Shown here piece by piece: positions 1 through 60,363 of a DNA stretch of 60,363 nt. Position numbers and translations under genes: made by a program. The DNA comes from an uncultured Candidatus Saccharibacteria bacterium. Lineage in GTDB: Bacteria; Patescibacteriota; Minisyncoccia; 2-02-FULL-40-12; GWA2-44-9. Numbering within the stretch: the first letter of the stretch is position 1; the number at the start of each line of letters is the position of its first letter. The notes beneath the pieces are model-generated. The model was not told the origin of the DNA, did no database searches, and saw nothing but the letters and a program-made list of their open reading frames with translations. Where the stretch lies: NCBI GenBank assembly GCA_964356795.1, contig CAYHIK010000006.1:10286-70648 (forward strand), given 5' to 3'.

Positions 1-2770
1 AAGATGCGATGGTGAATATTTCCGTGTTTGCGTTATTCAAAATACTGAATCGGTCTAACGCGCCCACACCCGTTTGTGCTAGGAGATGCCAGCGACCATC
101 GTAGCCGGTGCCATTACTCGCCTGGGAGGCGGCGTTGAGGGTGATGTACTGTGTTGCGGCTGAAGTAGAGGCGAGGATATTGCCACCCACATCGAGCTTC
201 TGATCGGGAGTCTTGGTACCGATGCCGAGATTCTGAGAGCCATAGGCGCCTGCGTTAATGTAGCTTGCAGAAGCAGTCCAACCAGTGAGGTAGGTGGTGG
301 AAGTAGAATTTGTCATGAGGCGGAGGTAGCCAGCAGCAGTACCATTAGTCATATCGCCGCCGAGCTCTGCGGAGCGACCGTTGCTGTTGTTAATATAAAC
401 CCCTCCGGTATTAGCGCCGTTATACAGTGCGAGTTGCGTATTGGGTGTGGTGGTACCGATACCCAGCCTGTTGTTGGTATCATCCCAGAAGAGATTGGAA
501 TTATCTTGGGTAAGCACACCATTAATACCAGCGAATAAAACACTCCCTTGCGTGTAGGGACCATCAATAGTACCAGTCACTTCAAAGTTGCCAGAAACCG
601 AAGCGTTGCCGATTACATCAAGCTTGGTGGTAGGAGCCGTGGTGCCGATACCGATGTTGCCAGAAGATGCGATGGTGAATATTTCCGTGTTTGCGTTATT
701 CAAAATACTGAATCGGTCAGCAGTCGTTGCTCCTGTTCCCGCACGGAGCGTCCACTTGCCATCTGCGCCCGTACCATTACTCGTCTGCACAGCTGCATGG
801 AGAGTGATGTCTTGCGTGGCAGCGGAGGTGGACGCGAGAATGTTGCCGAGGACGTCGAGTTTTGCATTGGGGGTTTTTGTGCCAATGCCAAGATTGTTCG
901 TACTCACTGTATTCATGTAGCTTGCGGATGACTCAGCTCCAGTAAGGTAGGTAGACGTAACCCCGTTACGCATGAGCCGGAGGTAGCCGTAGGCACAATT
1001 TCCAGCACAATCATCGCCCATCTCTGCGGCCCCAGACCCACCACCTTTCACTAAAATACCACCCTGCCCAGGAAATCCTGAGGCATAGTAGTTATTGATC
1101 TCTAACATGTGGGACGGGATCGTGGTGCCAATACCGACAAGGCCATTGGATGCGATAGTAAAGATTTCGGTGTTTGTATTATTCAAGATGCTAAACCTGT
1201 CCGCAGTGGCAGCTCCCGTTCCTGCGCGAAGCGTCCACTTGCCATCAGCACCCGTACCATTACTCGTCTGTATTGCTGCATGCAGAATAATGTCTTGCGC
1301 TCCAACAGATGTGGAGGCAAGAATGTTGCCATTCACATCAAGCTTCTGCTCTGGAGTACGAGTACCGATACCGAGGTTACCACCCGCAGCGCTGAGGTAG
1401 CTTGCGGATGATGTGTAGCCAGAGAGATACACATTCGCTGCAGAGCTCTGGTTCATGAGACGCAGATACCCCATCGCTGCGCCAGGATAGTCAACGCCGA
1501 GCTCTGCGCCGCGATATGCGCCCACAGAAAACACGATCTTTGATGTGTCATCACCCGCTATGTTGGCCACGTTAATGGTCCCCACTGGTGCCGTTGAGCC
1601 AATGCCGACATAGCCGCGGGATGTGATGACAAAGAGCTCTGAGCTTGCGTTGTTCAAAATACTAAATCTGTCTGCGGTCGTGGTGCCCGTAGTGGCGCGT
1701 AGCGACCAGAGCCCATCAAGCCCCGAGCCATTCCCCGTCTGTGACCCTGCGTTGATTTGGATGTTTGTTGTAGTGGCAGAAGTAGATGCGAGAATCACAC
1801 CGTTGACGTCGAGTTTCTGGTTGGGTGTGCGTGTACCGATACCGAAGTTGCCACCAACAGCATTTGTGTAACTCGCAGAAGAACCGGCGGAAAGATATGT
1901 GCCAGAGGTGGCGCCAGTCATGAGGCGCAAATAGCCAACATTCGCTGCATCGCCTGGCGTATCCTCGCCGAGCATGGCGGCAACGCCGACGCGAATAGCT
2001 CCAAAGTAGTTTTGCGCCGCACCAAAGGCGACGTTCAGCAAATCAGAAGGCGACGTCGTGTTAATTCCCACATATCCATTCGATGCAACCACAAAGATTT
2101 CAGTGCTTGCGTTGTTGAGGATGCTAAATCTGTCCGCTGCGGCTCCCGTAGTAGCGCGTAGCGACCAGAGCCCATCAAGCCCCGAGCCATTCCCCGTCTG
2201 TGACCCTGCGTTGATTTGGATATTGGTGGTGGTGGCAGAAGTGGAGGCGAGAATCACACCATTCACATCAAGCTTCTGATTAGGCGTGCGAGTGCCGATG
2301 CCAAAGTTACCAGCCACAGCGTTGGTATAGCTCGCAGAAGAACCGGCGCTAAAATATGAGCTCGTAATTCCTTGCCCAAGTAAGCGGAGATATCCGTATG
2401 ACGTTGTATTTCCTGGCGTGTCTTCGCCGAGCATGGTGGCGACACCCGCAGAATCAATAACGGCAATGGCTCCAGCGTAGTTCTGAGCCGTTCCCGCAAC
2501 CTGCAGCGTAAGAAGTTGCGCGGGTGCTGTGGTATTAATGCCGATGTATCCGTTCGAGGCGATAGTGAAAAGCTCGGAATTTGCGTTGTTGAAGATGCCA
2601 AATCGATCTGCGGTGGTTGCGCCCGTCTGTGCGCGGAGATACCAACGACCATCTAATCCTGAACCGTTACTCGTCTGGCTGTTTGCATTGAGCATGATGT
2701 CAGCTGTAGTCGCGGACGCAGAGGCAAGAATGATGCCTGCTACATCGAGTTTCTGGTCGGGAGTTTGAGT
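1..2770 (-). repeat. Tandem in-frame coding repeats, unit about 460-660 bp, at least 6 copies
   Basis: Positions 1-55 are identical to 664-718. Diverged copies of the same ~55-nt core lie near 1150, 1620, 2080 and 2555. Confidence 0.85.
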
Positions 2771-3409
2771 GCCAATACCGACATTGCCCGAATCTACAAA
2801 GGTCACTCGCGGAGTAAATACACCGCCAATTCGGGGGCCAAAATTAAACTTCCAACCCGAACCATCTCCCCATGATAACGAGCCCTCATTCGGACTTGCA
2901 CCTCCGCCACCGAGAGTTGTATATCCTGCGCCCTGCGTTCCGTAGCCATCTCGCACCGTGACAGCGCCATTCACATCCAGTCTTGCTGCTGGCGTGGTGA
3001 TGCCGATTCCCACATTACCTCCGACGTAGGTGTTTCCAGAAATGCTCGCAACCCCGACCACTTCGAACTTAGCCTCAGGGGATGAGTCCCCGATTCCGAC
3101 ATTCCCTGAGTTCAGAGTCCAGATGTCATTAGAGCCCGATGCCCAGGCAAGTTGATTCTCAATGTATTTGAGATTTCCGAGGAGCGAGCCGTTTTGATTG
3201 GCTACCACCGAAGAGGAGTCAAAGGTCGCAGACGCGATCGCATCGTAGAGATTGGAGAGTGAGTACATCGTGGCTACTGGGAGCGCAGACGGGGTCAGAG
3301 AGCCTGCGGTAGCGCCGAGGACGAGGGCGAACAAGGCCACCGTGGCAACGGTAAGAGACTTACGGAATCGCTTGATGAGGGGTTCGAGCGTCACAGTAAA
3401 TAGTCGCAA
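1..3409 (-). CDS. Large repeat-containing secreted/surface protein, tail-fibre-like G-I-G-T repeat modules (partial; continues past window start)
   Basis: Absent from the ORF track because there is no in-window stop. The minus frame with codon first base at coord mod 3 = 1 is open from TTG 3409 (alt GTG 3394, ATG 3268) to position 1. No listed minus ORF uses this frame. N-terminus KRFRKSLTVATVALFALVLGATAG looks like a signal/anchor. Modules read RFSILNN(A/T)NTEIFTIAS.G.(I/V)GIGT.TP..KLDV.GNILAS. The plus-strand ORFs here are repeat shadows. Confidence 0.8.
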   Translation of the reverse strand, partial: MRLFTVTLEPLIKRFRKSLTVATVALFALVLGATAGSLTPSALPVATMYSLSNLYDAIASATFDSSSVVANQNGSLLGNLKYIENQLAWASGSNDIWTLNSGNVGIGDSSPEAKFEVVGVASISGNTYVGGNVGIGITTPAARLDVNGAVTVRDGYGTQGAGYTTLGGGGASPNEGSLSWGDGSGWKFNFGPRIGGVFTPRVTFVDSGNVGIGTQTPDQKLDVAGIILASASATTADIMLNANSQTSNGSGLDGRWYLRAQTGATTADRFGIFNNANSELFTIASNGYIGINTTAPAQLLTLQVAGTAQNYAGAIAVIDSAGVATMLGEDTPGNTTSYGYLRLLGQGITSSYFSAGSSASYTNAVAGNFGIGTRTPNQKLDVNGVILASTSATTTNIQINAGSQTGNGSGLDGLWSLRATTGAAADRFSILNNASTEIFVVASNGYVGINTTSPSDLLNVAFGAAQNYFGAIRVGVAAMLGEDTPGDAANVGYLRLMTGATSGTYLSAGSSASYTNAVGGNFGIGTRTPNQKLDVNGVILASTSATTTNIQINAGSQTGNGSGLDGLWSLRATTGTTTADRFSILNNASSELFVITSRGYVGIGSTAPVGTINVANIAGDDTSKIVFSVGAYRGAELGVDYPGAAMGYLRLMNQSSAANVYLSGYTSSASYLSAAGGNLGIGTRTPEQKLDVNGNILASTSVGAQDIILHAAIQTSNGTGADGKWTLRAGTGAATADRFSILNNTNTEIFTIASNGLVGIGTTIPSHMLEINNYYASGFPGQGGILVKGGGSGAAEMGDDCAGNCAYGYLRLMRNGVTSTYLTGAESSASYMNTVSTNNLGIGTKTPNAKLDVLGNILASTSAATQDITLHAAVQTSNGTGADGKWTLRAGTGATTADRFSILNNANTEIFTIASSGNIGIGTTAPTTKLDVIGNASVSGNFEVTGTIDGPYTQGSVLFAGINGVLTQDNSNLFWDDTNNRLGIGTTTPNTQLALYNGANTGGVYINNSNGRSAELGGDMTNGTAAGYLRLMTNSTSTTYLTGWTASASYINAGAYGSQNLGIGTKTPDQKLDVGGNILASTSAATQYITLNAASQASNGTGYDGRWHLLAQTGVGALDRFSILNNANTEIFTIAS

Positions 3410-3782
3410 TAAACATAACTATTTTACCATTAAAGCCTCGCATCTCCTTGTAAAAAAGTGGATAAGAAAGGACCACAAAAATCCAATAAGTACAGCGACG
3501 CTCCTAGATTGCAGACGCTGAAAAAGCGTTACGCAATAAAGCCAATTCTCCGCGTACACTTCTTCGCGTTTACGTCTAAGAATTTGCTCTCAAAAGACCC
3601 CCGATCGAACACACCGCCTCGATTACTAAGCTCAACCTTCACGCAAAATCAATAGAATAGATTTCTAAAGTAACGCAACGATATTCATTACAGTACATTC
3701 ATATACTATCCTACATATACATTACAATAGTATAGTAGTATGCGCGCAAAAAATAACCCTAATAACTCTTAAACCCTAGAGA

Positions 3783-4517
3783 TTAAAGACTAAAGAGTGA
3801 GCGCGCATTCTCTGTTGTACGCTCAAAGAGAGATGATGGACTCACCCCCACCATCGGGGCAATCGCGTTACCCACATGCTCTATATATGAAGGCTCATTC
3901 CGCTTCCCTCGATAGGGGGCCGGGGCGAGATACGGAGCATCAGTTTCTAGTAACAATCGATCCAGTGGAATCATCCGAATCATTGCCTCGTACGATTTTG
4001 AAAAAGTCGCGATTGCGTTGAGCCCAATATAATACCCAAGATTCAGATATGCGCGAGCCTGCTCCTCTGTTCCGTTGAAACTATGAATCACTCCCCGCGC
4101 CTTGTGTGATTGAAGAAGAGAAATCATATCATCATGCGCATCCCTGCAGTGGATGACTAATGGTTTCTCTTGTGCGATTTTTAGAAATGCCAAAAATCTC
4201 TTCTTCTGCTCTTCGCTATTCTTCGAACGATAGTAGTCGAGTCCAACTTCTCCTATGGCGACAACTTTTGGACTATCGAGTAGCTGCTCGAACAGAGAAA
4301 CGTCCTCCCCGGGGTCGTTTGGGTGTAATCCAACAGAGGCATACATACCATCATAAACATTACTAAGCTCGATTGCCTGTCGAGATGTCTCTAAATCGGT
4401 ACCAATACAGACCATCCCGATGCCTCTATCGAGGGCTCGGCGAATTACCTCATCCCTATCAGCGTCATACTGGGGAAACTGCGGATGACAGTGGGAGTCG
4501 AATATTTTGTACTGCAT
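3783..4517 (-). CDS. tatD: TatD-family metal-dependent hydrolase/DNase
   Basis: N-terminal FDSHCHP, GLHP, EVGLDYYR, HCRDAHDD, ETDAPYLAP motifs. ATG at 4517. Confidence 0.85.
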   Translation of the reverse strand: MQYKIFDSHCHPQFPQYDADRDEVIRRALDRGIGMVCIGTDLETSRQAIELSNVYDGMYASVGLHPNDPGEDVSLFEQLLDSPKVVAIGEVGLDYYRSKNSEEQKKRFLAFLKIAQEKPLVIHCRDAHDDMISLLQSHKARGVIHSFNGTEEQARAYLNLGYYIGLNAIATFSKSYEAMIRMIPLDRLLLETDAPYLAPAPYRGKRNEPSYIEHVGNAIAPMVGVSPSSLFERTTENARSLFSL

Positions 4518-4587
4518 ATAAGAATATTACATATTTTCACGTACGACGTGAAAAGAAATAAGAGTAAAATGGCGTGATTGCTAACTA

Positions 4588-6066
4588 TTAGCTACGCCTT
4601 GGAAACATCGGATTTCCGATGGATGCCTGGATTGAATCCCCCTCTATGAGCACTCTACGCGGTTCAACGGCAAACATCTTAAAGATACGCGCTGAAGTCT
4701 CGGGCATGAATGGCTGAAGGAGCCATGCAATATGGATGAGCATGCCAACGCATGTGAGAAGTGTTTCTTCTTGAGCGTCACCCTCTTGCTTCCATGGCTG
4801 GCGATCGTTGAGATACGCATTCGCAGAGGCAATCTTTGCCCACACCGAAGCGACAGCATCGTGCAATCTAAATGCATCGAATGCCTGATGATAAGCGGAG
4901 TCGTCGAATATCTGCTCGTAGAATGCCTCTGCGGGGCTTAAATTTGACCTATAAGCCCTGTTTCCGGGAAGTTTCGAGTCCACGAGCGTTGCAATTCGTT
5001 GTACGAGATTTCCTAAACCATTCGCGAGGTCGGAATTGTAGCGCTTTTCGAGGTTTGCATGAGAAAAATCACTATCATCAGTGCTCTGAAGTTCTCGCAA
5101 CATAAAGTGCCGAACGACTTCGGTGGGTTGTTGGGCGAGCAACTCAAATGGATCGATTACATTTCCTAATGATTTCGACATTTTCTCACCATCAACCGTA
5201 ATAAAGCCGTGCACATAGATGCTCTTGGGGACTTCGAGCCCCGCAGAAAGCAACATAGCAGGCCAGAATATTGCGTGGAAGCGCGTGATGTCTTTTCCGA
5301 TGAGATGCACATCGGCTGGCCAGAATGACATCCCCTCCTGATTCGTACCGTATCCAAGCGCAGAGATATAATTCGTAAGCGCGTCAGCCCACACATACAT
5401 CGTTTGACTCTCATCTCCTGGAACAGGAATCCCCCACGGCAACTGCGCTGATGGACGCGAGAAGCTCACGTCTTCAGCGTCGTCGAGGAGGTTTAGAATC
5501 TCGGATTTACGAGTCTCTGGAACGATATTGAGGCGTCCACTCTGAATGAGCTCCTTCACTTTTCCGGTGTAGTTTGTGAGCTTAAAGAACCAATTCTCCT
5601 CTTCGACGAGTTCGGGTTTGGTCTTGTGGAGCGGGCATACGCCATCGACGAGCTCGCTCGATTTGATAAACGCCTCATGCCCAACGCAGTAATGACCCGA
5701 GTACGATTTCTTATATATATCGCCCTTTTCTGCCATTGCGCACCATATCTTCTGAGCGGAGGGCCAGTGGCGAACCCTGTCTGATGTACGAATAAAATCA
5801 GTATTTGAGATGCCAAGTCGCGTCGCCAATCCCCCCACCTTACCCGCGATATTATCTACAAATTCCTGGGTTGGGACTCCCGCTTGTTCGGCAACCCGCA
5901 TAATCTTGGTGCCATGCTCGTCGGTGCCCGTCACGAATCGAACATCGTCGCCCATCATGCGACGATATCGAGCGATTGCGTCGCCCTGCACGAGCTCTAA
6001 TGCAAACCCGATGTGAGGCGGGGCATTCGTGTAGACGATGGCTGTGGTGATATAAAAACGCGCCAT
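4588..6066 (-). CDS. metG: Methionyl-tRNA synthetase
   Basis: MARFYITTAIVYTNAPPHIGFALE (HIGH-type) and KMSKSLGN. Start moved to the internal ATG 6066 because the longer ORF overlaps rsmI. Confidence 0.9.
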   Translation of the reverse strand: MARFYITTAIVYTNAPPHIGFALELVQGDAIARYRRMMGDDVRFVTGTDEHGTKIMRVAEQAGVPTQEFVDNIAGKVGGLATRLGISNTDFIRTSDRVRHWPSAQKIWCAMAEKGDIYKKSYSGHYCVGHEAFIKSSELVDGVCPLHKTKPELVEEENWFFKLTNYTGKVKELIQSGRLNIVPETRKSEILNLLDDAEDVSFSRPSAQLPWGIPVPGDESQTMYVWADALTNYISALGYGTNQEGMSFWPADVHLIGKDITRFHAIFWPAMLLSAGLEVPKSIYVHGFITVDGEKMSKSLGNVIDPFELLAQQPTEVVRHFMLRELQSTDDSDFSHANLEKRYNSDLANGLGNLVQRIATLVDSKLPGNRAYRSNLSPAEAFYEQIFDDSAYHQAFDAFRLHDAVASVWAKIASANAYLNDRQPWKQEGDAQEETLLTCVGMLIHIAWLLQPFMPETSARIFKMFAVEPRRVLIEGDSIQASIGNPMFPRRS

Positions 6067-6103
6067 TTGATAGGCGCATCGTACCACCGAATTGACGTAT
6101 GTA

Positions 6104-6793
6104 CTAGCGCTTTGGCCCAACCACGACCACGAACTCGCCGAGCACTTCATCGGCAGAAAGTGCGGCAGCGACCTCTTCGACAGTGCCCCGATAGAGGGTT
6201 TCGAACTTTTTGGTGAGCTCACGAGCCACGAGAATGGGACGATGTGGGGTTTCGGCAACCACAAACGCATCCTTCATTTCGGCGAGGCACTTCTCGATGC
6301 GATATTTCGACTCATAGAATACGATTGTGTCCTCGGATTCTGCTAATTCTCTGACAAACGTCTGCCGTCCCTTCTTGTGTGGTACGAATCCCCAGTATTG
6401 ATATCGGTCGGCAGGAAATCCGCTTACCGAGAGCGCTGCAACTCCGGCATTTGCGCCCACGATTGGCACCACACGCAAATCGGGAATCTCAACGAGTAAT
6501 AATTCAATGAGCCGGCCCCCTGGGTCGTTGATCCCCGGCGTTCCCGCATCGCTCACGAGTGCGAGATTTTTTCCCTCATGGAGCATCGCAAGCACACGAT
6601 CATCAACCCCCTTCCCGCTGTGCTGGTGATACGCGATGAGCGGTTTATGAATCTCAAAATGCGCGAGAAGTTTTACCGTCACGCGCGTGTCTTCGCACAG
6701 AATCGCATCCACCTCTTTCAGCGTCTCAATGGCCCGCAGGGTGATGTCCTGCAGGTTTCCAATGGGCGTTGCAACAATCGAGAGCGTCGCCAT
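6104..6793 (-). CDS. rsmI: 16S rRNA (cytidine1402-2'-O)-methyltransferase
   Basis: LSIVATPIGNLQDITLRAIETLKEVDAILCEDTR is a typical RsmI N-terminus. Confidence 0.85.
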   Translation of the reverse strand: MATLSIVATPIGNLQDITLRAIETLKEVDAILCEDTRVTVKLLAHFEIHKPLIAYHQHSGKGVDDRVLAMLHEGKNLALVSDAGTPGINDPGGRLIELLLVEIPDLRVVPIVGANAGVAALSVSGFPADRYQYWGFVPHKKGRQTFVRELAESEDTIVFYESKYRIEKCLAEMKDAFVVAETPHRPILVARELTKKFETLYRGTVEEVAAALSADEVLGEFVVVVGPKR

Positions 6794-6795
6794 AG

Positions 6796-7836
6796 CTATG
6801 CAGAACGACGAGATGACTTGAATCGCGCCATATCATCGAGCAACTCAACAAATATCGTAGCAACCGGCACGCCCACGAGCGCGCCCGCAACCCCCGCCAA
6901 CTGCCAACCAATCAAAATCGCGAGAATAACGACGACAGGATTGAGTCCGGTCGTCTTGCCCAGCACCAGCGGTACGAGAATGTGGTTCTCCGATTGCTGA
7001 ATCACCGTCCACATAATGAGCACCCAGAGCCCCAAGATTGGCTCTTGGATAAACGCCATCAACACCGCGGGAATTGCCGCCAACACTGGGCCCGCGATAG
7101 GGATAATCTCCAACATCATTGCAATGATTGCAAAGACGAGTGCAAATTTCACCCCAAGCAATGAAAGCCCAATGAACACCAGCAACCCCACGATAAGCGC
7201 GAGCAAGAGTTGCCCCTGCAGCCAAAGGCCCACCTTTATCTCCACGCGATGCCATAAATCAATCACATACTCCTCGTATCGCTCGGGGACCACTGCGGAA
7301 AGGAAGTTCTGAATACCGTCTTTCATTACTGAAAGATAGAACGAAATCACCAAAATTGAGACAAACGCAAACACTCCGCCGAACGCACCTGCGAGCAAAT
7401 TGAGCGCTGATTGCGAGAATTGCTGGAGATAGCCCGAGAGAAGCTCTAAAATGTTTTGTAATTCTGCAACAAAATCAAAGTATTTCGGCGACCCCTGTTG
7501 CACTGTGTCGAGTGAATCTGAAATCTGCATCGTGAGCTTCGGGAGCAACGACGTGAGGCTCGATAATTCAGAGAGCACCGATGGCAGTACGAGCGATGAG
7601 AGCACCACGCCGATTGCCAACACCATCAAATAAAGCGAAAGCACGCCCAAAATACGTGGCACGCCACGCTTTGCGAGCCAGGTCGCGAACGGTGAAACCC
7701 CAGATGCAACGACAATAGAAAACAATAAAATCAACACCACCTCCGAGAGGAGGTAGAGCACCCCGAATCCAAGCACGACCAACATTGCCCGGAACACACT
7801 CGCGGTTGAAATATCGAAAATTTGACGCTCTGCCAT
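6796..7836 (-). CDS. AI-2E/PerM (UPF0118) family membrane protein
   Basis: Multi-TM protein with an IIPIAGPVLAAIP-type C-terminal core. ATG 7836 was chosen because the longer ORF overlaps the upstream gene. Confidence 0.7.
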   Translation of the reverse strand: MAERQIFDISTASVFRAMLVVLGFGVLYLLSEVVLILLFSIVVASGVSPFATWLAKRGVPRILGVLSLYLMVLAIGVVLSSLVLPSVLSELSSLTSLLPKLTMQISDSLDTVQQGSPKYFDFVAELQNILELLSGYLQQFSQSALNLLAGAFGGVFAFVSILVISFYLSVMKDGIQNFLSAVVPERYEEYVIDLWHRVEIKVGLWLQGQLLLALIVGLLVFIGLSLLGVKFALVFAIIAMMLEIIPIAGPVLAAIPAVLMAFIQEPILGLWVLIMWTVIQQSENHILVPLVLGKTTGLNPVVVILAILIGWQLAGVAGALVGVPVATIFVELLDDMARFKSSRRSA

Positions 7837-7840
7837 AGAA

Positions 7841-9124
7841 TTATGTGAACTTGAGTACTTCGCGGAACTCGTCTTCCGCAACCGATGGGCCAATGATAGC
7901 GAGGTTGAGCTTATCATTCGTGAAGAGATCCGCGGCCACCGAGCGCACGTCGTCGCTCGTGATTGCCTGAATCTTCTGGAGCTCTTCTTCGGGGGTAATC
8001 ACGCGATCATAGTAGAGCACCGAACCGCCGTAATCATCCGCCACTCCGCCCGTGCTCTCGAGCGTAAACGCCATGCGCCCTTCGGCTTGGTCTTTCACGC
8101 GCTTGAGTTCTTCCTGGGTGACGCCGTCGGCGGCAATCTTCGCCATTTCCGCCAAAATAACCGTGATACCTTCAGCGGCTTTGGCACGATTGAGTCCTGC
8201 GCCTACTTCAAAATATCCGGAATCAGAGTAGTTCGAATTACCCGCCCACACATAGTACGCGAGTCCCCGCTTCTGGCGCACCTCATCGAATAATCTCGAG
8301 CTCATGCCCCCGCCCAACACCTGGGCCATGAGTGCCGCAGGATAGCGACGGTCGTCGAACATATCGAATCCCCGCACACCAAGATTCACATAGAGCTGTT
8401 CTACATCTTTGGAGATCCCTCGGAGCGCAGGGACTGATTGAGACTCCTTCACGGGCAATTTATCGGAGCGTTCCGCCTGACGGATTCGCGCAAATACCTC
8501 TTCAACTTTTGCCTTCACGTGTTCTGGGTCGATACCGCCTGCCACCGCGATGACGGTATTGGATGCGACGTAGTGCGTATCGAACCATGAGCGCAAATCG
8601 GGCGCCATCATTGCGTTAATTGTCCCCTCGGTACCACCAACTTCCCATCCTGCGGGTTGATCGCCATACAAAAGTTCTTCAAAAATGCGCCCAATGTGCT
8701 GTTGCGGATCATCGCGACGCATGCGTAATTCCTCATTGATTGGCCCACGCTCGATCTCCATCGCCCCCTGGTCGAGTTTTGAGTTTAAGAAAATATCGAA
8801 TACGACATCCATAATCGTATCGATCTTGGTGGCTGCCGCTTTTGCGTAGTATCCAGTAACCTCTTTGCCCGTAAATGCATTGTAGGATGCGCCGATTCCA
8901 TCGAGCTCACGACTAATGTCAACGTATCCGGGGCGCTTCTGTGTGCCTTTGAATATCATGTGCTCAAGAAAATGCGAAATACCACCCAAGTTCTTGGGCT
9001 CATACTTTGAACCGCACTTCACGAGCACCAACACCGTCGCTGTTTTGGCGGCCGGCATCGGCACCGTTACGAGGCGTAATCCCGAACTCAGTGTGTGTAA
9101 TTGATATGCAAGTCCTTGTTCCAT
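7841..9124 (-). CDS. M16 (pitrilysin) family zinc peptidase
   Basis: HFLEHMIFKGT (HxxEH) inverted zinc motif. Confidence 0.85.
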   Translation of the reverse strand: MEQGLAYQLHTLSSGLRLVTVPMPAAKTATVLVLVKCGSKYEPKNLGGISHFLEHMIFKGTQKRPGYVDISRELDGIGASYNAFTGKEVTGYYAKAAATKIDTIMDVVFDIFLNSKLDQGAMEIERGPINEELRMRRDDPQQHIGRIFEELLYGDQPAGWEVGGTEGTINAMMAPDLRSWFDTHYVASNTVIAVAGGIDPEHVKAKVEEVFARIRQAERSDKLPVKESQSVPALRGISKDVEQLYVNLGVRGFDMFDDRRYPAALMAQVLGGGMSSRLFDEVRQKRGLAYYVWAGNSNYSDSGYFEVGAGLNRAKAAEGITVILAEMAKIAADGVTQEELKRVKDQAEGRMAFTLESTGGVADDYGGSVLYYDRVITPEEELQKIQAITSDDVRSVAADLFTNDKLNLAIIGPSVAEDEFREVLKFT

Positions 9125-9164
9125 GTGCGTAGTATAACAGATGCGGTACCTCGTAATTATGTTT

Positions 9165-9237
9165 CTGCCGGTGAATGGAGTTGAACCATTTTCTGGTCGT
9201 TATGAGTGACCTGTTCTAACCGTTGAACTACACCGGC
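9165..9237 (-). tRNA. tRNA-Met(CAU)-like, non-canonical
   Basis: Reverse complement is GCCGGUG-UA-GUUC..GAAC-A-GGUCA-CUCAUAA-CGACC-AGAA-AAUGG-UUCAAACU-CCAUU-CACCGGC-A. 1:72 is paired, so elongator type. It has an A31:C39 mismatch and an 8-nt T loop. Confidence 0.6.
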
Positions 9238-9917
9238 TTGGAAATATGCTGAAGGAGCCCCTCCATAAGCCCGCTGATTATATAGTATAATTCAGTACTT
9301 TTCAAGACTGTGACGCGAAGCGTGCCGTAATACTTATTGTGATTCTCGTATCGCTTCTTCTGTTTTGTGCTCACAAATATCGTCTTTCGGAACTGCCGCG
9401 ATGAAATGCCCAGATAACGAGACCAGAATCGTTGTACGGCAGCCTCACGCTTGCGATGCATCTCGTTGATGAGGATCGAAACGGCTACATCACGAACGCT
9501 CCGTGCGAAAAACTTTTCGAGCCAGCGCATCATAAACATCACAACTCGCGGATCTGCATTCACGAAATGTACCTGCCTCATTGTTTTTGCTCCCTCCGCA
9601 AGATAGAGCGTAAGGCCAGCTGTAAAGAATTCGTCGTCGGAAAGGCTGGTAAATCGCGTGCGCCCCTCAATCGCATACTTTCCGATAACCGCCAACCGCT
9701 TTTCTCTTTGTCGTAATGCGCCGAGCACCTGTCCTCGCCGAACAGCACCTTGCTTTCGGCGAGAGAGGCTTAATTGCTGTGCGTTCGTGAGTGAGATATC
9801 ATGACACCACCGGCTCGCGCTTGATACTGAAACCCCAAGCTCTGCGGCTATTTCGTGGACACTCTTTCCTCGACTTCTTAGGCTCCGAGCCCGCAAACGT
9901 AATTCTGATTTAGCCAT
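9228..9917 (-). CDS. HTH protein with a LAGLIDADG-like (single-motif) endonuclease-like domain
   Basis: N-terminal SVHEIAAELGVSVSSASRW helix-turn-helix. GLTLYLAEGAK resembles a LAGLIDADG motif, followed by GTLRVTVLKSTELYYIISGL. The 3' end overlaps the tRNA at 9165-9237 by 10 nt. Confidence 0.45.
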   Translation of the reverse strand: MAKSELRLRARSLRSRGKSVHEIAAELGVSVSSASRWCHDISLTNAQQLSLSRRKQGAVRRGQVLGALRQREKRLAVIGKYAIEGRTRFTSLSDDEFFTAGLTLYLAEGAKTMRQVHFVNADPRVVMFMMRWLEKFFARSVRDVAVSILINEMHRKREAAVQRFWSRYLGISSRQFRKTIFVSTKQKKRYENHNKYYGTLRVTVLKSTELYYIISGLMEGLLQHISKPV

Positions 9918-9990
9918 GTATTTAGTATATCAGGTTTTTGATGCATACTACACGTGTACCTTTTTTTGAAGTACGAGGCATCAACATTCC

Positions 9991-10019
9991 TTGATATTCT
10001 GTGGCAAGTTATGTATACT
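9991..10019 (+). promoter_or_regulatory. Sigma70-like promoter for tRNA(CAU)
   Basis: TTGATA, 17 nt, TATACT, about 17 nt upstream of the tRNA 5' end. Confidence 0.55.
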
Positions 10020-10036
10020 CCATAGGTCCATCACAT

Positions 10037-10319
10037 CGCGGGGTGGAGCAGCGGTAGCTCGTCAGGCTCATAAGAAATTGTGACTTTACACAGAAATGTG
10101 TATCGAAAACACTCGAAACTGCGGGAAACCCCACCGGTTCATCCGAGGGCAATCCGCAACCAAGCCCCTCCTCCTCTCAAGGATTTGGGGAAGGCTCAGA
10201 GACTATAATGGGTGCATCCTCGCTCGCAAGAGACGGATGATGGGATAGTCCGACACTCCGAGGAATCGGATCAAAGCGAAATAAGGAGATGGTCGGGGGT
10301 TCGAATCCCTCCCCCGCAA
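10037..10319 (+). tRNA. Initiator-type tRNA(CAU) interrupted by a group I intron (possibly a pseudogene)
   Basis: 5' half CGCGGGG-UG-GAGC-AGCGGUA-GCUC-G-UCAGG-CUCAU (10037-10071). 3' end UGGUC-GGGGG-UUCGAAU-CCCUC-CCCCGCA-A (10290-10319). C1:A72 mismatch as in initiators. About 210 nt intervene after the anticodon. The expected CCUGA 3' anticodon-stem strand was not found. Confidence 0.6.
10072..10282 (+). ncRNA. Group I intron (3' boundary uncertain)
   Basis: P1 UCAU(10068-71)/GUGA(10080-83) with U:G at the splice site. P2 UACACA-GAAA-UGUGUA (10087-10102). AAACUGCGGGAAAC (10116-29) pairs with CCGCA (10154-58). CAGAGACUAUAAUGG (10197-10211). UCCGA-GGAA-UCGGA hairpin (10257-70). These resemble Azoarcus/Tetrahymena core segments recalled from memory. 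Confidence 0.65.
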
Positions 10320-10331
10320 CAAGTAAATCAA

Positions 10332-10355
10332 GGCGCCCCTTTACGGGGCGTTTTG
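10332..10355 (+). terminator. Intrinsic terminator
   Basis: GCGCCCC-UUUAC-GGGGCG followed by UUUU. Confidence 0.7.
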
Positions 10356-10359
10356 GTTT

Positions 10360-10567
10360 ACTTTGTTCGGGTCAGGATTCGAAGGGTATCCGGAAAATCT
10401 GAACTGCTTCAGGTTTTCCGGAACCCCGGCTCTGGAGGAGTGGTGAGGCCTGCGCCATAGGCGCCTGCCGAGCCGCGGAGGAAGAGGAATCCCTCTACAA
10501 TGCTTGAGGCCGAATCCCTCACCCGCGCCACGGTTGACAGTGCACCAGAAACAGAGCACTGTTTTTT
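10360..10567 (+). ncRNA. Structured leader or small RNA of unknown class
   Basis: 14-bp hairpin 10390-10421. Nested stems CGGCUC/GAGCCG and GCGCC/GGCGC. Twin GAGG..CCUC hairpins. Terminator CAGUGC..GCACUG plus U6 (10538-10567). The next ORF starts 33 nt downstream. Confidence 0.35.
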
Positions 10568-10599
10568 GGTTGCTTAACAACCCAACTAAAGGAGTCACG

Positions 10600-10947
10600 A
10601 TGCCGAAACGATCACTTGCTTCGGTCAATTACGCCCAGAATGTTATTCCTCCCGATTACAAGTGTGACGGTTGCGGAGCTACAGAGGTCAAGCTGTGGCG
10701 AGAATATCAAACATTTGCGGACCATACGAAGCTACTCTGTGTTGACTGCGCTGGCAAAGATCAGAAAAAAGATACGAGCAACGTTGACGACAAAGGATTT
10801 CGGACGGATCAGCGGTTCGGTTATAAAACAGACCAGATTGGCTGGTATATGCCCGCCGTCCCCATTGAGGGAGATGACACCTACTGGGGCTACGCATCAG
10901 TCCCTCAGGAGGGCATCGCTTGGTGGCGAAATCTACCAACCAGATAG
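10600..10947 (+). CDS. Small zinc-ribbon protein (hypothetical)
   Basis: AAGGAG 7 nt upstream of ATG 10600. CDGCG..CVDC. Confidence 0.6.
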   Translation: MPKRSLASVNYAQNVIPPDYKCDGCGATEVKLWREYQTFADHTKLLCVDCAGKDQKKDTSNVDDKGFRTDQRFGYKTDQIGWYMPAVPIEGDDTYWGYASVPQEGIAWWRNLPTR

Positions 10948-11032
10948 GCCGTCATCAAACTCCCACACCAGCTACACCGTATCTGTATCTTCAGGCGGCA
11001 CCTATGCCAAAAAATAGGAGCAAGGAAACCGT

Positions 11033-11293
11033 ATGATTACGTCTGTCGCACAGGGAGTCAAGAACTACAGAGCCGAACTCCGCGCATACGCTCGGTGGGT
11101 AAATAAGAAGAAAAAGGAGTACGGAAACGAGAACCCCCTGTCTGGCTGGGGTGGTAGCGACTGGAGAAGGATCAACGGCTGGAACGACGAACTCCGAGCC
11201 ATGGAAAAGGTCCTCGGGCTCACCGCACAAGAAGCCAAGAGCATCGAAGTCGAGTGCCGGGTTGCGCAGAAGAAACCCAAGTCGTCGTCCTAG
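11033..11293 (+). CDS. Hypothetical small basic protein
   Basis: AGGAGCAAGG upstream of the ATG; a terminator follows. Confidence 0.5.
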   Translation: MITSVAQGVKNYRAELRAYARWVNKKKKEYGNENPLSGWGGSDWRRINGWNDELRAMEKVLGLTAQEAKSIEVECRVAQKKPKSSS

Positions 11294-11305
11294 CCACGAG
11301 AGCCC

Positions 11306-11333
11306 GCCCATCCCTAGGGTGGGCCCTTTCTTA
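11306..11333. terminator. Bidirectional intrinsic terminator
   Basis: GCCCAUCC-CUA-GGGUGGGC hairpin between convergent genes. Confidence 0.6.
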
Positions 11334-12143
11334 TTAACCGTTCACGTGACGGGGGTATTTTTCGACTTCTTCCTTCAGCTCTTGATTGCTCGGACGCTTC
11401 TTTACCAGTCTCCGCCAACCGTAATCTCCGGCTGGATCCCATGGACAAATTGAGCGCATAGCGACTAAGTGTGGCTGCTCTACTCTCCCTGTGTCGGGGT
11501 CGCGTCTCGTGTACCAAATAATCTGACAATTTCTAATCCTATCAACGGGGTCGTCAGACTTGTTCAGGCGGATAAAATCATCATGTCCCATATGTTCCAG
11601 CTCCAGCTGGAGTGCGCGCATCACGTGCCCATGACAAACGGCGATAACGCGACGATCAGATGCTTCGCGAGCAATATGCTCCAAGAAATCCGCCTTCAGC
11701 CTCAAGCAGAGCGCGGGAATAGACTCTCCACCACCAGCAGGATACGAAAGAAATGGGTCTTGCTCATATTGCCGCTGTTCGCGCTCAAAGAGTGATTTCT
11801 TCTCATCATCGGGAAGATTATCAAGTAGTCCGTGGTCACGCTCGCGCAATTGATATTCGACTCGCCACTCTGCCTGAGGAAGATTCAATAGCGCCGCTGT
11901 TTCCTTGGCTCGGATGTAATCTGAAACATAGAATCTATCGAGTGGCGTGGGTATATTCTTCCGCAACCATTCGCCAGCTGATGTTGCTTGTTCGATACCC
12001 TTATCAGTCAATCGAAATGATCTACTGTGTTTTTCGCGGAATTCAGGAGTAAAGAATCGATTATCTCCCTTCCGACTGAATTTGTTGGCAACATTTCCCT
12101 CCGACTCTCCATGACGTACGAGGATAATATCGACAGGTAGCAT
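11334..12143 (-). CDS. Histidine phosphatase (phosphoglycerate mutase-like) family protein
   Basis: ILVRHGESEGN (RHG motif) and CHGHVMRAL. ATG 12143; the track start 12170 is a TTG. Confidence 0.75.
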   Translation of the reverse strand: MLPVDIILVRHGESEGNVANKFSRKGDNRFFTPEFREKHSRSFRLTDKGIEQATSAGEWLRKNIPTPLDRFYVSDYIRAKETAALLNLPQAEWRVEYQLRERDHGLLDNLPDDEKKSLFEREQRQYEQDPFLSYPAGGGESIPALCLRLKADFLEHIAREASDRRVIAVCHGHVMRALQLELEHMGHDDFIRLNKSDDPVDRIRNCQIIWYTRRDPDTGRVEQPHLVAMRSICPWDPAGDYGWRRLVKKRPSNQELKEEVEKYPRHVNG

Positions 12144-12266
12144 GTTTTGATATTCGAATAAATTGCGCAATCTGTCAAAAACCCCGCCGAGACTCCCCTT
12201 AGGCCATTACGAAGTATTTGACGTTAAAGAATATTTGTGTTATATTGAAATAGAAGGAGGCATGAC

Positions 12267-12659
12267 ATGGACACGCTGTGGTTTTCGGTGGCTCTCGGAC
12301 TACTGGCATTCGCCCTCGGGGCGTGGTGGCAGCACAATCGGCTGAGCCGCTCCCTCACCAGCCTGAAGTGGTACCGGGCAAGCCACCTGCGTAAACAAGG
12401 GTGGTCCCTGGGATTCGGACAGTATGAGCTCCAATCTCTGGACGGCGGGAAGAACTGGTTCTCCGTCATCAGCGTCGGTGGCGGCGGGATCCAAGCAACG
12501 GGGCCAGCGGACCTGAAGCTCTTGGACCACTTGGCGGCATGGGATGCGCTGACCGCTCGGGTTGTCCGAGGTGGTCCCCTGAACCTATCACACGCAGACG
12601 ACCGAAAACTCCTGGAGCGCGCTGGACTCCAGGCGGTCTCCCGCGAGTGCACGTCGTAG
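12267..12659 (+). CDS. Hypothetical membrane-anchored protein
   Basis: GGAGG upstream of the ATG, N-terminal TM helix, terminator follows. Confidence 0.55.
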   Translation: MDTLWFSVALGLLAFALGAWWQHNRLSRSLTSLKWYRASHLRKQGWSLGFGQYELQSLDGGKNWFSVISVGGGGIQATGPADLKLLDHLAAWDALTARVVRGGPLNLSHADDRKLLERAGLQAVSRECTS

Positions 12660-12752
12660 CAACACAAGTCTCACGCCCCACCATCGGTGGGGCGTTTCTT
12701 ATTTGACTAATCACCATTTTTCGTGGTATTATATATCTCAGGAGGTGTCCCA

Positions 12753-12971
12753 ATGTCGAAGCCCAAAGAATCGCTTGCCGGCAAGGCCTCGTGCGGATGC
12801 GTCTACCACGCCAAAGACGGGATTCCGTGCGAGCACGATCTCGGCTACGCCGCTGGTCGCGCCGGAACGCCACTCCCCGACGGCGCGAGTGACGAGTTCC
12901 GCGTCGGCTGGGTACAGGGCGACTCGGCCGCCGATGCATCCAGCAACAGCCATCAATTGTGGGGCAGCTAG
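12753..12971 (+). CDS. Hypothetical small protein
   Basis: CAGGAGG 7 nt upstream of ATG 12753. Confidence 0.5.
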   Translation: MSKPKESLAGKASCGCVYHAKDGIPCEHDLGYAAGRAGTPLPDGASDEFRVGWVQGDSAADASSNSHQLWGS

Positions 12972-12980
12972 GAGGTTTCA

Positions 12981-13370
12981 ATGCAGAACTTAGCAGGAGA
13001 CGAAAACTGCGACGAGTTCATCGCCCGGGAATTGAGCCGGTCGCGGATAAATGCCGTTCAGGGCAAGCGAAGTTGCAGAGAAGTCCCCGCCTCGATTACC
13101 GGCAAGCTAGGCCCATTCACATTCACTCGAGCCTGGTATTACTGGATGGTCAGTGGACCAACTCCCCTGGCAGTCGCCAAGGAACTCTACGCAGATCCGG
13201 TTGGCCGCGCCGATGTGCGAGTAGAGGGACACTGCGGATGTCCCGCCCCCGAAAAGCCATGGACAATCCGGAAGGATGGAGAGGAATTCGTGATGTCCTA
13301 TCACATCGACACCGAAGTGGGCTTGCGACTCTTCACGGACACCATCCGCAAGCACGGCCTCGACAAGTAG
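12981..13370 (+). CDS. Hypothetical protein
   Basis: TAGGAGG upstream; strong terminator 13373-13407. Confidence 0.55.
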   Translation: MQNLAGDENCDEFIARELSRSRINAVQGKRSCREVPASITGKLGPFTFTRAWYYWMVSGPTPLAVAKELYADPVGRADVRVEGHCGCPAPEKPWTIRKDGEEFVMSYHIDTEVGLRLFTDTIRKHGLDK

Positions 13371-13448
13371 CCAGCCCCCCCGCTTCGGCGGGGGGGGCTT
13401 TTCTTTTAAATAACTTGTAAATGTTGTACTGTGATTTCGGAGGTTGTT

Positions 13449-13721
13449 ATGGCAGAACTGCACGTGACCATCAAAGAAGTGAGGCCCCCCGTCGCCGGAC
13501 TCACCCTTGCTGGAGCCCGGTCCCAGGCAAACGCTGAAATCGCAGAATTCATCGAGCGCTTCACTCAGCGATTCCCCGACATCGAGGTCATGCGCATTGC
13601 GTGGATTAATCGGACATTTACGATTCGCGTCCCTCAAATCGAGCAAGAATCGCTCATTCGAGAAATTTCCAGCGCCTTCGCATGTGAAGTCAGCCCCGGG
13701 AGCCCGCTGAGGGCAGAGTAG
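13449..13721 (+). CDS. Hypothetical small protein
   Basis: CGGAGG upstream of ATG 13449; terminator 13731-13768. Confidence 0.5.
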   Translation: MAELHVTIKEVRPPVAGLTLAGARSQANAEIAEFIERFTQRFPDIEVMRIAWINRTFTIRVPQIEQESLIREISSAFACEVSPGSPLRAE

Positions 13722-13768
13722 GGGTCATCAGGCCGCATCCATGCAGGGAGCGGCCTTTTCTTTTTTTA

Positions 13769-13797
13769 TTGACAAAATAAAGTTTTGATAGTATAAA
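13769..13797 (+). promoter_or_regulatory. Sigma70-like promoter
   Basis: TTGACA, 17 nt, TATAAA. Confidence 0.55.
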
Positions 13798-13826
13798 ATA
13801 CTCAGTCCTCATACAAGGGAGACCTC

Positions 13827-14057
13827 ATGGAGCGCACTGCGCGGTGGAAGCTCGAGGGATACGATACATTCGAGGGAGAGTACTACCCCCTCCCCGGAAC
13901 GTTCCGCACCGAATCGGCAGCGCAGGATGCGGCACGAAAGCGCCTGGCCGAACTGGAGAAAACCCAGCCATCAGCAAGCTCTGGCGGGGCGTGTGGAATC
14001 CAGGACCGGGTGTTCATCATCCGGCCCGACAGAAGCCACTACCGCTTCGTGGGTTAG
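13827..14057 (+). CDS. Hypothetical small protein
   Basis: Own promoter, GGGAGA RBS and terminator. Confidence 0.55.
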   Translation: MERTARWKLEGYDTFEGEYYPLPGTFRTESAAQDAARKRLAELEKTQPSASSGGACGIQDRVFIIRPDRSHYRFVG

Positions 14058-14070
14058 GCAGTCTCCGCAC

Positions 14071-14098
14071 AGTCCCCCGCTTAGCGGGGGACTTTTCT
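14071..14098. terminator. Bidirectional intrinsic terminator
   Basis: AGUCCCCCGC-UUA-GCGGGGGACU followed by UUUU. Confidence 0.7.
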
Positions 14099-15570
14099 TA
14101 CCGCTTAAATGATTCTTCCTGCGCGGCGCGGGAGAGTGGGATGAGGTAGCGTTCAGGATGTGGATTTATCTTGGCGCGTGCATCTTCGAGCGTCGCAAAG
14201 CCCGCATAACTCACCATACTCTGCAGTCCTTCGCGGATGCGCACAAGAATATCTTTCACGCTTCCCACGTACGGCACGCGCTGGCTCTGCCCTTCTACAT
14301 TCTTTACGCCTGCACCGGTTTTGCCCGCCATCTTTGCCTCGGGCGAGGTCATGCCACGGTACATTTTGTATTTCATGCCCGTCGATGGATCCGACACCAA
14401 CTCGCCCGGCGCCTCGTCGGTGCCCGCGAGCATACTGCCGAGCATCACACTGGATCCACCCGTGAGCAGCGCAAGCCCCACGTGCCCTGGCACTTTGCAC
14501 CCAGCATCTGCAATGAATGGAATCTTTTTGGGTGCAAGCGCGTGCCACACGGAGCGAATCGCTTGAATCTGTGGAGTGCCCACGCCAGCCTCAAGGCGTG
14601 TACGGCATCCAAATCCCGCGCCAATTCCCACCTTCACGCCATCAACGCCTAGCTGCGCAAGGAATCTGCCCGCATCATATGATGCAACATTTCCCGCGAT
14701 GAGCTCGCTCTCACCGAAACGCTTACGAAATCGCTTGATAGCAGCCCCCACCACGACGCTATGCGCGTGCGCGGTATCCATCACAATCACATCAACGCCC
14801 GATTTGATAAGCTCCGCGGAACGCTCCATGAAATCTCCACGAGCGCCGATGGCTGCTCCCACTCGTAGGCGCCCTTTTGCATCTTTGTTTGCCCAGCGAT
14901 GGTGAAGCAGGTTATTAATATCTTTGATAGTAATAAGTCCACGAATGTTGAAATTACGGTCCACGAGCGGGAGCTTGTCTTGATTGCACCGAATCAATTC
15001 CGCGCGAGCTTCGTCGAGTGAGGTGATTTTTTTCTGAGAATACTCGGTATCCGAGAGTCGCTTCATCCAATCGCGCACCAAATCCGTGTCGTTCTCGCAC
15101 AACCTCATCTTTTCACGCGCCGTCAGCTTCCCCACGAGCGCGCCATTCGTGCCAACCACCAACAACGTGCTCACCCGATGCTCCGCCATCACGGCACGAG
15201 CTTCGCGGACCGTCTGATTCTCAAGAATGGTGTAGGGATGCTCGATAATAAAACTCTCGGAACGCTTCACTTTTTGCACCCAGCCGACTTGCTGCTCAAT
15301 CGAAATCGCATCGCTTCGCGGAAGAAAGCCAATACCGCCCTCTTGTGCGAGTGCGATGCACATCTCGGGGCCAGTCACCGAGTCCATGTTTGATGCGATA
15401 ATCGGCAGATTGAGCTCGATATGCCGAGAAAGCCTTGCCTTCAGTACTACATCCCTCCTACTCTCCACGGTGCCCAGCTGTGGCTCCAACAAAAAATCTC
15501 CGAAGGTTCGCCCTTCAAAGATAGGTTCAGTATGAAAATTGCCTAATTTTTTTATATTCGATTTCGCCAT
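14098..15570 (-). CDS. guaB: IMP dehydrogenase (with CBS pair)
   Basis: IASNMDSVTG, catalytic-loop-like GIGAGFGCRTR, GGSSVMLGSMLAGTDEAPG. ATG 15570 avoids overlap with rdgB. Confidence 0.85.
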   Translation of the reverse strand: MAKSNIKKLGNFHTEPIFEGRTFGDFLLEPQLGTVESRRDVVLKARLSRHIELNLPIIASNMDSVTGPEMCIALAQEGGIGFLPRSDAISIEQQVGWVQKVKRSESFIIEHPYTILENQTVREARAVMAEHRVSTLLVVGTNGALVGKLTAREKMRLCENDTDLVRDWMKRLSDTEYSQKKITSLDEARAELIRCNQDKLPLVDRNFNIRGLITIKDINNLLHHRWANKDAKGRLRVGAAIGARGDFMERSAELIKSGVDVIVMDTAHAHSVVVGAAIKRFRKRFGESELIAGNVASYDAGRFLAQLGVDGVKVGIGAGFGCRTRLEAGVGTPQIQAIRSVWHALAPKKIPFIADAGCKVPGHVGLALLTGGSSVMLGSMLAGTDEAPGELVSDPSTGMKYKMYRGMTSPEAKMAGKTGAGVKNVEGQSQRVPYVGSVKDILVRIREGLQSMVSYAGFATLEDARAKINPHPERYLIPLSRAAQEESFKR

Positions 15571-15658
15571 AGAACAAGAACCGCTCAATGGTATACAAAT
15601 ACACGCAATGTTCAAGCGGCAACAAAAATCCCCTCGCCAAAGCGGGGGGACTGGCGTG

Positions 15659-16261
15659 CTACTGCTCGCCTCTGCACTCCAAGAACGCTCGCACCTTCTG
15701 AAACGCTTTCCCACGGTGAGTCAGGGCTCTGAGTTCTTCTGGCGTCATTTGCGCCAGCGTCTTATCGGACCCATACGGAAGGAAAATAGCGCTGTACGGC
15801 AGTTTCGGCGGTGGCGTTCCCTGCGGTTCACAGAGAATCGTACCGTATATCCACCCTTCGAAAGTGTGTGTGAGTCCGGAAGGTTGAGCAACTACAACGA
15901 CCGTTCGAAAGCGTGCGAAGCGGTTCTCATGCCCAGCGAGACGATGCAGTGCGTAGCGCATGATTTCTTCTGTCGTCGCATGCTCGCCCGCCCATCGAGC
16001 CGTCCGCACCCCTGGCTCACCATTGAGTGCGTAGATGAAGAGACCCGTATCCTCGCCCATCACCCACTGTGTCGGAAGCTCTCTACTCACGAACAGCGTT
16101 TTTGCAAGCGCATTCTGCGCAAGCGTCAGCCCGTTTTCGACCGCCTCACCCACAACCCCTGCTTCCGCCATGGTCTGGATGGTCCACGATGAGCCTTGGA
16201 ACATCGCTCGCACCTGCTCTGCCTTGCCCGGATTCCTCGTCGCAAGAATGATGTCCGGCAT
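15659..16261 (-). CDS. rdgB: Non-canonical purine NTP pyrophosphatase (Ham1/RdgB)
   Basis: ILATRNPGKAEQV, EDTGL, GEPGVRTARWAG. Confidence 0.85.
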   Translation of the reverse strand: MPDIILATRNPGKAEQVRAMFQGSSWTIQTMAEAGVVGEAVENGLTLAQNALAKTLFVSRELPTQWVMGEDTGLFIYALNGEPGVRTARWAGEHATTEEIMRYALHRLAGHENRFARFRTVVVVAQPSGLTHTFEGWIYGTILCEPQGTPPPKLPYSAIFLPYGSDKTLAQMTPEELRALTHRGKAFQKVRAFLECRGEQ

Positions 16262-16344
16262 ATACCGTCACCTCCATTTCTTAACATTGACTATACAGTA
16301 TTTTAATGTATAATTCAAGCAATCTTTACTTGCGGAGGTGCACG

Positions 16345-16617
16345 ATGGCGGTACGCACAAAGAAGAAAAAAACTCCCGCACGCGAGTGCTGGTGCCCATG
16401 CAATTGCGGGTGTACGGAGCCCGAGGAGCGGATGGTCGCAGGATTGTGTAGAGACTGCGCGAGGGGCAATCATGAGATTCCCCCAGAAGGAGTGTACCCC
16501 GGAGTCGAGCACCTCCTGCCACTGCACAACTCCATCGTGAGAAAATACAGAGAGCTCCTGCGATTGCGACACGACGCAAACGTCGAGATGCGGCGACACA
16601 CTGAAAAACAGCCATGA
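16345..16617 (+). CDS. Cys-rich small protein (hypothetical)
   Basis: GGAGG upstream of ATG 16345. ECWCPCNCGC..CRDC. Confidence 0.5.
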   Translation: MAVRTKKKKTPARECWCPCNCGCTEPEERMVAGLCRDCARGNHEIPPEGVYPGVEHLLPLHNSIVRKYRELLRLRHDANVEMRRHTEKQP

Positions 16618-16820
16618 GATTCGCACAATTCGCGCACCTCGTCGTCGCCTGGGGCGCATTCTGGTGGGGCACCGTTCTCCTTGCCCCTGAGGTCTACTGG
16701 AACACAGCCGGACGGAAAGAGCGCCCCATCGGAGTTCTCAACGGAGACAATATGGTCCTGGCCCGCTGGATCGTTGGCGCAATCATGTACGCCATGTGGT
16801 GGAGCACCCTCTTCGGATAG
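16614..16820 (+). CDS. Small two-TM membrane protein
   Basis: ATGA start/stop overlap with the upstream ORF. Trp-rich hydrophobic protein. Confidence 0.5.
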   Translation: MRFAQFAHLVVAWGAFWWGTVLLAPEVYWNTAGRKERPIGVLNGDNMVLARWIVGAIMYAMWWSTLFG

Positions 16821-16826
16821 CCCGCC

Positions 16827-16856
16827 AAAAACCCCTGCACGTGCAGGGGTTTTTTA
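16827..16856. terminator. Bidirectional intrinsic terminator
   Basis: A5-CCCCUGCAC/GUGCAGGGG-U6. Confidence 0.75.
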
Positions 16857-16875
16857 CTGCGCAACCACTACGCCC

Positions 16876-17352
16876 CTACTGCTGAATCAAAATCTTGCTC
16901 ACGTTGCGGGCCGCACCACAGTCAACGGCGAGCGTTGCGGGAAGCGTCTTCGAGGAAAGCGTAATAATCTTCCACCCGTATCCAGCGAGTGAGTGCTGGA
17001 CACCTCCAACCGTGATGATGCGTGCATCCCCACTACGATTATCAAACATCACGCTCGTACCGTTTTTGTAGGTATTGTTGACCGGATTGGCTTGGCAATA
17101 CATATCAAATTGAATACGACGGCCCTCGAACTGCACCACTGCATCACCGTAATTAGTGGGAAGCGGCGTTGTTTTCACTGCGGGCTTCGCGACGACCGGC
17201 GATGCGGATGGACTCACAGAAACAGACGCGCTCGGCGACGCCGAGGGTGTTTCCGTCGCCACCTGATCACCTCCGCGACTCCAGACGAGCGCCGCCACTA
17301 CTACGAGCGCTATCATGAAACCGATGAGTGCTCCTGATCGATGAGTGTTCAT
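16876..17352 (-). CDS. Membrane-anchored extracytoplasmic protein (hypothetical)
   Basis: TM anchor followed by an SPSAS low-complexity linker. Confidence 0.55.
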   Translation of the reverse strand: MNTHRSGALIGFMIALVVVAALVWSRGGDQVATETPSASPSASVSVSPSASPVVAKPAVKTTPLPTNYGDAVVQFEGRRIQFDMYCQANPVNNTYKNGTSVMFDNRSGDARIITVGGVQHSLAGYGWKIITLSSKTLPATLAVDCGAARNVSKILIQQ

Positions 17353-17433
17353 ATACCCACAAGTATACACCCGCTCGAATTATCATCACACATCGGTGTG
17401 GATGAATACAGCTCGTGATATACTTATTGAGCG

Positions 17434-18210
17434 ATGGAGACTCGTCATACAACCGCAGCAAATCCCTCCACATACCTCCGCATGTTCGCGCTTGCATTGC
17501 TCGCGTCGTACATTGCAATGCGTGTTCCGTTTGCGGGACAGATGGCACTGGACTTCATCGCGCCACGCGCCGTGAACCTCGGCATCCTCTTTTCTATTAC
17601 CGTCGGATTCCTCATGTACAAGTCACTCAACCGGCGCTCCGACCTCGACCACTACATCGCCCTTGAGCTCAACAAAGTCCGTCGCATCTACCACCTCGCA
17701 CGCCACATCGAGAAGTGCACTCCCGGCGCCGAAGCATGGCTCGCCGCAGTCCGCGGTGGCATTCGCGAATACTTAGGCCTCTTCCGCACATTCACCTTCA
17801 ATGAATACGGCCTCGGCAATCCACTCTTCCGCTCAATCACGTATGCAATCTACGCGTTGCCCTCACAGATAAAGAAATACAACCCCGAACTCTACGCCTC
17901 ACTTCTGGAGGCCACGGGGGAAGCCACTGAAGCTCGCGAGTACATCCGCGCAAAGAAAGACGACCACGTGTCGCTCTTCTCGTGGATTGTCGTAAGTCTC
18001 ATCTCGCTCATCTTTGCAGGTATCATCATCGCGGCTACCCCATTCGACGTCACGCTCCGCGCGGTCGGAGCCCTCGTCATCTTCTGTTTATTCCTCGTCC
18101 TCCAACTCATCTATGAACACGACCGCGCCAATGGCCTTCGAGATCGAGCATGGGCATCGCGCTACACCGCCGATCTCTACTCGCTCGACCACGCAGATAA
18201 AATGAAGTAA
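17434..18210 (+). CDS. Hypothetical integral membrane protein
   Basis: Several TM segments; no recognised motif. Confidence 0.5.
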   Translation: METRHTTAANPSTYLRMFALALLASYIAMRVPFAGQMALDFIAPRAVNLGILFSITVGFLMYKSLNRRSDLDHYIALELNKVRRIYHLARHIEKCTPGAEAWLAAVRGGIREYLGLFRTFTFNEYGLGNPLFRSITYAIYALPSQIKKYNPELYASLLEATGEATEAREYIRAKKDDHVSLFSWIVVSLISLIFAGIIIAATPFDVTLRAVGALVIFCLFLVLQLIYEHDRANGLRDRAWASRYTADLYSLDHADKMK

Positions 18211-18220
18211 CGTACCGACC

Positions 18221-18637
18221 ATGTTGCGACACCTACGAGCTCGTTGGCCGGTTACCGCTGGACTCCTCCTCATCTTCGCGGGGATTTTTCTTGGCGAACA
18301 ATGGGACCTCTACTACCAAGTTGTTCACTTCGATAAAATCCTCCATTTTGTGGGAGGTATCATCGCAGGATGGTTTTCATTCTCGATACTCCAAGCTGAG
18401 CTCACACGCACGTCTTCGTGGAAGCAATTCGTCATCATCGCAGGCGCGACCGCGCTTATAGGCATCGTCTGGGAGTGGGCAGAGTATCTTGGTAATTTCA
18501 CGCAGTATTCATTCCCCACGCTCTATCACTACTTCCATGGCGGCGATTTAGCCGACACACTCGCAGATTTACTCGCCGACATCGCCGGTGGTTCTCTCTT
18601 TATTGCCTGGGCACTTCGCAAGGAGCGGAGCTCGTGA
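18221..18637 (+). CDS. Hypothetical integral membrane protein
   Basis: 4 TM segments; acidic motif GGDLADTLADLLADIAGG. Confidence 0.5.
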   Translation: MLRHLRARWPVTAGLLLIFAGIFLGEQWDLYYQVVHFDKILHFVGGIIAGWFSFSILQAELTRTSSWKQFVIIAGATALIGIVWEWAEYLGNFTQYSFPTLYHYFHGGDLADTLADLLADIAGGSLFIAWALRKERSS

Positions 18638-18668
18638 TATTCTATTCGTAGGTTCGTTGTATATATGA

Positions 18669-18790
18669 AGCGTAGTGGGTGAAGCTGGTGTAATTCCAGC
18701 GCTGTCGCGCAACGGTGAAGTACTCCGCAGTACAAGCCCGATCCCCCTACGTTATAACTCGCCCGCGTCAGGCTCGGTCTTTTTTTGTCT
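18669..18790 (+). promoter_or_regulatory. Cobalamin (B12) riboswitch
   Basis: GUAGUGGGUGAAGCUGGUGUAAUUCCAGCGCUGUCGCGCAACGGUGAAG aligns nearly base for base with the btuB core AAUAGGGAAUCCAGUGCGAAUCUGGAGCUGACGCGCAGCGGUAAGG (from memory). The CCCCCUAC 3' strand closes with GUAGUGGG. A U7 tract lies at 18779-18787. Confidence 0.7.
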
Positions 18791-18825
18791 CAAAAACTGG
18801 CACGCATGACGCAGGCGCTTACGCT

Positions 18826-19374
18826 ATGGCGCGCTTCGACGCTCAGGCAAGTATCAAAATAATACTCGGTTGGATTGCAGTCTTTCTGGTCCGCCTATTC
18901 CCTTGGCGACCTGCAAATATGGAGCCCATTCTTGCGACGATGATGCCGTTCGCAAAACAATACGGCCCAAGCGGCGCATTCATCTTTGGCGCAATGAGTA
19001 TCGCACTGTTCGATGCAGTTGTGGGAAAGATTGGCCAATGGACCGCAATCACTGCGCTCGCGTATGGACTCGTAGGGATTGGCGGGTGGTATTTCTTGAA
19101 GAATCGCATGCCAGGAGCGCTTACATGGACGACCTACGGCGTTATCGGCACACTGGCATACGACGCACTCACCGGCCTCACCGTGGGACCGCTGATGTTT
19201 GGCCAATCATTCCGCGAGGCATTTATTGGGCAAATTCCATTCACCCTCATGCACCTCGCAAGCACCGTCACACTCTCGCTCACCCTCTCTCCCGCGATAC
19301 ATCGATGGGTCACCACAAATAACGCCCTCGAGCTTTCCTCGGTTCAGTCGAGGCTTGCTCATGCGGTCCACTAG
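18826..19374 (+). CDS. Small multi-TM protein, putative vitamin/corrinoid uptake component
   Basis: About 6 TM segments, 182 aa. The function call rests only on the upstream riboswitch. The track start 18715 lies inside the riboswitch. Confidence 0.45.
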   Translation: MARFDAQASIKIILGWIAVFLVRLFPWRPANMEPILATMMPFAKQYGPSGAFIFGAMSIALFDAVVGKIGQWTAITALAYGLVGIGGWYFLKNRMPGALTWTTYGVIGTLAYDALTGLTVGPLMFGQSFREAFIGQIPFTLMHLASTVTLSLTLSPAIHRWVTTNNALELSSVQSRLAHAVH

Positions 19375-21032
19375 ATACGCTCGGGAGTTCCGATGCCAAG
19401 CACCGCGAGACCATCGCGAATCGTACGCATCACCGCCTCGATGAGCTGAATGCGCGCTGATTTGCGCTCAGCATTCTCGTCATCTCCGATGTGGACTTGC
19501 TCATAGAAGCGATTTGCCTTCTCTGCGAGCTCATATACATACAGCGCCAGCGCGTTGAGTGTGTGGAATTGTGCACATGTCGCAATCGCGTCACCATAAT
19601 CGAAGAGATGCCGCATAAGCGCGCGCTCTGCGGGATGCACAAGCGTAGACCTATCAGCGGGACCGCATGGGCCCACCTTCGTCACGATGCTCGCCAAACG
19701 TGCATATGTATATTGCAAATACGGCCCCGAGTTTCCGCCTAAATCGAGCATAGCATCCCAGTCGAACACGATATCGGAATACGGATGCTGCTTAAGGTCG
19801 TTGTATTTGAGCGCGCCAATTCCCACCACACGCGCAATCGCCTCTACTTCATCATCCGTGAGAGCGCTATTCTTCGCGCGCACCACGCCACGAGCGCGCG
19901 TAATCACTTCGTCGATAATCGTCTGAAGCGGAACCGCATTCCCCTCGCGTGTAGAGAACTTTTTGCCATCCTCACCCAACACGAGCCCAAACTTCACGTG
20001 CGCGAGATCGGGGATCCCCTGCATCCGCATTTTCTGTACCGTTGCGAAGAGCTGTTCAAAGTGAAGCACCTGCTCGTTTGCAACCACATAGAGCGCTTTT
20101 GCGGGCGCGTAGCGTGCGATACGATCCTCGAGCGATGCGATATCACGCGTGAGGTAGAGTGTCGCACCATCCGATTTTCGAATCATCGCGACAGGCAATC
20201 CGAACTCTTCGAGGTCAACGATGAGCGCACCCCCACTGGGACGGGCGAGGTTGGCGTCAAGTAACCGCTGTACTAATGGTGCGAGCACGGATTCATACTC
20301 GGACTCTCCTTTGTATATATCAAATGAAACATCGAGCACCTCGTACGTGCGCCCATATTCTGCGAGCGAGAGCTCGCGGAAGCGCGTCCAGAGTGCACGA
20401 TTCTCTTCATCACCGTCTTCCAGTTTTTTGAATTCCAAACGACCTTCATCTTCGAGCGCTGGATTCTCTTTCATGTCTGCGTGAAATCGCACGTAGAGCT
20501 TCACCAAATCATCAACCGTTGCGATAGGCTCATTGTATTTCTTGAATGCCGCAATAAGCTTTCCAAACTGCGTCCCCCAATCTCCCAGGTAGTTCCAGCG
20601 AATCGCCTCATATCCCAGCGCGCGATACACACGCGAAAGTGCATCGCCGATAATGGTGCTTCGCAGGTGCCCCACATGCATCGGCTTTGCAATGTTCGGC
20701 GCAGAACAATCAATCACCACTTTTGCGCCGTGCCCGACATCAGGAATAGTTCGGTGCGCGAACTGCGTCTGCAACCAATCAAGACGCACAAACACGTTCA
20801 CAAATCCGGGCCCCGCGACTTCGCACCGCTCAATGCGATCAGCTCCACGCTCGAGAAGTGCAGCGCACATATCATTCGCCACATCGCGTGGATTTTTCTT
20901 CTCATATTTTGCCACGATAAAGGCGAGGTTTACCGAATAATCTCCCATCGCCACGTCAGGCGGAACCAGCACATCAAAAAGATGCCCGGGATAGAGCTCT
21001 GTCAGTGTTGTGCGAAGCCACGTGCGGAACAT
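19371..21032 (-). CDS. argS: Arginyl-tRNA synthetase
   Basis: NIAKPMHVGHLRSTIIGDA; C-terminal anticodon-binding region. Confidence 0.9.
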   Translation of the reverse strand: MFRTWLRTTLTELYPGHLFDVLVPPDVAMGDYSVNLAFIVAKYEKKNPRDVANDMCAALLERGADRIERCEVAGPGFVNVFVRLDWLQTQFAHRTIPDVGHGAKVVIDCSAPNIAKPMHVGHLRSTIIGDALSRVYRALGYEAIRWNYLGDWGTQFGKLIAAFKKYNEPIATVDDLVKLYVRFHADMKENPALEDEGRLEFKKLEDGDEENRALWTRFRELSLAEYGRTYEVLDVSFDIYKGESEYESVLAPLVQRLLDANLARPSGGALIVDLEEFGLPVAMIRKSDGATLYLTRDIASLEDRIARYAPAKALYVVANEQVLHFEQLFATVQKMRMQGIPDLAHVKFGLVLGEDGKKFSTREGNAVPLQTIIDEVITRARGVVRAKNSALTDDEVEAIARVVGIGALKYNDLKQHPYSDIVFDWDAMLDLGGNSGPYLQYTYARLASIVTKVGPCGPADRSTLVHPAERALMRHLFDYGDAIATCAQFHTLNALALYVYELAEKANRFYEQVHIGDDENAERKSARIQLIEAVMRTIRDGLAVLGIGTPERI

Positions 21033-21098
21033 GTGAAAAATATAGCAGTTTTCAGCAGGAATGAAAAAGCCCCGACACAGTTCGTGTCGGGGCGGTAC

Positions 21099-21743
21099 TC
21101 ACCGATGCATCTCCGCGATGGTGACCGCGGAAGTGTCCGTCACCTTCTTAATGGCCCGCGAAAGCCGCTTCTGACTCACCTTATCAGCGGGCATCTCAGC
21201 CAACTCGCGCTGGAGAATGTCACGAACCTGCGCCTTCACGTCGGCATCGTAGCAGCCCAGCATGAACACCGCGCTCGGCCCATTCACGCTGATCTCTTCG
21301 CCAATCTCGCCGGTAAACTCTACGAGCCGAACATCTCCGGAACGACTCGCACCGAGACAAAGCACGGGGAGGCCAAGCGGCTCGCGCGCATCTTCCAAGA
21401 TGTACCGGCAGTACGCGCCAAGCGCGGTAAGCGCGGCTGGTGCGTGGAAATCTTTTCCTCCGGGACTGTAGAGCTCACGCGACTCCCGAAACGCAGCCTT
21501 GATGACCGATTCGATATCCCTGAAGTGTGCGCCAGAGGGAGAGGCGTAGAAGATCGAGAAGTTCTCGAAATGCACCGTCCCCGGAGACCCATCGGTCGCC
21601 GTGACGACGTATCCGATGACGTCATGTTCGGACTGGGGAGGGCGCACGAATGCGACGAAGTGCTTCGCCAACATCGCCTGCGCGGCCGCAACCTTGGTGA
21701 GGTATGCGGTAAGCGCAACGCTCTTACATCCGCGATTCTTCAT
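21099..21743 (-). CDS. Proteasome alpha-subunit-like protein (no N-terminal Thr)
   Basis: TGATG overlap with the upstream beta-like gene. RGCKSVALTAY resembles the actinobacterial PrcA segment AKSVVALAY (from memory). Confidence 0.45.
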   Translation of the reverse strand: MKNRGCKSVALTAYLTKVAAAQAMLAKHFVAFVRPPQSEHDVIGYVVTATDGSPGTVHFENFSIFYASPSGAHFRDIESVIKAAFRESRELYSPGGKDFHAPAALTALGAYCRYILEDAREPLGLPVLCLGASRSGDVRLVEFTGEIGEEISVNGPSAVFMLGCYDADVKAQVRDILQRELAEMPADKVSQKRLSRAIKKVTDTSAVTIAEMHR

Positions 21744-22579
21744 CACTTCCTCCGTCGAGGCTTCGGCTGACCCGTAGCCAGAAGCTTCGCGATGCGCTGA
21801 TTTGCCCAACGCTTCGTCAACAGCGCGGTACCGAGGGCGCGTTCGATTTCATCGCTCGGCAAGAACTCGACGCCCTTTTTCGAGGTAATCACAACCACCG
21901 TGGGCGTTGCAATCACCGCATCCGAACTTCCCGAGTCACGCCAGCCCGAGTGGGCAAGACAGTGCATGGCAACGATAAGCGCGTCTTTTCGCGAAAGATC
22001 CGGAACCCAGCGTGCATCGAGCTGGTCTTCCACGCGGAATCCACCAGATCCATTACTCGCATGGTGCGGACGCAGCAAGACGCACCCATCACTCTCCAGC
22101 TCGAAGATATGAGCGCCTTCGGCGTCCAATCCAGCGAGGATAGAACCGGCTTCGAACGCGTCACCGTAGTACGCGTGCCAGAATCGCAACAGCTCGGAAA
22201 GGTACGCGCTCTGACCCTCGATGCTCAAGGGGTAATCGTTCGAATCGCGGAATTCGCGGTTCGCGGTAGCCAGCGTCTTCTCGATGAGCTGAATGGAGCT
22301 GACGTCGCCACATCCCAACACAACAGACAACTGATCCACCTGCCGAATCTTGATACTGTCCTGCGCAACAATGGAGTACCCCCATCCCGACGTCTTACGG
22401 TCGGCGGCGCACATGATGCCGTCAGCGTATTTCATCGTGAAGATGGTTGTCCCGCTATGAATCCGATGCTTTCCTGGCCCCGACGAACCACGAGCGCCCG
22501 CCCGCATAGTAGCGGCCTTCCGAAGGGCACTCGCTGGAAATGCGTCTCGTACCGCCCGTTGCAATAGATCGCTTCTCAC
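21743..22579 (-). CDS. Proteasome beta-subunit-like Ntn hydrolase with propeptide
   Basis: HSG|TTIFTMKYADGIMCAADRKTS gives Thr1 and Asp17. SIKIRQV gives a Lys33-like residue. GCGDVSS. GTG start 22579 with AGGAGG 7 nt upstream. Confidence 0.65.
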   Translation of the reverse strand: MRSDLLQRAVRDAFPASALRKAATMRAGARGSSGPGKHRIHSGTTIFTMKYADGIMCAADRKTSGWGYSIVAQDSIKIRQVDQLSVVLGCGDVSSIQLIEKTLATANREFRDSNDYPLSIEGQSAYLSELLRFWHAYYGDAFEAGSILAGLDAEGAHIFELESDGCVLLRPHHASNGSGGFRVEDQLDARWVPDLSRKDALIVAMHCLAHSGWRDSGSSDAVIATPTVVVITSKKGVEFLPSDEIERALGTALLTKRWANQRIAKLLATGQPKPRRRK

Positions 22580-22638
22580 CTGATACCTCCTAGGAAGTAA
22601 ACGAACGTTGCGCAGACGGTACTATAAATGCCCGATAA

Positions 22639-23742
22639 ATGAAAGAGCCCGTCAATACCCTTGAAGAATTTCAGCGTTCCCCGCATACTACATTTCATAT
22701 GGACGCAAAAACATTTGACCGATTAACGATCGATGCAGTTCGCAAGGTAACCCCCGCAGTGGTAAGTATTGTCGTCTCGAAGTATCTCCCCCGTATTCAC
22801 GACATCAATCCGGCGCAACTCTTCAACCCATTCATGATGGGTGACGTCGAAGATGGCGCAGGGCAAAAAGTAAAAGTTGGTGGTGGCTCGGGATTCATCG
22901 TACACCCCGACGGACTCATCCTTACCAATAAACACGTCGTCTTTGACGCCGAAGCAGAGTATGCAGTCGTGATGAACGACGGCTCAGAGCATCCCGTCAA
23001 AGTGCTTTCCCGCGACCCCATCAATGACATCGCGGTGCTGAAGATGGAAGGAGTGAATCTCCCCCATGCAGAGCTCGCAAGCTCCACCGAAATCGAGCTC
23101 GGGCAAACCGTCATCGCCATTGGTAACGCGCTTGGATTATTTTCAAACTCGGTGAGCAAGGGAATTATCTCGGGTCTCTCTCGGAGTATTTCCGCATCGC
23201 TGGGCGGAGCACCGGGAGCGCACATGGAACAGCTTCGTGGCGTGATTCAAACAGACGTCGCCATCAACCAGGGTAACTCGGGAGGCCCCCTGGTGAACCT
23301 CGACGGAGACGTTGTCGGCATCAACACCGCCGTCATCTTTGGTGCACAGAATATCGGATTCGCACTTCCGATTGATTGGGTCAAAGGTGACCTCGAAGAC
23401 ATCGTGAAACACGGACGCATCATCAAGCCGTTCCTCGGCCTCATGTACGTGATGATTACCACCGATCTTGCACAACGCTACGCGCTCTCCATCAATCACG
23501 GCGCGATGATTATCCGCGACCACCGTCCTGATGCGCACGCCGTGCTCGCAGGCTCGCCCGCCGACAAAGCTGGCCTCAAAGAACACGACATCGTTACTCA
23601 TCTCGATGGCGTGGAGCTCTCTGCGGGCACCGACCTCACCGACATGCTCCAGAAGCACAGCGTTGGAGATGCAATTCCCATGCGATACCTCCGCGACGGA
23701 AAAGAGCACGAGTGCACTGTCACGCTCACGGAGCGCACCTAA
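22639..23742 (+). CDS. htrA: HtrA/DegP-family serine protease with PDZ domain
   Basis: GNSGGPLVNLDGDVVGINTA; C-terminal PDZ (GSPADKAGLKEHDIV). Confidence 0.9.
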   Translation: MKEPVNTLEEFQRSPHTTFHMDAKTFDRLTIDAVRKVTPAVVSIVVSKYLPRIHDINPAQLFNPFMMGDVEDGAGQKVKVGGGSGFIVHPDGLILTNKHVVFDAEAEYAVVMNDGSEHPVKVLSRDPINDIAVLKMEGVNLPHAELASSTEIELGQTVIAIGNALGLFSNSVSKGIISGLSRSISASLGGAPGAHMEQLRGVIQTDVAINQGNSGGPLVNLDGDVVGINTAVIFGAQNIGFALPIDWVKGDLEDIVKHGRIIKPFLGLMYVMITTDLAQRYALSINHGAMIIRDHRPDAHAVLAGSPADKAGLKEHDIVTHLDGVELSAGTDLTDMLQKHSVGDAIPMRYLRDGKEHECTVTLTERT

Positions 23743-24251
23743 TGGAACTTACCCTCTTTCGCTTTCTCAACGGATTGACTGGCCAGGGGTGGGATTCACT
23801 CATCACGTTTTGCGCCACTAATCTCCAATATATAGTAGGCGGGGTGTTTATCGTTGCGACGCTCTGGCCGTTGCGGCGCATACGAATGCTCATCATCTCG
23901 CTCACGGCGGCCGTCATTGCTCGCTTCGGAGTAAAGTCTGCCATCCTCCTCTTCGTTGAACGCGCACGCCCGTTCGCCACACTCACCGATGTGCGAAATA
24001 TCATTGGCGTTGATGTCGGAGAAAACCTCCAGTCATTCCCCTCTGGTCACGCAATCTTTTTCTTTGCGCTTGCGACTGCAGCTCACAGCTTCAGCCCACG
24101 AATTGGGCGCTGGCTTTTTGTGGGGGCGATACTCATCAGCATCTCTCGTGTCATCGGTGGTGTTCATTGGCCGTCAGACATTCTCGTCGGCGCGCTCTTA
24201 GGCATCCTCATCGGCTGGGCAGTCGCCAAACTCTCTCGGCAATTCATATAA
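23742..24251 (+). CDS. PAP2-family phosphatase (undecaprenyl-diphosphatase-like)
   Basis: SFPSGHA and SRVIGGVHWPSD. TAATG overlap with htrA. Confidence 0.8.
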   Translation: MELTLFRFLNGLTGQGWDSLITFCATNLQYIVGGVFIVATLWPLRRIRMLIISLTAAVIARFGVKSAILLFVERARPFATLTDVRNIIGVDVGENLQSFPSGHAIFFFALATAAHSFSPRIGRWLFVGAILISISRVIGGVHWPSDILVGALLGILIGWAVAKLSRQFI

Positions 24252-24281
24252 AAAGCCGACTCCTCGAGAGTCGGCCTTGCG

Positions 24282-24545
24282 CTACAATGCCAGTAACCAC
24301 GGGCCCAAAACAGTAACAACCGTAGTGCATATGGCGCCGAACACGATTCCGAACACGAACGGAAGAAGTACACATTCGAGTATTGCCACGAACAGCGCGA
24401 ATCCCACCATCGAATCGCCAGCGCGTCGCCGCTTATACTCAAAGTACGTGGCGGTCGCCAGAAGGAGCCCCGCCGCAAGGCACGGACCGCCCAGCGGATG
24501 AAGCGCCCCGATAAGAAGTCCAATCCCGACAACAGCCCAGTTCAT
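24282..24545 (-). CDS. Small membrane protein (hypothetical)
   Basis: GGAGGG upstream of ATG 24545; 3 TM segments. Confidence 0.45.
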   Translation of the reverse strand: MNWAVVGIGLLIGALHPLGGPCLAAGLLLATATYFEYKRRRAGDSMVGFALFVAILECVLLPFVFGIVFGAICTTVVTVLGPWLLAL

Positions 24546-24607
24546 ACGCCCTCCAATTGGCAAGGTTCGTTCTGTACGGTACAGTGATGTCACAGACCTG
24601 TAAAGCA

Positions 24608-25054
24608 ATGGCTGATTACGCAACCAACCCACGCGCACGATTCGATTACGAAATCCTCGAGACCCTCGAGGCAGGAATTACGTTGCGTGGCTACGAGGTC
24701 AAAAGCATTAAAACGGGCCGCATCAGCATCAAGGGCGCATACGTGCGCATGATTGCCGGCGAACCCTGGCTCGTGGGCGCGTCGATGCCTCCCTATCAAC
24801 CTGGCAACGTTCCACCAGAATACAAAGAACAAGCAGACCGAAAACTCCTCTTGAGCAGAAGCCAAATCGCATCCCTTATCGGGCTCGCGCAATCGCACGG
24901 CATCACACTCGTTCCCCTGCGCCTCTACGACAAAAAAGGAATGATTAAACTCGAGATTGGTGTCGCGCGAGGCAAAAAGAAATACGACAAACGCGAGAGT
25001 ATCAAGAAAAAAGATACTGAGCGTGCGCGCATGCGTGGCATGAGTGAGGAATAA
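24608..25054 (+). CDS. smpB: SsrA-binding protein
   Basis: NPRARFDYEILETLEAGI.L.G.EVKS, GARGKKKYDKRE. Confidence 0.9.
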   Translation: MADYATNPRARFDYEILETLEAGITLRGYEVKSIKTGRISIKGAYVRMIAGEPWLVGASMPPYQPGNVPPEYKEQADRKLLLSRSQIASLIGLAQSHGITLVPLRLYDKKGMIKLEIGVARGKKKYDKRESIKKKDTERARMRGMSEE

Positions 25055-25092
25055 CAACAACAAACGCCACCCCTCGGGGTGGCGTTTTTGCG

Positions 25093-25365
25093 CTACGATG
25101 CTTCCGACTCCTTCCTGACAGCATCTCGCTTCCGCTGTTCGCGACGCTCTTCTTCTCGCGCGGTGAGGCGGTCAAAGTAGATATCGAGAATCGCACCCTC
25201 AAGCACGAGGTACTTCTCATGCTCTCCAAGTCCGGGATGTCGAATGAGCCGTGCAAGCGTCGAGACTTCACGGTCAGAAATCTCGCCCGCGATTGCGCTC
25301 AGCTTTTTTCGCCAATGAAGCACGAGGTCCATCTGTGGACGCTTCTTCTTGCTGCGTTTTCCCAT
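25093..25365 (-). CDS. Hypothetical basic protein
   Basis: ORF with ATG 25365; a terminator lies downstream. Confidence 0.4.
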   Translation of the reverse strand: MGKRSKKKRPQMDLVLHWRKKLSAIAGEISDREVSTLARLIRHPGLGEHEKYLVLEGAILDIYFDRLTAREEERREQRKRDAVRKESEAS

Positions 25366-25461
25366 GACCCCTCCAAAGAACTCGAGAACTCTACCGCATC
25401 TCTTGCATCGGAGCAATCACACGCCTACACTTGCGAGACGTTCTTTCCAAAGGAGCATGCC

Positions 25462-26151
25462 ATGCATCTCGTACTCGGCCTTGCGCTTCTCCTGCAAGTC
25501 GCGCCGACACCCGACGAGCCCCAACTTCCATCGCGAGCGCAGATTGTCGATGCGTACGCTGAACTCTCCGACTTCACGGCACTCGTCATCGATGCGCTTC
25601 CTGCGCGCATGAACGTTGATGCTCGCAAGCCGCACATCGGATTCACCCTTCGCACCGAAGATGCGGGCATCAGCCCCGAAGGACTTCAACAGCGGCATAC
25701 GTTCATCTTCAGCGTCATTCACGGTTCAGCGGCAGACATCGCAGGGGTTCGCCCCGGCGATCGCATCACTGCAATTGACAACATCACGTGCGACACGCTG
25801 GCACCAAAGGCGGTCATCTTCTATCTCGCCGATTACCCCACCGTGGTTCCGCTCACACTCGAGCACGACGGCGCACAGCGCACCGTACGCATTGAGCGAG
25901 CCCCACTCCTGTGCGCAATGGCAGTGTGGGATGCGTTCCCTGAAGCGCTCTGGCGGAGTCGCTTCGCGAAGCTCTACGGATTCATCGCGGAGAAGCTTTC
26001 CGAGCTCAAATCCAAGGAGCTCTCCGAAATCCAAACGGTCGAAGAAATCGCCAACATCCAGAATACCTCGGTGTTCATCGATCAGGCGCTCACCCTTATG
26101 AGTAATCAGCTCGACTTTACGAAAAGCCCATACTGCGAAATGAAGCAGTAA
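25462..26151 (+). CDS. Secreted PDZ-domain protein
   Basis: AAGGAG upstream of ATG 25462. Signal-like MHLVLGLALLLQVAP. GSAADIAGVRPGDRITAIDN. Confidence 0.6.
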   Translation: MHLVLGLALLLQVAPTPDEPQLPSRAQIVDAYAELSDFTALVIDALPARMNVDARKPHIGFTLRTEDAGISPEGLQQRHTFIFSVIHGSAADIAGVRPGDRITAIDNITCDTLAPKAVIFYLADYPTVVPLTLEHDGAQRTVRIERAPLLCAMAVWDAFPEALWRSRFAKLYGFIAEKLSELKSKELSEIQTVEEIANIQNTSVFIDQALTLMSNQLDFTKSPYCEMKQ

Positions 26152-26189
26152 AAAAAACCAGCCCCCGCCTTAGCGGGGGCCTTTTCGTA

Positions 26190-26408
26190 TTACATCCCAG
26201 CGCGATGGCTCTGCATGATCTTCAGCGCCTCATCCAAGCTCGCGTGAAGCTTTTGTGCCGAGAGTGGCGCCAGACGCTCGAGCTCGTTCCTGCCGAGCTT
26301 GGTCAAGAACAACCCGACCGCGTAATCATCAGGCTCGCAGCGAACCCGCCTCACCTTCACCCGACAATGACATCCGACCTCACACATCTTGTGGCCCCCG
26401 CTTGCCAT
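26190..26408 (-). CDS. Hypothetical small protein
   Basis: GGAGG 7 nt upstream of ATG 26408. Confidence 0.45.
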   Translation of the reverse strand: MASGGHKMCEVGCHCRVKVRRVRCEPDDYAVGLFLTKLGRNELERLAPLSAQKLHASLDEALKIMQSHRAGM

Positions 26409-26443
26409 AGAAACCTCCAGAAAGCCTCAGAATACGCTAAAAC

Positions 26444-26472
26444 TTGAAAAAATGCAAATTCTGTGCTATACT
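26444..26472 (+). promoter_or_regulatory. Sigma70-like promoter for ssrA
   Basis: TTGAAA, 17 nt, TATACT; the tmRNA 5' end lies 10 nt downstream. Confidence 0.6.
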
Positions 26473-26481
26473 AGTATTTGA

Positions 26482-26829
26482 GGGGATGATCGGTTTCGAC
26501 ACTGCATCATACCTTCACGATGCCATATGCGGTCGGCCGGTAACCGCACAAAACACCGGTCAAACATATAACTGGCTATTCTAACGCCAATTACGCGTTC
26601 GCCTAAGGGCGTCGCGCATCGCACCCTGACGCTTGCTACGGGATTCTGCGGTGTCATCTAGCTCGCTCTGGTTGACCACACGTGTGTCGTGGTCCGCCGA
26701 AACAATGACACACTAGTTTGCGATTATTTTTCCGGTTCTCTACTCGCGAGCAACATACCAAATCGGATACTGTGGTAGCACATCGTGATCGTATCGTAGT
26801 GGACTAGGGTTCGATTCCCTACATCTCCA
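26482..26829 (+). ncRNA. ssrA: tmRNA
   Basis: 5' GGGGAUGAUCGGUUUCGAC. Tag frame ..GYSNANYAFA ends with TAA at 26604-26606. 3' GGACUAGGGUUCGAUUCCCUA-CAUCUCC-A. The acceptor pairs with G3:U70. CCA is not encoded. Confidence 0.85.
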
Positions 26830-28348
26830 CACCCTGTGAGTTGTTAGTCGAAAGTAGCTGAAAAGCCTTGATAGGAAGCGAGAAATTAGCGGTTCCAAAT
26901 CCGTCCTCTTTGCTGTAGGTAAGTTTGTCCGTGAAAACTAGCTTTAGAACCATCCTCTTGTCCTCCAATGTGCCATTTGTCCATTTGCCATAAGGGTTTC
27001 CGATGTAATCTAGGACGCAATGCATAGCGGTTTCAAAATTAAGCGCCATTGTCCGAGGAACCTTCATCCGTTCAATCAAAAGAGCCTCTTCTACGGAAAG
27101 CTCCGAAATACGACCCTCATAGGCCCTCAGCAAATCCTCTGCCCCTGTCTTTACAACCCTTGATACAAGCGCTCGCTTCTCCTCTCTAATGCTTGAAAGT
27201 TCTTGCTCGTGATTCTTAACCTCTTTGTTCGCTCGAATCATTCTCTTATTCCAGGACTCCGTGAATAGTGCTATAGAATAATCAATCAATTCCCTCCTAG
27301 GAGTTGCCCTCTTCAAGATGCTCTCGAAATCGCCCTCGATTTTTTCTCTCCTCACGCTTTTATTCTTCCAAGCACATTCATGTCCAGTAAACCGATAGTA
27401 TGGCAATCTTACGCTCCTGCCAGTACACCAACTCGCCGTCAGTGGGTGTTCACAATCGCTACAAACCACACTTCCGCGTAGCGGAAAATCCGCACTCATC
27501 CCCTTGTGAGAATTAAATCTTGCTCGACCGCTCAATCTATCCTGTATCTGACGAAAAACAGCCAGGGATACTAATGGCTCGTGATGCCCTATCCGTAGCT
27601 CAACACCCCATCTTGGATATTCTATATACCCAGCGTAGATAATCCTCGTGAGCAACCTCTTTACTACTTCGAGATAGACGCGTTTGCCACGCGCAAAATC
27701 TCTACTTTGCAAAAAGCCTTGCACCTCAACCTGTGATGCAAATCTTCCAGAGGCAAATCCTTCAAGCGCCTCCCTGATTGTCCCAGCTACGGGCTCTACT
27801 GGTCGCAATAACTTCCCATGAGTAGGATCTTTCGATGCTCGGTAGCCTGGCGGCGGGAAAAATGGCCAGTACCCAGATTCAAGTCGCGCTCTCTGCTTCT
27901 GCATAACCTGCCTCTTATTCTGTTCTCGTTCGAGTTGGTTCTGTGCTGCAAATATCGTCTCAACAAAAGTCCCCTCTGGAGAGTCGTCAAAGTTATAATT
28001 AAGACATCTTGGTATAACATTCCTGACCTTGAAAGCACTTCTTAAATTCCAGTGAAATACGGTGTCACGAGCGAATCGCTTGAGATCGTCAAAGATAACG
28101 ACGTATTGCTCATGCGGCTTACCGTCAATATACGCTAGAAGCTCCCTCATCGCCGGACGATTCAAAAAGTCACCACCTCCAGTGATTGTGTCGGGAAATA
28201 CCCTCTCGGTATGCCAACCGTTTTCAGCGGCGAATGCTCTACACCGATGCTCTTGGCTATCCAGTCCATGCCCCTCAGACTTCTGACGACCAGAGGACAC
28301 TCTGCAGTAGATTAATGCCCTGCGTTGTTGCTCATCATTCAAAGTCAT
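26819..28348 (-). CDS. Large serine recombinase
   Basis: ALIYCRVSSGRQ catalytic Ser region, VVIFDDLKRFARD, Cys-rich zinc-ribbon region (CSDCEHPL), long coiled-coil C-terminus. The stop codon lies inside ssrA. Confidence 0.85.
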   Translation of the reverse strand: MTLNDEQQRRALIYCRVSSGRQKSEGHGLDSQEHRCRAFAAENGWHTERVFPDTITGGGDFLNRPAMRELLAYIDGKPHEQYVVIFDDLKRFARDTVFHWNLRSAFKVRNVIPRCLNYNFDDSPEGTFVETIFAAQNQLEREQNKRQVMQKQRARLESGYWPFFPPPGYRASKDPTHGKLLRPVEPVAGTIREALEGFASGRFASQVEVQGFLQSRDFARGKRVYLEVVKRLLTRIIYAGYIEYPRWGVELRIGHHEPLVSLAVFRQIQDRLSGRARFNSHKGMSADFPLRGSVVCSDCEHPLTASWCTGRSVRLPYYRFTGHECAWKNKSVRREKIEGDFESILKRATPRRELIDYSIALFTESWNKRMIRANKEVKNHEQELSSIREEKRALVSRVVKTGAEDLLRAYEGRISELSVEEALLIERMKVPRTMALNFETAMHCVLDYIGNPYGKWTNGTLEDKRMVLKLVFTDKLTYSKEDGFGTANFSLPIKAFQLLSTNNSQGVEM

Positions 28349-28626
28349 TCGAAAAGGGTGTCTAAATATCTTTCTATCATTGCACTTATTGTATCATGGG
28401 CCCGTTGTAATTCTTGAGCGCTCAACCCCAGGGCAAGCAGCGCCTTCACGCACTCTTCTAAAGATTTTATTGGCACTCTTTCTTCCAATTTACAATCAAG
28501 TTTAGTGAATACTCTCAACAAAACGTCCCCACACTCAAATACGCACCTAAAACATCGCCACACGACCCGCTTGAGCCGATTTCTTGTCGTCCTCAGAGGT
28601 TCTTTTCTCATTCGACAGCTCGACAA
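28345..28626 (-). CDS. Small ORF coupled to the recombinase (start uncertain, probably about 28530)
   Basis: ATGA overlap with the recombinase start. The 5' part overlaps the next ORF in another frame. Confidence 0.3.
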   Translation of the reverse strand: MSSCRMRKEPLRTTRNRLKRVVWRCFRCVFECGDVLLRVFTKLDCKLEERVPIKSLEECVKALLALGLSAQELQRAHDTISAMIERYLDTLFE

Positions 28627-28813
28627 GGTGTCGGATGAGGAGTTTCTTATCAGCTGCGCAATAATCGCTCTTATCGACTAGGCGATTAAAATGTCGCGAG
28701 ATCATACTTCTACTAAAATGGCCCGTCCGAATTGCCCTTGAGAACGCTACAAAATCTGAAAGCTGAGGATTCTCGCTCAACGCTGCTCTAAATCTGCGCT
28801 CGATAGACTTCAT
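28547..28813 (-). CDS. Hypothetical small protein (possible regulator)
   Basis: 88-aa ORF at the head of the recombinase operon. Confidence 0.35.
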   Translation of the reverse strand: MKSIERRFRAALSENPQLSDFVAFSRAIRTGHFSRSMISRHFNRLVDKSDYCAADKKLLIRHLVELSNEKRTSEDDKKSAQAGRVAMF

Positions 28814-28842
28814 TTGATTGATTTAATTAATTAATACAAAAA

Positions 28843-28915
28843 CCCACTTAATACTGATCAGGTGGATTGTCGCTAAACAACACCTGCCCAGTATTAAATG
28901 GGTATAGCGACAATC
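28843..28915. repeat. Two interleaved inverted repeats
   Basis: CCCACTTAATACTG (28843-56) pairs with CAGTATTAAATGGG (28889-902). GATTGTCGCTA (28865-75) pairs with TAGCGACAATC (28905-15). Confidence 0.7.
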
Positions 28916-29294
28916 GGTAGGTCGCTGGGAGAAACAAAAAATGCCTCTTCAGCGAGATCGAATTCTTGACTATTACGTCAGAAACTCAATTTCACTGAAC
29001 AGGCATTTTACAACCAGTTTTAATTGCTTGGTTAGGCAACAGTTCAGCTCCACTCTTTGGCAAGGGTCTTTTTTAACGAGGTTACCACGAATCCTCCTGT
29101 GAGTGGGGGCTTAAGCGAAGTCGCATCGACGCCGCTCAAGTCTATCTTTTATTTATAATGATCTAATCTATCCCTACTCGTATATTATAGCATATCGAAT
29201 ATTTTGGAACAACAATCTGCAGGATGTGAACTTCATCTATTCCTAAAAAAGACAGCGGTGGTACACTCGCTATATAATTTGAGATTGTAAATCC

Positions 29295-30059
29295 ATGCTC
29301 AATATCATCGGAAAACTGCTCATTGCCTCGATTATTTTTATTGGCGGGTTCTCCCTGCCTCGCAGGGATGCTCCACCCGCAACAACAAGTACGCCACCCC
29401 CTCCTATTGTGGTAAACACCCAGGATCCTACGCCGACTATTATCTCGAAGAGGAGGAGTGCCCCAACTCCAGCACCCACGACGAACCCACCCATCGCTAC
29501 ATCGACTCCGACACTCCAGCCGAGCCTCCCGCAAATCCATCAATCCATTTCGACGACCGTACCTCTCATAGCCACCGCCATACCGATACAGACGCCAAAC
29601 ATGGAGAAAGTGCTTTTAGACTCTCTGAGCAAAGTCTACACAGATAACCTACAAAAAATTGCTGAAATGCAAAAAGACTGGGAAGATCTGCAAGCTAAAG
29701 AAAAACCGATCTGGGACCAGATCGCCGTCATCAACCAAGCTCAAAAAGATTTAGGCTGTGGAAAATTTGACCTAGCACACACAACTGGCGAAATCGGTCA
29801 GAAGTGCAACCTATACGATGCCGAGGTCATGCAGCTGTCTGCCCAAATCTCGTCATTGACTAGCCAATACGCAGCATCTCACGGTTTTAGCGTTGCTCCA
29901 AGTACAAAATTTCAAGATACCGTTAGCGGTGCAGGAACCCACTACACGTTCTACTACGATGCTCAACTTGGACATGGCGATATCTATAATCAAGCAAACC
30001 CACTAGACCATCGCAGGGTTTATTGCTCTTCCGGGGTCTGCAATATTTATGGCCCCTAG
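29295..30059 (+). CDS. Secreted/anchored protein with Pro/Thr-rich linker (hypothetical)
   Basis: N-terminal TM, PPATTSTPPPP linker, Cys-containing C-terminal domain. Confidence 0.55.
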   Translation: MLNIIGKLLIASIIFIGGFSLPRRDAPPATTSTPPPPIVVNTQDPTPTIISKRRSAPTPAPTTNPPIATSTPTLQPSLPQIHQSISTTVPLIATAIPIQTPNMEKVLLDSLSKVYTDNLQKIAEMQKDWEDLQAKEKPIWDQIAVINQAQKDLGCGKFDLAHTTGEIGQKCNLYDAEVMQLSAQISSLTSQYAASHGFSVAPSTKFQDTVSGAGTHYTFYYDAQLGHGDIYNQANPLDHRRVYCSSGVCNIYGP

Positions 30060-30137
30060 CAGTGTAATCGTCGTATAGGACTACTAAGCTGAACCCAGCC
30101 CCCCATAGTTTATACTGCGGTATCGGTAGCTATGGTG

Positions 30138-31004
30138 TTACTGAAACTTTTTAACCCCTTCTTTGATTTCTTCTTCAGTGGAAGGCGGCGTGATGCTTAG
30201 ATAAAGTGAGTCTAGCTCGGCAAAACTCTTCCTATCACCAAGGTGACCATACAGCGCCTTAAGCTGTATGAGTGTGGAGCTCATTGCCGTGATTAGATGG
30301 CAAATGCTTTCACGCGTCCAATGGTATCCCGCCACAAGATCCTCATCTAACCCTTCAGAAAAAACATCAACGAACTCCATAACAGCTGGATATGAATTAT
30401 GGGGGTATTTAGAAAATAGTCTATATATAAAAGTCTTCATTTCCCTTATAGGAAGTTTTTCGCCCGATAAGGGGTGGGTGCCAAGGATTTCTTCATACTT
30501 CTGACGGCTCGTAGCTGCTTCTATAACCTCTCCCTTAAACCACTCAACAAGGTAGCTCCCCTTTTTATCCTCACTAAAGAGCATTATCAAGTCTAAATTC
30601 TCGTGTAGAGATCTGAGAAGTTCCAGCAACTCCTGGTTCCTGCCCGTCCTAGCTAGCCCAAATAAGACCTCCCACCTTCTCATAACTTTCCAGAAAAGGA
30701 GATAGACTGCGCATGCTTTTGTTTGTTCAATCGGCTTACGAATGTACGCCCGCAAACTTTTAATATAGGGGGTCATTTTATGAAAAATCGTCTCTAGTCT
30801 TGCAACGGCTTCTTCAATGCATGCCTCATCTTGCCTACGCTGAAACCCAGGATACTGTGGATTCCTACTTGCATACCTTTTCGCCGCGCCACTCCTGAAT
30901 TTCTCTCTAGCAGACTCGATAGACTCTTGAATAGACTCCCTTATCAATTCTCTCGGAGTTTTCTTAGGTGACATTTTCTGGATATAAATAAATTCCCCCA
31001 CCAT
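30138..31004 (-). CDS. Hypothetical all-helical protein, island cargo
   Basis: 288-aa ORF, AT-rich. Only a vague resemblance to AbiV/DUF5677-like helical proteins (low confidence, from memory). Confidence 0.45.
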   Translation of the reverse strand: MVGEFIYIQKMSPKKTPRELIRESIQESIESAREKFRSGAAKRYASRNPQYPGFQRRQDEACIEEAVARLETIFHKMTPYIKSLRAYIRKPIEQTKACAVYLLFWKVMRRWEVLFGLARTGRNQELLELLRSLHENLDLIMLFSEDKKGSYLVEWFKGEVIEAATSRQKYEEILGTHPLSGEKLPIREMKTFIYRLFSKYPHNSYPAVMEFVDVFSEGLDEDLVAGYHWTRESICHLITAMSSTLIQLKALYGHLGDRKSFAELDSLYLSITPPSTEEEIKEGVKKFQ

Positions 31005-31028
31005 TCTCGCCTGCTGTAGTATCGGGCA

Positions 31029-31517
31029 TTATCCCTGTTCGATTTTTATACTCTTTGGATTCATAACGACGAAACCGGGTATTTTCTTAAAATCATCCTT
31101 ATCATCGAAGGTTAGAATATGCTCTATGCTATTGTTTTTCATAATCACACTATGAACCACATCTTGGAATCCAGAATTATATTGCAAAATACCCCTCTTA
31201 ACGTGATAGAAGAACTCGTTAAAATCATAATCCTTCAGTGGGCTGGTTGGCACAAACTCAATCTTTAAGGGCCCCAGCCGCCTTTCACCGGTAAATGAAT
31301 TCTCTATCTCTGTTACCTTATCCCGGTCCATCTTTTTTGTTATTACCAAGACCTTGACCATTTCAGTCATTGCCCACGAAGATGTTACGAGCTTATCGCT
31401 TGGAATATTTGAAAACGCGTCTAGAGCCTTGAGAACCCAGGCGTGCTTTTCTTTTTCATCATCGGTATTTGAGTAATAAGCGACGAGTATATTGGCGTCT
31501 AAGTATATACGCCTCAT
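31029..31517 (-). CDS. PIN-domain protein (VapC-like toxin)
   Basis: MRRIYLDANILVAYY N-terminus; later acidic positions (MTEMVKV, TFDDKD). Confidence 0.7.
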   Translation of the reverse strand: MRRIYLDANILVAYYSNTDDEKEKHAWVLKALDAFSNIPSDKLVTSSWAMTEMVKVLVITKKMDRDKVTEIENSFTGERRLGPLKIEFVPTSPLKDYDFNEFFYHVKRGILQYNSGFQDVVHSVIMKNNSIEHILTFDDKDDFKKIPGFVVMNPKSIKIEQG

Positions 31518-31675
31518 TTTCTTTTTTGTCTCACCTTGAATACAACCGGGAGCTTTGCCTGTATGGTTTGAATGGCACCAAAAACAACTATCTGCCCATC
31601 TCTTGTTCTAAATTTCACCTCTACGGGCTTCTTGATTGTCTTCAATGCTTGGAATTTTACGACCTTGTTTGCCAT
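31514..31675 (-). CDS. 53-aa putative antitoxin
   Basis: Below the ORF-track size cutoff. MANKVVKFQALKTIKKPVEVKFRTRDGQIVVFGAIQTIQAKLPVVFKVRQKRK. ATGA overlap with the PIN start. Confidence 0.5.
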   Translation of the reverse strand: MANKVVKFQALKTIKKPVEVKFRTRDGQIVVFGAIQTIQAKLPVVFKVRQKRK

Positions 31676-31759
31676 TTGAATCTTGATAGCTATCTAGGAG
31701 AATATATAATATTTCTTCGTAATTCCATAGGCACACCGCCTTGCAATATGATACTCACT

Positions 31760-31789
31760 GGGACGAGGGTTCAAATCCTGGCATGTGAC
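31760..31789 (+). other. tmRNA/tRNA 3'-end-like fragment
   Basis: GGGACGAGGGTTCAAATCCTGGCATGTGAC; T-arm-like with 4 of 5 stem pairs. Confidence 0.35.
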
Positions 31790-31863
31790 TATGGAACACT
31801 GACAAATCTAGTGCCTATCAGCGGATTTCCCCGATTCATCATGAGTTGGTAGCCTGCAAATAT

Positions 31864-31907
31864 GTAGGATTCCAGTTGATTCCAATTATTTCGTATCATC
31901 TCCACCA
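31864..31907 (+). other. Displaced, decayed original ssrA 3' end (attR-side repeat)
   Basis: GTAGGATTCC..GATTCC..CATCTCCACCA. It shares CATCTCCAC with 26822-26830 and retains CCA. Confidence 0.55.
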
Positions 31908-31916
31908 AATAAAAAT

Positions 31917-31946
31917 ACTCGCCCGCATGGGTGGGTATTTTTATTT
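31917..31946 (+). terminator. Intrinsic terminator (likely the original ssrA terminator)
   Basis: ACUCGCCC-GCAU-GGGUGGGU followed by AUUUUUAUUU. Confidence 0.65.
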
Positions 31947-32034
31947 GCGTAGACGAAGACGGAAGGAACCGAACAATTCTTGCGCCTAGCTAATTTAGTG
32001 GTATTATATTGCACGTTGAGATAGGAGGTAGCGC

Positions 32035-32310
32035 GTGCTCTTTTTAAAAGTCCTTCTTGGTGTTGTCGGAGCCCTTCTCCTATTAACTGCCCTGGAGGGC
32101 TCTTTTATCCTTATCCTCAGGCTATCCATCGCAACAGTACGTCCGGCCTTGATGCGCATATGGGGTTTTTGCTTTGACAGAAATATCCCATTTCCAAATT
32201 GGTGGGAGGGGCTACAAGGATTGATGGTGTCATCCCTAGTGGCACTAATCGTATGGCTCACCATCTGGATAACCATCGGAATAAAGCTCTACTCCTACCT
32301 TTCTGTTTAG
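32035..32310 (+). CDS. Small membrane protein (hypothetical)
   Basis: GTG start with TAGGAGG upstream, 3 TM segments, terminator 32352-32388. Confidence 0.5.
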   Translation: MLFLKVLLGVVGALLLLTALEGSFILILRLSIATVRPALMRIWGFCFDRNIPFPNWWEGLQGLMVSSLVALIVWLTIWITIGIKLYSYLSV

Positions 32311-32489
32311 ATTTTGTCTAACTCATCTCGACACCAGACCAATCAAATTCAGCGCACGACCTAATGGGTACGGCGCTTTTTCTTTTTCTCCGCGAGGCGC
32401 GTAGGACTACCGCCAACAGAATCTCCCTTTTGGGAGCTTCTGTGCTTTCTGTGAGTGGGCGCAAAATTCACGCGGGCCCTGAGACTAAC

Positions 32490-32518
32490 TTGACAATATT
32501 AATTGAATATGCTATCAT
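32490..32518 (+). promoter_or_regulatory. Consensus-like sigma70 promoter
   Basis: TTGACA, 17 nt, TATCAT. Confidence 0.6.
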
Positions 32519-32525
32519 TAATATA

Positions 32526-32741
32526 CAAGGTGCTTCTTCGGTGGCCTACGGGTGTACAGCCGACCGACACAAGAGAAGCACTGAGCTATGATCCCCAAGT
32601 CTCCCCCGCCTGAAGTCGCTTATGGAGCTTTTTTGCTGAGCCAACGGTACGGTTCAGTCCATGAACGACGGAGGGTCCGAAGAAAGGCCTGGGCGAATGG
32701 CACACCGCCGGCTCCACGATGGAGTCGGCGGATTTTCTTTT
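32526..32741 (+). ncRNA. Candidate stand-alone small RNA (~215 nt), class unknown
   Basis: Bounded by the promoter above and the terminator CCGCCGGCUCC-ACGAU-GGAGUCGGCGG plus a U-tract (32705-32741). 5' long hairpin GUGCUUCU..AGAGAAGCAC. No plausible ORF or RBS. Confidence 0.45.
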
Positions 32742-32793
32742 CTATAATAATATGGGCCCAAGAAAAAGCCGACCCGCGGGGGTCGGCTTTGCG

Positions 32794-33702
32794 TTATCGG
32801 CGAAGCGCCACGTAGAAACCGCGACGATAGCGGAGTCTCACGTTGCTCCGACTCGTCATCACCACACCGATGGTTCTCCACCCAGTGCGAGCGGGGTCAA
32901 TGATGGATTCGTATGCGAGGTGATACTGCATACCGAGTTCGGAGGAGATATTATTGAACGCACCAACGATATCATCTCGAGAATACGGATGCTGCACCGA
33001 AACGAGTCGTCCTCCCGTTTCAAAGACTACCGACTCCATGAAGTGCTTCGCCTGCTCGGCAAGCACTCGCGCCCTCGGGTTTTCCTCATATGCGCGAGTG
33101 ATGTGTACGGCGTAGCACACCACAGAACTTCGTCGAATCTCGTCGAGCGCAGCCTCCGCGGTCATCGAGCTCACGGTGTTCTCACCGTCAGAGAGAATAA
33201 TCAATACGCGTCGGCGATCGAGGTCCTTTCGATGTCGATTCTCAAGAAGCCGCGTCGCAGTGTACATCGCGAGATGAACCGACGTATTCTTCCCCTGCAC
33301 AAGCGACTTCAGCGAGCGCGCCGCAGCGTCATGATCCATCGTGAAATTGCTCAGCACTTGGTACGCATCATCAAATGAAGCAACCTGCACCTCATCAATC
33401 GGACGCAGCGAGCGAATGAGTCGTTCGGCAGCTTCTCGAATTGATGGGATGAGAGGTTCCATCGAAAACGATGCGTCGAGCAATACGATGACACTCGCGG
33501 GTGCGTCTTCCTGCAGGAAGTTTGTGACCTGCTGACGCTTACCATCCTCGAAGATATTGAAATCTTGAGGGGTCAATCCCACCACCGGAGCACCTGTCCG
33601 CGGATCGACTGCATTCACCGTCACCCCAACAACCTCAACTTGCGCTGCAAACGTCGGCATGGGGCCCGCTTGCAGTAGCAATCCCACCATCAGAGCTAGC
33701 AT
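32794..33702 (-). CDS. Secreted von Willebrand factor type A (VWA) domain protein
   Basis: MIDAS-type VIVLLDASFSM, ILSDGENT, signal peptide from ATG 33702. Confidence 0.8.
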   Translation of the reverse strand: MLALMVGLLLQAGPMPTFAAQVEVVGVTVNAVDPRTGAPVVGLTPQDFNIFEDGKRQQVTNFLQEDAPASVIVLLDASFSMEPLIPSIREAAERLIRSLRPIDEVQVASFDDAYQVLSNFTMDHDAAARSLKSLVQGKNTSVHLAMYTATRLLENRHRKDLDRRRVLIILSDGENTVSSMTAEAALDEIRRSSVVCYAVHITRAYEENPRARVLAEQAKHFMESVVFETGGRLVSVQHPYSRDDIVGAFNNISSELGMQYHLAYESIIDPARTGWRTIGVVMTSRSNVRLRYRRGFYVALRR

Positions 33703-33822
33703 GGTAAAGAACCCCCTTGGAATAGAGGAATACGCTCTTTTTGTGCATTCGTCAATCACTAATCCTAGACAAAACAACCAAATGCGGTATAGTCATTTCG
33801 CTCATTAACGCAGGAGGTTAGC

Positions 33823-34134
33823 ATGCCAGTGCGCACTTCGTTCGTTGGGCTACTCTTCGCAGTGTTGCTTGGGGGTATGCTCTTCTTCGCCTTCAGTCCG
33901 GACTGGAAACCCCAGCGCACAGAGTCCGAAGAAATCACACCCATCGCCCACCCGAATGGCGTGTACTTCTTCCCTGTCACGGGAGTCGAGTACCACCACG
34001 CGCTCGGAACGTTCATGGCGAAGCATCCTGAGCTTGCATGTCAGTACGCCGGGCACGACCCGTCAAACCCTCTCGGTCATACATGGCTCTGCCGCGACGT
34101 CGCCATCGAAGCGCAAGACGTAACCGTTCCCTGA
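33823..34134 (+). CDS. Small membrane-anchored protein (hypothetical)
   Basis: CAGGAGG upstream of the ATG; terminator 34144-34172. Confidence 0.5.
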   Translation: MPVRTSFVGLLFAVLLGGMLFFAFSPDWKPQRTESEEITPIAHPNGVYFFPVTGVEYHHALGTFMAKHPELACQYAGHDPSNPLGHTWLCRDVAIEAQDVTVP

Positions 34135-34187
34135 AGTATGCACAACCCCTCTCGACAGAGGGGTTTCTCTTTGCCATGCTGAACGGC

Positions 34188-34751
34188 ATGAAAATAAACA
34201 CGCGCATTGCACTCGCACTCATTCTTATCATTGTCGCCGGAGGAGCTATTTGGTTTGTCACACAACGCGCCGACCTACTCGCAAACACGTCACCCGAAGC
34301 ATCGGAAACTCCCTCCGCATCACCCACGCCAGTCGTAATCGCATACGATGATGCCCCCAGTGATTGGCCAGTCTATTCAAGCGCCTCGCTCGGTTACTCA
34401 GTTTCATATCCGAAGGACTGGAAAATGAGTAGTTGTGGCCCAGGATGTGTTGGATGGTCCACGGCAGAAATGAAAGCCGGCGAATTTGCGCTCGGCATTA
34501 TTCAGACAACCGGCACCCTCGATACACTCCTCAAAGATGCTGAGCAATATATCTCCGCAAAAGAACAGCTCGACATCAACGGCAATGCGTGGATTAGACT
34601 CACCCTCAAAGAGCCCACCGCCGGCACACTCATCACCACGCACTTCATTCAACAGGGCGAGAAGCTCTACGAATTTGGAAGCTCGATGCTCGATGCGAAC
34701 ATCCTTTCGACATACGGCCAGATGATTCGTTCTTTCAAGTTTCTGAAGTAG
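34188..34751 (+). CDS. Membrane-anchored extracytoplasmic protein (hypothetical)
   Basis: MKINTRIALALILIIVAGG anchor. Alternative ATG at 34176. Confidence 0.55.
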   Translation: MKINTRIALALILIIVAGGAIWFVTQRADLLANTSPEASETPSASPTPVVIAYDDAPSDWPVYSSASLGYSVSYPKDWKMSSCGPGCVGWSTAEMKAGEFALGIIQTTGTLDTLLKDAEQYISAKEQLDINGNAWIRLTLKEPTAGTLITTHFIQQGEKLYEFGSSMLDANILSTYGQMIRSFKFLK

Positions 34752-34759
34752 GAGGCGTT

Positions 34760-34993
34760 ATGTTTGTCGCGGTGAGCGAGATTTGCATGCAAAACGGCAC
34801 CACGCGCCTCGTGATTGACGGTCCGTTTCCGACACCCGAAGAAGCACTTCGCGCGCGACTGTGCATCTTTCGCGCCTCGAGGTATCACTTCGCAGACACC
34901 ACCGTCATATGCGTTGACCAAGACGTCGACACGCTCCAGCTCGCACTCGAGCAGGTGCTCAACCTGCTTCGACTTCATGCCCCCGAATGTTAA
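34760..34993 (+). CDS. Hypothetical small protein
   Basis: TAGGAGG upstream; terminator 34979-35008. Confidence 0.5.
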   Translation: MFVAVSEICMQNGTTRLVIDGPFPTPEEALRARLCIFRASRYHFADTTVICVDQDVDTLQLALEQVLNLLRLHAPEC

Positions 34994-35013
34994 TGTCGGG
35001 GGCGTTTTAATTA

Positions 35014-35042
35014 TTGACTTATCAGTAAATATTTGATATAAT
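35014..35042 (+). promoter_or_regulatory. Sigma70-like promoter with extended -10
   Basis: TTGACT, 17 nt, (TGa)TATAAT. Confidence 0.6.
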
Positions 35043-35059
35043 AGTATCGGAGGTGCCTC

Positions 35060-35467
35060 ATGAGCACGCAGAAGATCCAGGAGATCGATCCGTTCTACAC
35101 AGCAATCGTGGATGCCATCATGACGCTCTCGCGCACGCGCATCGCCAAGGGTGGCGAGAGCCTCGTCCCTCGGCCGAAGGCCGCGCTCCGCATCGTGGAC
35201 AGCGAGCTCGTCGACGTCACGACGGCTCGTGTGATGATCAAGTGCACCACGTGGCGCCAGATGTATGTCCTGCTCGAACTCCACGACACCAATCCCGGCG
35301 ACGACAACTGGCTCGCCTGGGGTCCTGTCGAAATCAACAACGAATTCGACAGCTCGACGCGAAAGCGCATCGACATCAAGCGCTACATCTACCCCAGCTT
35401 CGTCCGAAGCACCGTGGGTCAGCCGATGCGACTCCGAGTGCGCCACGCGACTGCCGGTCCACGCTAA
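35060..35467 (+). CDS. Hypothetical protein
   Basis: Own promoter, CGGAGG RBS, terminator 35472-35502. Confidence 0.55.
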   Translation: MSTQKIQEIDPFYTAIVDAIMTLSRTRIAKGGESLVPRPKAALRIVDSELVDVTTARVMIKCTTWRQMYVLLELHDTNPGDDNWLAWGPVEINNEFDSSTRKRIDIKRYIYPSFVRSTVGQPMRLRVRHATAGPR

Positions 35468-35520
35468 CCCCCGTCCCCGCCATCATTGGCGGGGACGTTT
35501 TCATTCTGTATACTCCCCTC

Positions 35521-36048
35521 ATGCGCTTCGCCGATCGCTCACTTGCCATCACCGACATCGAAACCACAGGCCTCGATGCATCTGTGCACGAGATGCTCGA
35601 ACTCGCCGTTCTTATCGTGGACCAAAAGACGCTTCGTGTCCGAGACCAGTACCACGCACGCGTAAAACCACTCCACATCAAGACCGCCGCAAAGCGCGCA
35701 CTTGAAGTAGTCGGATACACTCCCACTGCCTGGAAATCCGCGATACCACTCGAAGACGCGATGCATGTATACGCGAAGAAAGCAGTAGATTCGATTTGCG
35801 TCTCCTACAATATCTTCCTCTGCTATTCATTCCTTGATGCGGGATTTAAAACTGCAGGCGTCGAAGATCCGACCGACTATCATCGGCTCGATATCTTTTC
35901 CCTTGCATGGTCGCGACTTGGCCCTGGGCCCGCGAATCTTGATAGTATTTGTCGGCGACTCGATATCATCCCCGAACCAAAGCCGCGTCGCGCCATGGAT
36001 GGCGCACTCAAACAGCTCGAAGTACTTCGAGCTCTCCTCTATCGATAA
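35521..36048 (+). CDS. DEDD-family 3'-5' exonuclease (DnaQ/epsilon-like)
   Basis: LAITDIETTGLD (Exo I) and a C-terminal RAMDGALKQL region (H replaced). ATG 35521. Confidence 0.65.
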   Translation: MRFADRSLAITDIETTGLDASVHEMLELAVLIVDQKTLRVRDQYHARVKPLHIKTAAKRALEVVGYTPTAWKSAIPLEDAMHVYAKKAVDSICVSYNIFLCYSFLDAGFKTAGVEDPTDYHRLDIFSLAWSRLGPGPANLDSICRRLDIIPEPKPRRAMDGALKQLEVLRALLYR

Positions 36049-36050
36049 CC

Positions 36051-36578
36051 ATGAGCAACAAACGCCTTCTCACCGCAACCATTCTTCTCATCAGTGGCCT
36101 CATCACGCAGTGGCTCGCCCAGCCCGATGCGCGCCACAATGATTTCGCACCCACCGTAACGCCTCGACCAGCACCCGATGGATTAGTCCGAGTTGTAAAA
36201 GTTGTCGATGGCGACACGATAGAAATCGAAAACGGGGAACACGTGCGCTACATCGGCATCAACACGCCGGAAACCGTAGATCCTCGGCGCGCACCACAAT
36301 GCTTCGGAAAAGAAGCATCGGACTACAACAAAGAGCTCCTCGAGGGCGGATTCGTACGCCTCGAGCGCGACATTAGCGACAAGGATAAATACGGCCGTCT
36401 ATTACGCTATGTGTATACCCCCGACGGCGCCATGGTAAACCTTACACTCGTCCGCAATGGCTACGCGCAGGTGAGCACCTACCCGCCCGACATCGCCCAC
36501 ACCAAAGAATTCACCGCCGCACAGGCGCAAGCCCGCACAGAAGGACTCGGATTATGGTCAGCCTGCCCAGCGAAATAG
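36051..36578 (+). CDS. Secreted thermonuclease (SNase) family nuclease
   Basis: VVDGDTIE, RYIGINTPET, DKYGRLLRYV, NGYA. Confidence 0.8.
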   Translation: MSNKRLLTATILLISGLITQWLAQPDARHNDFAPTVTPRPAPDGLVRVVKVVDGDTIEIENGEHVRYIGINTPETVDPRRAPQCFGKEASDYNKELLEGGFVRLERDISDKDKYGRLLRYVYTPDGAMVNLTLVRNGYAQVSTYPPDIAHTKEFTAAQAQARTEGLGLWSACPAK

Positions 36579-36647
36579 CGGTGATGAGCGCCTCTTCACA
36601 AAACAAAGGCCCTGTGGTATACTCGTCAGGCCTGATTTTTCAAAGAC

Positions 36648-37208
36648 TTGGCTATTAGAGACCTTCGCGTAAACCATCAGATCCGAATCCCCGAAGTGCA
36701 AGTCATCGACACCGATGGCAAGCAGCTGGGAATCATGAAGACGTTTGACGCGCTGCGACTCGCAAAGGAGCGTGAACTCGACCTCGTCGAAGTTGGCGCT
36801 ACATCGGTCCCACCGATTACCAAGATTATGGACTATGGAAAGTACATGTACACCAAGTCCAAAGAGGCGAAGGCACGACCAAAGGTCAAAGAACAGCTTA
36901 CCAAAGCAGTCCGCGTCGGATTCAAAACTGGCATTCACGACTTACTCTTCAAGGCAAAGAAAGCCGATGAGTTCTTGAATGAAGGTCACTGGGTCAAGGT
37001 AGAGCTCACCCTCCGCGGTCGCGAGAAAGCATTCGCAGAGCGTGGACGAGTTCAACTCGAGACGTTCCTCACCAAGCTTTCTGTGCCATTTACCCGTCAG
37101 CGCGAGCCAATGCGCGGCCCCTATGGATGGGTCCTCGTTATTCAAAAAGACAAGAAAGCGACACCGAAACCAATCACCGAACCACATGCCGAAAACACAC
37201 AAAAGTAA
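36648..37208 (+). CDS. infC: Translation initiation factor IF-3
   Basis: IRIPEVQVIDTDGKQLGIM, DLVEV, PPITKIMDYGKYMY. No ATG; the candidates are TTG 36648 or ATT 36654. Confidence 0.9.
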   Translation: MAIRDLRVNHQIRIPEVQVIDTDGKQLGIMKTFDALRLAKERELDLVEVGATSVPPITKIMDYGKYMYTKSKEAKARPKVKEQLTKAVRVGFKTGIHDLLFKAKKADEFLNEGHWVKVELTLRGREKAFAERGRVQLETFLTKLSVPFTRQREPMRGPYGWVLVIQKDKKATPKPITEPHAENTQK

Positions 37209-37404
37209 CCGATCACTTGCAAAGCGCGTAAAGATTACCGGAACCGGTAAAATCCTAAAGCGCCAGCAGGGACAGAGCCATTTCAATGCAAAAGAAAGTG
37301 GACGCACCGGCCTCCATAAGCGTGGCCAGAAGCTGTCCCCTGTACAGTTTGCGAAGAGCTTCCAGGCATTGATGCCCGCACGTCGTATTTCTTCAAAGCA
37401 ATAA
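37186..37404 (+). CDS. rpmI: 50S ribosomal protein L35
   Basis: MPKTHKSNRSLAKRVKITGTGKILKRQ. Overlaps the infC end. Confidence 0.85.
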   Translation: MPKTHKSNRSLAKRVKITGTGKILKRQQGQSHFNAKESGRTGLHKRGQKLSPVQFAKSFQALMPARRISSKQ

Positions 37405-37414
37405 TCGTACACCC

Positions 37415-37756
37415 ATGACCAGAGTTAAACGAGGAACAGTCGCCCATGCCCGTCGCAAACGCCTTCTCAAAAATACGAAGGGTTTTAAGTGGGGCCGTAA
37501 ATCAAAATTCCGTGCAGCAAAAGAAGCGTTGCTCCATGCATGGTCATTCCAGTTCGCCGATCGCAAAAAGAAAAAGCGCACCATGCGTCGCCTCTGGACC
37601 GTCCGCGTAGGCGCCGCCTCTCGCGAGCAGGGTCTCTCCTACTCAAGGATGATTGCCCAGCTCAAAGTGGCTCGCATCGAACTCGACCGCAAGGTGCTCT
37701 CCGAGATTGCAGGCCAACACCCCGAGGTGTTCCAGCAAATCCTCGCAGTGCGCTAG
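37415..37756 (+). CDS. rplT: 50S ribosomal protein L20
   Basis: MTRVKRGTVAHARRKRLLK. Confidence 0.9.
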   Translation: MTRVKRGTVAHARRKRLLKNTKGFKWGRKSKFRAAKEALLHAWSFQFADRKKKKRTMRRLWTVRVGAASREQGLSYSRMIAQLKVARIELDRKVLSEIAGQHPEVFQQILAVR

Positions 37757-37840
37757 CCATCACATCAAAACACGACCTTGACCGGTCGTTTTTTGATTGC
37801 TATCGTCCCCTCGTTCGTTCTTTATTACAGGGAGGCCTCA

Positions 37841-38296
37841 ATGCGTCAGTTCTTGGTGTATCTCGCCGGACCCATCAGTGGCACAAGCTATGGAGAAAGC
37901 ACGGGGTGGCGCGAGCACGTTTCTGCTCAATTCCCACCTCACATCGTCGGCGTATCCCCCATGCGAGGGAAGCGGTACCTGTCGCAGGAAAAGCATATCG
38001 CGGATTCCTACGGCACCGCGCTCTCTTCGCAGAAGGGCATCACGTGTCGCGACCGGATGGACGTCATGCGCTCTGACCTCGTGCTCGTGAACCTTCTCGA
38101 CGCGCAAAAGGTCTCCATCGGAACCGTAATGGAAATTGCGTGGGCCGACGCATGGCGCAAGCCACTCGTCATTGTGATGGGCGAGCATAACATGCACTGG
38201 CACGCCATGATTCGTGAAGTGGCGGGCTTCATCGTGCCAACGCTCGACGAAGCAATCGCAATCACGTCCGCCGTCCTCTCGCCGACCATCGACTAG
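37841..38296 (+). CDS. Nucleoside 2-deoxyribosyltransferase-like protein
   Basis: VYLAGPISG N-terminus, GTVMEIAWA. GGGAGG upstream of ATG 37841. Confidence 0.55.
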   Translation: MRQFLVYLAGPISGTSYGESTGWREHVSAQFPPHIVGVSPMRGKRYLSQEKHIADSYGTALSSQKGITCRDRMDVMRSDLVLVNLLDAQKVSIGTVMEIAWADAWRKPLVIVMGEHNMHWHAMIREVAGFIVPTLDEAIAITSAVLSPTID

Positions 38297-38326
38297 AGAA
38301 TTCCCCCGCAATGTGCGGGGGAATTT

Positions 38327-38764
38327 TTATGACTGCTCTTCGTGTATCTCAAAGCCAAGCTGGCGTACCATCGCTAAGTACTCACCCCGCTCGGGAGTGT
38401 CCTGCTCGCTTTCGTGTCGTGCGGAAAATCGCACAGAGCCGTCACTGAATACATAATATCGATGGCCAACCCGCCCATTAATCGTATAAATCTTTCGTGG
38501 ATGATTTTCGGGCATATCCCTTGAAGCCAACTTCTCCATCGCACCGACCACACTCTCATGCGCAACGCGCTCAATGTCTTGTCGAGTCGCAGGTTCAATC
38601 CGCGAGACCTCTTCAGATAATTCCTGCTGGTGTGCAAGCCATGCTGGCCCTTCGATGCGCGCAATCGCCTCAACGGTGCCCATGGGATTGGTGCGTAAAT
38701 TCATGTGCGCTGCTTTTTCTTGGACCGGTGGCGGCGCGTGTTGTTGTTCGGGTGAATTCGGCAT
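38327..38764 (-). CDS. Hypothetical protein
   Basis: 145-aa ORF; a shared bidirectional terminator lies at 38298-38328. Confidence 0.45.
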   Translation of the reverse strand: MPNSPEQQHAPPPVQEKAAHMNLRTNPMGTVEAIARIEGPAWLAHQQELSEEVSRIEPATRQDIERVAHESVVGAMEKLASRDMPENHPRKIYTINGRVGHRYYVFSDGSVRFSARHESEQDTPERGEYLAMVRQLGFEIHEEQS

Positions 38765-38841
38765 ACACCCATCATATCCTGTGATTCCAGGTACACAAGT
38801 TGAATATTGCGAAAATTATGGTAAAATTCGATGTTGTCAAT

Positions 38842-38913
38842 GGCCCTATCGTCTAACGGTTAGGACACCACCCTTTCACGGTGGTAATCGGGGTTCGATT
38901 CCCCGTAGGGCTG
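38842..38913 (+). tRNA. tRNA-Glu(UUC)
   Basis: GGCCCUA..CCACC-CUUUCAC-GGUGG..CGGGG-UUCGAUU-CCCCG-UAGGGCU-G. Confidence 0.85.
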
Positions 38914-38933
38914 CAAATTATCTAGGACACTCT

Positions 38934-39431
38934 ATGGCAGGCAATGTAATCTATCCGCCAAAACACGAAGAGACTCGAGAGCCAATTATTTTTCTTGCTG
39001 GTCCGATTCAAGGAGCGCCAGATTGGCAGAAAGAGGCCATAAAAATAATTCATTCCCTTCGCCCAGATGTCTATATCGCTAACCCTCGACGGGATTATCT
39101 AGACGGAGAATTTGTTTACGAAAAGCAAGTAGATTGGGAGACAGAATATCTTAACAAAGCAGCAAATAATGGAGCTATCATATTTTGGCTTGCTAAAGAA
39201 CTTAAACACGATTGTGAAAGAGCATATGCACAAACTTCTAGATTCGAAATTGCAGAGTGGAAGACAAGATATGAAAAATCAAAGTTCAATCTGATTATCG
39301 GTATTGAAGACGGCTTTACTGGTGGTCGCTACATAAAGCGCAGAGTTTCACAGGATTGCCCCGATATTAAAATACTAGATAATTTAGAAGAAGTTTGTCG
39401 GAATGCTTTGGAGCACGTATTTCCATCTTAA
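38934..39431 (+). CDS. Nucleoside 2-deoxyribosyltransferase-like protein, AT-rich paralog
   Basis: IIFLAGPIQGAPDW. Starts 20 nt after tRNA-Glu. Clearly lower GC than its neighbours. Confidence 0.55.
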   Translation: MAGNVIYPPKHEETREPIIFLAGPIQGAPDWQKEAIKIIHSLRPDVYIANPRRDYLDGEFVYEKQVDWETEYLNKAANNGAIIFWLAKELKHDCERAYAQTSRFEIAEWKTRYEKSKFNLIIGIEDGFTGGRYIKRRVSQDCPDIKILDNLEEVCRNALEHVFPS

Positions 39432-39483
39432 GATAGTCTCCTCTATTGTGTTCCACCCTAGAGACTTGTAGGCTGCAAACGTC

Positions 39484-40533
39484 ATGAAGATTGCCGCAAT
39501 TGAAACGTCGTGCGACGAGACCGCGGTCGCGGTCATCGAAATATCCGATGACCGCCTTGCTGTGCTCTCAAATGTCATCTCGAGCCAAATTGCGATGCAC
39601 GAAAAATTCGGAGGGGTCGTGCCCGCGCTTGCGGCACGTGAGCACGCAGTCAACATCGGCCCCGTATTTGCTGCGGCGATGAAATCAGCGGGTATCACCG
39701 ACCCCTCACGCGAGCTCGATAGTCTTGCAGTTACTCGTGGCCCAGGCCTCGGACCCGCCCTCCTTGTGGGGCTCACGTTTGCGCGCACCATGGCGTGGAA
39801 GCTCGGTCTACCCCTCGTTGGCGTCGACCACATGGATGGCCATGTGCACTCCAACTGGCTCGGACGAGAATCTATGCCCACCAACCTCTTCCCCGCATTG
39901 AATCTGATTGTATCAGGCGGACACACCGACCTCGTCCTCATGCGCGACCACGGAGCGTATGAAATCATCGGAGAAACCCAAGACGACGCCGTCGGCGAGG
40001 CGTTCGACAAAGTCGCACGCCTCATTGGATTCTCATACCCCGGCGGACCAAAAGTTTCCAAGGCGGCGCTCACTGGAAATCCAAACGCATACCCGCTTCC
40101 TCGCCCCATGCTTCATTCTGATAATCTCCACTTCTCATACAGTGGACTCAAGACCGCGGTCCTTTATCTTATCCGTGACATCACCGGCGGAACACGAGAA
40201 CTCACCGATACTGAAAAGTCCGACATCGCCGCATCATTCCAAGAAGCCGCCATCGACGTGCTCATACAAAAAACAAAACGCGCAGTGGGCCTGCACGACG
40301 TGCAAACAGTCATGCTTTCTGGTGGCGTGAGCGCAAACACGCTCCTCCGCGAACGACTCACATCGCTCGGCGCATCGCTCGGCGTGCAATGCGTCATCCC
40401 CGCCCTCGAATACACCACCGACAACGCCGCAATGATTGCGGTCGCTGGGTATTATGCGTTCCAGAAAAAAACAACCGCCTCCTCATGGGAAGCGGTTCGT
40501 ATGGATGCTAACCTTCGTCTGGGGGCGGAGTAA
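39484..40533 (+). CDS. tsaD: tRNA N6-adenosine threonylcarbamoyltransferase
   Basis: IAAIETSCDETAVAV, HM.GH, SGGVSAN. Confidence 0.9.
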   Translation: MKIAAIETSCDETAVAVIEISDDRLAVLSNVISSQIAMHEKFGGVVPALAAREHAVNIGPVFAAAMKSAGITDPSRELDSLAVTRGPGLGPALLVGLTFARTMAWKLGLPLVGVDHMDGHVHSNWLGRESMPTNLFPALNLIVSGGHTDLVLMRDHGAYEIIGETQDDAVGEAFDKVARLIGFSYPGGPKVSKAALTGNPNAYPLPRPMLHSDNLHFSYSGLKTAVLYLIRDITGGTRELTDTEKSDIAASFQEAAIDVLIQKTKRAVGLHDVQTVMLSGGVSANTLLRERLTSLGASLGVQCVIPALEYTTDNAAMIAVAGYYAFQKKTTASSWEAVRMDANLRLGAE

Positions 40534-40954
40534 TCTTCAGAGCGCGAAGCTCTTTTCGAAGTCGCCACAACGACTTCAACTGCTCGAAAAAGCTCGGCGG
40601 GGGCTCCCCGCCACGCTCCTCATAGAAGCGCTCCTGCGTGAGCGGAATACGGGCGTCACACGCGTCGCAGCTCATATACAGCGTCATACCGTGCAGATAG
40701 TCGACAGCGTATGCGCCACAGTTCGGGCACAGGAACAAGTAGAACATTGCGTGCCCACGCCATAAGTGCATCGTATGGTGTCCAAGCTCGAGAATCGAAT
40801 CCTCCCATGAGCCGAATCCGAGACCACGTAGAATTGCTTGCGGGCGTGTTTCCACGACTGCACGGCGTTGTGCCTCCGTGGTGCGAATGTATGACGTGCT
40901 AGGAATATACGCACACTCTCCACACGCCTTCGCGTCATGCGGTTCGTAGGCCAT
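40508..40954 (-). CDS. Cys-rich hypothetical protein
   Basis: CGEC, CPNCG, CDACD and a His cluster ELGHHTMH. Confidence 0.45.
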   Translation of the reverse strand: MAYEPHDAKACGECAYIPSTSYIRTTEAQRRAVVETRPQAILRGLGFGSWEDSILELGHHTMHLWRGHAMFYLFLCPNCGAYAVDYLHGMTLYMSCDACDARIPLTQERFYEERGGEPPPSFFEQLKSLWRLRKELRALKITPPPDEG

Positions 40955-41015
40955 TGAAAAACCTCGCTTTTTTGCGTACTATCGATTGATATACCTTACC
41001 CAAGAGAATCTGTCC

Positions 41016-43226
41016 ATGATTGAACTTCCCAAAAACTACGAACCCGCTTCAGCAGAGCCAGCGATTTATGGTCGCTGGATTGCGAGCGACTTCTTCCGCC
41101 CCGAAGCATGCATCGAAGCGGGCGTCACACCGCAGGACGCACCGCCCTATACCATCATCATGCCACCCCCAAATGTAACGGGCGTTCTCCATATGGGTCA
41201 TGCAATGATGCTCACCATTGAAGATATCCTCATCCGATTTGCGCGTATGCGAGGCCACCGCACGCTCTGGCTCCCTGGGACTGACCACGCCGCAATCGCG
41301 ACGCAATCCGTTGTTGAAAAAGATATCTACAAAAAAGAAGGCAAGAGTCGCCACGACTTGGGCCGTGAAGAACTCCTTCGTCGCATCACCGAATTCGCCA
41401 CCAAGAGCCACGCCACCATCACTGAACAAATCAAAGTAATCGGAGCATCCTGTGACTGGTCACGAGAAGCATTCACACTCGACGAGCAGCGCAATCTTGC
41501 GGTGCGCACTATGTTTAAGCGGATGTATGATGCGGGACTCATCTATCGCGGAAACCGAATCATCAACTGGGACCCGAAAGGACAGACCACCATTTCCGAC
41601 GATGAGATTGTATATGAGGAGCGCCCCGCAAAGCTCTACACCTTCCGCTACGCAAAAGATTTTCCCATTCCCATCTCTACCACACGCCCCGAGACAAAAG
41701 TCGGCGATACCGCTGTCGCTGTGCATCCCGACGATACCCGCTATGCACAATACATCGGCAAGGAATACGACGTCACATTCTGTGGAGTTCCCCTCCATAT
41801 CAAAGTCGTAGCAGACTCTGCCGCCGATCCCGCGTTCGGCACGGGCGCGGTTGGCGTCACCCCCGCGCACAGCATGACTGACTGGGACATCGCACAGCGC
41901 CACAACCTCCCCGCGCCACAAGTCATCAATGAATTCGCCCGCATGGCAGTGGATGCGCCAGAGCTCAAAGATAAAAAAGTTCTCGAAGCACGAGAAATTG
42001 TGGTGGCATGGCTTACCAGCGAGGGCCTTCTCGAAAAAGAAGAAACAACCACGCAGAACGTCGCCACCGCAGAACGCACGGGAGGCATCGTGGAGCCACT
42101 CCCGAAACTCCAATGGTTCATCGACGTGAATAAAAAATTCACCATCCCGCAGTCATCAATCGAGGGCATTCCATCGGGCTCCGAGACGACGCTCAAGGAA
42201 CTCATGCGCTCGGCAGTTGGGAATGATCAGATTTCAATTACTCCAGAGCATTTTGGAAAAACCTACTTCCATTGGATTGATCATCTTCGCGATTGGAGTA
42301 TTAGTCGCCAGATTTGGTACGGCCACCGCATTCCCGTGTGGTACCGTGGCGACGAGTTGCATTGCGATGTAGATGCGCCACAGGGTGACGGCTGGGAGCA
42401 AGACCCCGATACGCTCGACACATGGTTCTCTTCCGGTCTATGGACGTTCTCAACGCTTGGATGGCCTAATGAAACCAAAGACCTTCAAATCTACCATCCT
42501 ACCGATGTACTTGAGACTGGATACGAAATTCTATTCTTCTGGATTGCGCGCATGATTCTCATGACAGGATTCGCGCTCGGTACCGTTCCGTTCCGTGCAG
42601 TGTATCTCCATGGTACCGTCCGCGATGCGCAAGGACGGAAGATGTCAAAATCGCTTGGCAATGGAATCGACCCCATCGATGTTGCGCAGAAGTTTGGCGC
42701 TGATGCATGTCGCATGGCACTCGTGGTTGGCAACACGCCGGGCACCGATAGTCGTATCTCCGAAGATAAAATACGGGCATACAAATACTTCGCCAATAAA
42801 CTCTGGAACATCGCGCGCTTCGTGCTTATGAGTATTGGGGACGCTGACATTCGAGCGCTTGCTTCAGAACGCCCCACGCCCGCAACTGACGCCGATCGTG
42901 CCATCCTCGAGAAGCTCGACGACACCATCGCGCAAGTAACGAGCAATCTTGAACGCATGGTTATCCATGAGTCCGCAAATCAGGTCTACCAATTTGCGTG
43001 GCATGAACTCGCCGATGTCTACCTCGAAGCATCCAAGGGTCAGCTCACCGATGAGACGCAAAAAGCATCTACCGCTCATATGCTTATCTGGTGCCTTACC
43101 AATACCCTCAAGCTCATCCATCCGTTCGCTCCATTCGTGACCGAGGAGCTCTGGGGAAAGCTATACTCACTCGAACCAAAAGATTTACTCATGGTTCAGC
43201 GCTGGCCCACGGCACGCTCGAAGTAA
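41016..43226 (+). CDS. valS: Valyl-tRNA synthetase (short form, no long C-terminal coiled coil)
   Basis: PPPNVTGVLHMGHA, KMSKSLGN. Confidence 0.9.
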   Translation: MIELPKNYEPASAEPAIYGRWIASDFFRPEACIEAGVTPQDAPPYTIIMPPPNVTGVLHMGHAMMLTIEDILIRFARMRGHRTLWLPGTDHAAIATQSVVEKDIYKKEGKSRHDLGREELLRRITEFATKSHATITEQIKVIGASCDWSREAFTLDEQRNLAVRTMFKRMYDAGLIYRGNRIINWDPKGQTTISDDEIVYEERPAKLYTFRYAKDFPIPISTTRPETKVGDTAVAVHPDDTRYAQYIGKEYDVTFCGVPLHIKVVADSAADPAFGTGAVGVTPAHSMTDWDIAQRHNLPAPQVINEFARMAVDAPELKDKKVLEAREIVVAWLTSEGLLEKEETTTQNVATAERTGGIVEPLPKLQWFIDVNKKFTIPQSSIEGIPSGSETTLKELMRSAVGNDQISITPEHFGKTYFHWIDHLRDWSISRQIWYGHRIPVWYRGDELHCDVDAPQGDGWEQDPDTLDTWFSSGLWTFSTLGWPNETKDLQIYHPTDVLETGYEILFFWIARMILMTGFALGTVPFRAVYLHGTVRDAQGRKMSKSLGNGIDPIDVAQKFGADACRMALVVGNTPGTDSRISEDKIRAYKYFANKLWNIARFVLMSIGDADIRALASERPTPATDADRAILEKLDDTIAQVTSNLERMVIHESANQVYQFAWHELADVYLEASKGQLTDETQKASTAHMLIWCLTNTLKLIHPFAPFVTEELWGKLYSLEPKDLLMVQRWPTARSK

Positions 43227-43247
43227 CTCGTGGTATACTGAAGTGGC

Positions 43248-43979
43248 ATGGATTCGATTGGCATGTATATGCTCCTCGTTACTATCGGGGTACTTCCGAG
43301 CTTAATTTGGCTTGCCTACTGGCTTCGCAAAGACGCACACCCAGAACCCAAAGTGCTCATCACCAAGGTGCTCCTCCTTGGCATCATCCTCTCCCCGCTC
43401 GCGATTATCTTTCAACTCCTGTTTGTGCAGTTCATTGCTCGACTCTTCGGACTCCCATCCTCCACACTCTCTGATGGTCCGATGTTCTACCTCTGGGCCG
43501 CATTCGTCGAGGAATTAGTGAAATACGCTGCAGTTTATTTCATTGTGCTTCGCTCGCCTGATTTCGACGAGCCTGTTGACGCGATGATTTACATGCTGAC
43601 CGCCGCGCTCGGCTTTGCAGCCATGGAAAACATTCTCGTCATCAATCGAGTCGCCGCCGACGGCATCGCTGCCACCGTCGGCATCTGGAGCCTCCGATTC
43701 GCGGGCGCCACGCTTCTGCATGCACTCTCTTCGGCGCTCTTAGGATACTTCATCGCACTCGCGTGGTACTACTACGAGAAGCGGAAATCGCTCTTCGCCG
43801 TTGGCCTCGCGCTTGCCACGGTATTCCATTGGTCATTTAATCTGTTCATCTCGCAAATGCATAAATCAGTCAGCTTAGTGTTCTCAACTCTCCTGTTGAT
43901 GATTATGGCCTTCCTGATATCTTCATTGTTTGATAAAATAAAGGAACGAGAAGGGCAGGTAACCCCGACCGTTGTTTGA
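43248..43979 (+). CDS. prsW: PrsW-family intramembrane protease
   Basis: AAFVEELVKY and HALSSALLGY motifs; multi-TM. Confidence 0.7.
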   Translation: MDSIGMYMLLVTIGVLPSLIWLAYWLRKDAHPEPKVLITKVLLLGIILSPLAIIFQLLFVQFIARLFGLPSSTLSDGPMFYLWAAFVEELVKYAAVYFIVLRSPDFDEPVDAMIYMLTAALGFAAMENILVINRVAADGIAATVGIWSLRFAGATLLHALSSALLGYFIALAWYYYEKRKSLFAVGLALATVFHWSFNLFISQMHKSVSLVFSTLLLMIMAFLISSLFDKIKEREGQVTPTVV

Positions 43980-43983
43980 ACTC

Positions 43984-44388
43984 ATGCCCACCATGTTTAA
44001 CGAAGAAGAACTCGACATCCAGCTCGCTACCACACGAAAGCAACCCCAGGATCAACCCGAGGGCACATTAACCGTTGATGTCTACCGCGACGATGGCGAT
44101 ATTGTCATTCAATCAACCATCGCGGGTGCTACGGCGCAGGATATCGACATCAGTATCCTCAACGACATGGTCACCATCAAGGGAAATCGCCAGCCCGACT
44201 CTAAGATTCGCCCACAAGACTACTTTTACCAAGAGCTCTACTGGGGCCCATTCTCACGCACCATCATCCTCCCCGAAGAAGTTGATGCCGACGCCTCCAA
44301 GGCAAGCATGAAGAATGGCATCCTCACCATTCGCCTCCCCACCCTCGAAAAGGCCAAGACCAAACGCCTGAAGATAGAGTTGAAATGA
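43984..44388 (+). CDS. Hsp20/alpha-crystallin small heat-shock protein
   Basis: GTLTVDVY..GDIVIQS.IAG, GILTIRLP. Confidence 0.8.
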   Translation: MPTMFNEEELDIQLATTRKQPQDQPEGTLTVDVYRDDGDIVIQSTIAGATAQDIDISILNDMVTIKGNRQPDSKIRPQDYFYQELYWGPFSRTIILPEEVDADASKASMKNGILTIRLPTLEKAKTKRLKIELK

Positions 44389-44606
44389 CGGAACAGCAAA
44401 ACAAAGAAGCAATAGTGGAGCCCTCACATGAGCCACTGTTCACGTCGACGATTCACGAACGGAGTCAAGCGCAGATTTTATCTGGAGCAATGCCATTTGA
44501 GGTAGAGCTAAGAGACAAGTCGGGGCTCGTCGTGCGAGCCGAGGGCGCAACCCTTGAGGATGCGTGGCGCGAGCTCGACAAAAAGATAGCCAGCTCGACA
44601 AACTAA
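44385..44606 (+). CDS. Hypothetical small protein
   Basis: ATGA overlap with hsp20. Confidence 0.4.
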   Translation: MTEQQNKEAIVEPSHEPLFTSTIHERSQAQILSGAMPFEVELRDKSGLVVRAEGATLEDAWRELDKKIASSTN

Positions 44607-44619
44607 TCATTACACCTTG

Positions 44620-44703
44620 TGCTCGGGGGGAGAGTTGAACTCCCACGGGATTGCTCCCACCAGCTCCTAAGGCTGGCGCGTCTGCCAATTTCGCCACCCG
44701 AGC
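44620..44703 (-). tRNA. tRNA-Leu(UAG)
   Basis: Reverse complement is GCUCGGG..CCAGC-CUUAGGA-GCUGG, a long variable arm, then GGGAG-UUCAACU-CUCCC-CCCGAGC-A. Confidence 0.85.
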
Positions 44704-44725
44704 AAAACGCTTCGCTTGCCATCAT

Positions 44726-44759
44726 ACCACAAACCCCGCAAAAGCGCGGGGTTTGTGGT
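44726..44759. terminator. Bidirectional intrinsic terminator
   Basis: ACCACAAACCCCGC-AAAA-GCGCGGGGUUUGUGGU. Confidence 0.7.
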
Positions 44760-44777
44760 ATTCGTAGCTACGAATGA

Positions 44778-45131
44778 CTAGCCGACATTCAGGCCACGAT
44801 TGATGAAGCCTGCGATGGTGTTCACAAGCAAGCCAACTGCTAACATAGCAAACAATCCAATAGCTGCATTCTTCATAATACCCGTAGCGGATGCGTCTCC
44901 CGTTGCGTACTTGATTGCGCCCCAGACAAACATACCAATGGCAATGATGACACTAATGGTAACAATGTATTGTACAACCTGATTAACAAGGTCAACAACT
45001 GATTGTCCGGTTAATGCCTGTCCTCCGGTACCGGGCGGGACGGTTGGCAACGTAACAGCCAACGCCAGGGATGGCGCCAATGCTAGTGCGAGAACCGATG
45101 CGACCACTGCATATTGTGTGATTCGTTTCAT
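44778..45131 (-). CDS. T4SS-pilin-like (TrbC/VirB2-like) small membrane protein
   Basis: Signal peptide, then two TM helices flanking a short polar loop (YATGDASATG). Confidence 0.5.
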   Translation of the reverse strand: MKRITQYAVVASVLALALAPSLALAVTLPTVPPGTGGQALTGQSVVDLVNQVVQYIVTISVIIAIGMFVWGAIKYATGDASATGIMKNAAIGLFAMLAVGLLVNTIAGFINRGLNVG

Positions 45132-45170
45132 AGCGACACCCCCTTTCTAGCGAAAAATCCTAGATACATC

Positions 45171-45530
45171 CTAAAGGACGTTAAATGGATTGTCCGCAAA
45201 TGCACTTATCGTAGCGATAATGATGCCAGCGCCAAGGATAATCGCTAACCCTATCATAGCATTCGTGAGAACATTCTTTCCCTCAGTAAATCGTCCACTA
45301 TCTGAGCCCGCCGTTGCCATCACGAATCCGCCATACACCAGAAATCCAATAGCGATGAGGATGGCAATTTCACCCAATATCGTGAATACATCCTCTGCAA
45401 GCGTTAAAATCTTGCCAAGCGTAATCGGCTCCGCAGCTAATGCAATCGCTGGCGCACACATAATCGAAAAAATACTGAGTGCGACAATATATGGATAGAG
45501 ACGCTTCATATAAGTAAGTATATCATGCAA
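45171..45530 (-). CDS. T4SS-pilin-like small membrane protein
   Basis: Same architecture; loop ATAGSDSGRF. Confidence 0.5.
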   Translation of the reverse strand: MHDILTYMKRLYPYIVALSIFSIMCAPAIALAAEPITLGKILTLAEDVFTILGEIAILIAIGFLVYGGFVMATAGSDSGRFTEGKNVLTNAMIGLAIILGAGIIIATISAFADNPFNVL

Positions 45531-45534
45531 ACCG

Positions 45535-45849
45535 TTAACCCGTTAGTACGCCAACCGCATTTCGTATTGTCTCTACAATAACCCAGACACCAAAAATAAT
45601 CGTTGCGCCGATAAGCACCTTGAAAAGAGAATCCTTGGCTGCGCTAAACGCGCCCGCATCCCCGCGCGACATCGCCATTCGAAGACCATAATAAATAATC
45701 ATTGCCGTCGCAAGAAGTTCACCAAAAATAATCGCGTTCTTAATCAAGTAGTATACGATGTCGACGAGTCGATCATATGTAAATTCACCGCCCGCCGTGG
45801 GGACGGTCGTCTCAATTGCAGCGAGAAGTTGGGAGTTATTGTCCAGCAT
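45535..45849 (-). CDS. T4SS-pilin-like small membrane protein
   Basis: Same core; loop AMSRGDAGAF. Confidence 0.45.
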   Translation of the reverse strand: MLDNNSQLLAAIETTVPTAGGEFTYDRLVDIVYYLIKNAIIFGELLATAMIIYYGLRMAMSRGDAGAFSAAKDSLFKVLIGATIIFGVWVIVETIRNAVGVLTG

Positions 45850-46147
45850 TTATAATACTCTTAATGAGGTCGACGAATCCGCCCCCGATTAGGATAACGA
45901 CGAGTCCGATGGTCGTATAGGTGGCAATCGATTTTGCCTTACTCACATTTTCTGGCTTTGCCCCCGCAGTCAGCATAAGCACCCCCGCCCAGATATACAT
46001 AAGCACGGCCACGGGAATGGCGAGCTCGAGAAGTCGTGAACTGAGCGTCTTACCAAGCTCTGCAAGGTCGCCCGATCCAAGCGGATTTTCAATCTTAAAC
46101 GTGCTTCCTGTCGCGGCAACTTTTGCAATCGTTCCTCTCTTATTCAT
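45836..46147 (-). CDS. T4SS-pilin-like small membrane protein
   Basis: Same core; loop LTAGAKPENV. Overlaps the neighbouring gene by 14 nt. Confidence 0.45.
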   Translation of the reverse strand: MNKRGTIAKVAATGSTFKIENPLGSGDLAELGKTLSSRLLELAIPVAVLMYIWAGVLMLTAGAKPENVSKAKSIATYTTIGLVVILIGGGFVDLIKSIINAGQ

Positions 46148-46180
46148 GTGGGTATAGTATATCGCGCCTGCAATATCCGT

Positions 46181-47260
46181 CTATGGCATGGGGGGCGAAA
46201 TAAGCCCTGGAAACATTTTTACATCGGTATCACAGTCAGCGCTACTCACATGCGTGTGATCTCGCTCAAAATTGAGCATCTTCACGCTACAATTTCTATT
46301 GATGATAGTGCGGTGGATTTCAGTCAGCAGCCCCTGCTCCCCCGTCGCCGTTCTGCACGCACCCGGCTTCAGTCTTGCCTCACCATTGACAGCAACCGTA
46401 CACTCTGGCTGTTCTATTATGGCCCCGGTAAACACCCTTCGCGTCGCCGTCACATAATTCACCGTCTTTCCGTTCCAATTAAAGTCTACCGCTTGAGCCC
46501 CAAGAGTCCCCGTCTTTCCGCCATAGTGGCACGAATTTTCGGCGTGAGCACACATGCCGCATACACGCATTCCACGAGTTAGGTTGCACTCGGGATTATC
46601 TCGTTCATAGGTATACAAGTCTTTTCGCGGAACGGAAAGGGCTGTAACGATTGGATCTGCAAGAATACACGTTATCACTTGCTGTAGCATAGGAGACTCC
46701 GCCGTCGCGCCTGCGGGCGTGTTGTATTCTTTCGAAAGATTTTCTCCATCGCATGCCGCCTTGAGTGCGGCAACCAATTCTGGAGCTGGCTCATTTCCGC
46801 GACGCGCTGGCGCGACTGCCGGCGCAGCCTTCATTTCGGAGCTTCCCGAACTCTGCAAGAATGCGGGACACGAGAACTCATACCACGTATCAAACTCGTT
46901 CCCCTTCGCAAGCGATTTAATTACGAAATTCGTAATCATCCACGAGAGCAAGATGATTGCGATGCCATAGAGCGTATTCGTGAGCATCGCTTTGCCATTG
47001 TTGAACATACCCGGATCACCGCGACTCAAGAGCATGGTGCCACCCGCCACCACAATCATAAACGCAGCAACGGGACCCGTGACTCCATAGAGCACGAAGT
47101 CGATGAGACGCTTGAACGTGGCGAATAAGTCACACGGTGTGCACGGCGTGCTCCCCGTGCCACACTGGACGATAGGGAGCCACTCAACCGCCCCCGCAGC
47201 GGCAGGCAAAAGCACGGCGAATCCGACAAGAAGCACTATGAGTATACGTCGAGAAGTCAT
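46181..47260 (-). CDS. Pilin-like N-terminal module fused to a Cys-rich extracellular domain
   Basis: N-terminus matches the paralogs (loop LSRGDPGMFN). The C-terminal 200 aa has about 12 Cys plus ..AQAVDF.. and ERDHTHVS. This is a weak resemblance to LAS/hedgehog-type Zn hydrolases. Confidence 0.45.
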   Translation of the reverse strand: MTSRRILIVLLVGFAVLLPAAAGAVEWLPIVQCGTGSTPCTPCDLFATFKRLIDFVLYGVTGPVAAFMIVVAGGTMLLSRGDPGMFNNGKAMLTNTLYGIAIILLSWMITNFVIKSLAKGNEFDTWYEFSCPAFLQSSGSSEMKAAPAVAPARRGNEPAPELVAALKAACDGENLSKEYNTPAGATAESPMLQQVITCILADPIVTALSVPRKDLYTYERDNPECNLTRGMRVCGMCAHAENSCHYGGKTGTLGAQAVDFNWNGKTVNYVTATRRVFTGAIIEQPECTVAVNGEARLKPGACRTATGEQGLLTEIHRTIINRNCSVKMLNFERDHTHVSSADCDTDVKMFPGLISPPMP

Positions 47261-47261
47261 A

Positions 47262-48593
47262 CTAGCGATTCATCAAAACCGAAACCTTATTCTCTGCCTC
47301 ACGAAGCGCAGCCTGGACCGTCTGGCGCCCCAAGTTCACACTATCAATCATATTTGCAAAGATTGTCTCAATTGCGACGTTATCAATCTGATACCATGAC
47401 CGCGCAGAGAGCGCCTGCTCCGCAAACACGCCGAGATCTGCATCTGATTTCTGGGAGTCAATAATATCTTTCCGCGCCGATGGCCTATTTGCTTTGTTGA
47501 GATACGGAACCGTGCCCTCACCCGCCGCCAAGAAGTGCACCAACCTCCACGCCTGCATGGAATTGGCGGAATTCAACGAAACAACGAGTGGCCAGTAGTT
47601 CGCATAGGTGCGCACATCGGCAATACTCGCCTGAGGCACCTGCGCTACGGCCCAGTTAAGGCGTGGCGCTTTTTCGCGCAATACGGGAATCTGGTGCGAG
47701 TAATTAATCATCATCGCAACATCCCCCTGAGCAAACGCATCGATTGAATAATGCATTGTGTCATTCCAGGTGTACACCTCGCGCTCAGGCTTTGCGTACT
47801 GCGTATAATTCTCAAGCGCACGCTCGCCCACATTCGTCCCCTCAACGGAGCGCGAGAACGTGGCCTCGGAGCCATCGTCTTTTGTCATCTGAACACCCGA
47901 TTGCAACATGAGCATCATGAGAATGTCGGTCGAGCGGTTGATGTTGCGGGCGGTTCCGATTGCGGCTCCTGAGCGCGTGATATTGCGACTCGCATCGTAC
48001 GTTGTAATTTTAGCAACGTCTTCTAAGAACTCGGCCCACGTCTTGGGTGGTTGCGAAATACCAGCTGATGCAAACATGTCCTTGTTGTAATACAACGCGA
48101 GCGTATCAACATAGAGAGGGAGCCCATAGATATTCCCATCGTTGACGAGGTCGTACGCTGCGACGTCGACGAAGAGATCATTGAACTGCCGCACCGTCAT
48201 GAGCGGCGCATTCGTACCCGGCATCTTCGCGGGCATAGGGAGTATTTTGTCGATGTGCTTGGGCAGCCATGTGTCATGCATCATCCACACGTCTGGCCCA
48301 CGACCAGCTGCGAGCGCATTGAGCACGGCCTGCTCGTATTCCTGGGGGCTAAACACCGTATAATTTATCTTCGTACCCTTGTTTGCGGTCTCGAACGCTT
48401 TGAATGCATCGTCGAAAAGCGTGCGATCATCGAATACGCCCCACACCTCGAGCGTCACGTCCCCTCCACCCGTATCCCCTCCTCCAAAGCTCATGAAGAC
48501 GAATATAATCGTAATGAATACCATGAGCGCAATTGCGCCCCCCATGATATAGGTAAGCTTCCTCGAGTCCGATACGAATTCAGAAATATTCAT
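47262..48593 (-). CDS. Membrane-anchored ABC-type solute-binding protein (family 1, sugar-type)
   Basis: TM anchor, then a typical SBP_bac_1-like sequence. No permease or ATPase nearby. Confidence 0.7.
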   Translation of the reverse strand: MNISEFVSDSRKLTYIMGGAIALMVFITIIFVFMSFGGGDTGGGDVTLEVWGVFDDRTLFDDAFKAFETANKGTKINYTVFSPQEYEQAVLNALAAGRGPDVWMMHDTWLPKHIDKILPMPAKMPGTNAPLMTVRQFNDLFVDVAAYDLVNDGNIYGLPLYVDTLALYYNKDMFASAGISQPPKTWAEFLEDVAKITTYDASRNITRSGAAIGTARNINRSTDILMMLMLQSGVQMTKDDGSEATFSRSVEGTNVGERALENYTQYAKPEREVYTWNDTMHYSIDAFAQGDVAMMINYSHQIPVLREKAPRLNWAVAQVPQASIADVRTYANYWPLVVSLNSANSMQAWRLVHFLAAGEGTVPYLNKANRPSARKDIIDSQKSDADLGVFAEQALSARSWYQIDNVAIETIFANMIDSVNLGRQTVQAALREAENKVSVLMNR

Positions 48594-48596
48594 GCG

Positions 48597-49145
48597 CTAT
48601 TTTATATACACCGCGCCCGTATAATACGCACCGACATCGAGTGCTCGCCCGTATTTCGCGCCAGCGGATTCGACGAGCCGACGTAGGTCGTCTTCTGATG
48701 TGCGAGATTCGTCAGGTGGCCCAAACCCTGGAACGCCTTTTTTCCAATCAATCACAACGATGTTCCCACCAGGCTTGAGCATACGCATCCCCTCCGAAAG
48801 TATCGCCTCTTTCTTCTGAGACTGAAAAAGCACATTTGCAATGAGCACGATGTCTTGGCTTGCGTCGGGAATTTTAGTGCCTCCCAGCACCTCTAAATCG
48901 GCACGTATGGTGCGTACATTTTGAAGTCCAAGCGCATCACCGCGCGACTGCACCGACTGCAGTGGCTCCTGCATAACATCAACCGCGGATACGACGCCGT
49001 CGCGCCCCACCGCTTGCGCAAGTGACAGTGTAAAATAGCCGGAACCGCAGCCGAGATCGGCAACGTGGCGCCCCTGCAAACCACCGAGAGATGACACGAT
49101 ACGTTGCGTGTCTAAAAATGCACCAGCAGTAGGAAGTTGTACCAT
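48597..49145 (-). CDS. Class I SAM-dependent methyltransferase
   Basis: VADLGCGSGYFT motif I. Confidence 0.75.
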   Translation of the reverse strand: MVQLPTAGAFLDTQRIVSSLGGLQGRHVADLGCGSGYFTLSLAQAVGRDGVVSAVDVMQEPLQSVQSRGDALGLQNVRTIRADLEVLGGTKIPDASQDIVLIANVLFQSQKKEAILSEGMRMLKPGGNIVVIDWKKGVPGFGPPDESRTSEDDLRRLVESAGAKYGRALDVGAYYTGAVYIK

Positions 49146-49219
49146 TCCTAAATCATACCACCATCAACCGAAAAAGCGGTGCGAGGTTACCCACACGATG
49201 TAGCCTACGGCGTATTCTA

Positions 49220-49343
49220 CGATATAAAATCTCGGCGTGCCTTCATGAGGGACTTTCGGAGCGCGATGGCGCGAGAACGAGACGACCCGCCAGTAAGGCG
49301 GGGACGTCGTGCCCGAATGGGGGCATGCTGAGATTTTATATCG
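49220..49343. repeat. 124-nt element closed by a perfect 14-bp inverted repeat, GC-rich three-way-junction core
   Basis: CGATATAAAATCTC (49220-33) pairs with GAGATTTTATATCG (49330-43). The stem continues as GCGTGCC/GGCATGC and TTCAT/ATGGG. Internal hairpins GCGC-GATG-GCGC and ACGAC-CCGCC-AGTAA-GGCGG..GTCGT. It abuts the gyrA stop codon. Confidence 0.6.
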
Positions 49344-51809
49344 CTAGAACAACACAACCGATGCGACCTCATCGCTGCCATCGAGGCGCATAATGCGTAC
49401 GCCCTGTGTGGCGCGACCGAGTTTGGGAACTTCTTTGATTGAAGTGCGGATCACCTGCCCCTTCTTGGAGACCGCAATAAATTCTTCGTTTTCTTCGGTG
49501 ATGACATGCGCTGACACCAGTCGCCCCGTCTTCGTGGTGATGTTTGCGGTGAGGATACCAACACCTCCACGATGTTGTACTTTGTATTCCTTTACTTCGG
49601 TCTTCTTACCATATCCATTCGCCATCACCGCCATCAATGTGAGTCCTTTTTCGGCGCTGGCATGTATGACGTCGGCACCAACGAGCTTATCGTCAGTCTC
49701 AAGTCGCATCCCAAGCACGCCACCTGCTGTGCGACCCATGGGGCGCACATCTTTCTCACTGAATCGAATCGCAGAACCCGTCGCCGTTGTCATAATGATT
49801 TGGTCGCCTCCCGAGGTGCTCAACACCCACCCTAGACGATCGTCGCCCTTGAGGTTGATTGCGAGAATGCCATTCTTGCGAACATTCGAGAATGCATCCA
49901 TGGGAACTTTCTTGATGACTCCCTTGGTTGTCGCCATAAAGAGAAACATTCCCTTTTGTTCCTTTTGTTTCGGAAGCGGCACAACCGCTGTGATTGAATC
50001 GTTTGCTGTTACCTGGAGGAAGTTCGTAATTGCGCGACCCTTTGATTGGCGGCTTGCCTCGGGCACTTCGTATCCGCGAATCTGGAACACTTTCCCAGAG
50101 TTCGTGAAGAAGAGCACATTGTCGTGTGTGTTCGCCAAGAAGAAATGATTAATGACATCCTCTTCTTTTGTCGCCATGCCGCCCACACCCTTACCCCCAC
50201 GCTTTTGCGCGTGAAGCTCGTCGGGTGGAAGGCGCTTGATGTATCCGCCCAGCGTAATCATGAAAAGCGCGTCTTCTTCTGGCACGAGCTCCTCATCGCC
50301 AATCTCGCGAAGCGCTGTCTTAATGATGCGCGTGCGTCGCTCGTCGCCATACTTCTCGCGGAGCTCCGTGAATTCCTTCTTCACGACTGCCATAAGCTTC
50401 TTGGTTGATTTCAGGAGGTCTTCGAGGAACGCGATAAGCTCGCGCTTCTCGCGAAGCTCGTCTTCGATTTTCTTGCGCTCGAGTCCAGCAAGCGACTGAA
50501 GGCGCATCTCCAAGATTGCGTTTGTTTGTTTATCAGAAAACTTGAACTGCTTCATCAAATTCCCAAATGCATCCTCGCGAGTGGGCGACCTCTTGATAAC
50601 CTTGATGATTTCGTCGATGTGGTCGAGCGCCTTGGAGAGACCCTCGAGAATGTGCGCCCTATCCTTTGCCTTTGCGAGGTCGTACATACTGCGACGACGC
50701 ACCACAACCTGGCGGTGCTCGATGAACTTTTCGAGAATATTCTTGAGACTCATCGTCTGCGGCTGGATACCATCGGAAAGCGCGAGCATGTTGAAGTGGA
50801 ACGTCTTTTGGAGTTCTGTCCACTTGTAGAGCGAGTTCAACACCTTCTTGGGGAAGGAATCCTGCTTGAGCTCAATGACGATACGCATACCCTGTCGGTC
50901 TGATTCGTCGCGAATATCTCGAATACCGTCGAGCTTCTTTTCCTTCACGAGGTCTGCAATTTTGATGATGAGCTCCGCCTTGTTTACCTGGTACGGAATC
51001 TCGGTGATAATAATCTGCTGTCCGCGCTTCCCCTCCGAAATCTCGGCAACGCCGCGCGTGACCACAGGGCCACGACCCGTTGCGTACGCATTGAGGATAT
51101 CCTTCTCATTGTAAATTGCGCCTCCTGTCGGAAAGTCGGGCCCCTGGATAAATCTGCTCAACTCTTTTACGTCTGCATCGGGATTCTCAATGAGATGCAT
51201 GAGGCCGTCGAGCACCTCGCCAAGATTATGAGGCGGAATGTTGGTCGCCATACCCACCGCAATACCCATCGAGCCATTAATCAAAAGGTTGGGAATTTTT
51301 GCGGGAAGCACTGATGGTTCCCTGCGCGAGCCGTCATAGTTCGGACGAAAATCAACCGTATCTTTTTCAATATCGGTGAGCATCTCATCACTGATGCGTG
51401 CCAGTCGCGCCTCGGTGTAGCGCATAGCAGCCGCTGAGTCGCCATCGATTGAGCCAAAGTTTCCCTGCCCCTGCACAAGCGGATAGCGCAATGAGAAGTC
51501 CTGCGCCATACGTACGAGGGAGTCGTAAATCGCCGAGTCGCCGTGTGGATGGTAGCGTCCCATGACTTCTCCAACGGTGTTCGCTGACTTGCGAAGCTTG
51601 GAGCCCGCTGCATTGCCTGACTCCCACATGCCCCACAAAATACGGCGATGCACCGGCTTCAAGCCGTCGCGTACATCGGGGAGTGCGCGAGACACGATCA
51701 CCGACATTGCATAGTCGAGATACGACTTCTGAATTTCAGCAGTAATCTCCCTCAAAGGAGAGGGAGTAGATACGGTTGGTTCTTCGGGTGTGCGTGTTCG
51801 TTTTGCCAT
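49344..51809 (-). CDS. gyrA: DNA gyrase subunit A
   Basis: [19 protein letters not shown]-terminal beta-pinwheel repeats. Confidence 0.95.
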
Positions 51810-51826
51810 AGAAATGAAAAAAGTCC

Positions 51827-52171
51827 CTACTGTGACAACGGGAGCAGATGTACCCCGCCTCGATTATTGTCTTGATTCTCGGTCCTGTCAAAACCAGCAT
51901 CCGGCTCCCATCCCAACAGCGACCCTATCTGTGCGGTGAGTGAGCCCGCAATCCGTGCAAGCGCCACAAACGGCTTTGGAGCGCGCGCCTCTTGCTGTGC
52001 TAAGAAATCTGCTCGCTCCTGCTCGTCGGTATGAATGGCAAGGAATGCATTTCGTTGAATCGATGAGATGCCAAAATATCCAACCACGGAAATCACGATA
52101 ATCATCGAGAGCGCGAAGAGTGTGTAGCGCACCACGGGACGCTGTTGATGAATTTCGTGAATGAGTGACAT
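51827..52171 (-). CDS. Small membrane-anchored protein (hypothetical)
   Basis: Single TM segment; upstream of gyrA on the same strand. Confidence 0.45.
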
Positions 52172-52182
52172 AGCGAAACGGA

Positions 52183-52821
52183 TTACACCTCCAGCACAAT
52201 GAGTTGCGTCTGATCAACGGGGAGCGCCTTCTTGGCAATGCGCAACTTATCCATCTTCTCCACGGTGAGCCCCATCTCGTGGGTAAACTTGTCGAGCTTC
52301 TCTGCGGCGTATGATGCTCCGGGAACTGCATACATGATGGGAACGATAATCTTCGGCTCAATCTGCATCGCAAGCGCTGCGGCTTCTTTTGGATGAAGCG
52401 CGCTCTGTCCGCCCGCGGGAATGAAGAGGATGTCTGGATCACCAATCGCTTCGAGTTGTTCAGCGGTCAGCGATTCTTGGCCGAGCGCCCCCAAGTGACA
52501 GATGGTCATATCCTCTGCGACGATCATATAGATAGTACATAGGCCTAATTCTTTTCCCTTCTGACTATCCGCATACGCGACGAATCCCTTGACCGCGATT
52601 CCCTTGCGTTCGTACTCGCCAGGGCCTCGAATCACGAATGCGTCATCATTGATGCGTTCCAGAACCCCCTTTGTAGGCGCGTACTCGCTGATAAGCACGA
52701 GGTCATCCTTTATATTGGGGCCTCGGAGTCCAACCTCTTTCGGATCGAACGGGTCGATTAAGATACTGCCCTCTTTTGATTCAATGCGGATACATCGTCC
52801 GCCGTACCAGGAGATATTCAT
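52183..52821 (-). CDS. MBL-fold metal-dependent hydrolase (UPF0173-like)
   Basis: MNISWYGGRCIRIES..ILIDPF. ATG 52821. Confidence 0.65.
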   Translation of the reverse strand: MNISWYGGRCIRIESKEGSILIDPFDPKEVGLRGPNIKDDLVLISEYAPTKGVLERINDDAFVIRGPGEYERKGIAVKGFVAYADSQKGKELGLCTIYMIVAEDMTICHLGALGQESLTAEQLEAIGDPDILFIPAGGQSALHPKEAAALAMQIEPKIIVPIMYAVPGASYAAEKLDKFTHEMGLTVEKMDKLRIAKKALPVDQTQLIVLEV

Positions 52822-52944
52822 ATCGGACAAATCATACCAGAAAATAGGACACATTCAACCCTTGCGTATTGCTGATTTATCATGTATATTACGCACCGGT
52901 CTCAAGAGTCGCCAAAGTGTGACGGAGAGACATTTTTCATTCGT

Positions 52945-54027
52945 ATGGCTCAAGCACCAACCGTAAAAACAATGAAGGACCTTCTTGCAAAAGAAGAGTT
53001 CCAGCTGCCCCGCGCCGGTCAGATTTTGACAGGCATCGTCATCAGCGTCTCAAAGTCCAACGTCTTACTCGACCTGGGCGCCGCAGGAATTGGTATCGTG
53101 TATCCAGGTCAGTTTTATGACAATCCAGACCGCGTCCGCGCACTCAAGCCGGGCGAAGAGGTCACCGCAGTACTTCTCGAACTCGAAAACGAGGACGGCT
53201 ACCGCGAGTTGTCGCTCAAAGCAGCACAGCTCACCACATCATGGCAGCGCATCAAGGAATTGCGCGATGGTGGCACGGTTATCACCACAATTATTAGCAA
53301 TATAAATAAGGGAGGCCTTATCGTCCAAGTTGAGGGCGTCCAGGGATTCTTGCCACTCTCACAGCTCGCCAGCGAGCACTACCCCAAGGTTGAGGGCGGT
53401 GACACCACCAAGATCGTGCAGGCACTTCAGAAATTCAAAGGCCAGCCATTCAAGGTTAAGATTCTTGATTACAGCGAACAGGAGGGAAAGCTCATCGTCT
53501 CCGAGCGTGCAATCCAGGAAGAAGCAGCCAAAGGAGAAATCTCGAAGCTCGAAGCCGGGCAAACAGTTGAGGGTATCATCACGGAGGTTACCGACTTCGG
53601 AGCATTCGTTCGCCTTACTGATAATCTCGATGGCCTCATCCACTCGAGTGAAATCGACTGGAAGTTTGTCGAGGACCCGCGCCAGATTCTCAAAACAGGA
53701 GAAACGGTTCACGCAAAGATCATCAGTCTCGATGGAGGACGCGTTGCACTCTCCCTCAAAGCACTCCGCCCCGATCCATGGCTCACCGTTGAGGAGGCGT
53801 TCAAGGTTGGACAGAAAGTTTCAGGCACGGTTATCAAAATTCGCAGCAACGGCGCATTCGTTCAGTTGAACGAAGATATCGTCGGACTTCTTCCTACCAC
53901 GGAGTTTGGAGGACGCCCTGCCGCAGAGGTTGTGACCGTTGGCCAGAAATACTCCTGCGCCATTGTGAACATTGATCCCAAAGACCACAAATTGATTCTT
54001 ACGCTCGACCAGGAAAAAGAAGCGTAA
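52945..54027 (+). CDS. rpsA: 30S ribosomal protein S1 (four S1 domains)
   Basis: Repeated G..V.G.V..V...GAFV motifs. Confidence 0.8.
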   Translation: MAQAPTVKTMKDLLAKEEFQLPRAGQILTGIVISVSKSNVLLDLGAAGIGIVYPGQFYDNPDRVRALKPGEEVTAVLLELENEDGYRELSLKAAQLTTSWQRIKELRDGGTVITTIISNINKGGLIVQVEGVQGFLPLSQLASEHYPKVEGGDTTKIVQALQKFKGQPFKVKILDYSEQEGKLIVSERAIQEEAAKGEISKLEAGQTVEGIITEVTDFGAFVRLTDNLDGLIHSSEIDWKFVEDPRQILKTGETVHAKIISLDGGRVALSLKALRPDPWLTVEEAFKVGQKVSGTVIKIRSNGAFVQLNEDIVGLLPTTEFGGRPAAEVVTVGQKYSCAIVNIDPKDHKLILTLDQEKEA

Positions 54028-54086
54028 TCGTCTCTCGGAATATCTCGCACATAAAAAGCTCCCCGCCAAGGCGGGGAGCTGTGCGT

Positions 54087-55364
54087 TTAGAGGCTCACCA
54101 CTTCACCGACAATAGCCATTCGCCGAGCAGGCCCTCGTCCCCGCTCTGCCTCAACGAACGCCTGGATACGCGCACCCTCGCCGTGCACGTGCACAACTTC
54201 CTGAGGGTTCACCGCAATCTCCAGCGCTTTCATCTCGTCTTCCATCCCATGACTCGAGAGATGGAATCGATCCACGTCGCACATGCGAACGAAGTTTCCC
54301 GTGGGCAACTTCAGCGTCTGCCCTACGGAGTTGCTGTCTGCGATAATCCCGCCTGGCTGGCACGGATCCTGCCAGTTCACGAAGTAGATGGCACTGTCTT
54401 TATCACCCAGCACCGCGGTCGCCCACGTGTACGATGGCGTATTCGGCACCAGCATGCCAGAGCTTGCGATGACAACCATTGGGAACTCAGACTTCAGGAC
54501 GTCCTGCTGATGCTTCCAATGCTCGAACCTTCGCACGCCTTGGAGTGACTTCGTGCCGTCGGCGTAATCAAGATAGATCTGCACGGGTCGCGGACCGCCC
54601 ACAACCCACACAGGCCACTCGGATGGAATATCCGAACCATAGAACAATTCACAGATCTCAGGCATGCGATCGATGGAAAGCGTGGGAATGACCACGCGTC
54701 CACCCTGCTCAAGGATAGCTCTCGACTTTTCGAGAAGGCGCTCCTTCACCGCTGCGCGCTCCTCTTCCAAATACTGCCCGACGTACGTCGACTCGCGAAT
54801 CAGAAGTCGCGACTCCGCAATGTCAGGAACTTCTGCGCCGGGAATGAACCCGTGGTCTCGCAGACAGATGTCGCCTGTTGCGACGTACGACTCTCCACGA
54901 TATCGGAACACGAGCCCTACTGCGCCAAGAATGTGCCCCGCAGGAAATGCCGTGACTGACACTTCATCGGTGAGATGCACTTCTTGGTGAGGAAGGAGTC
55001 GCTTCACGCGACGAGACGCGGCGGCAACATCTTCTTTCGAGAACGGCTCGGGACGACGGTTGATGTGAGAGATGTTGATTTCATCCTCCCAAATCCATCG
55101 CGCCAAGGCCATCGTCTCAAACGTCGCCCAGCACCGCATCTTCGGCCATCGCGCAATCGCCCGAGGAAGCATCCCCGCGTGATCGCGGTGCGCATGCGTA
55201 ATGAACAGCGCGTCCAACGAACCCTCGAAGCGCGGCTCATCCTCCCCTTCACGAATCCCCGCACCGTAGTCAATGCCAACTCGGTACGAACCGAACTGCA
55301 ACACGTGACAACTTGGCCCGATGCTGTTGGCACTACCCCACGACGTGAAGGCGACATCAGTCAT
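54087..55364 (-). CDS. MBL/beta-CASP family ribonuclease
   Basis: FITHAHRDHAG (HxHxDH). GAGGAG RBS upstream of ATG 55364. Confidence 0.7.
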   Translation of the reverse strand: MTDVAFTSWGSANSIGPSCHVLQFGSYRVGIDYGAGIREGEDEPRFEGSLDALFITHAHRDHAGMLPRAIARWPKMRCWATFETMALARWIWEDEINISHINRRPEPFSKEDVAAASRRVKRLLPHQEVHLTDEVSVTAFPAGHILGAVGLVFRYRGESYVATGDICLRDHGFIPGAEVPDIAESRLLIRESTYVGQYLEEERAAVKERLLEKSRAILEQGGRVVIPTLSIDRMPEICELFYGSDIPSEWPVWVVGGPRPVQIYLDYADGTKSLQGVRRFEHWKHQQDVLKSEFPMVVIASSGMLVPNTPSYTWATAVLGDKDSAIYFVNWQDPCQPGGIIADSNSVGQTLKLPTGNFVRMCDVDRFHLSSHGMEDEMKALEIAVNPQEVVHVHGEGARIQAFVEAERGRGPARRMAIVGEVVSL

Positions 55365-55492
55365 GCGAGTCTCCTCTCTGACTAGCTTGTCAAACAGCGA
55401 AAACGATGGTGCGAACATACAATACCGCGCCAGAAGTGTCAATTATCGCCTCGTTGCCGATGATACTATTCTGTGGTAGACTAGGCTTCGCT

Positions 55493-57331
55493 ATGCGACA
55501 CATTCTTCGATCAATCGCCATCGTTTTCGCGCTTCTCATCAGCGTCGCATTTTTCGTATCGCTGTTTGTTGAACCATCTACACCAGTCACCAGCATCCCC
55601 TTCAGTGAGCTCGTAGGGAAAATTCAGGGTGGCGCCATTCGAGATATCACCGTTCGTGAAAGCGACATCTCAGCAACCGCAACCGATGATGCAAAGTTTT
55701 CATCGAAAAAAGAATCATCCTCATCACTCTATGAGACGCTTGTCGCGGCGGGTGTAAGCCCAGAAAGGCTCAAAGCGGTCAGCATCGAGATAAAGGATCC
55801 ATCGGGCATGTCGGTATTTTTGTCCTCGATTATTCCTATCTTGCTCCCCTTCCTTCTTATTGCAGGGCTGTTTTGGTACATGTACCGTCAAGCACGCCAA
55901 GGCTCCATGCAGGCATTTACTTTCGGTAAGTCGCGCGCAAAACTCGCAGGGATGAACCCGACGGACAAGAACATTACCTTCAAGGATGTTGCGGGCCTTA
56001 TCGAAGCAAAAGAAGAGGTATCAGAAGTAGTTGAGTTCTTAAAAGATCCAAAGAAGTTCCATCGCCTCGGTGCGCGTATTCCACGTGGCATTCTTTTGGT
56101 GGGAGCTCCCGGTACCGGCAAGACACTCCTCGCGAAGGCTGTTGCAAATGAAGCAAAGGTTCCCTTCTTTTACGTTTCGGGCTCTGAATTCGTAGAAATG
56201 TTTGTAGGAATTGGAGCGAACCGCGTACGTGACACGTTCGAGACCGCCAAGCGAGCAGCCCCCGCCATCGTATTCATCGACGAAATCGATGCAGTCGGAC
56301 GCCAACGCGGAACGGGCATCGGCGGAGGGAATGACGAACGCGAGCAAACGCTCAATCAAATCCTCGTTGAGATGGACGGATTTGATACCGATGACGCTGT
56401 CATCATCATGGCGGCAACGAATCGCCCCGACGTGCTCGACCCCGCACTCTTGCGACCCGGACGATTCGATCGCCGCGTCATCTTAGATGAGCCATCGCTC
56501 AACGACCGCATTGCAGTGCTTACCATCCACTCCGACGGCATGCCACTTTCCGACGACGTGAACATGCGCGTTGTTGCCGAGCGCACGCCGGGATTCAGCG
56601 GAGCAGACCTCTCGAACCTCATCAACGAGGCCGCCATCCTAGCGGCGCGTAAAGGACAAGAAACTATCTCGCAAGAAAATCTTCTCGAATCTATTGAGAA
56701 GGTTATGCTCGGACCAGAGCGAAGATCGCACCTCTTGAGCACAAAAGAAAAAGAAGTCACCGCATATCATGAGGCGGGCCACGCTATCGTCGCCTCGACA
56801 CTTCTGCATAGCGACCCCGTGCACAAGGTGAGCATCATCTCTCGTGGCCGCGCAGGAGGATACACGCTCAAACTCCCAAGCCAGGATAAGTACCTCAAAA
56901 CAAAGAGTGAATTCGAGGCTGATTTAGCAGTCCTCTTGAGCGGATTTTCGGCAGAACAAATCATGTTCAACGAACTCACAACGGGTGCATCCAATGACCT
57001 CAAGGTCGCCACCGACCTTGCGCGCAGAATGGTGACGCAGTTTGGCATGTCGGAAAAGATGGGCCCCCTCTCCTACGGCGAAATCCATGAGTCTCCGTTC
57101 CTCGGACGCGAGCTCATGCATGAGCGCAATTATAGCGAACAAGTCGCCCAGCAAATCGATGCAGAAATTCGAACGCTCATCGAGGGCGCAGTAGCGACCG
57201 CAAAAGAAGTTATCACGTCGAATATGGAGGGGTTCAAAAAGGTTGCCGTACACCTCATAGAGAAGGAAACGATAGAGCAGGCGGAGTTTTACGCGTTGAT
57301 AGGCAAGCCGGTTCCCGTTCAGATCGTTTAG
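55493..57331 (+). CDS. ftsH: ATP-dependent zinc metalloprotease FtsH
   Basis: [23 protein letters not shown]. Confidence 0.95.
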
Positions 57332-57338
57332 TTCGTTT

Positions 57339-57412
57339 GGGGGAGTAGCTCAGTTGGTTAGAGCGCCAAGCTTATACCTTGGTGGTCCTAGGTTCGAATC
57401 CTAGCTCCCCCA
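57339..57412 (+). tRNA. tRNA-Ile(UAU)
   Basis: GGGGGAG..CCAAG-CUUAUAC-CUUGG..CUAGG-UUCGAAU-CCUAG-CUCCCCC-A. Confidence 0.8.
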
Positions 57413-57452
57413 CAAATGGCCACTCCTATTCCGTAGGAATGGCTGGCCATTT

Positions 57453-57479
57453 GTCCTGAGGACACAAAGTCCGAAGGAC
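57453..57479 (+). repeat. tRNA-spacer hairpin motif, copy a
   Basis: GUCCU-GAG-GAC-ACAAA-GUC-CGA-AGGAC. Confidence 0.6.
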
Positions 57480-57492
57480 TACAATAGTACCC

Positions 57493-57569
57493 GGGCGGTT
57501 AGCTCAGTTGGTTAGAGCGCCTCGTTTACACCGAGGAGGTCGAGGGTTCGAATCCTTCACCGCCCACCA
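57493..57569 (+). tRNA. tRNA-Val(UAC), CCA encoded
   Basis: GGGCGGU..CCUCG-UUUACAC-CGAGG..GAGGG-UUCGAAU-CCUUC-ACCGCCC-A-CCA. Confidence 0.85.
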
Positions 57570-57733
57570 CTTATCATTAAGCCGCCATGTGGCGGGTTTA
57601 TGATAAGCGATAGTTGAGTGTGAAGGATTCGAAGCCCGAAGCGATGTGGTGGCAGTAGCCAGCACCGCGAGGGCAGGAGCCTGAAGCCGAGGCGTCGTGG
57701 CCGACGACGCCGAGAGCGAAAGGTGAATCCTAG

Positions 57734-57758
57734 CCCTAAAGCGCATCGACGCGACAGG
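57734..57758 (+). repeat. tRNA-spacer hairpin motif, copy b (diverged)
   Basis: CCCU-AAAG-CGCAUCGACG-CGAC-AGG. Confidence 0.4.
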
Positions 57759-57829
57759 ACCGCAATAATTCCATCGTGGCGGCGACACGAGAGGGAAAAA
57801 CTGAATCGCGAGCTAATAATCAACAAATA

Positions 57830-58042
57830 ATGATAATCATCGCTTTTATTCAATTGACCCTCCACTATCTCGGCTGGCTCGGAATTGCCCTTGGTGTGAT
57901 TGCTTATTTATTTGGAAATTCAGGACGTGGCACCGAACTTCTTATTAGTGGAGTAGCAGTCATCGCCCTCAAGTATATTATTGGCGTAATCTATCAATTC
58001 ATCCTGAGCGCGACACGCGGCTCTGGCGATAAGCACCAATAA
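57830..58042 (+). CDS. Small two-TM membrane protein (hypothetical)
   Basis: AT-rich; ATG 57830. Confidence 0.4.
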   Translation: MIIIAFIQLTLHYLGWLGIALGVIAYLFGNSGRGTELLISGVAVIALKYIIGVIYQFILSATRGSGDKHQ

Positions 58043-58054
58043 TTCCATCGTTTT

Positions 58055-58654
58055 ATGGCTAAGATTGAACACGCCACTTATTGCTATCTATGCGGGGAAG
58101 CGCTTCAGCGAGATGACGTCGCTCGAGATCATATCCCATCACGCGCAATATTCAGCAAGCTCACCGATCATCAGATTACCCTGCCAGCACATAGAAAATG
58201 TAATTTGGACTACTCGGAAGATGAGGAAAGTTTTCGAAACGACATCTCGGCTATTTCCACATCTCAAGCAATTTGGCCCACAACAGTTAGATCGCTTAGC
58301 CGGAATCCCGGAAGACTAACCGACACCCTCAGCCGTACGTACCGGGACAGTTCGGATGGAATTCATAAGCTTAAGATTCCGAAAGAAAGAACCGAACGCG
58401 TCCTATTGAAATATGCTCGCGGATTGCACGCTTATCATACAAAAAAATTTGTACCACCCCACTTTAAGTCGTCAATATTCTTCCAGCCGGCCGTGGAATC
58501 AATTCCTATTAATGTAATTAGAAAAGCTTCGTTTCGAGGTAAATTTGGCGGGGATTTCGCGTATGCCGGTGCCATCGCCGCTGATACCGGTATCTCTCTT
58601 TGGACTATGTGTTTCTATCGCAGTGTACTTACTTTCGTTGGCTTTACCGACTAG
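58055..58654 (+). CDS. HNH-nuclease-like protein
   Basis: CYLCGE..RDHIPSRAIF..LPAHRKCN at the N-terminus. AT-rich. Confidence 0.55.
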   Translation: MAKIEHATYCYLCGEALQRDDVARDHIPSRAIFSKLTDHQITLPAHRKCNLDYSEDEESFRNDISAISTSQAIWPTTVRSLSRNPGRLTDTLSRTYRDSSDGIHKLKIPKERTERVLLKYARGLHAYHTKKFVPPHFKSSIFFQPAVESIPINVIRKASFRGKFGGDFAYAGAIAADTGISLWTMCFYRSVLTFVGFTD

Positions 58655-58656
58655 AT

Positions 58657-59343
58657 ATGAACCTCGAAGTCATCTATGAAGACGCGGATATGGTGGCGCT
58701 CAACAAGCCACCCGAATTAACCGTGCATAAAACATCCGCAACCGACCCACAAACAACCCTTGCGGATGTGGCGCTGGAGCGATGGCCAGAAATGAAGAGC
58801 GTTGGCGAGGATCCGCTTCGCCCCGGCATCGTGCATCGTCTCGACCGAGACACGTCTGGCATTATTGTCCTTGCGAAAAATCAGACCGCATTTCAATTCC
58901 TCAAACAGCAATTTCACAACCACACCATCCGTAAAACGTATCTTGCACTCGTACACGGAGCACCGCGTGAATCTTCAGGAACTATTGATGCCCCCGTTGC
59001 CCGTGTGGGCGCCAAAACCACAACCAAAATCCACGGCACACGCGACCTCGTGGAGCGCTCCGCGATTACCGATTATCGCACGTCCAAACGCTTCACTGGC
59101 TACACCCTTCTCGAGTGCATGCCGCGCACAGGCCGTACCCATCAAATTAGAGCCCACCTCAAATCCATAGGCGTCCCCATTGTGGGCGACCCCCTCTACT
59201 CACCCGGAAAGCCCACCCTCGACCTCAATCGCCCATTCCTCCACGCCTGGAAGCTCGAGCTCTCTACTCCCTCGGGTACCGCGCTCCATCTGGAAGCAGA
59301 TATCCCGGAGACTTTACAAAAAGTCCTCGATACGCTACAATAA
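58657..59343 (+). CDS. RluA-family pseudouridine synthase (no S4 domain)
   Basis: HRLDRDTSG, GRTHQIR. Confidence 0.85.
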   Translation: MNLEVIYEDADMVALNKPPELTVHKTSATDPQTTLADVALERWPEMKSVGEDPLRPGIVHRLDRDTSGIIVLAKNQTAFQFLKQQFHNHTIRKTYLALVHGAPRESSGTIDAPVARVGAKTTTKIHGTRDLVERSAITDYRTSKRFTGYTLLECMPRTGRTHQIRAHLKSIGVPIVGDPLYSPGKPTLDLNRPFLHAWKLELSTPSGTALHLEADIPETLQKVLDTLQ

Positions 59344-59385
59344 CACCTGCGTAAATCCAATACTTTCGGCATTATTCAATACTGT

Positions 59386-59814
59386 ATGTCACAGCAAATC
59401 ATCAACGAATTCGCACAAGCAAACAACCCCGCCCATCGATTTGGCGACTTAAAGGTCGGCATGACCGTTCGCGTCCTCCAGAGACTCAAGGAGGGTGAAA
59501 AAGGAAAGAGCCAAACCTTCGAAGGTATTATCATTGCTCGCAAGCATGGCGATGAAGCAGGGGCCACCATTACCGTTCGTCGCACCGCAGGTGGATACGG
59601 AGTAGAGAAAGTATACCCGCTTCGCCTTCCCACTATTGAGAAGATTGAAGTCGTCAAAAAGGGTCGTACCCGCCGAGCAAAGATGTACTACCTGCGCGAC
59701 AAGACCGCAAAGGAAATCCGTCGAAAGACTCGTGCCGAGGCCACCGCCCAAAAGAAGGCCCAGGACTCACAAGAGCTCCCCGAAGCTCCCGCAACCGAAG
59801 AAATCGGAGCATAA
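59386..59814 (+). CDS. rplS: 50S ribosomal protein L19
   Basis: F..GD.V.V......EG.K.R.Q.FEG..IA pattern. Confidence 0.9.
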   Translation: MSQQIINEFAQANNPAHRFGDLKVGMTVRVLQRLKEGEKGKSQTFEGIIIARKHGDEAGATITVRRTAGGYGVEKVYPLRLPTIEKIEVVKKGRTRRAKMYYLRDKTAKEIRRKTRAEATAQKKAQDSQELPEAPATEEIGA

Positions 59815-59825
59815 GCGAAACCCCG

Positions 59826-59853
59826 AACCCCACCTTGAAAAAGGTGGGGTTTT
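59826..59853 (+). terminator. Intrinsic terminator
   Basis: AACCCCACC-UUGAAAAA-GGUGGGGUUUU. Confidence 0.7.
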
Positions 59854-59884
59854 GCGGTATCCTATGCAAGTCTCGTAACCCAAT

Positions 59885-59968
59885 GCGCGGGTGGCGAAAC
59901 TGGCAGACGCACTACCTTGAGGTGGTAGCGCCCGCAAGGGCATGGAGGTTCAAGTCCTCTCCCGCGCA
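59885..59968 (+). tRNA. tRNA-Leu(GAG)
   Basis: GCGCGGG..CUACC-UUGAGGU-GGUAG, a long variable arm, then GGAGG-UUCAAGU-CCUCU-CCCGCGC-A. Confidence 0.85.
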
Positions 59969-60010
59969 CACTTCGCCACTCCTTGTTCTGGAGGATTGGC
60001 TGGCGAAGTG

Positions 60011-60036
60011 CCCTAGAGCGCATAGGCGCGACAGGG
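60011..60036 (+). repeat. tRNA-spacer hairpin motif, copy c
   Basis: CCCU-AGAG-CGC-AUAG-GCG-CGAC-AGGG. Confidence 0.55.
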
Positions 60037-60062
60037 CCACAGAAGTTTGTAACTGGCCATTT

Positions 60063-60089
60063 GTCCTGAGAACACAAGGTTCGAAGGAC
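60063..60089 (+). repeat. tRNA-spacer hairpin motif, copy d
   Basis: GUCCU-GAG-AAC-ACAAG-GUU-CGA-AGGAC. The inner stem covaries with copy a. Confidence 0.6.
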
Positions 60090-60135
60090 TACAGAATATC
60101 AGCGACAGGGCTACAGAAGTTATCTTAAAATCGAA

Positions 60136-60208
60136 GGGCGGTTAGCTCAATTGGTAGAGCATCTCATTGACGTTGAGAGGGTTATAAGTTCGAGTCTTAT
60201 ACCGCCCA
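60136..60208 (+). tRNA. tRNA-Val(GAC)
   Basis: GGGCGGU..UCUCA-UUGACGU-UGAGA..AUAAG-UUCGAGU-CUUAU-ACCGCCC-A. Confidence 0.85.
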
Positions 60209-60249
60209 CAAATGGCCGCTCAATATTCTGTGAAGTTGGTCGGCCATTT

Positions 60250-60275
60250 GCTCCGAGCGCATAAGCGCGAAGAGC
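60250..60275 (+). repeat. tRNA-spacer hairpin motif, copy e
   Basis: GCUC-CGAG-CGC-AUAA-GCG-CGAA-GAGC. Confidence 0.55.
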
Positions 60276-60289
60276 TACAATAGAGTAGC

Positions 60290-60361
60290 GCCGGGCTAGC
60301 TCATCGGTAGAGCGCTGCCCTGAAGAGGCAGGCGTGCCCAGTTCGACTCTGGGGCCCGGCA
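60290..60361 (+). tRNA. tRNA-Phe(GAA)
   Basis: GCCGGGC..CUGCC-CUGAAGA-GGCAG..CCCAG-UUCGACU-CUGGG-GCCCGGC-A. Confidence 0.85.
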
Positions 60362-60363
60362 CA

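Follow-up and report, generated by a model that had tools for sequence, protein, structure and literature searches.

A group I intron in an initiator-type tRNA(CAU) gene of a Candidatus Saccharibacteria bacterium and its neighbouring candidate homing endonuclease gene

How should an initiator tRNA gene be understood when the group I intron inside it appears to end in an unusable 3' splice junction? The question is raised by a stretch of 60,363 nucleotides from an uncultured Candidatus Saccharibacteria bacterium (the window), in which an initiator-type tRNA(CAU) gene at positions 10037-10319 is interrupted after U36 by a group I intron of 211 nt. The host is a tiny groundwater bacterium. An earlier note, made from the letters of the window, had concluded that the gene is either a decaying pseudogene or spliced in a non-standard manner. 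Comparison with other copies of the locus does not bear this out, since the junction is canonical elsewhere and seven transversions are private to the window. The locus follows a standard plan of the functional type, found widely among Patescibacteria (CPR bacteria). We consider it probable that the window contains a standard intron-bearing tRNA-fMet gene with erroneous substitutions, and that the neighbouring ORF encodes a free-standing endonuclease.

Both initiator tRNA halves and the C1:A72 mismatch recognized in the earlier note are present in the window. Exon 1 (10037-10071, forward strand) comprises tRNA positions 1-36, ends with the anticodon CAU and has the layout CGCGGGG UG GAGC AGCGGUA GCUC G UCAGG CUCAU; it is identical or nearly identical in all relatives. 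Exon 2 (10283-10319, forward strand) comprises positions 37-73 and has the canonical form AACCUGAAGGUCGGGGGUUCGAAUCCCUCCCCCGCAA in all other copies. In the window, 10290-10319 consists of a UGGUC variable loop, a GGGGG/UUCGAAU/CCCUC T-arm, the acceptor strand CCCCGCA and the discriminator A. Three marks of bacterial initiator tRNAs are the anticodon CAU, an A11:U24 pair and bases at 1:72 that do not form a Watson-Crick pair. The window gene shows each of these marks, with CAU at 10069-10071, C1/A72 and A11-U24 in the GAGC/GCUC D-stem. Typically, bacterial initiators also have three consecutive G-C pairs in the anticodon stem (29-41, 30-40 and 31-39). Here, the canonical relatives have two such pairs (G30-C40 and G31-C39) beside A29-U41, and the window has a mispair at each of the three. 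Pair 50-64 of the T-stem occurs as G.U, U-A, C-G and A-U across the relatives, a covariation which shows the tRNA gene to be under selection. A putative promoter at 9991-10019 on the forward strand is proposed from a consensus match. Downstream, at 10334-10350 on the forward strand, a GC-rich hairpin followed by a T run probably serves as an intrinsic terminator for tRNA-fMet transcription; the hairpin scan flagged the minus strand only, and the forward reading was made by inspection. An equivalent hairpin is located 3' of the gene in the relatives.

[quoted passage not shown] A search of the window with Infernal, which the earlier note had named as a check, matched RF00028 at 10060-10272 over the full-length model (1-253) with 63.1 bits (E=1e-13), as compared to a curated gathering score of 50 bits; in other loci where the family was detected, the scores ranged from 57.8 to 83.3 bits. 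The helices, all on the forward strand, are P1 (10068-10073/10078-10083, containing U10071.G10080), the GAAA-capped P2 (10087-10092/10097-10102), P3 (10110-10114/10210-10214), P4 (10120-10125/10153-10158, strands CUGCGGG/UCCGCA), P5 (10129-10137/10143-10149), P6 (10159-10171/10184-10195), P7 (10201-10206/10245-10250, by inspection), P8 (10215-10219/10235-10239) and the GGAA-capped P9 (10256-10261/10266-10271). Thus, the group I hallmarks listed in the earlier note, namely the U:G pair in P1, the GAAA-capped P2, the P4 strand and the GGAA-capped P9, were all found, and the stretch CAGAGACUAUAAUGG is also present. A consensus fold of nine homologues obtained with RNAalifold has 57 pairs, 22 of which show compensatory changes, and includes the anticodon stem, P1-P6, P8 and P9. 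The compensatory changes were seen in P2, P3, P4, P5, P6 and P9; P8 is predicted without such changes, and P7 is invariant and therefore uninformative for covariation. The U.G wobble at the 5' splice site (U10071.G10080) is invariant across the nine homologues. Introns of the relatives are 187-258 nt long and lack an ORF, with the exception of L015. In L020, the Rfam alignment is unreliable at the 5' end of the intron and P1 could not be resolved. We conclude that the group I intron in the initiator-type tRNA(CAU) gene is genuine.

The core, with AAAUUGCGGGAAAC..., GAGCCAAG, AGAGACUA... and AUAGUC, resembles the Azoarcus sequence and the RF00028 consensus. The intron is probably Azoarcus-like and of the IC3 type, a class suggested by the general RF00028 model and the Azoarcus core. 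Like the IC3 introns of Azoarcus tRNA-Ile(CAU) and Anabaena tRNA-Leu(UAA), which are self-splicing, ORF-less, about 200-250 nt long and located in bacterial anticodon loops, it is short and without an ORF; those introns reside in host tRNAs other than tRNA-fMet.

The intron separates U36 from A37 in the anticodon loop, and the following splicing route is proposed. Transcription of the pre-tRNA would start from the putative promoter near 9991-10019, and the intron would fold as P1-P9. An exogenous G would attack after U36, which pairs with G10080 as U.G within P1, and the anticodon stem together with a 2-bp P10 would align the exons. The freed 3'-OH of U36 would then attack after omega-G, such that CUCAU is joined to AACCUGA. 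Exon pairing in the anticodon stem is named in the title of Zaug et al. 1993, as cited in PMC3984707.

The aberrant 3' junction described in the earlier note is real in the window. The omega position (10282) is U (T in the DNA), not G, and GGAGA at 10285-10289 can form only 2/5 pairs with UCAGG. However, the junction resolves in three assemblies from the same population and in 10/10 distant relatives. The form ...GAAAG|AACCUGAAGGUC, with omega-G, A37 and A38, is found in these three assemblies and in the 10 more distant Patescibacteria loci, and G occupies the omega position in 13/13 other copies. In this canonical junction (omega-G | AA-CCUGA-AGGUC), the exon 2 strand CCUGA pairs with UCAGG. 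Exon 2 starts with AACCUGA in 11 of the 13 other copies, with AACCCGA in L010 and with AACCUGG in L017. After splicing in silico, ARAGORN identified a tRNA-Met(CAU) in all of the 12 complete relatives, and found no tRNA in the spliced window sequence.

Could the window gene instead be spliced at another 3' site? Splicing at G10263|AAUCGGA with a long variable region, as put forward in the earlier note, or at a site without omega-G, would be a non-standard solution. The pairing of UCGGA with UCAGG in 4/5 positions and a possible P10-like AAU/AUU pairing speak for the site at G10263. However, this site falls inside the P9 tetraloop, and the P9 stem shows compensatory changes among the homologues (CUCCGA/UCGGAG, CUGCCA/UGGCAG and CUGUCA/UGGCAG). 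Moreover, the relatives all have a junction of the omega-G|AACCUGA type 19 nt downstream, and a 24-nt variable region is not known from initiator tRNAs. None of the alternative 3' sites at G10263, G10277, G10279 and G10285 yields a tRNA, and the comparison places the site at 10282|10283. We conclude that the junction anomaly is not a case of non-standard splicing, a reading that we consider extremely improbable.

The differences that create the anomaly were identified by comparison with L001, L002 and L018, which are independent assemblies of the same population from the Hainich H41 replicates R3, R2 and R1, respectively. Seven window-private substitutions (canonical to window) lie within 10271-10290 on the forward strand: G>T at 10271, C>G at 10276, G>T at 10282, C>G at 10285, C>G at 10286, T>A at 10287 and A>T at 10290. 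The cluster covers the 3'-terminal 12 nt of the intron together with the 5'-terminal 8 nt of exon 2. It abolishes omega-G and A44, and breaks three pairs of the anticodon stem and the pair that closes P9. The only differences from the window that are common to the three assemblies are these seven and one at position 9165, and all eight are transversions. Otherwise, the window is almost identical to the other assemblies over the approximately 22 kb compared, and the flanking 16.3 kb differs from L022 and L023 by a single SNP. The window variant was absent from the metagenome collection searched with an IUPAC pattern that matches any mix of the two versions; the one contig retrieved was the H41 R1 contig (L018), which has the canonical sequence.

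Since the junction is canonical in all other copies and the substitutions are private to the window, the anomaly most likely represents a sequencing, assembly or record error rather than biology, as judged from the sequence comparison. Against an error stands the observation that the window is part of a long contig of otherwise high fidelity. A private null allele, which we consider unlikely, would mean that a sub-population or relic DNA carries a pseudogene, its omega-G and anticodon stem lost in a multi-nucleotide mutation, while another copy of tRNA-fMet elsewhere in the genome serves initiation. The record does read the variant sequence, the remaining contig matches the other assemblies and is hence not generally error-prone, and error-prone repair can yield clustered multi-nucleotide changes. 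However, no second initiator tRNA was found within the 60-kb window, CPR genomes usually have single tRNA copies, and the canonical version is present in three of three replicate assemblies from the same well. Furthermore, the eight transversions, read in the tRNA sense, change each base type to one fixed base (C>G in four cases, G>T in two), which is unlike natural polymorphism. A micro-inversion or gene conversion as the source of the variant was also considered and rejected: no sequence similar to the 20-mer variant, and hence no gene-conversion donor, was found elsewhere in the window on either strand, and, by inspection, reverse-complementing the canonical segment does not give the variant. 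A private dead allele is thus less likely than a sequence error.

The second element of the locus is an ORF of 229 aa on the reverse strand (9228-9917), a candidate free-standing homing endonuclease gene. The earlier note had described the protein as an HTH protein with a LAGLIDADG-like motif. The HTH is located at approximately residues 3-45 in the N-terminus (HTH_23, E=5.5e-5, just below the cut-off), and the link to LAGLIDADG proteins is moderately supported. The C-terminal domain contains a single LAGLIDADG-like motif, GLTLYLAEGAK, at residues 101-111. The acidic residue followed by glycine that characterizes a LAGLIDADG helix is present (GLxLYLAEGAK); across a family alignment of 64 sequences, E108 is found in at least 90% of the members and G109 in all of them. 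In a profile search against PDB, only domain 2 of I-DmoI was matched, with E=5.6e-4 for a profile of 20 sequences and E=2.4e-5 for one of 64 sequences, and LYLAEGAK was aligned with LYVAEGDK of I-DmoI. No further support came from other searches: the Pfam LAGLIDADG models match 0/64 family members, none of the NCBIfam LAGLIDADG models matched, and hhalign against a canonical LAGLIDADG ORF gave a non-significant E=0.04. LAGLIDADG enzymes have an alpha-beta-beta-alpha-beta-beta-alpha fold, and for the AF2 model of the C-terminal domain (pLDDT 84.5), Foldseek retrieved nothing from PDB at E<=0.001; I-DmoI was found at rank 41 (E=0.1), with the highest query TM-score (0.43) among the matches listed. 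The top Foldseek matches of the full-length ORF, MotB and IspF, had low TM-scores and are meaningless. Clustering of the family at 50% leaves more than 5,500 representatives, and no relatives of the ORF were found in viral contigs.

The ORF and the intron are tightly linked, in agreement with the divergent layout noticed previously. The ORF is located divergently beside an intron-bearing tRNA-fMet gene in 10/12 distinct loci. Divergent homologues lie 78-150 nt upstream of the intron-bearing tRNA-fMet in L004, L008, L009, L010, L012, L015, L016 and L017, with 38-64% identity, and in L020, with about 29% identity. In L011 and L014 the ORF is missing and the intron is retained. Thus, an ORF-less intron, an adjacent candidate gene and presence/absence variation, which together make up the context of collaborative homing, are all found here. 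The linkage fits a free-standing homing endonuclease that cooperates with an ORF-less intron, and the motif and domain matches suggest that the ORF is most likely such an enzyme, with an HTH and a single LAGLIDADG-like motif and a presumed nuclease activity. The protein would act as a homodimer. Its predicted target would be the pseudo-palindromic anticodon-arm DNA (TCAGGCTCATAACCTGA) of intronless tRNA-fMet genes, which would contain ...GCTCGTCAGGCTCATAACCTGAAGGTCG... An allele that carries the intron would be shielded from cleavage, and cut alleles would receive the intron by co-conversion, by analogy with collaborative homing.

The ORF is syntenic and intact over 38-70% identity, and in this respect looks more like a domesticated than a short-lived selfish gene. 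A less probable alternative is that it is not a homing endonuclease but a domesticated protein that binds DNA or RNA, acting as a transcription regulator that shares its divergent promoter with tRNA-fMet or as a maturase-like splicing helper. The conserved synteny and the size of the family are consistent with such a role, as are the N-terminal HTH, the divergent intergenic region of 78-150 nt in common with the tRNA gene and the weak structural and Pfam tests for LAGLIDADG; LAGLIDADG proteins are known as maturases. However, the intron persists in L011 and L014 without the ORF, which is therefore not required for splicing. In addition, the ORF is present or absent precisely in the space between two tRNA genes, a pattern that resembles a mobile insertion, and the putative catalytic E108 and the adjacent G109 are conserved. 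We thus retain the endonuclease as the preferred reading of the ORF.

The second of these tRNA genes is an elongator-type tRNA(CAU), for Met or Ile2, on the reverse strand (9166-9237), the first 10 nt of which overlap the stop region of the ORF. The earlier note had called it aberrant. It was identified by ARAGORN and scored 63.7 bits with RF00005, and its single A31.C39 mismatch is kept in L004, L011 and L012, where the other stem pairs covary. By its sequence, this second tRNA(CAU) is normal.

The insertion position of the window intron is probably identical to that of the cyanobacterial tRNA-fMet intron. The intron of Synechocystis PCC 6803 is likewise a group I intron in the initiator anticodon loop of a bacterial chromosome (PMC1995217), and its endonuclease I-Ssp6803I recognizes a pseudo-palindromic target (PMC3384342). 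The likeness extends to the targeting of pseudo-palindromic anticodon-arm DNA by an associated endonuclease (PMC1995217, PMC3384342), which here is a prediction. The Synechocystis intron is 655 nt long with an internal endonuclease gene, whereas the window intron has 211 nt and no ORF. I-Ssp6803I is a tetrameric PD-(D/E)XK enzyme, whereas the candidate here is free-standing, divergently encoded and of the HTH plus LAGLIDADG-like type, and the hosts are cyanobacteria and Patescibacteria, respectively.

Collaborative homing has been described in PMC3984707. As in the phage pairs F-CphI with the psbA intron and T4 mobE with I-TevIII, an ORF-less intron here lies adjacent to a free-standing candidate endonuclease gene, with linkage at one conserved target gene (PMC3984707, PMC6083498, PMC2790892). 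The known pairs involve phage protein-coding genes and HNH or Endo VII-type enzymes, whereas this locus involves a bacterial chromosomal tRNA gene, stable synteny across lineages and a LAGLIDADG-like candidate. In a comparison with I-DmoI and with single-motif enzymes of the I-CreI kind, LYLAEGAK aligns with the second motif of I-DmoI (LYVAEGDK), including the catalytic Glu, and the alignment continues through the strands and helices that follow, covering about 85-115 residues. Unlike these enzymes, the ORF product is extended by an HTH at the N-terminus and by a beta-beta-alpha unit at the C-terminus; it lacks a Pfam LAGLIDADG match and gives a weak structural match.

An impossible 3' splice site is of no significance in itself, as no other copy shows the anomaly, which is most likely an error. 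Of modest use is the finding that CPR bacteria widely carry initiator tRNA genes split by introns and that standard tRNA finders overlook these genes; ARAGORN detected none, which affects checks of genome completeness. A large unannotated protein family is, in addition, tightly linked to the intron-bearing tRNA-fMet genes. If the ORF is an endonuclease for the anticodon arm of tRNA-fMet, collaborative homing would reach beyond the protein genes of phages to tRNA genes on bacterial chromosomes, and the LAGLIDADG-like scaffolds would gain a new member that has an HTH domain in addition. Tentatively, this family, with its HTH and its divergent single-motif LAGLIDADG-like domain, may be stably paired with group I introns of the initiator tRNA gene across Patescibacteria, either as a long-lived chromosomal partnership in collaborative homing or as a domesticated derivative for regulation or maturation of the initiator tRNA. 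It would be paired with introns at more than one position if the different insertion site proposed for L020 is correct. If true, no earlier partnership of this kind would be known for a bacterial tRNA gene, and the family would count as a new LAGLIDADG subfamily.

The 5' half of the initiator-type tRNA-fMet gene lies at positions 10037-10071 (CGCGGGG-UG-GAGC-AGCGGUA-GCUC-G-UCAGG-CUCAU), and the 3' half, at 10290-10319, consists of the variable loop, the T-arm, the acceptor strand CCCCGCA and the discriminator A. The C1/A72 mismatch, the A11:U24 pair and the anticodon CAU are all initiator traits. ARAGORN did not call this split gene, nor any other initiator-type tRNA within the 60-kb window. 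Counted back from the T-arm, tRNA positions 39-43 read GGAGA, which is unable to pair with UCAGG, and the base preceding A37 is U10282 and not G. The earlier note had thus described the sequence accurately, including the problem at the 3' junction. A third G-C pair in the anticodon stem is taken as characteristic of bacterial initiators; in this CPR initiator tRNA it is replaced by A29-U41, also in the canonical form, i.e. with the junction sequence seen in all other copies (window 10062-10066 and canonical exon 2). One related contig (L017) has U1, in a U1-A72 pair, in place of the C1/A72 mismatch.

Analysis with Infernal confirmed the proposed group I intron, giving a full-length match to RF00028 (Group I intron) at 10060-10272 that scores 63.1 bits (gathering score 50). 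Using RNAalifold on nine non-redundant homologues, the anticodon stem and helices P1, P2, P3, P4, P5, P6, P8 and P9 were recovered, with a U.G pair at the splice site in P1 and compensatory changes in 22 of the 57 pairs. The invariant P7 (10201-10206/10245-10250) was assigned by inspection. The intron in the initiator tRNA is genuine. P10 comprises two pairs only, A37 and A38 with U10079 and U10078, and the exons are presumably aligned through the anticodon stem, as in the Anabaena pre-tRNA intron, for which Zaug et al. reportedly described this mode of alignment in 1993 (cited in PMC3984707). Intron length ranges from 187 to 258 nt among relatives. Two related contigs (L010 and L011) carry an extra insertion of approximately 45-50 nt between the P4 5' strand and GGGAAAC; this hairpin (e.g. 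CCCGACACGGCAUGUUUGCCGGUCGAGAUCCCGACAAUAAUUGCCGGGA) is not part of the window-type intron and brings the RF00028 score below the threshold. In another relative (L015, tRNA-fMet at 1699-2410), the P6 loop holds an insert of 439 nt (1795-2243) whose strand antisense to the intron codes for a canonical LAGLIDADG protein of 141 aa (YLAGLIDGEGH; Pfam LAGLIDADG_1, 23.3 bits vs a cut-off of 23.1), and the same locus also has the external HTH ORF.

Related contigs were fetched with the neighbouring ORF (9228-9917, minus strand) as query, and species-representative genomes were scanned with a P1-junction DNA pattern, which together recovered 13 additional copies of the locus. Of these, three belong to the same population as the window and come from independent assemblies of the 0.1-um fraction of Hainich well H41 (replicates R1, L018; R2, L002; R3, L001), and the other ten are from more distant Patescibacteria, with MAG labels Paceibacterota, Yanofskybacteria or "Saccharibacteria". 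The omega position, the terminal intron base at the 3' splice site, is G in all 13 copies. In 11 of them the junction reads ...(A/C)AG/AACCUGAAGGUC..., where the second slash marks the splice site, with A37, A38 and a CCUGA strand that pairs with UCAGG; variants of this strand are CCCGA in L010 and CCUGG in L017. Splicing in silico at CAU/...G/AA produced a tRNA-Met(CAU) recognized by ARAGORN in each of the 12 complete relatives, and no tRNA from the window copy. T-stem pair 50-64 covaries among the relatives (G.U, U-A, C-G, A-U), so selection is acting on the split gene to preserve a tRNA. The 3' junction is aberrant in the window, as had been noted, but is resolved by comparison. The alternative 3' site considered previously, G10263/AAUCGGA, was rejected, as G10263 lies within the P9 loop (GGAA, GUAA or GCAA), which caps a covarying stem.

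Base-by-base comparison of window positions 6655-12522 with the three H41 assemblies revealed few differences in all. Common to the three comparisons were position 9165 and seven positions within 20 nt, namely (canonical>window) 10271 G>T, 10276 C>G, 10282 G>T, 10285 C>G, 10286 C>G, 10287 T>A and 10290 A>T. Over the 16.3 kb covered by two further Hainich contigs (window 19098-26890 and 42252-50730), the only differences were a single SNP and a scaffold gap. With a background of roughly one difference per 10 kb, seven changes inside 20 nt amount to a single event or a single artefact, and not to gradual decay. The junction substitutions remove the P9 closing pair C10256-G10271, the omega-G, C39, C40, U41 and A44, as well as the otherwise invariant C of the P9-to-omega linker. 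All eight differences, 9165 included, are transversions, and when read on the strand of the affected tRNA, any given base is always replaced by the same one (C>G four times, G>T twice, T>A, A>T), a uniform pattern unlike natural polymorphism. A pattern allowing any mix of both versions matched a single metagenome contig, that from H41 R1, which is canonical, and no gene-conversion donor was found in the window. The impossible 3' junction is a record-private substitution cluster and not a biological trait of the gene family, and the "unresolvable" junction is most likely an error in the sequence or the record. It is improbable that the window variant represents a real private null allele, which would be dead for both splicing and tRNA function in a genome with, in all probability, a single initiator gene. 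There is no need to invoke non-standard splicing. The previous interpretation is partly supported, the junction anomaly being put down to record-private substitutions.

The second tRNA(CAU), a tRNA-Met at 9166-9237 (minus strand), had likewise been considered aberrant, but it is called by ARAGORN and scores 63.7 bits. The sole irregularity, an A31.C39 mismatch, recurs in three relatives (L004, L011 and L012) whose stems otherwise covary; it is a lineage feature and not decay. Position 9165 corresponds to C74 after the discriminator of this tRNA, which is present in all ten relatives examined; the plus strand has C in the window only, where four other assemblies have G. Like the seven substitutions at the junction, this is a transversion that hits a conserved tRNA position. 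At 9228-9237, the last codons and stop of the ORF (AAG CCG GTG TAG) form the first 10 nt of tRNA-Met (GCCGGUGUAG), an overlap conserved in L001-L007, L009 and L012. A structured element of approximately 125-170 nt follows the tRNA-fMet terminator (window 10364-10531, plus strand) and is also found in L008, L009, L011, L012 and L015. It has a covarying 12-bp closing stem (GGGGAGGGAUUC/GAAUCCCUCCCC), internal hairpins and compensatory changes in 18 of 43 pairs, and its 3' end copies that of tRNA-fMet (GAAUCCC.CCCCCGCAACA). Two such elements stand in tandem in L012, and the window retains only the more divergent second type. With no match in Rfam, the element could be an ncRNA, a MITE-like element or the relic of an att-site duplication. 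The tmRNA at 26482-26832 (plus strand; RF00023, 99.7 bits; tag peptide GYSNANYAFA) is ordinary, and identical in a Hainich contig (L023).

The 229-aa product of the neighbouring ORF has an N-terminal helix-turn-helix and a C-terminal domain with GLxLYLAEGAK. HTH_23 matches 44 of 64 family members (best E-value 3e-10), and in the window protein falls marginally below the cut-off (E=5.5e-5). The sole PDB match of a 20-sequence family profile was I-DmoI (E=5.6e-4), recovered at E=2.4e-5 with 64 sequences; the second I-DmoI motif, LYVAEGDK, is matched by LYLAEGAK, and the alignment extends over the strands and helices beyond. Across the 64 aligned sequences G109 never varies, and E108, aligned with the catalytic Glu, is kept in at least 90% of members. 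However, Pfam LAGLIDADG models matched none of the 64 members, and NCBIfam models matched the HTH region only. Foldseek gave no significant match for the C-terminal domain model (pLDDT 84.5), although I-DmoI had the highest query TM-score in the list (0.43, E=0.1). Alignment by hhalign to the intronic LAGLIDADG ORF of L015 placed the motifs in register with a non-significant score. The HTH part of the proposed assignment is thus supported, and the LAGLIDADG part is plausible, not established, from profile and model comparisons. The family is a large one, with 5,537 representatives in a 50%-clustered library at E<=1e-3, of which 2,783 also pass E<=1e-10.

Loci retrieved by the intron pattern alone are unbiased regarding the ORF, and six of these eight carry a homologue (38-63% identity), divergent and 78-150 nt upstream of the split tRNA-fMet. 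The other flank varies: tRNA-Met overlaps the stop codon of the ORF in the window, L004, L009 and L012 but is located elsewhere in L010, L016 and L017. The intron-bearing tRNA-fMet gene is thus the one neighbour that stays constant. A more remote member of the family (P0100, approximately 29% identity) also adjoins a group I intron, a different one, within a gene resembling tRNA-fMet (L020 100-420, minus strand; 57.9 bits). On this short contig the sole canonical splice solution is U33/...G/C34 (exons ...AGAGGCU + CAUAACCUCU...), which would be a different insertion site, and the intron holds an internal GGGCUCAU/GUGAUC copy of the window-type P1. This linkage is consistent with the suggested free-standing homing endonuclease, to the extent that the LAGLIDADG assignment is plausible. 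A domesticated regulator or a maturase-like protein would also fit, given that the ORF has stayed intact and syntenic over the long term. L011 and L014 keep the intron without the ORF (in L011 tRNA-fMet and tRNA-Met are 83 bp apart with no ORF between), which argues against an obligatory role in splicing.

As a putative homing endonuclease, the ORF together with the ORF-less intron would resemble collaborative homing, a scheme that brings an ORF-less intron and a separately encoded endonuclease to a common target site (PMC3984707). For the pseudo-palindromic DNA of the anticodon arm, a single-motif enzyme acting as a homodimer would be well suited. I-Ssp6803I, from a cyanobacterial tRNA-fMet intron, is unrelated to this family, though it also recognizes a pseudo-palindromic site (PMC3384342, PMC1995217). 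The anticodon loops of bacterial tRNAs, cyanobacterial tRNA-fMet included, have long been known to harbour group I introns (PMC3984707, PMC1995217), and such introns in CPR tRNAs are mentioned in passing (PMC8172020). In the searchable literature we found no description of a tRNA-fMet intron in Patescibacteria, of the ORF family or of its linkage to the intron. The Patescibacteria tRNA-fMet intron itself adds to a known class of introns, and its combination with a free-standing HTH/LAGLIDADG-like ORF is at most a variation on a known arrangement.

Follow-up and report, generated by a model that had tools for sequence, protein, structure and literature searches.

The presented results indicate that two neighbouring genes, beta1 and alpha1, located in the window (the whole analysed stretch of 60,363 nucleotides), probably constitute a bicistronic, translationally coupled operon encoding a diverged two-subunit 20S-type core. 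The best reading of the pair, to which a probability of about 0.65 may be assigned, is a lineage-specific, Pup-independent core of the 20S type with an extremely diverged alpha subunit, which would assemble into a particle and be proteolytically active. The host genome comprises 798,581 bp with a completeness estimate of 100, which agrees with its earlier description as ultra-small. This 0.8-Mb CPR genome devotes genes to two distinct 20S-type cores, one accompanied by a Pup-like system and one without tag, ligase or unfoldase.

Table 1. Features of the beta1-alpha1 locus (positions in the window).
Feature	Position	Strand	Basis
Shine-Dalgarno GGAGG of beta1, 6 nt 5' of the GTG start	22586..22590	(-)	direct sequence reading
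beta1, proteasome beta-type subunit, 278 aa, GTG start	21743..22579	(-)	PF00227, invariant columns, PDB profile matches
beta1 propeptide, residues 1-43	22451..22579	(-)	family conservation (M1 and P15 invariant in alignment A1); processing presumed
Shine-Dalgarno GGAGG of alpha1, within the beta1 3' end, 5 nt 5' of the ATG	21749..21753	(-)	direct sequence reading
alpha1 (214 aa), diverged proteasome subunit of the alpha type, lacking the Thr	21099..21743	(-)	predicted fold, profile-profile match
Terminator-like hairpin with a T run and an 11-bp stem (8 G-C pairs), 6 nt past the alpha1 stop, before argS	21069..21093	(-)	consensus scan

Direct reading of the sequence confirmed both open reading frames of the initial annotation, their position on the minus strand, the 214-aa length of the second frame and the TGATG overlap, in which the beta1 stop codon TGA (21745-21743) has one base in common with the alpha1 ATG (21743-21741). 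The longest form of the second frame comprises 236 aa from a TTG start at 21809; the alpha1 orthologues begin at the same Met as the 214-aa form. The arrangement of beta1 followed by alpha1 is indeed the prcB-prcA-like order recognised earlier. The pair is flanked by htrA (Trypsin_2 and PDZ domains) and argS, and it was correctly noted that no pup, dop/pafA or AAA unfoldase gene adjoins it. Two terminator-like sites were observed in the region, with 1.9 expected after shuffling; because this number does not exceed the expectation, it is the position and stem strength of the hairpin behind alpha1 that speak for it. RNA sequencing runs covering the locus were not listed. The locus is situated near smpB and tmRNA.

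Judged from its sequence, beta1 is a 20S beta-type Ntn hydrolase with a full catalytic set and a propeptide, and it is presumably active. The PF00227 model matched residues 41-222 (E 1.5e-21, 77.4 bits with a cut-off of 22.4), and position 44 of the family profile aligned to residue 1 of the mature solved beta chains. Gly43|Thr44 is the predicted cleavage site and Thr44 the predicted Thr1, in accordance with the propeptide of about 43 residues proposed before. T44, T45, D60, K77 and G91 are invariant in the ten family members aligned (Thr44 in 10/10), and these residues, together with G177 and G179, are also invariant when an archaeal sequence annotated as PsmB and a PrcB ORF of an actinobacterium are included. 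The originally assigned Thr1 and Asp17 correspond to T44 and D60, while the Lys placed near position 33 (K77) occupies mature position 34. Equivalents were sought for the canonical residues of beta subunits, Asp17, Lys33, Gly47 and Ser129/Asp166/Ser169, and all of them were present in beta1, which also carries a G177-S178-G179 motif and D215/S218. S178, D215 and S218 are invariant within ten close members; a more distant orthologue (L039), which belongs to another family within the order, has Cys in the S178 column and Ser in the D215 column, and therefore the secondary catalytic residues are not kept family-wide.

The beta1 family profile gave 402 matches among PDB sequences at E ≤ 0.01. The best 60 of these 402 were all proteasome beta subunits, the top scores being those of a eukaryotic chain of the beta5 type (113 bits) and of archaeal beta chains (94-96 bits), and no actinobacterial beta was found among these 60. 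The best NCBIfam model was likewise that of the archaeal beta subunit, and the scores remained below the equivalog cut-offs for both archaeal beta (TIGR03634, 66.9 vs. 224) and bacterial 20S beta (TIGR03690, 53.4 vs. 191.9). The HslV model NF003964 did not appear among the NCBIfam matches at E ≤ 1. At the level of these models, beta1 is a beta-type subunit, yet no equivalog of TIGR03634 or TIGR03690. In some distant orthologues the secondary catalytic Ser and Asp are altered, and diverse functions of proteasome homologues are described in sections of PMC8665760; this could suggest that beta1, instead of being a general protease, is a specialised enzyme, such as a connectase-like ligase or transpeptidase, or a protein that processes itself and has a different substrate. 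Such a role is highly improbable, since beta1 has the full Thr/Asp/Lys/Gly set, the propeptide and an alpha-type partner, and its 60 best matches are genuine beta subunits of 20S proteasomes.

The second frame had been described as a Thr-less partner carrying a PrcA-like segment. The alpha-type partner is upheld as a predicted fold; the segment itself could not be recovered at the sequence level. The PF00227 check, positive for beta1, gave no match for alpha1, and no other family was found in Pfam (E ≤ 0.1) or NCBIfam (E ≤ 1), including TIGR03691 and TIGR03633. Searches of PDB sequences with alpha1 profiles yielded no proteasome chain and chance-level matches only (E ≥ 0.2), and hhalign comparisons of the family profile with single PrcA, PsmA and PrcB sequences gave probabilities below 1%. 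The word-indexed homologue search returned alpha1 itself only, and the ESM Atlas provided nothing usable (own model pLDDT 0.35, feature matches ≤ 0.84, TM scores ≤ 0.35). In databases the alpha1 proteins are labelled 'hypothetical protein' or not labelled at all. When 1.84 billion proteins were searched exhaustively with the profile, 46 cluster representatives were assigned to the alpha1 family at E ≤ 1e-3. Alignment A3 left out alpha1 itself (P0001) as well as P0052, P0054 and P0055 (588, 295 and 1472 aa), which showed partial multi-stretch matches. In the 45-row alignment, M1, K17, F29, F62, D133, G145 and G163 hardly vary; none is a Thr, and an N-terminal nucleophile Thr is absent.

The AF2 model of alpha1 based on the 45-row alignment reached a pLDDT of 93.1 and a pTM of 0.89 and replaced a single-sequence model with a pLDDT of 43. 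In it, residues 9-24 form an H0 helix, which precedes a strand at 29-34. Foldseek gave at least 500 matches to this model at E ≤ 0.001 (top E 3.1e-7), and the 38 matches listed were all 20S or 26S proteasome entries. In VIA, the predicted model was aligned with M. tuberculosis 20S chains at Z 15.3 (rmsd 3.5, 183 residues aligned, model 10-214 on chain 9-215) and with 1q5q_A, named 'proteasome alpha-type subunit 1' (Rhodococcus), at Z 14.5. Moreover, in hhalign the alpha1 family matched the family of alpha2, encoded on another contig of the same genome, with a probability of 65% (E 5.9e-5, 200 collinear columns), compared with 46% for beta1 and 8.5% for beta2. The assignment of alpha1 as an alpha-type subunit is thus supported by one predicted structure and by the weak profile match (65%) to the alpha2 family.

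Of 105 genomes of the order, 18 contained a match to the alpha1 profile, which in every case adjoined beta1 in the arrangement htrA<>beta1-alpha1-argS. A sample of 400 other genomes from the phylum yielded no such pair. Because the alpha1 family comprises 46 representatives and adjoins beta1 in all 18 carrier genomes, chance is excluded as the source of the pair. With synonymous sites saturated, pN amounted to 0.19-0.28 and pS to 0.71-0.80 for alpha1, and to 0.14-0.21 and 0.71-0.76, respectively, for beta1. The pair is likely to be a lineage-specific cassette that a single order of Patescibacteria (CPR) has inherited vertically in its htrA/argS slot. Their strict adjacency (18/18) and translational coupling suggest that both proteins are produced in equimolar amounts, which argues against another possible arrangement, in which beta1 alone forms homo-oligomeric rings, as HslV, BPH and Anbu do, and alpha1 serves as an accessory protein, namely an assembly chaperone, cap or inhibitor. 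This arrangement could account for the much stronger divergence of alpha1 than of beta1 against the same orthologues (25-27% vs. 41-49% identity) and for the lack of any sequence-model match to alpha1. A complex prediction for mature beta1 and alpha1 scored 0.07 against a mark of 0.32, a value that says nothing for or against binding. Nevertheless, the alpha1 model aligns with alpha subunits over its full length, the H0 helix included, and beta1 keeps a long conserved propeptide. Such propeptides are typical of beta subunits assembled on alpha rings, and HslV has none. An accessory role of alpha1 is therefore considered unlikely.

The initial annotation also implied that the genome has no Pup system, and in this respect it has to be revised. 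Contig C11 of the same genome carries a gene of the Pup-ligase family (Dop/PafA-like, PF03136 E 1e-87), a Pup-like ORF of 52 aa, a second beta/alpha pair (beta2/alpha2) and an Mpa-type ATPase with proteasomal OB domains. No other PF03136 match and no other full-length ATPase of the Mpa type were found in the genome. The Pfam Pup model PF05639 gave a single match of 14.5 bits in the whole genome, inside a 916-aa frame, and a genome-wide scan for small ORFs with a G-G/S-Q/E end revealed nothing convincing. As no Pup or UBact model of Pfam or NCBIfam matches them, the Pup-like ORFs remain candidates. A 530-aa protein encoded after the Mpa-like gene was considered as a second, diverged Pup ligase and rejected, since no similarity was found; it belongs to no Pfam or NCBIfam family. 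The best PDB matches of the beta2 profile were the Rhodococcus and M. tuberculosis beta subunits (119.8 and 111.6 bits). On the strength of these sequence matches, C11 holds a Pup-proteasome-like cluster with a candidate Pup, separate from the window pair.

The coexistence of the two systems in the host genome and in two others (G039 and G060), and the fact that alpha1 and alpha2 form the nearest profile-profile pair, could suggest that beta1 and alpha1 are alternative subunits mixing with beta2 and alpha2, as the paralogous subunits of Rhodococcus do, and using the Mpa-like ATPase and the Pup-like tag. However, beta1 and beta2 share only about 20% identity and are placed on opposite sides of the beta tree. 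Moreover, the Pup ligase accompanies the pair in these three of the 18 carriers only, and hence such mixing cannot be the general role of the pair, which makes this proposal quite improbable. PF03136 is absent from the other 15 carriers, 13 of which are at least 90% complete. In these ligase-free genomes the TIGR03689 matches covered the AAA module only, like that of the FtsH encoded in the window, with the exception of a two-module AAA frame in G077.

In the preferred reading of a Pup-independent 20S-type core, beta1 would be produced with its 43-residue propeptide, and self-cleavage at Gly43|Thr44 would bare the Thr1 nucleophile of the Ntn-hydrolase site. Alpha1 would be a catalytically dead alpha-type subunit, with an N-terminal H0 helix and an alpha-beta-beta-alpha sandwich without Thr, that has apparently drifted beyond recognition by sequence models. 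Rings of beta1 capped by rings of alpha1 may then form a self-compartmentalised protease of the alpha7-beta7-beta7-alpha7 type. The pair would be independent of pupylation, since both the Pup ligase and an Mpa-type ATPase are absent from most carriers. Since the pair shows no tie to pupylation and the Pup-like cluster on C11 is a separate one, the pair would most likely degrade peptides and unfolded or disordered proteins, either independently of ATP or together with a still-unrecognised activator. The host genome contains Lon and FtsH and no ClpP, and the pair would act beside the former two. A simple replacement for ClpP was considered as well; this view is unsupported because the presence of ClpP shows no anticorrelation with the pair (7/18 carriers vs. 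39/87 genomes without it). Provided that it assembles, the particle would represent a naturally occurring minimal proteasome of bacteria that needs no activator, would offer a further example of how alpha may diverge while beta stays recognisable, and would help to explain the proteostasis of ultra-small symbionts without ClpP.

The pair resembles PrcB/PrcA of Actinobacteria (M. tuberculosis, Rhodococcus) in the beta-then-alpha gene order, in a beta subunit with propeptide and Thr1, and in the source of the best structural matches of alpha1. It differs from them in the lack of linked pup, dop, pafA and mpa and, in most carriers, of the ligase, in the failure of TIGR03691 and PF00227 to detect alpha1, and in the branching of beta1 away from the PrcB reference. 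The archaeal and eukaryotic 20S beta subunits (PsmB, eukaryotic beta5) show the highest sequence similarity to the beta1 profile, with Thr1 aligned. However, beta1 falls far below the archaeal NCBIfam cut-off, PsmB groups with beta2 and PrcB, and the window pair is bacterial and has no linked PAN-type ATPase. The C11 cluster has the same two-subunit beta-alpha arrangement, and beta1 matches beta2 in hhalign with a probability of 99.4%; unlike the window pair, it possesses a ligase, a tag candidate and an OB-domain ATPase, differs in distribution, and has a beta subunit whose best PDB matches are actinobacterial. HslV, Anbu and BPH share with beta1 the PF00227 Ntn-hydrolase fold family and the Thr nucleophile, whereas beta1 is distinguished by its propeptide of 43 residues and by a conserved partner of the alpha type. 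They are described as single subunit genes in sections of two papers (PMC8665760; PMC5666114), and because of this difference from a two-subunit pair, the earlier suggestion of a new branch alongside them fails. Beta1 instead forms a separate clade of beta-type subunits. In the beta tree, which carried long-branch warnings and whose references were one archaeal and one actinobacterial pair only, 17 beta1 rows formed one clade (97/95), and ten beta2 rows, PrcB, PsmB and a further beta subunit from CPR were found on the opposite side (92/84). The beta1 of L043 (short contig, genus of L039) and the L047 protein (236 aa) were left out of this tree.

According to parts of PMC5666114, the proteasome does not occur in bacteria other than certain Actinobacteria and Nitrospirae; the same parts report subunit clusters also from Armatimonadetes and Verrucomicrobia, and attribute the Gram-negative ones to transfer from Actinobacteria. 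No description of proteasomes in CPR bacteria was found in the open-access literature searched. The main text of the 2021 catalogue of proteasome homologues (PMC8665760) does not mention these phyla, and its supplements or Mendeley cluster map might list the beta sequences as 'Psm-beta, other bacteria'. A bolder and rather doubtful extension of the preferred reading is that the pair represents a third, old lineage of two-subunit proteasomes, neither actinobacterial and Pup-linked nor archaeal/eukaryotic. Such a lineage would be confined to one CPR order, would have no tag, ligase or dedicated AAA unfoldase, and could clear unfolded or ribosome-rescue products where ClpP was lost. The slot between htrA and argS is variable among the genomes, being occupied by the beta1-alpha1 pair, by a ClpP-like gene, by both or by neither. 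In this bolder view, such variability, taken together with the neighbouring smpB and tmRNA, suggests that the pair may be an interchangeable protease module of quality control.

The genes of the pair, beta1 and alpha1, lie between htrA (Trypsin_2 and PDZ domains) and argS. The first base of the alpha1 start codon is the last base of the beta1 stop codon TGA (21745-21743), giving TGATG. At its longest the second ORF would run from a TTG (21809, 236 aa), but the 214-aa form read by the initial annotation is the correct one, because the orthologues begin at the same Met. A hairpin follows alpha1, and a promoter-like site for argS was found 3' of it; the hairpin is supported only by its position and strength, as the number of such sites in the region does not exceed the shuffled expectation. 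The overlap, the two GGAGG sites, the hairpin and the flanking genes together give the pair the appearance of an operon that is self-contained and translationally coupled.

Features of the beta1-alpha1 operon, of the second proteasome-like cluster (contig C11) and of neighbouring or related genes in the window
Feature	Position	Strand	Details
beta1	window 21743-22579	-	278 aa, GTG start
alpha1	window 21099-21743	-	214 aa from ATG 21743-21741
Shine-Dalgarno of beta1		-	GGAGG, 6 bases 5' of GTG start
Shine-Dalgarno of alpha1	window 21753-21749	-	GGAGG, 5 bases 5' of ATG
Hairpin	begins 6 bases past alpha1 stop		11-bp, G+C-rich stem and T run; consensus scan
Pup-like cluster	C11 6518-13404 (locus L019)		outside the window
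Pup-like acidic ORF	C11 6518-6676	-	52 aa, directly 3' of ligase gene, own GGAGG, C-terminal Gln
Dop/PafA-like Pup-ligase family gene	C11 6678-8285	-	PF03136 E 1e-87; strand opposite to beta2
beta2	C11		241 aa, HGTT motif; PF00227 E 5e-15
alpha2	C11		237 aa; TIGR03691 E 0.003
Mpa-like ATPase	C11		coiled-coil region, both proteasomal OB domains, AAA module; TIGR03689 286.8 bits, below cut-off
Conserved 530-aa protein	C11 11812-13404		no known family
smpB	window 24557-25054
tmRNA gene	window 26482-26830	+	tag peptide GYSNANYAFA
Large serine recombinase gene	window 26819-28348	-	Resolvase, Recombinase and Zn ribbon; abuts tmRNA 3' end
FtsH	window 55406-57331

The beta1 product matched PF00227 with E 1.5e-21 and 77.4 bits (cut-off 22.4). 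In NCBIfam it scored higher with the archaeal beta model (66.9 bits) than with the bacterial 20S beta model (53.4 bits), both far below their equivalog thresholds, and no match to the HslV model appeared at E<=1. A word-indexed search returned nine relatives (97% to 38% identity), two of which bear the NCBI name hypothetical protein and come from Candidatus Pacebacteria/Paceibacterota. In canonical beta-subunit numbering the key residues are Thr1, Asp17, Lys33, Gly47, Ser129, Asp166 and Ser169. In the alignment of beta1 with its relatives T44, T45, D60, K77, G91, G177-S178-G179 and R214-D215-S216-G217-S218-S219 are invariant, and within the 43-residue leader M1 and P15 are invariant too; T44, T45, D60, K77, G91, G177 and G179 remain so when an annotated PsmB from an archaeon and a PrcB ORF from an actinobacterium are added. 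The propeptide, Thr, Asp and Lys proposed initially are thus borne out, with the Lys at mature position 34 instead of 33. At E<=0.01 the profile of beta1 and its relatives matched 402 PDB sequences, the best 60 of which are all proteasome beta subunits, led by beta5-type chains from eukaryotes (113 bits) and beta chains from archaea (94-96 bits), and the first residue of the mature solved chains falls at profile position 44. The PF00227 match, the invariant catalytic columns and the alignment at Thr44 show that the beta1 product is a beta-type subunit, catalytically complete and made with a propeptide, which would be processed and active. A non-proteolytic specialisation of the beta-like protein, to be set against these invariant columns, is regarded as very improbable. 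A more distant orthologue (locus L039, genome G076) has Cys in the Ser178 column and Ser in the Asp215 column, and retains Thr1, Asp and Lys.

The alpha1 product is beyond the reach of sequence models. Neither Pfam, where the best E was 0.16 and the models were unrelated, nor NCBIfam places it in a family; the word-indexed search returned only alpha1 itself, and profiles of 5 and 45 sequences matched no proteasome chain among PDB sequences. In four related MAG contigs an alpha1 orthologue (25-27% identity) lies 3' of beta1, and the five-sequence profile, run against 1.84 billion proteins, picked up 46 cluster representatives at E<=1e-3 (39 at 1e-10, 16 at 1e-30); of ten representatives checked, two are named 'hypothetical protein' and eight are nameless. 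In both genes nonsynonymous change is much rarer than synonymous change (pN 0.14-0.21 vs pS 0.71-0.76 for beta1, 0.19-0.28 vs 0.71-0.80 for alpha1), the synonymous sites being saturated. Prediction from the single alpha1 sequence reached pLDDT 43, and the AlphaFold2 model from a 45-row alignment without templates reached pLDDT 93.1 and pTM 0.89. Its topology (helix 9-24, four strands, two long helices, three strands, two helices, final strand) is, as modelled, that of the proteasome sandwich with the H0 helix in front. With Foldseek, PDB matches at E<=0.001 numbered at least 500, the best being an M. tuberculosis 20S chain (E 3.1e-7, TM 0.64); T. acidophilum chain A is among the matches listed, the beta subunit being chain B or H in those entries. 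VIA-align gave Z 15.3 with M. tuberculosis 20S (rmsd 3.5, 183 aligned, model 10-214 on chain 9-215), 14.5 with 1q5q_A ('proteasome alpha-type subunit 1') and 13.6-14.5 with eukaryotic chains, so the structural matches are nearly tied. In profile-profile comparison the alpha1 family matched that of alpha2, the partner of beta2 in the second subunit pair of this genome, with 65% probability (E 5.9e-5, 200 collinear columns), vs 46% for beta1 and 8.5% for beta2. The 'PrcA-like segment' noted at first finds no statistical support as a sequence match, since the alpha1 profile has a probability below 1% against single PrcA, PsmA or PrcB sequences. The 45-row alignment of the family contains no conserved Thr. 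Thus, alpha1 is a real, constrained gene with a predicted alpha-subunit fold. That beta1 forms homomeric rings and alpha1 serves as an accessory factor is considered unlikely, although less so than the other alternatives.

The flanks of the pair carry no Pup, Dop or Mpa genes, as initially stated, but this does not hold for the genome (798,581 bp, 14 contigs, completeness estimate 100), whose contig C11 bears the second PF00227 gene within a Pup-proteasome-like cluster. The C11 ligase scored 237.8 bits with Dop and 197.1 bits with PafA in NCBIfam, both below cut-off, and the best PDB matches of the beta2 profile were Rhodococcus (119.8 bits) and M. tuberculosis (111.6 bits) beta chains. Five related clusters have an equivalent of the 52-aa ORF after the ligase gene, and in a different family of the order 55-61-aa ORFs ending GGQ, GGE or SGE lie between ligase genes and beta2. 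Both kinds remain Pup-like candidates only, because no Pfam or NCBIfam model matches them. In four such clusters (L020, L021, L026, L028; genomes G070, G073, G075, G013) there are two Pup-ligase paralogues, and the 55-61-aa ORFs sit just upstream of beta2 with the classic Pup C-terminus. The genome does have a Pup-proteasome-like system, one with core subunits of its own. A 2017 paper reportedly described 'UBact' in Gram-negative phyla, which may be relevant to the C11 cluster rather than to the beta1-alpha1 pair. Lon (contig C1) and FtsH are present, and neither ClpP (PF00574) nor an HslV-type gene was found in the assembly.

Among 105 genomes of the order, this one included, PF00227 occurs in 25, the alpha1 profile in 18 and PF03136 in 11. 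All alpha1 matches adjoin a beta1-type gene, the arrangement being htrA<>beta1-alpha1-argS. Three genomes (the present one, which is G000, together with G039 and G060) have both the pair and a ligase, eight have the ligase without the pair, and 15 have the pair without the ligase, 13 of them at least 90% complete. In these 15, TIGR03689 matches are limited to the AAA module, as in the window's FtsH; G077 additionally has a two-module AAA frame. Such frames of about 600 aa, in a Cdc48-like arrangement, were noted on G077:C98 and G031:C82. The pair is therefore independent of Pup and Mpa genes in most carriers. It could supply alternative subunits to the Pup-linked particle where the two coexist; however, such a role cannot be general because only 3/18 carriers have the Pup-linked system, and it is considered improbable. 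The htrA/argS slot was compared between window 21033-22638 and loci L030, L038, L041, L042 and L053-L057. Close relatives hold there the pair, a ClpP-like gene (G062, G054), both (G056, G078, G005, G094) or nothing (G061, G021), htrA directly adjoining argS in five close relatives without the pair. ClpP and the pair are not anticorrelated (ClpP in 7/18 genomes with the pair, 39/87 without). In 400 other genomes evenly drawn from the phylum, the alpha1 profile had no match at E<=1e-5, and PF00227 matched in 14, only two strongly. The weak matches (E 1e-4 to 1e-6) lie in frames roughly 310-340 aa long from about a dozen unrelated CPR genomes, including G270, G399, G407, G454, G147, G426, G184, G269 and G491, and may represent another diverged family of proteasome homologues.

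A maximum-likelihood tree of 32 rows (17 beta1, 10 beta2, one other CPR beta, and Natrinema PsmB and PsmA and Nonomuraea PrcB and PrcA as references), rooted on the two alpha references, placed all beta1 rows in a single clade (97/95), with beta2, PrcB, PsmB and the other CPR beta on the opposite side (92/84); it carries long-branch warnings and a minimal reference set. According to the tree, beta1 did not originate as a recent duplicate of beta2; the origin of beta1 is not fixed by it. The most fitting description of the pair is that of a new two-subunit proteasome variant specific to its lineage, in which a complete beta-type gene with a propeptide has a coupled, co-inherited partner of predicted alpha fold, and which coexists here with a conventional Pup-linked proteasome. 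The initial observation is confirmed, and the reading given to it is supported in part. Autocatalytic maturation of beta1 would take place at Gly43|Thr44, the alpha and beta rings would stack, and the particle may degrade unfolded proteins ATP-independently or with an unrecognised activator. PMC5666114 describes bacteria as lacking the proteasome apart from some Actinobacteria and Nitrospirae, and also places subunit clusters from Armatimonadetes and Verrucomicrobia. The main text of PMC8665760 lists 22 new proteasome homologues, and the names Candidatus, CPR, Parcubacteria and Patescibacteria do not occur in it. A full-text literature search combining proteasome with CPR names found nothing relevant.

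Close to the operon, the GC content drops to 0.42-0.49 across about 26-32 kb of the window, and the stretch 26482-32000, which includes the tmRNA and recombinase genes, resembles an island or a prophage inserted at ssrA.

Follow-up and report, generated by a model that had tools for sequence, protein, structure and literature searches.

Why does the gene of a large serine recombinase (LSR) end inside ssrA, the tmRNA gene, and did the DNA that carries it enter the 3' end of that gene through the action of its own enzyme? The locus lies in a window of 60,363 nt from an uncultured, tiny-genome Candidatus Saccharibacteria bacterium (GTDB lineage Bacteria; Patescibacteriota; Minisyncoccia; 2-02-FULL-40-12; GWA2-44-9), namely positions 10,286-70,648 of the forward strand of contig CAYHIK010000006.1 (GCA_964356795.1). 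Its first-pass annotation had proposed an island bounded by ssrA and by the displaced end of that gene. The features that define the two ends are:

26444-26472, plus strand: promoter-like site for ssrA, TTGAAA-17-TATACT with extended TG (consensus scan match only)
26482-26830, plus strand: ssrA (tmRNA), complete to discriminator A plus one C (ARAGORN, Rfam RF00023)
26819-28348, minus strand: 509-aa large serine recombinase in its integrated-state form (ORF, Pfam, PHROG, alignment)
26822-26830, plus strand: attL core CATCTCCAC, including the minimal core of the whole family, TCCAC (26826-26830)
26831-31905: integrative mobile element, 5,075 bp
31789-31896, minus strand: detached 3' end of the LSR gene, equal to the attP P arm, 35 codons IRNNWNQLESYIFAGYQLMMNRGNPLIGTRFVSVP, stop at 31789-31791
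31897-31905, plus strand: attR core CATCTCCAC
31906-31948, plus strand: displaced original ssrA 3' flank, CA (completing CCA) and an A-tract/stem/T-tract intrinsic terminator

The tmRNA gene was found where it had been annotated. ARAGORN ends it at 26830 with the tag GYSNANYAFA*, in agreement with the annotated tag end NANYAFA, and RF00023 matches it over its full length (99.7 bits, 26482-26832). The sequence itself shows the 5' end GGGGATGATCGGTTTCGAC, 10 nt after the promoter-like site, a T arm TAGGG-TTCGATT-CCCTA and an acceptor GGGGATG/CATCTCC that contains G3:U70. In its attL context ssrA does not encode CCA. This loss is harmless, since CCA is likewise not encoded in 7 of the 8 tRNA genes of the window or in the ssrA of most relatives.

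The enzyme is an LSR, as shown by Pfam and PHROG matches, the catalytic serine and structure comparison. Pfam detects Resolvase (PF00239, 6.7e-21) and Recombinase (PF07508, 23.7 bits), the latter above its cut-off, and Zn_ribbon_recom (PF13408) falls just below its own (22.8 versus 25.3 bits); PHROG 95 integrase matches at 5.9e-63, and no NCBIfam equivalog cut-off is reached. The motif RVS(S18) is intact, the catalytic domain aligns to TP901-1, and the top Foldseek matches are the full-length serine integrases Bxb1, PhiC31 and LI integrase; identity to integrases of annotated phage records is 21-25%. The gene converges on ssrA with its last three codons and stop inside the RNA gene, the stop falling in the T stem/acceptor as first described. 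It does so because the LSR reading frame runs across the recombination site, a property of the whole family. On the minus strand, the attL core encodes the LSR residues V-E-M.

The 60-kb window contains exactly two copies of CATCTCCAC, both on the plus strand, the second lying 5,075 bp downstream and immediately ahead of a strong terminator. The annotated repeat at 31897-31907 is indeed present as CATCTCCACCA, and the hairpin that follows (31904-31948) has a folding energy of -27.6 kcal/mol (z = -6.9), which none of 200 shuffled sequences equalled. The repeat alone is weak evidence, because at least two matches were also obtained in 8 of 100 shuffles; only its context and the comparative evidence make it convincing. 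Between the copies the DNA is AT-richer, as had been noted: GC is 44.6% against 53.1% in the remaining window, where the lowest value among 180 equal-sized windows is 0.501, and the tetranucleotide distance is 0.352, whereas elsewhere it does not exceed 0.197. The architecture of the downstream flank is that found directly 3' of ssrA in relatives, which supports displacement of the original flank (CA and terminator) by 5,075 bp. This part of the claim of a pushed-aside ssrA end stands. The T-arm-like stretch to its left (about 31855-31896), read as a decayed T arm, is instead element DNA encoding the integrase tail. It is the P arm of attP and shares 82% identity with the P arm of an independent island (L081). 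Nor does the element end rebuild a functional tmRNA 3' end: host sequence continues through the discriminator base and only the shared 9 nt are duplicated. The crossover is bracketed to TCCAC, the exact dinucleotide being one that we infer. A further tmRNA/tRNA-3'-like fragment suspected at 31760-31789, and taken as a hint of repeated use of the site, is not supported: neither tRNA nor tmRNA covariance models matched it, even at a threshold of E <= 10.

The decisive evidence for insertion is comparative. Two contigs of one species, with flanks 99.9-100% identical, carry an empty (L001) and an occupied (L081) site. They differ by a 4,568-bp LSR insertion at CATCTCCACA, which is duplicated in L081, and fusing the left part of the L081 attL to the right part of its attR gives exactly the attB of L001. 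The L081 island encodes the closest homologue of the window LSR (62% identity). The P arm at attR and the P' arm at attL of the window are homologous to those of L081, L082, L086 and L088, and all five islands, of 4.6-7.2 kb, are delimited alike. Only TCCAC is identical between attB and attP in every one of the five, a shortness expected for serine integrases. Most relatives have ssrA joined to a terminator without interruption and in the same architecture: among the 13 closest ssrA loci inspected, most end in CTCCAC with a terminator within about 40 nt. Occupancy of the site is sporadic; none of 62 related species representatives has a close LSR homologue in the fetched stretch containing the tmRNA gene, searched over its whole length. 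Together these data support the integration of an island carrying an LSR into the 3' end of ssrA.

We propose that the ssrA acceptor stem provides attB in its 3' strand, the crossover falling within TCCAC, and that attP is situated inside the LSR gene, at its 3' end. Integration would split this gene, leaving the 509-aa body at attL, antisense into ssrA and ending after V-E-M, and stranding the native 35-codon tail at attR, at a distance of 5 kb; on excision the two parts would again encode an enzyme of 544 aa. The mature tmRNA sequence would be unchanged, CCA being added enzymatically as for most tRNAs here, and ssrA would be deprived of its own terminator, now 3' of attR. With attP inside the LSR gene, integration would therefore exchange the enzyme's tail. 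Very probably, then, the element was acquired by site-specific recombination through its own LSR, which carries attP within its gene and belongs to a family targeting tmRNA and tRNA-Ala genes.

The detached tail joins the LSR frame only in the reconstructed excision product. Among the 120 best homologues, 14 end in a conserved tail (..V[ED]M-x-K-S-W-N-Q-L-E-S-Y-I-F-E..), and in most the C-terminal tail is the antisense translation of T arms (..VEM-GIEP..). All five islands encode the conserved tail at attR, and its frame is open for 27-38 codons in them and in all 14 free forms. In an AlphaFold2 model of a free-form homologue (P0047, mean pLDDT 88), the att core encodes a disordered linker (494-507) that is followed by a C-terminal helix (506-525). 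Of 28 pairs, 27 have a pN/pS ratio below 1, and synonymous change is near saturation (pS 0.27-1.27). This pattern indicates that the tail is under protein-level constraint, and the tail swap may have a regulatory role.

A serine recombinase at ssrA had been singled out as unusual, which it is, but it is not a one-off. All seven further homologues examined lie tail-to-tail with an RNA gene, their ORF crossing the core: the neighbour is tmRNA for P0001, P0003, P0004, P0011 and P0012, and tRNA-Ala(tgc) for P0006 and P0086. Even the P0012/P0022 sub-clade, in which the core is read in another frame, retains the arrangement. The fetched free-form contigs contain no tRNA or tmRNA gene. One of them, L095 (12,376 nt), carries PrimPol/AAA_25 and ParB and has a 55-nt terminal overlap, which points to a circle. 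Small CPR/Patescibacteria elements of this LSR family exist both integrated and as free circles, and the family of LSRs targeting tmRNA/tRNA-Ala is apparently large and undescribed.

The remaining genes agree with the cargo first listed (coupled ORFs, a Pro/Thr-rich protein, a 288-aa orphan and a PIN protein with its partner):

28345-28488, minus strand: small ORF, about 47 aa with an uncertain start, whose stop codon overlaps the start of the LSR (ATGA)
28547-28813, minus strand: 88-aa ORF, first of the minus-strand array
28814-29294, no strand: AT-rich divergent intergenic region, GC 0.40, with inverted repeats including 28842-28903 and 28938-29009
29295-30059, plus strand: 254-aa cargo protein; hydrophobic segment at the N terminus and a stretch rich in Pro/Thr
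30138-31004, minus strand: 288-aa orphan cargo protein; one weak match to an uncharacterised PHROG
31029-31517, minus strand: PIN-domain protein, 162 aa, putative toxin (PF01850)
31514-31675, minus strand: 53-aa ORF, putative antitoxin, overlapping the PIN start

The ORF of about 47 aa is kept upstream of the LSR in L081, L082, L086 and L088 and is a candidate accessory or directionality factor; neither it nor the 254-aa protein matches a family in Pfam, PHROG or NCBIfam. The 88-aa ORF, which shares 32% identity with an 86-aa ORF in the corresponding place of L100, is possibly a regulator, and the divergent intergenic region is likely a control region. The PIN domain matches at E = 8.9e-7 (30 bits against a cut-off of 23.6), and its 53-aa partner has no family match in Pfam. 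No replication, transfer or packaging gene was recognisable in the 5-kb island with Pfam, PHROG and NCBIfam.

The 9-nt repeat might be coincidental, the LSR a resident resolvase or invertase and the low-GC block unrelated horizontal DNA with no defined ends. The shuffling result would allow this, but the repeat falls at the tmRNA end, at the GC and tetranucleotide boundaries and at the displaced terminator, and both ends are homologous to four independent islands, one with an empty-site allele; this extremely improbable reading is effectively refuted. A fixed relic is a more serious alternative, though we consider it rather unlikely: the island would have entered as proposed and now be immobile, its LSR, without the native tail and facing ssrA read-through, being inactive or decaying. 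In JGI metagenome contigs neither an empty-site (attB) nor a circle-junction (attP) sequence was found for the window element; the only other copy found (L101, 99.94% identity) has the same attL junction. The lack of replication or transfer genes and of the conserved tail on the integrated LSR points the same way. Against a relic, all family-invariant catalytic and structural residues of the LSR are kept, the detached tail ORF is intact over its 35 codons, with the conserved motif and no frameshift, both att cores are perfect, the compositional contrast is still strong and the sister element is polymorphic within one species. The window copy is probably still active.

It is also conceivable, but unlikely, that the tail is not a functional protein segment, the enzyme ending near the core and the conservation reflecting DNA-level constraint on the P arm as an integrase binding site. 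The invariant TGG-AAY (W-N) is indeed also the TTCCA that is invariant in the P arm, arbitrary tails encoded by the host, 0-36 aa long, are tolerated in integrated copies, and confidence in the AlphaFold helix is moderate (pLDDT about 67-76). However, the substitutions show a bias in favour of synonymous and conservative changes, the open frame and the amphipathic-helix-like pattern reach well past a half-site of about 25 bp, and the arrangement persists in the other-frame sub-clade.

Compared with known systems, the window LSR has the domain order of the PhiC31, Bxb1, TP901-1 and A118/LI integrases (resolvase with Ser nucleophile, recombinase, zinc ribbon and long coiled coil). It differs from these phage/ICE enzymes in its target, a tmRNA/tRNA-Ala gene instead of a protein-coding gene, in its attP inside the integrase ORF and in its CPR hosts; the dyad symmetry typical of LSR att sites was not detected around its core. 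In a 2026 provirus survey, serine integrases showed a preference for coding sequences. For the split gene, the nearest precedent is given by serine integrases of streptococcal ICEs at rumA, in which 3' parts are exchanged and integration alters the integrase C-terminus (Ambroset et al. 2016, PMC4701971). Those are large conjugative elements targeting a protein gene; here an RNA gene is read antisense by elements of 4.6-12 kb without a conjugation module and, unlike in the rumA ICEs, a conserved detachable tail with a predicted helix is documented.

A gene cut on integration, giving different proteins in the integrated and free states, is common to the window element, mycobacteriophage BPs and SSV1-type elements. 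The archaeal tyrosine integrase gene int of the SSV1 type is split near its middle by integration. In mycobacteriophage integration-dependent immunity attP also lies inside a gene, the integrase is a tyrosine enzyme, and the gene cut in BPs encodes the repressor (PMC4557955). The window enzyme differs in being a serine integrase that would lose just a short tail.

Tycheposons of Prochlorococcus, from another phylum, are by their description similar small cargo elements of streamlined genomes, with a site-specific integrase and a primase/helicase module, beside tRNA/tmRNA genes; by the same description, PrimPol/AAA_25 of L095 parallels that replication module. They use tyrosine recombinases overwhelmingly, 27 of 937 carrying an LSR whose att sites are not described in the preprint text (Hackl et al., 10.1101/2020.12.28.424599). 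Tyrosine-integrase islands lie between an intact tDNA and a displaced 3' copy, with the integrase beside the tDNA, and ssrA is a recurrent hotspot of tRNA/tmRNA islands (Williams 2002; Islander, PMC4383910). The window island shares the tDNA with displaced 3' copy, the adjacent integrase gene and the ssrA site, but its repeat spans 5-11 bp instead of tens of bp and the element itself brings no tDNA 3' copy. Serine integrases here perform the tmRNA/tRNA targeting that is usually credited only to tyrosine integrases.

A complete tmRNA gene was located at 26482-26830/32 by both ARAGORN and the Rfam model (RF00023, 99.7 bits; tag GYSNANYAFA), and what the first-pass annotation gave for its 5' end, T arm, acceptor stem and G3:U70 pair proved correct. 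The SmpB gene lies 1.4 kb upstream. As also reported there, a 509-aa ORF on the opposite strand (26819-28348), encoding a large serine recombinase (LSR), terminates inside the tmRNA T stem. The window contains just two exact copies of the nonamer CATCTCCAC, at 26822-26830 and 31897-31905, each of them in + orientation. Its downstream copy reads on as CCA and then directly into a strong hairpin with 19-bp arms and A and T tracts (-27.6 kcal/mol, z = -6.9), in agreement with the earlier proposal that the original ssrA 3' end and its terminator were displaced downstream. The 5,075 bp between the two copies have a GC content of 0.446 against 0.531 in the remaining window, while no equal-sized window outside this island falls below 0.501. 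The tetranucleotide distance of the island is nearly twice the highest value elsewhere in the window. The repeat by itself is not significant, two matches being also obtained in 8 of 100 shuffles, and the case therefore rests on context and comparison.

We compared the locus with those of relatives, all from CPR/Patescibacteria assemblies (Paceibacterota, Yanofskybacteria and similar). Most of the 13 related ssrA loci inspected end in ...CTCCAC, followed within about 40 nt by a terminator made of an A-tract, a stem and a T-tract. Window 31897-31948 has the same make-up and thus fully resembles an ssrA 3' junction that was never disturbed. Of these 13 loci, a single one encodes CCA, which is also absent from seven of the eight tRNA genes in the window. 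CCA must presumably be added enzymatically in this host, so its loss at the ssrA end of the island (attL) should not matter. The effect on the host looks mild: the tmRNA seems to be unharmed, and what the island brings in is a putative toxin-antitoxin pair and a putative secreted protein.

The closest homologue of the LSR (P0001, 62% identity) lies tail-to-tail with a tmRNA gene on contig L081. This contig and the GenBank MAG contig L001 belong to the same species, with flanks that are 99.9-100% identical, but L081 carries 4,568 additional bp directly 3' of the tmRNA gene. Because CATCTCCACA is found at both ends of this insert and only once in L001, the latter is an empty site, ssrA-CATCTCCACA-terminator, with the same layout as the host site (attB) reconstructed for the window. 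The uninterrupted ssrA-terminator junction sought in relatives was thus found in a sister species, as an empty allele next to an occupied one. The matching end of the L081 insert shares 82% identity with window 31849-31905, to the left of the downstream repeat, and the sequence to the right of the upstream repeat is also homologous to an insert end. On contigs L082, L086 and L088, islands of 7,207, 6,717 and 5,261 bp, respectively, are delimited by this pair of element ends. In the five island pairs, attB and the element site (attP) share 9, 10, 6, 11 and 7 bp. TCCAC is present in each of these shared stretches and brackets the likely crossover to 5 bp. Serine integrases use such a short core, whereas tyrosine integrases typically use tens of bp (PMC13626063). 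Comparative, rather than biochemical, evidence thus indicates that attP x attB yields attL + attR with a short core. The two parental sites predicted for the window are as follows.

Circle junction (attP) of the window element, predicted: ...ATTATTTCGTAT-CATCTCCAC-ACCCTGTGAGTTG...
Empty site (attB) of the window species, predicted: ...GATTCCCTA-CATCTCCAC-CAAATAAAAATACTCG...

LSRs make a two-bp staggered crossover at the centre of pseudo-symmetric att sites. When 8 attP and 5 attB sequences were scanned for a crossover centre, dyad symmetry gave chance-level scores throughout. An exact-pattern scan of JGI metagenome contigs for the reconstructed attB returned 0 matches, as did a degenerate attP-junction pattern of the window's sub-clade on JGI metagenome contigs. 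Exact-sequence look-up of the window LSR retrieved only a 1.8-kb contig with the same attL junction (L101, 99.94% identity), from a groundwater assembly (Hainich H41; ENA ERZ1292625). The window LSR as query had no match among the viral contigs of IMG/VR, where an alignment query gave only three distant relatives (42-46% identity) in uninformative contexts.

Several other features of this and related DNA were observed. L001 carries a second, 18-nt copy of the tmRNA 3' end, ATTCCCCACATCTCCACA, ~200 nt downstream of the empty attB (12310-12406; ~5534-5640 in the reverse complement of L081), which could be a scar left by an older event or else the original end of ssrA. Next to this copy comes the same hairpin as in a conserved trailer found directly after tRNA genes in the window (57413-57480, 59970-60040, 60060-60100 and 60210-60275). 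This trailer consists of a hairpin (A..GGCCACTCC...GGCTGGCC..) and then CCTGAG..CCGAAGGACTACA, and may serve in the processing or termination of tRNA-cluster transcripts in the lineage. L001 12106-13358 and L081 5337-6631 (reverse complement) are ~80% identical over 1.25 kb just downstream of attB, in DNA that is 99.9-100% identical around them. The region beyond ssrA is a variable hotspot, independent of the LSR island. Window 31950-32500 is also still low in GC. Two more low-GC patches (0.45-0.47) lie at 3501-5000 and 38501-39500; the second adjoins tRNA-Glu (38842-38914) and may represent a further small insertion. A tRNA(CAT) gene of the initiator type at 10037-10318 on the + strand (CGCGGGG...CTCATAA / ...GGTTCGAATCCCTCCCCCGCAACA), not called by ARAGORN, is split in its anticodon loop by a group I intron (10060-10272; Rfam RF00028, 63 bits).

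Sequence, fold and the comparative evidence that attP and attB recombine all identify the enzyme as an LSR. Of the domains named in the first-pass annotation, two scored above cut-off in the window protein: the resolvase-type catalytic domain (PF00239, E = 6.7e-21), followed by the Recombinase domain (PF07508, 23.7 bits against a cut-off of 21.1). The zinc ribbon was marginal (PF13408, 22.8 bits, just under 25.3), while its four cysteines are invariant or nearly so in the family alignment. The motif RVS(S18), nearly invariant in this alignment, aligns with the catalytic serine motif of the TP901-1 integrase (3bvp), and the protein matches PHROG 95 'integrase' at 5.9e-63. We used AlphaFold2 to model P0047, a homologue that retains a conserved native C-terminus (free form; mean pLDDT 88). 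In LSRs a coiled coil is embedded in the zinc-ribbon domain; the P0047 model shows long paired helices (344-392 and 396-424), and as a whole it matched full-length serine integrase structures in Foldseek. The window LSR falls below every NCBIfam equivalog cut-off, and its identity to integrases from annotated phage records is only 21-25%. It is the only recombinase of the island, no tyrosine recombinase domain being detected in any island ORF by Pfam, PHROGs or NCBIfam. The window copy looks intact at the sequence level, with catalytic and structural residues, both cores and an open tail preserved.

The LSR ORF of each integrated copy crosses the core and continues on the antisense strand of the host RNA gene, for 12 nt in the window, 48 in L086, 57 in L082 and 108 in L081. 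The protein is conserved up to ...S-Q-G-V-E-M, where V-E-M corresponds to the reverse complement of CATCTCCAC. Beyond this point, the integrated LSRs end in antisense T-arm translation, e.g. W-G-I-E-P or A-G-I-E-P. When the sequence to the left of the attR core was joined in frame instead, a different and mutually conserved ending was obtained in all five islands, (I/V)(R/K)N(N/S)WNx(I/L/F)E(S/D)(Y/H)I(F/Y/L)..., with 27-38 residues from the core V to the stop. In the window, the corresponding feature is the following.

31792-31896, - strand: detached LSR tail piece (stop codon at 31789-31791)

The same ending is present in 14 of the best 120 database homologues, and the fetched contigs of three tail-bearing homologues (P0010, P0047 and P0112) contain no tRNA or tmRNA gene. 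In the P0047 model, precisely the residues encoded by the att core form a disordered linker (494-507), after which a C-terminal helix (506-525) is predicted. Synonymous change in the tail codons is near saturation (pS 0.27-1.27) and 27 of 28 pairs have a pN/pS under 1; a dispensable tail, conserved partly as a binding site, seems an unlikely reading of this pattern. The ORF, tail, pN/pS and model data together show that the native LSR gene spans attP and that integration detaches a conserved tail helix, the crossover sitting, according to the model, in a linker predicted to tolerate sequence constraint. The island is thus very probably an LSR-integrated element with attP inside its LSR gene. 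On contigs L093 and L094, a second copy of the core and of the element arm to the left of the attR core, GTGCGGATGGTGAGAGAAAGTTGGAATCAGA, was seen ~30 nt past the LSR stop of a free-form gene; it is a duplicated att-like site.

Several features of the downstream junction had been interpreted differently. The stretch to the left of the downstream repeat, first taken for a decayed T arm, is the detached coding tail of the LSR. The idea that the end of the element rebuilds the tmRNA 3' end does not hold either: only 9 nt are shared (5 across the family), and the sequence to the left of the attR core codes for the integrase and is not tDNA. A tmRNA/tRNA-like fragment at 31760-31789 had been taken as a hint of repeated use of the site. 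When 31500-32100 was scanned permissively with Rfam, neither a tRNA nor a tmRNA was matched and only weak matches to the terminator hairpin appeared. The fragment therefore has no covariance-model support, and the idea was rejected.

To what extent is this arrangement shared? A protein search gave 2,287 matches at E <= 1e-10 among 8,000 candidates scored, almost all unnamed or called 'recombinase family protein' and coming from Parcubacteria-type assemblies. Seven further homologues were examined by context. All are placed tail-to-tail with the RNA gene and have an ORF running through the core, five adjoining tmRNA (P0001, P0003, P0004, P0011 and P0012) and two tRNA-Ala(tgc) (P0006 and P0086). 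The alanine-type acceptor end ...TCCA-C, common to tmRNA and tRNA-Ala, constitutes the common core, and CATCTCCAC is conserved across many CPR tmRNA genes. The arrangement is old, because the sub-clade P0012/P0022 keeps it while reading the core in a different frame. Occupancy of the site is sporadic: over the whole fetched stretch, a close LSR homologue was found in none of the 62 related species representatives with a tmRNA gene in that stretch. In one of these representatives (contig L055, 4001-5471), a very distant LSR, 23% identical to that of the window, ends 48 nt from a tmRNA 3' end, tail-to-tail, which suggests that ssrA targeting by serine integrases reaches beyond the family studied. 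Contig L100 (3379-11571) contains two LSRs of 519 and 510 aa, 23% identical, and looks like a tandem pair of islands at tRNA-Ala.

On the excised circle, the minus-strand genes would form one co-directional array in the order 88-aa ORF, ~47-aa ORF (28345-28488), full-length LSR, 53-aa ORF, PIN protein and 288-aa orphan. The only divergent gene encodes a 254-aa Pro/Thr-rich protein, across an AT-rich region rich in inverted repeats. The stop of the ~47-aa ORF overlaps the LSR start (ATGA), and this small ORF is also conserved upstream of the LSR in L081, L082, L086 and L088. Their cargo differs, as would be expected if a conserved integration module were combined with variable cargo. With regard to a possible type II (VapBC-like) toxin-antitoxin pair, the PIN domain scored 30 bits (cut-off 23.6), and its gene is overlapped by 4 nt by the upstream ORF for the 53-aa putative antitoxin. 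Searches of Pfam, PHROGs and NCBIfam gave no family match for the latter, no function for the 47-, 88-, 254-, 288- and 53-aa proteins, and no recognisable replication, transfer or virion gene in the 5-kb copy. An inovirus-like prophage was considered and rejected, neither a morphogenesis ATPase nor any virion gene being matched. A 12,376-nt contig (L095; NCBI JAWVHA010009090.1) appears circular, its ends overlapping by 55 nt. This contig, which encodes a free-form LSR, a PrimPol/AAA_25 helicase, ParB and a Ser/Thr protein kinase of 686 aa, may represent the plasmid-like or phage-like parent form of the islands. Another contig, L096, has a second recombinase of 461 aa after ParB (1285-5224).

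We tentatively suggest, as a possibility rather than a probable outcome, that the split LSR gene acts as a state switch and, jointly, that no serine-integrase lineage before this clade was known to specialise in recognising alanine-type acceptor/T-arm DNA (tmRNA and tRNA-Ala). Only the excised circle would encode the full-length, tail-bearing LSR of 544 aa, competent or biased for integration, while the integrated copy would make a tail-less LSR of 509 aa with an arbitrary, host-encoded end. The integrated gene may also face antisense transcription. Because the ssrA strand of the integrated state has no terminator-like site until about 30123, read-through transcripts from ssrA would be antisense to the LSR mRNA. 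The outcome for the integrated LSR could be silencing, a bias towards excision, or a need for the co-translated 47-aa protein. In that case the product of recombination would itself contribute to directionality, which would not depend solely on a separate directionality factor. The enzyme catalyses both the trimming and the restoration of its own gene, and it is a natural model of how the integrase C-terminus influences activity or directionality. These LSRs and their ~50-bp sites are also candidate single-protein tools for DNA insertion into hard-to-manipulate organisms.

Island-finding software builds in the rule that tRNA and tmRNA genes are targeted by tyrosine integrases only (PMC4383910), and a 2026 survey of 430,000 proviruses found that serine integrases prefer coding sequences (PMC13626063). 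Our finding contradicts this working rule, and island finders demanding a tyrosine integrase or long tDNA repeats would miss such elements. Full-text literature searches gave no description of this LSR family and no characterised serine integrase with a tmRNA or tRNA attB. Islander-type tDNA islands have a tyrosine integrase, whereas an LSR alone is present here; their attP holds a sizeable 3' fragment of the tDNA that restores the gene, in contrast to the few shared nucleotides of the present core. Closer in geometry are the serine integrases of streptococcal ICEs targeting rumA, whose integrase gene contains the direct repeat and exchanges its 3' end with that of the target gene (PMC4701971). 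In the integration-dependent immunity of mycobacteriophages, attP lies inside the repressor gene (PMC4557955). The tycheposon-like elements of Prochlorococcus are small islands beside tRNA/tmRNA genes, with an LSR in 27 of 937 (10.1101/2020.12.28.424599); judging from the preprint description, they resemble the present element in lifestyle. While the chemistry and the split-gene geometry are familiar from known systems, we found no earlier account of such a target class, of this host phylum, of a conserved detachable tail or of a family this large.
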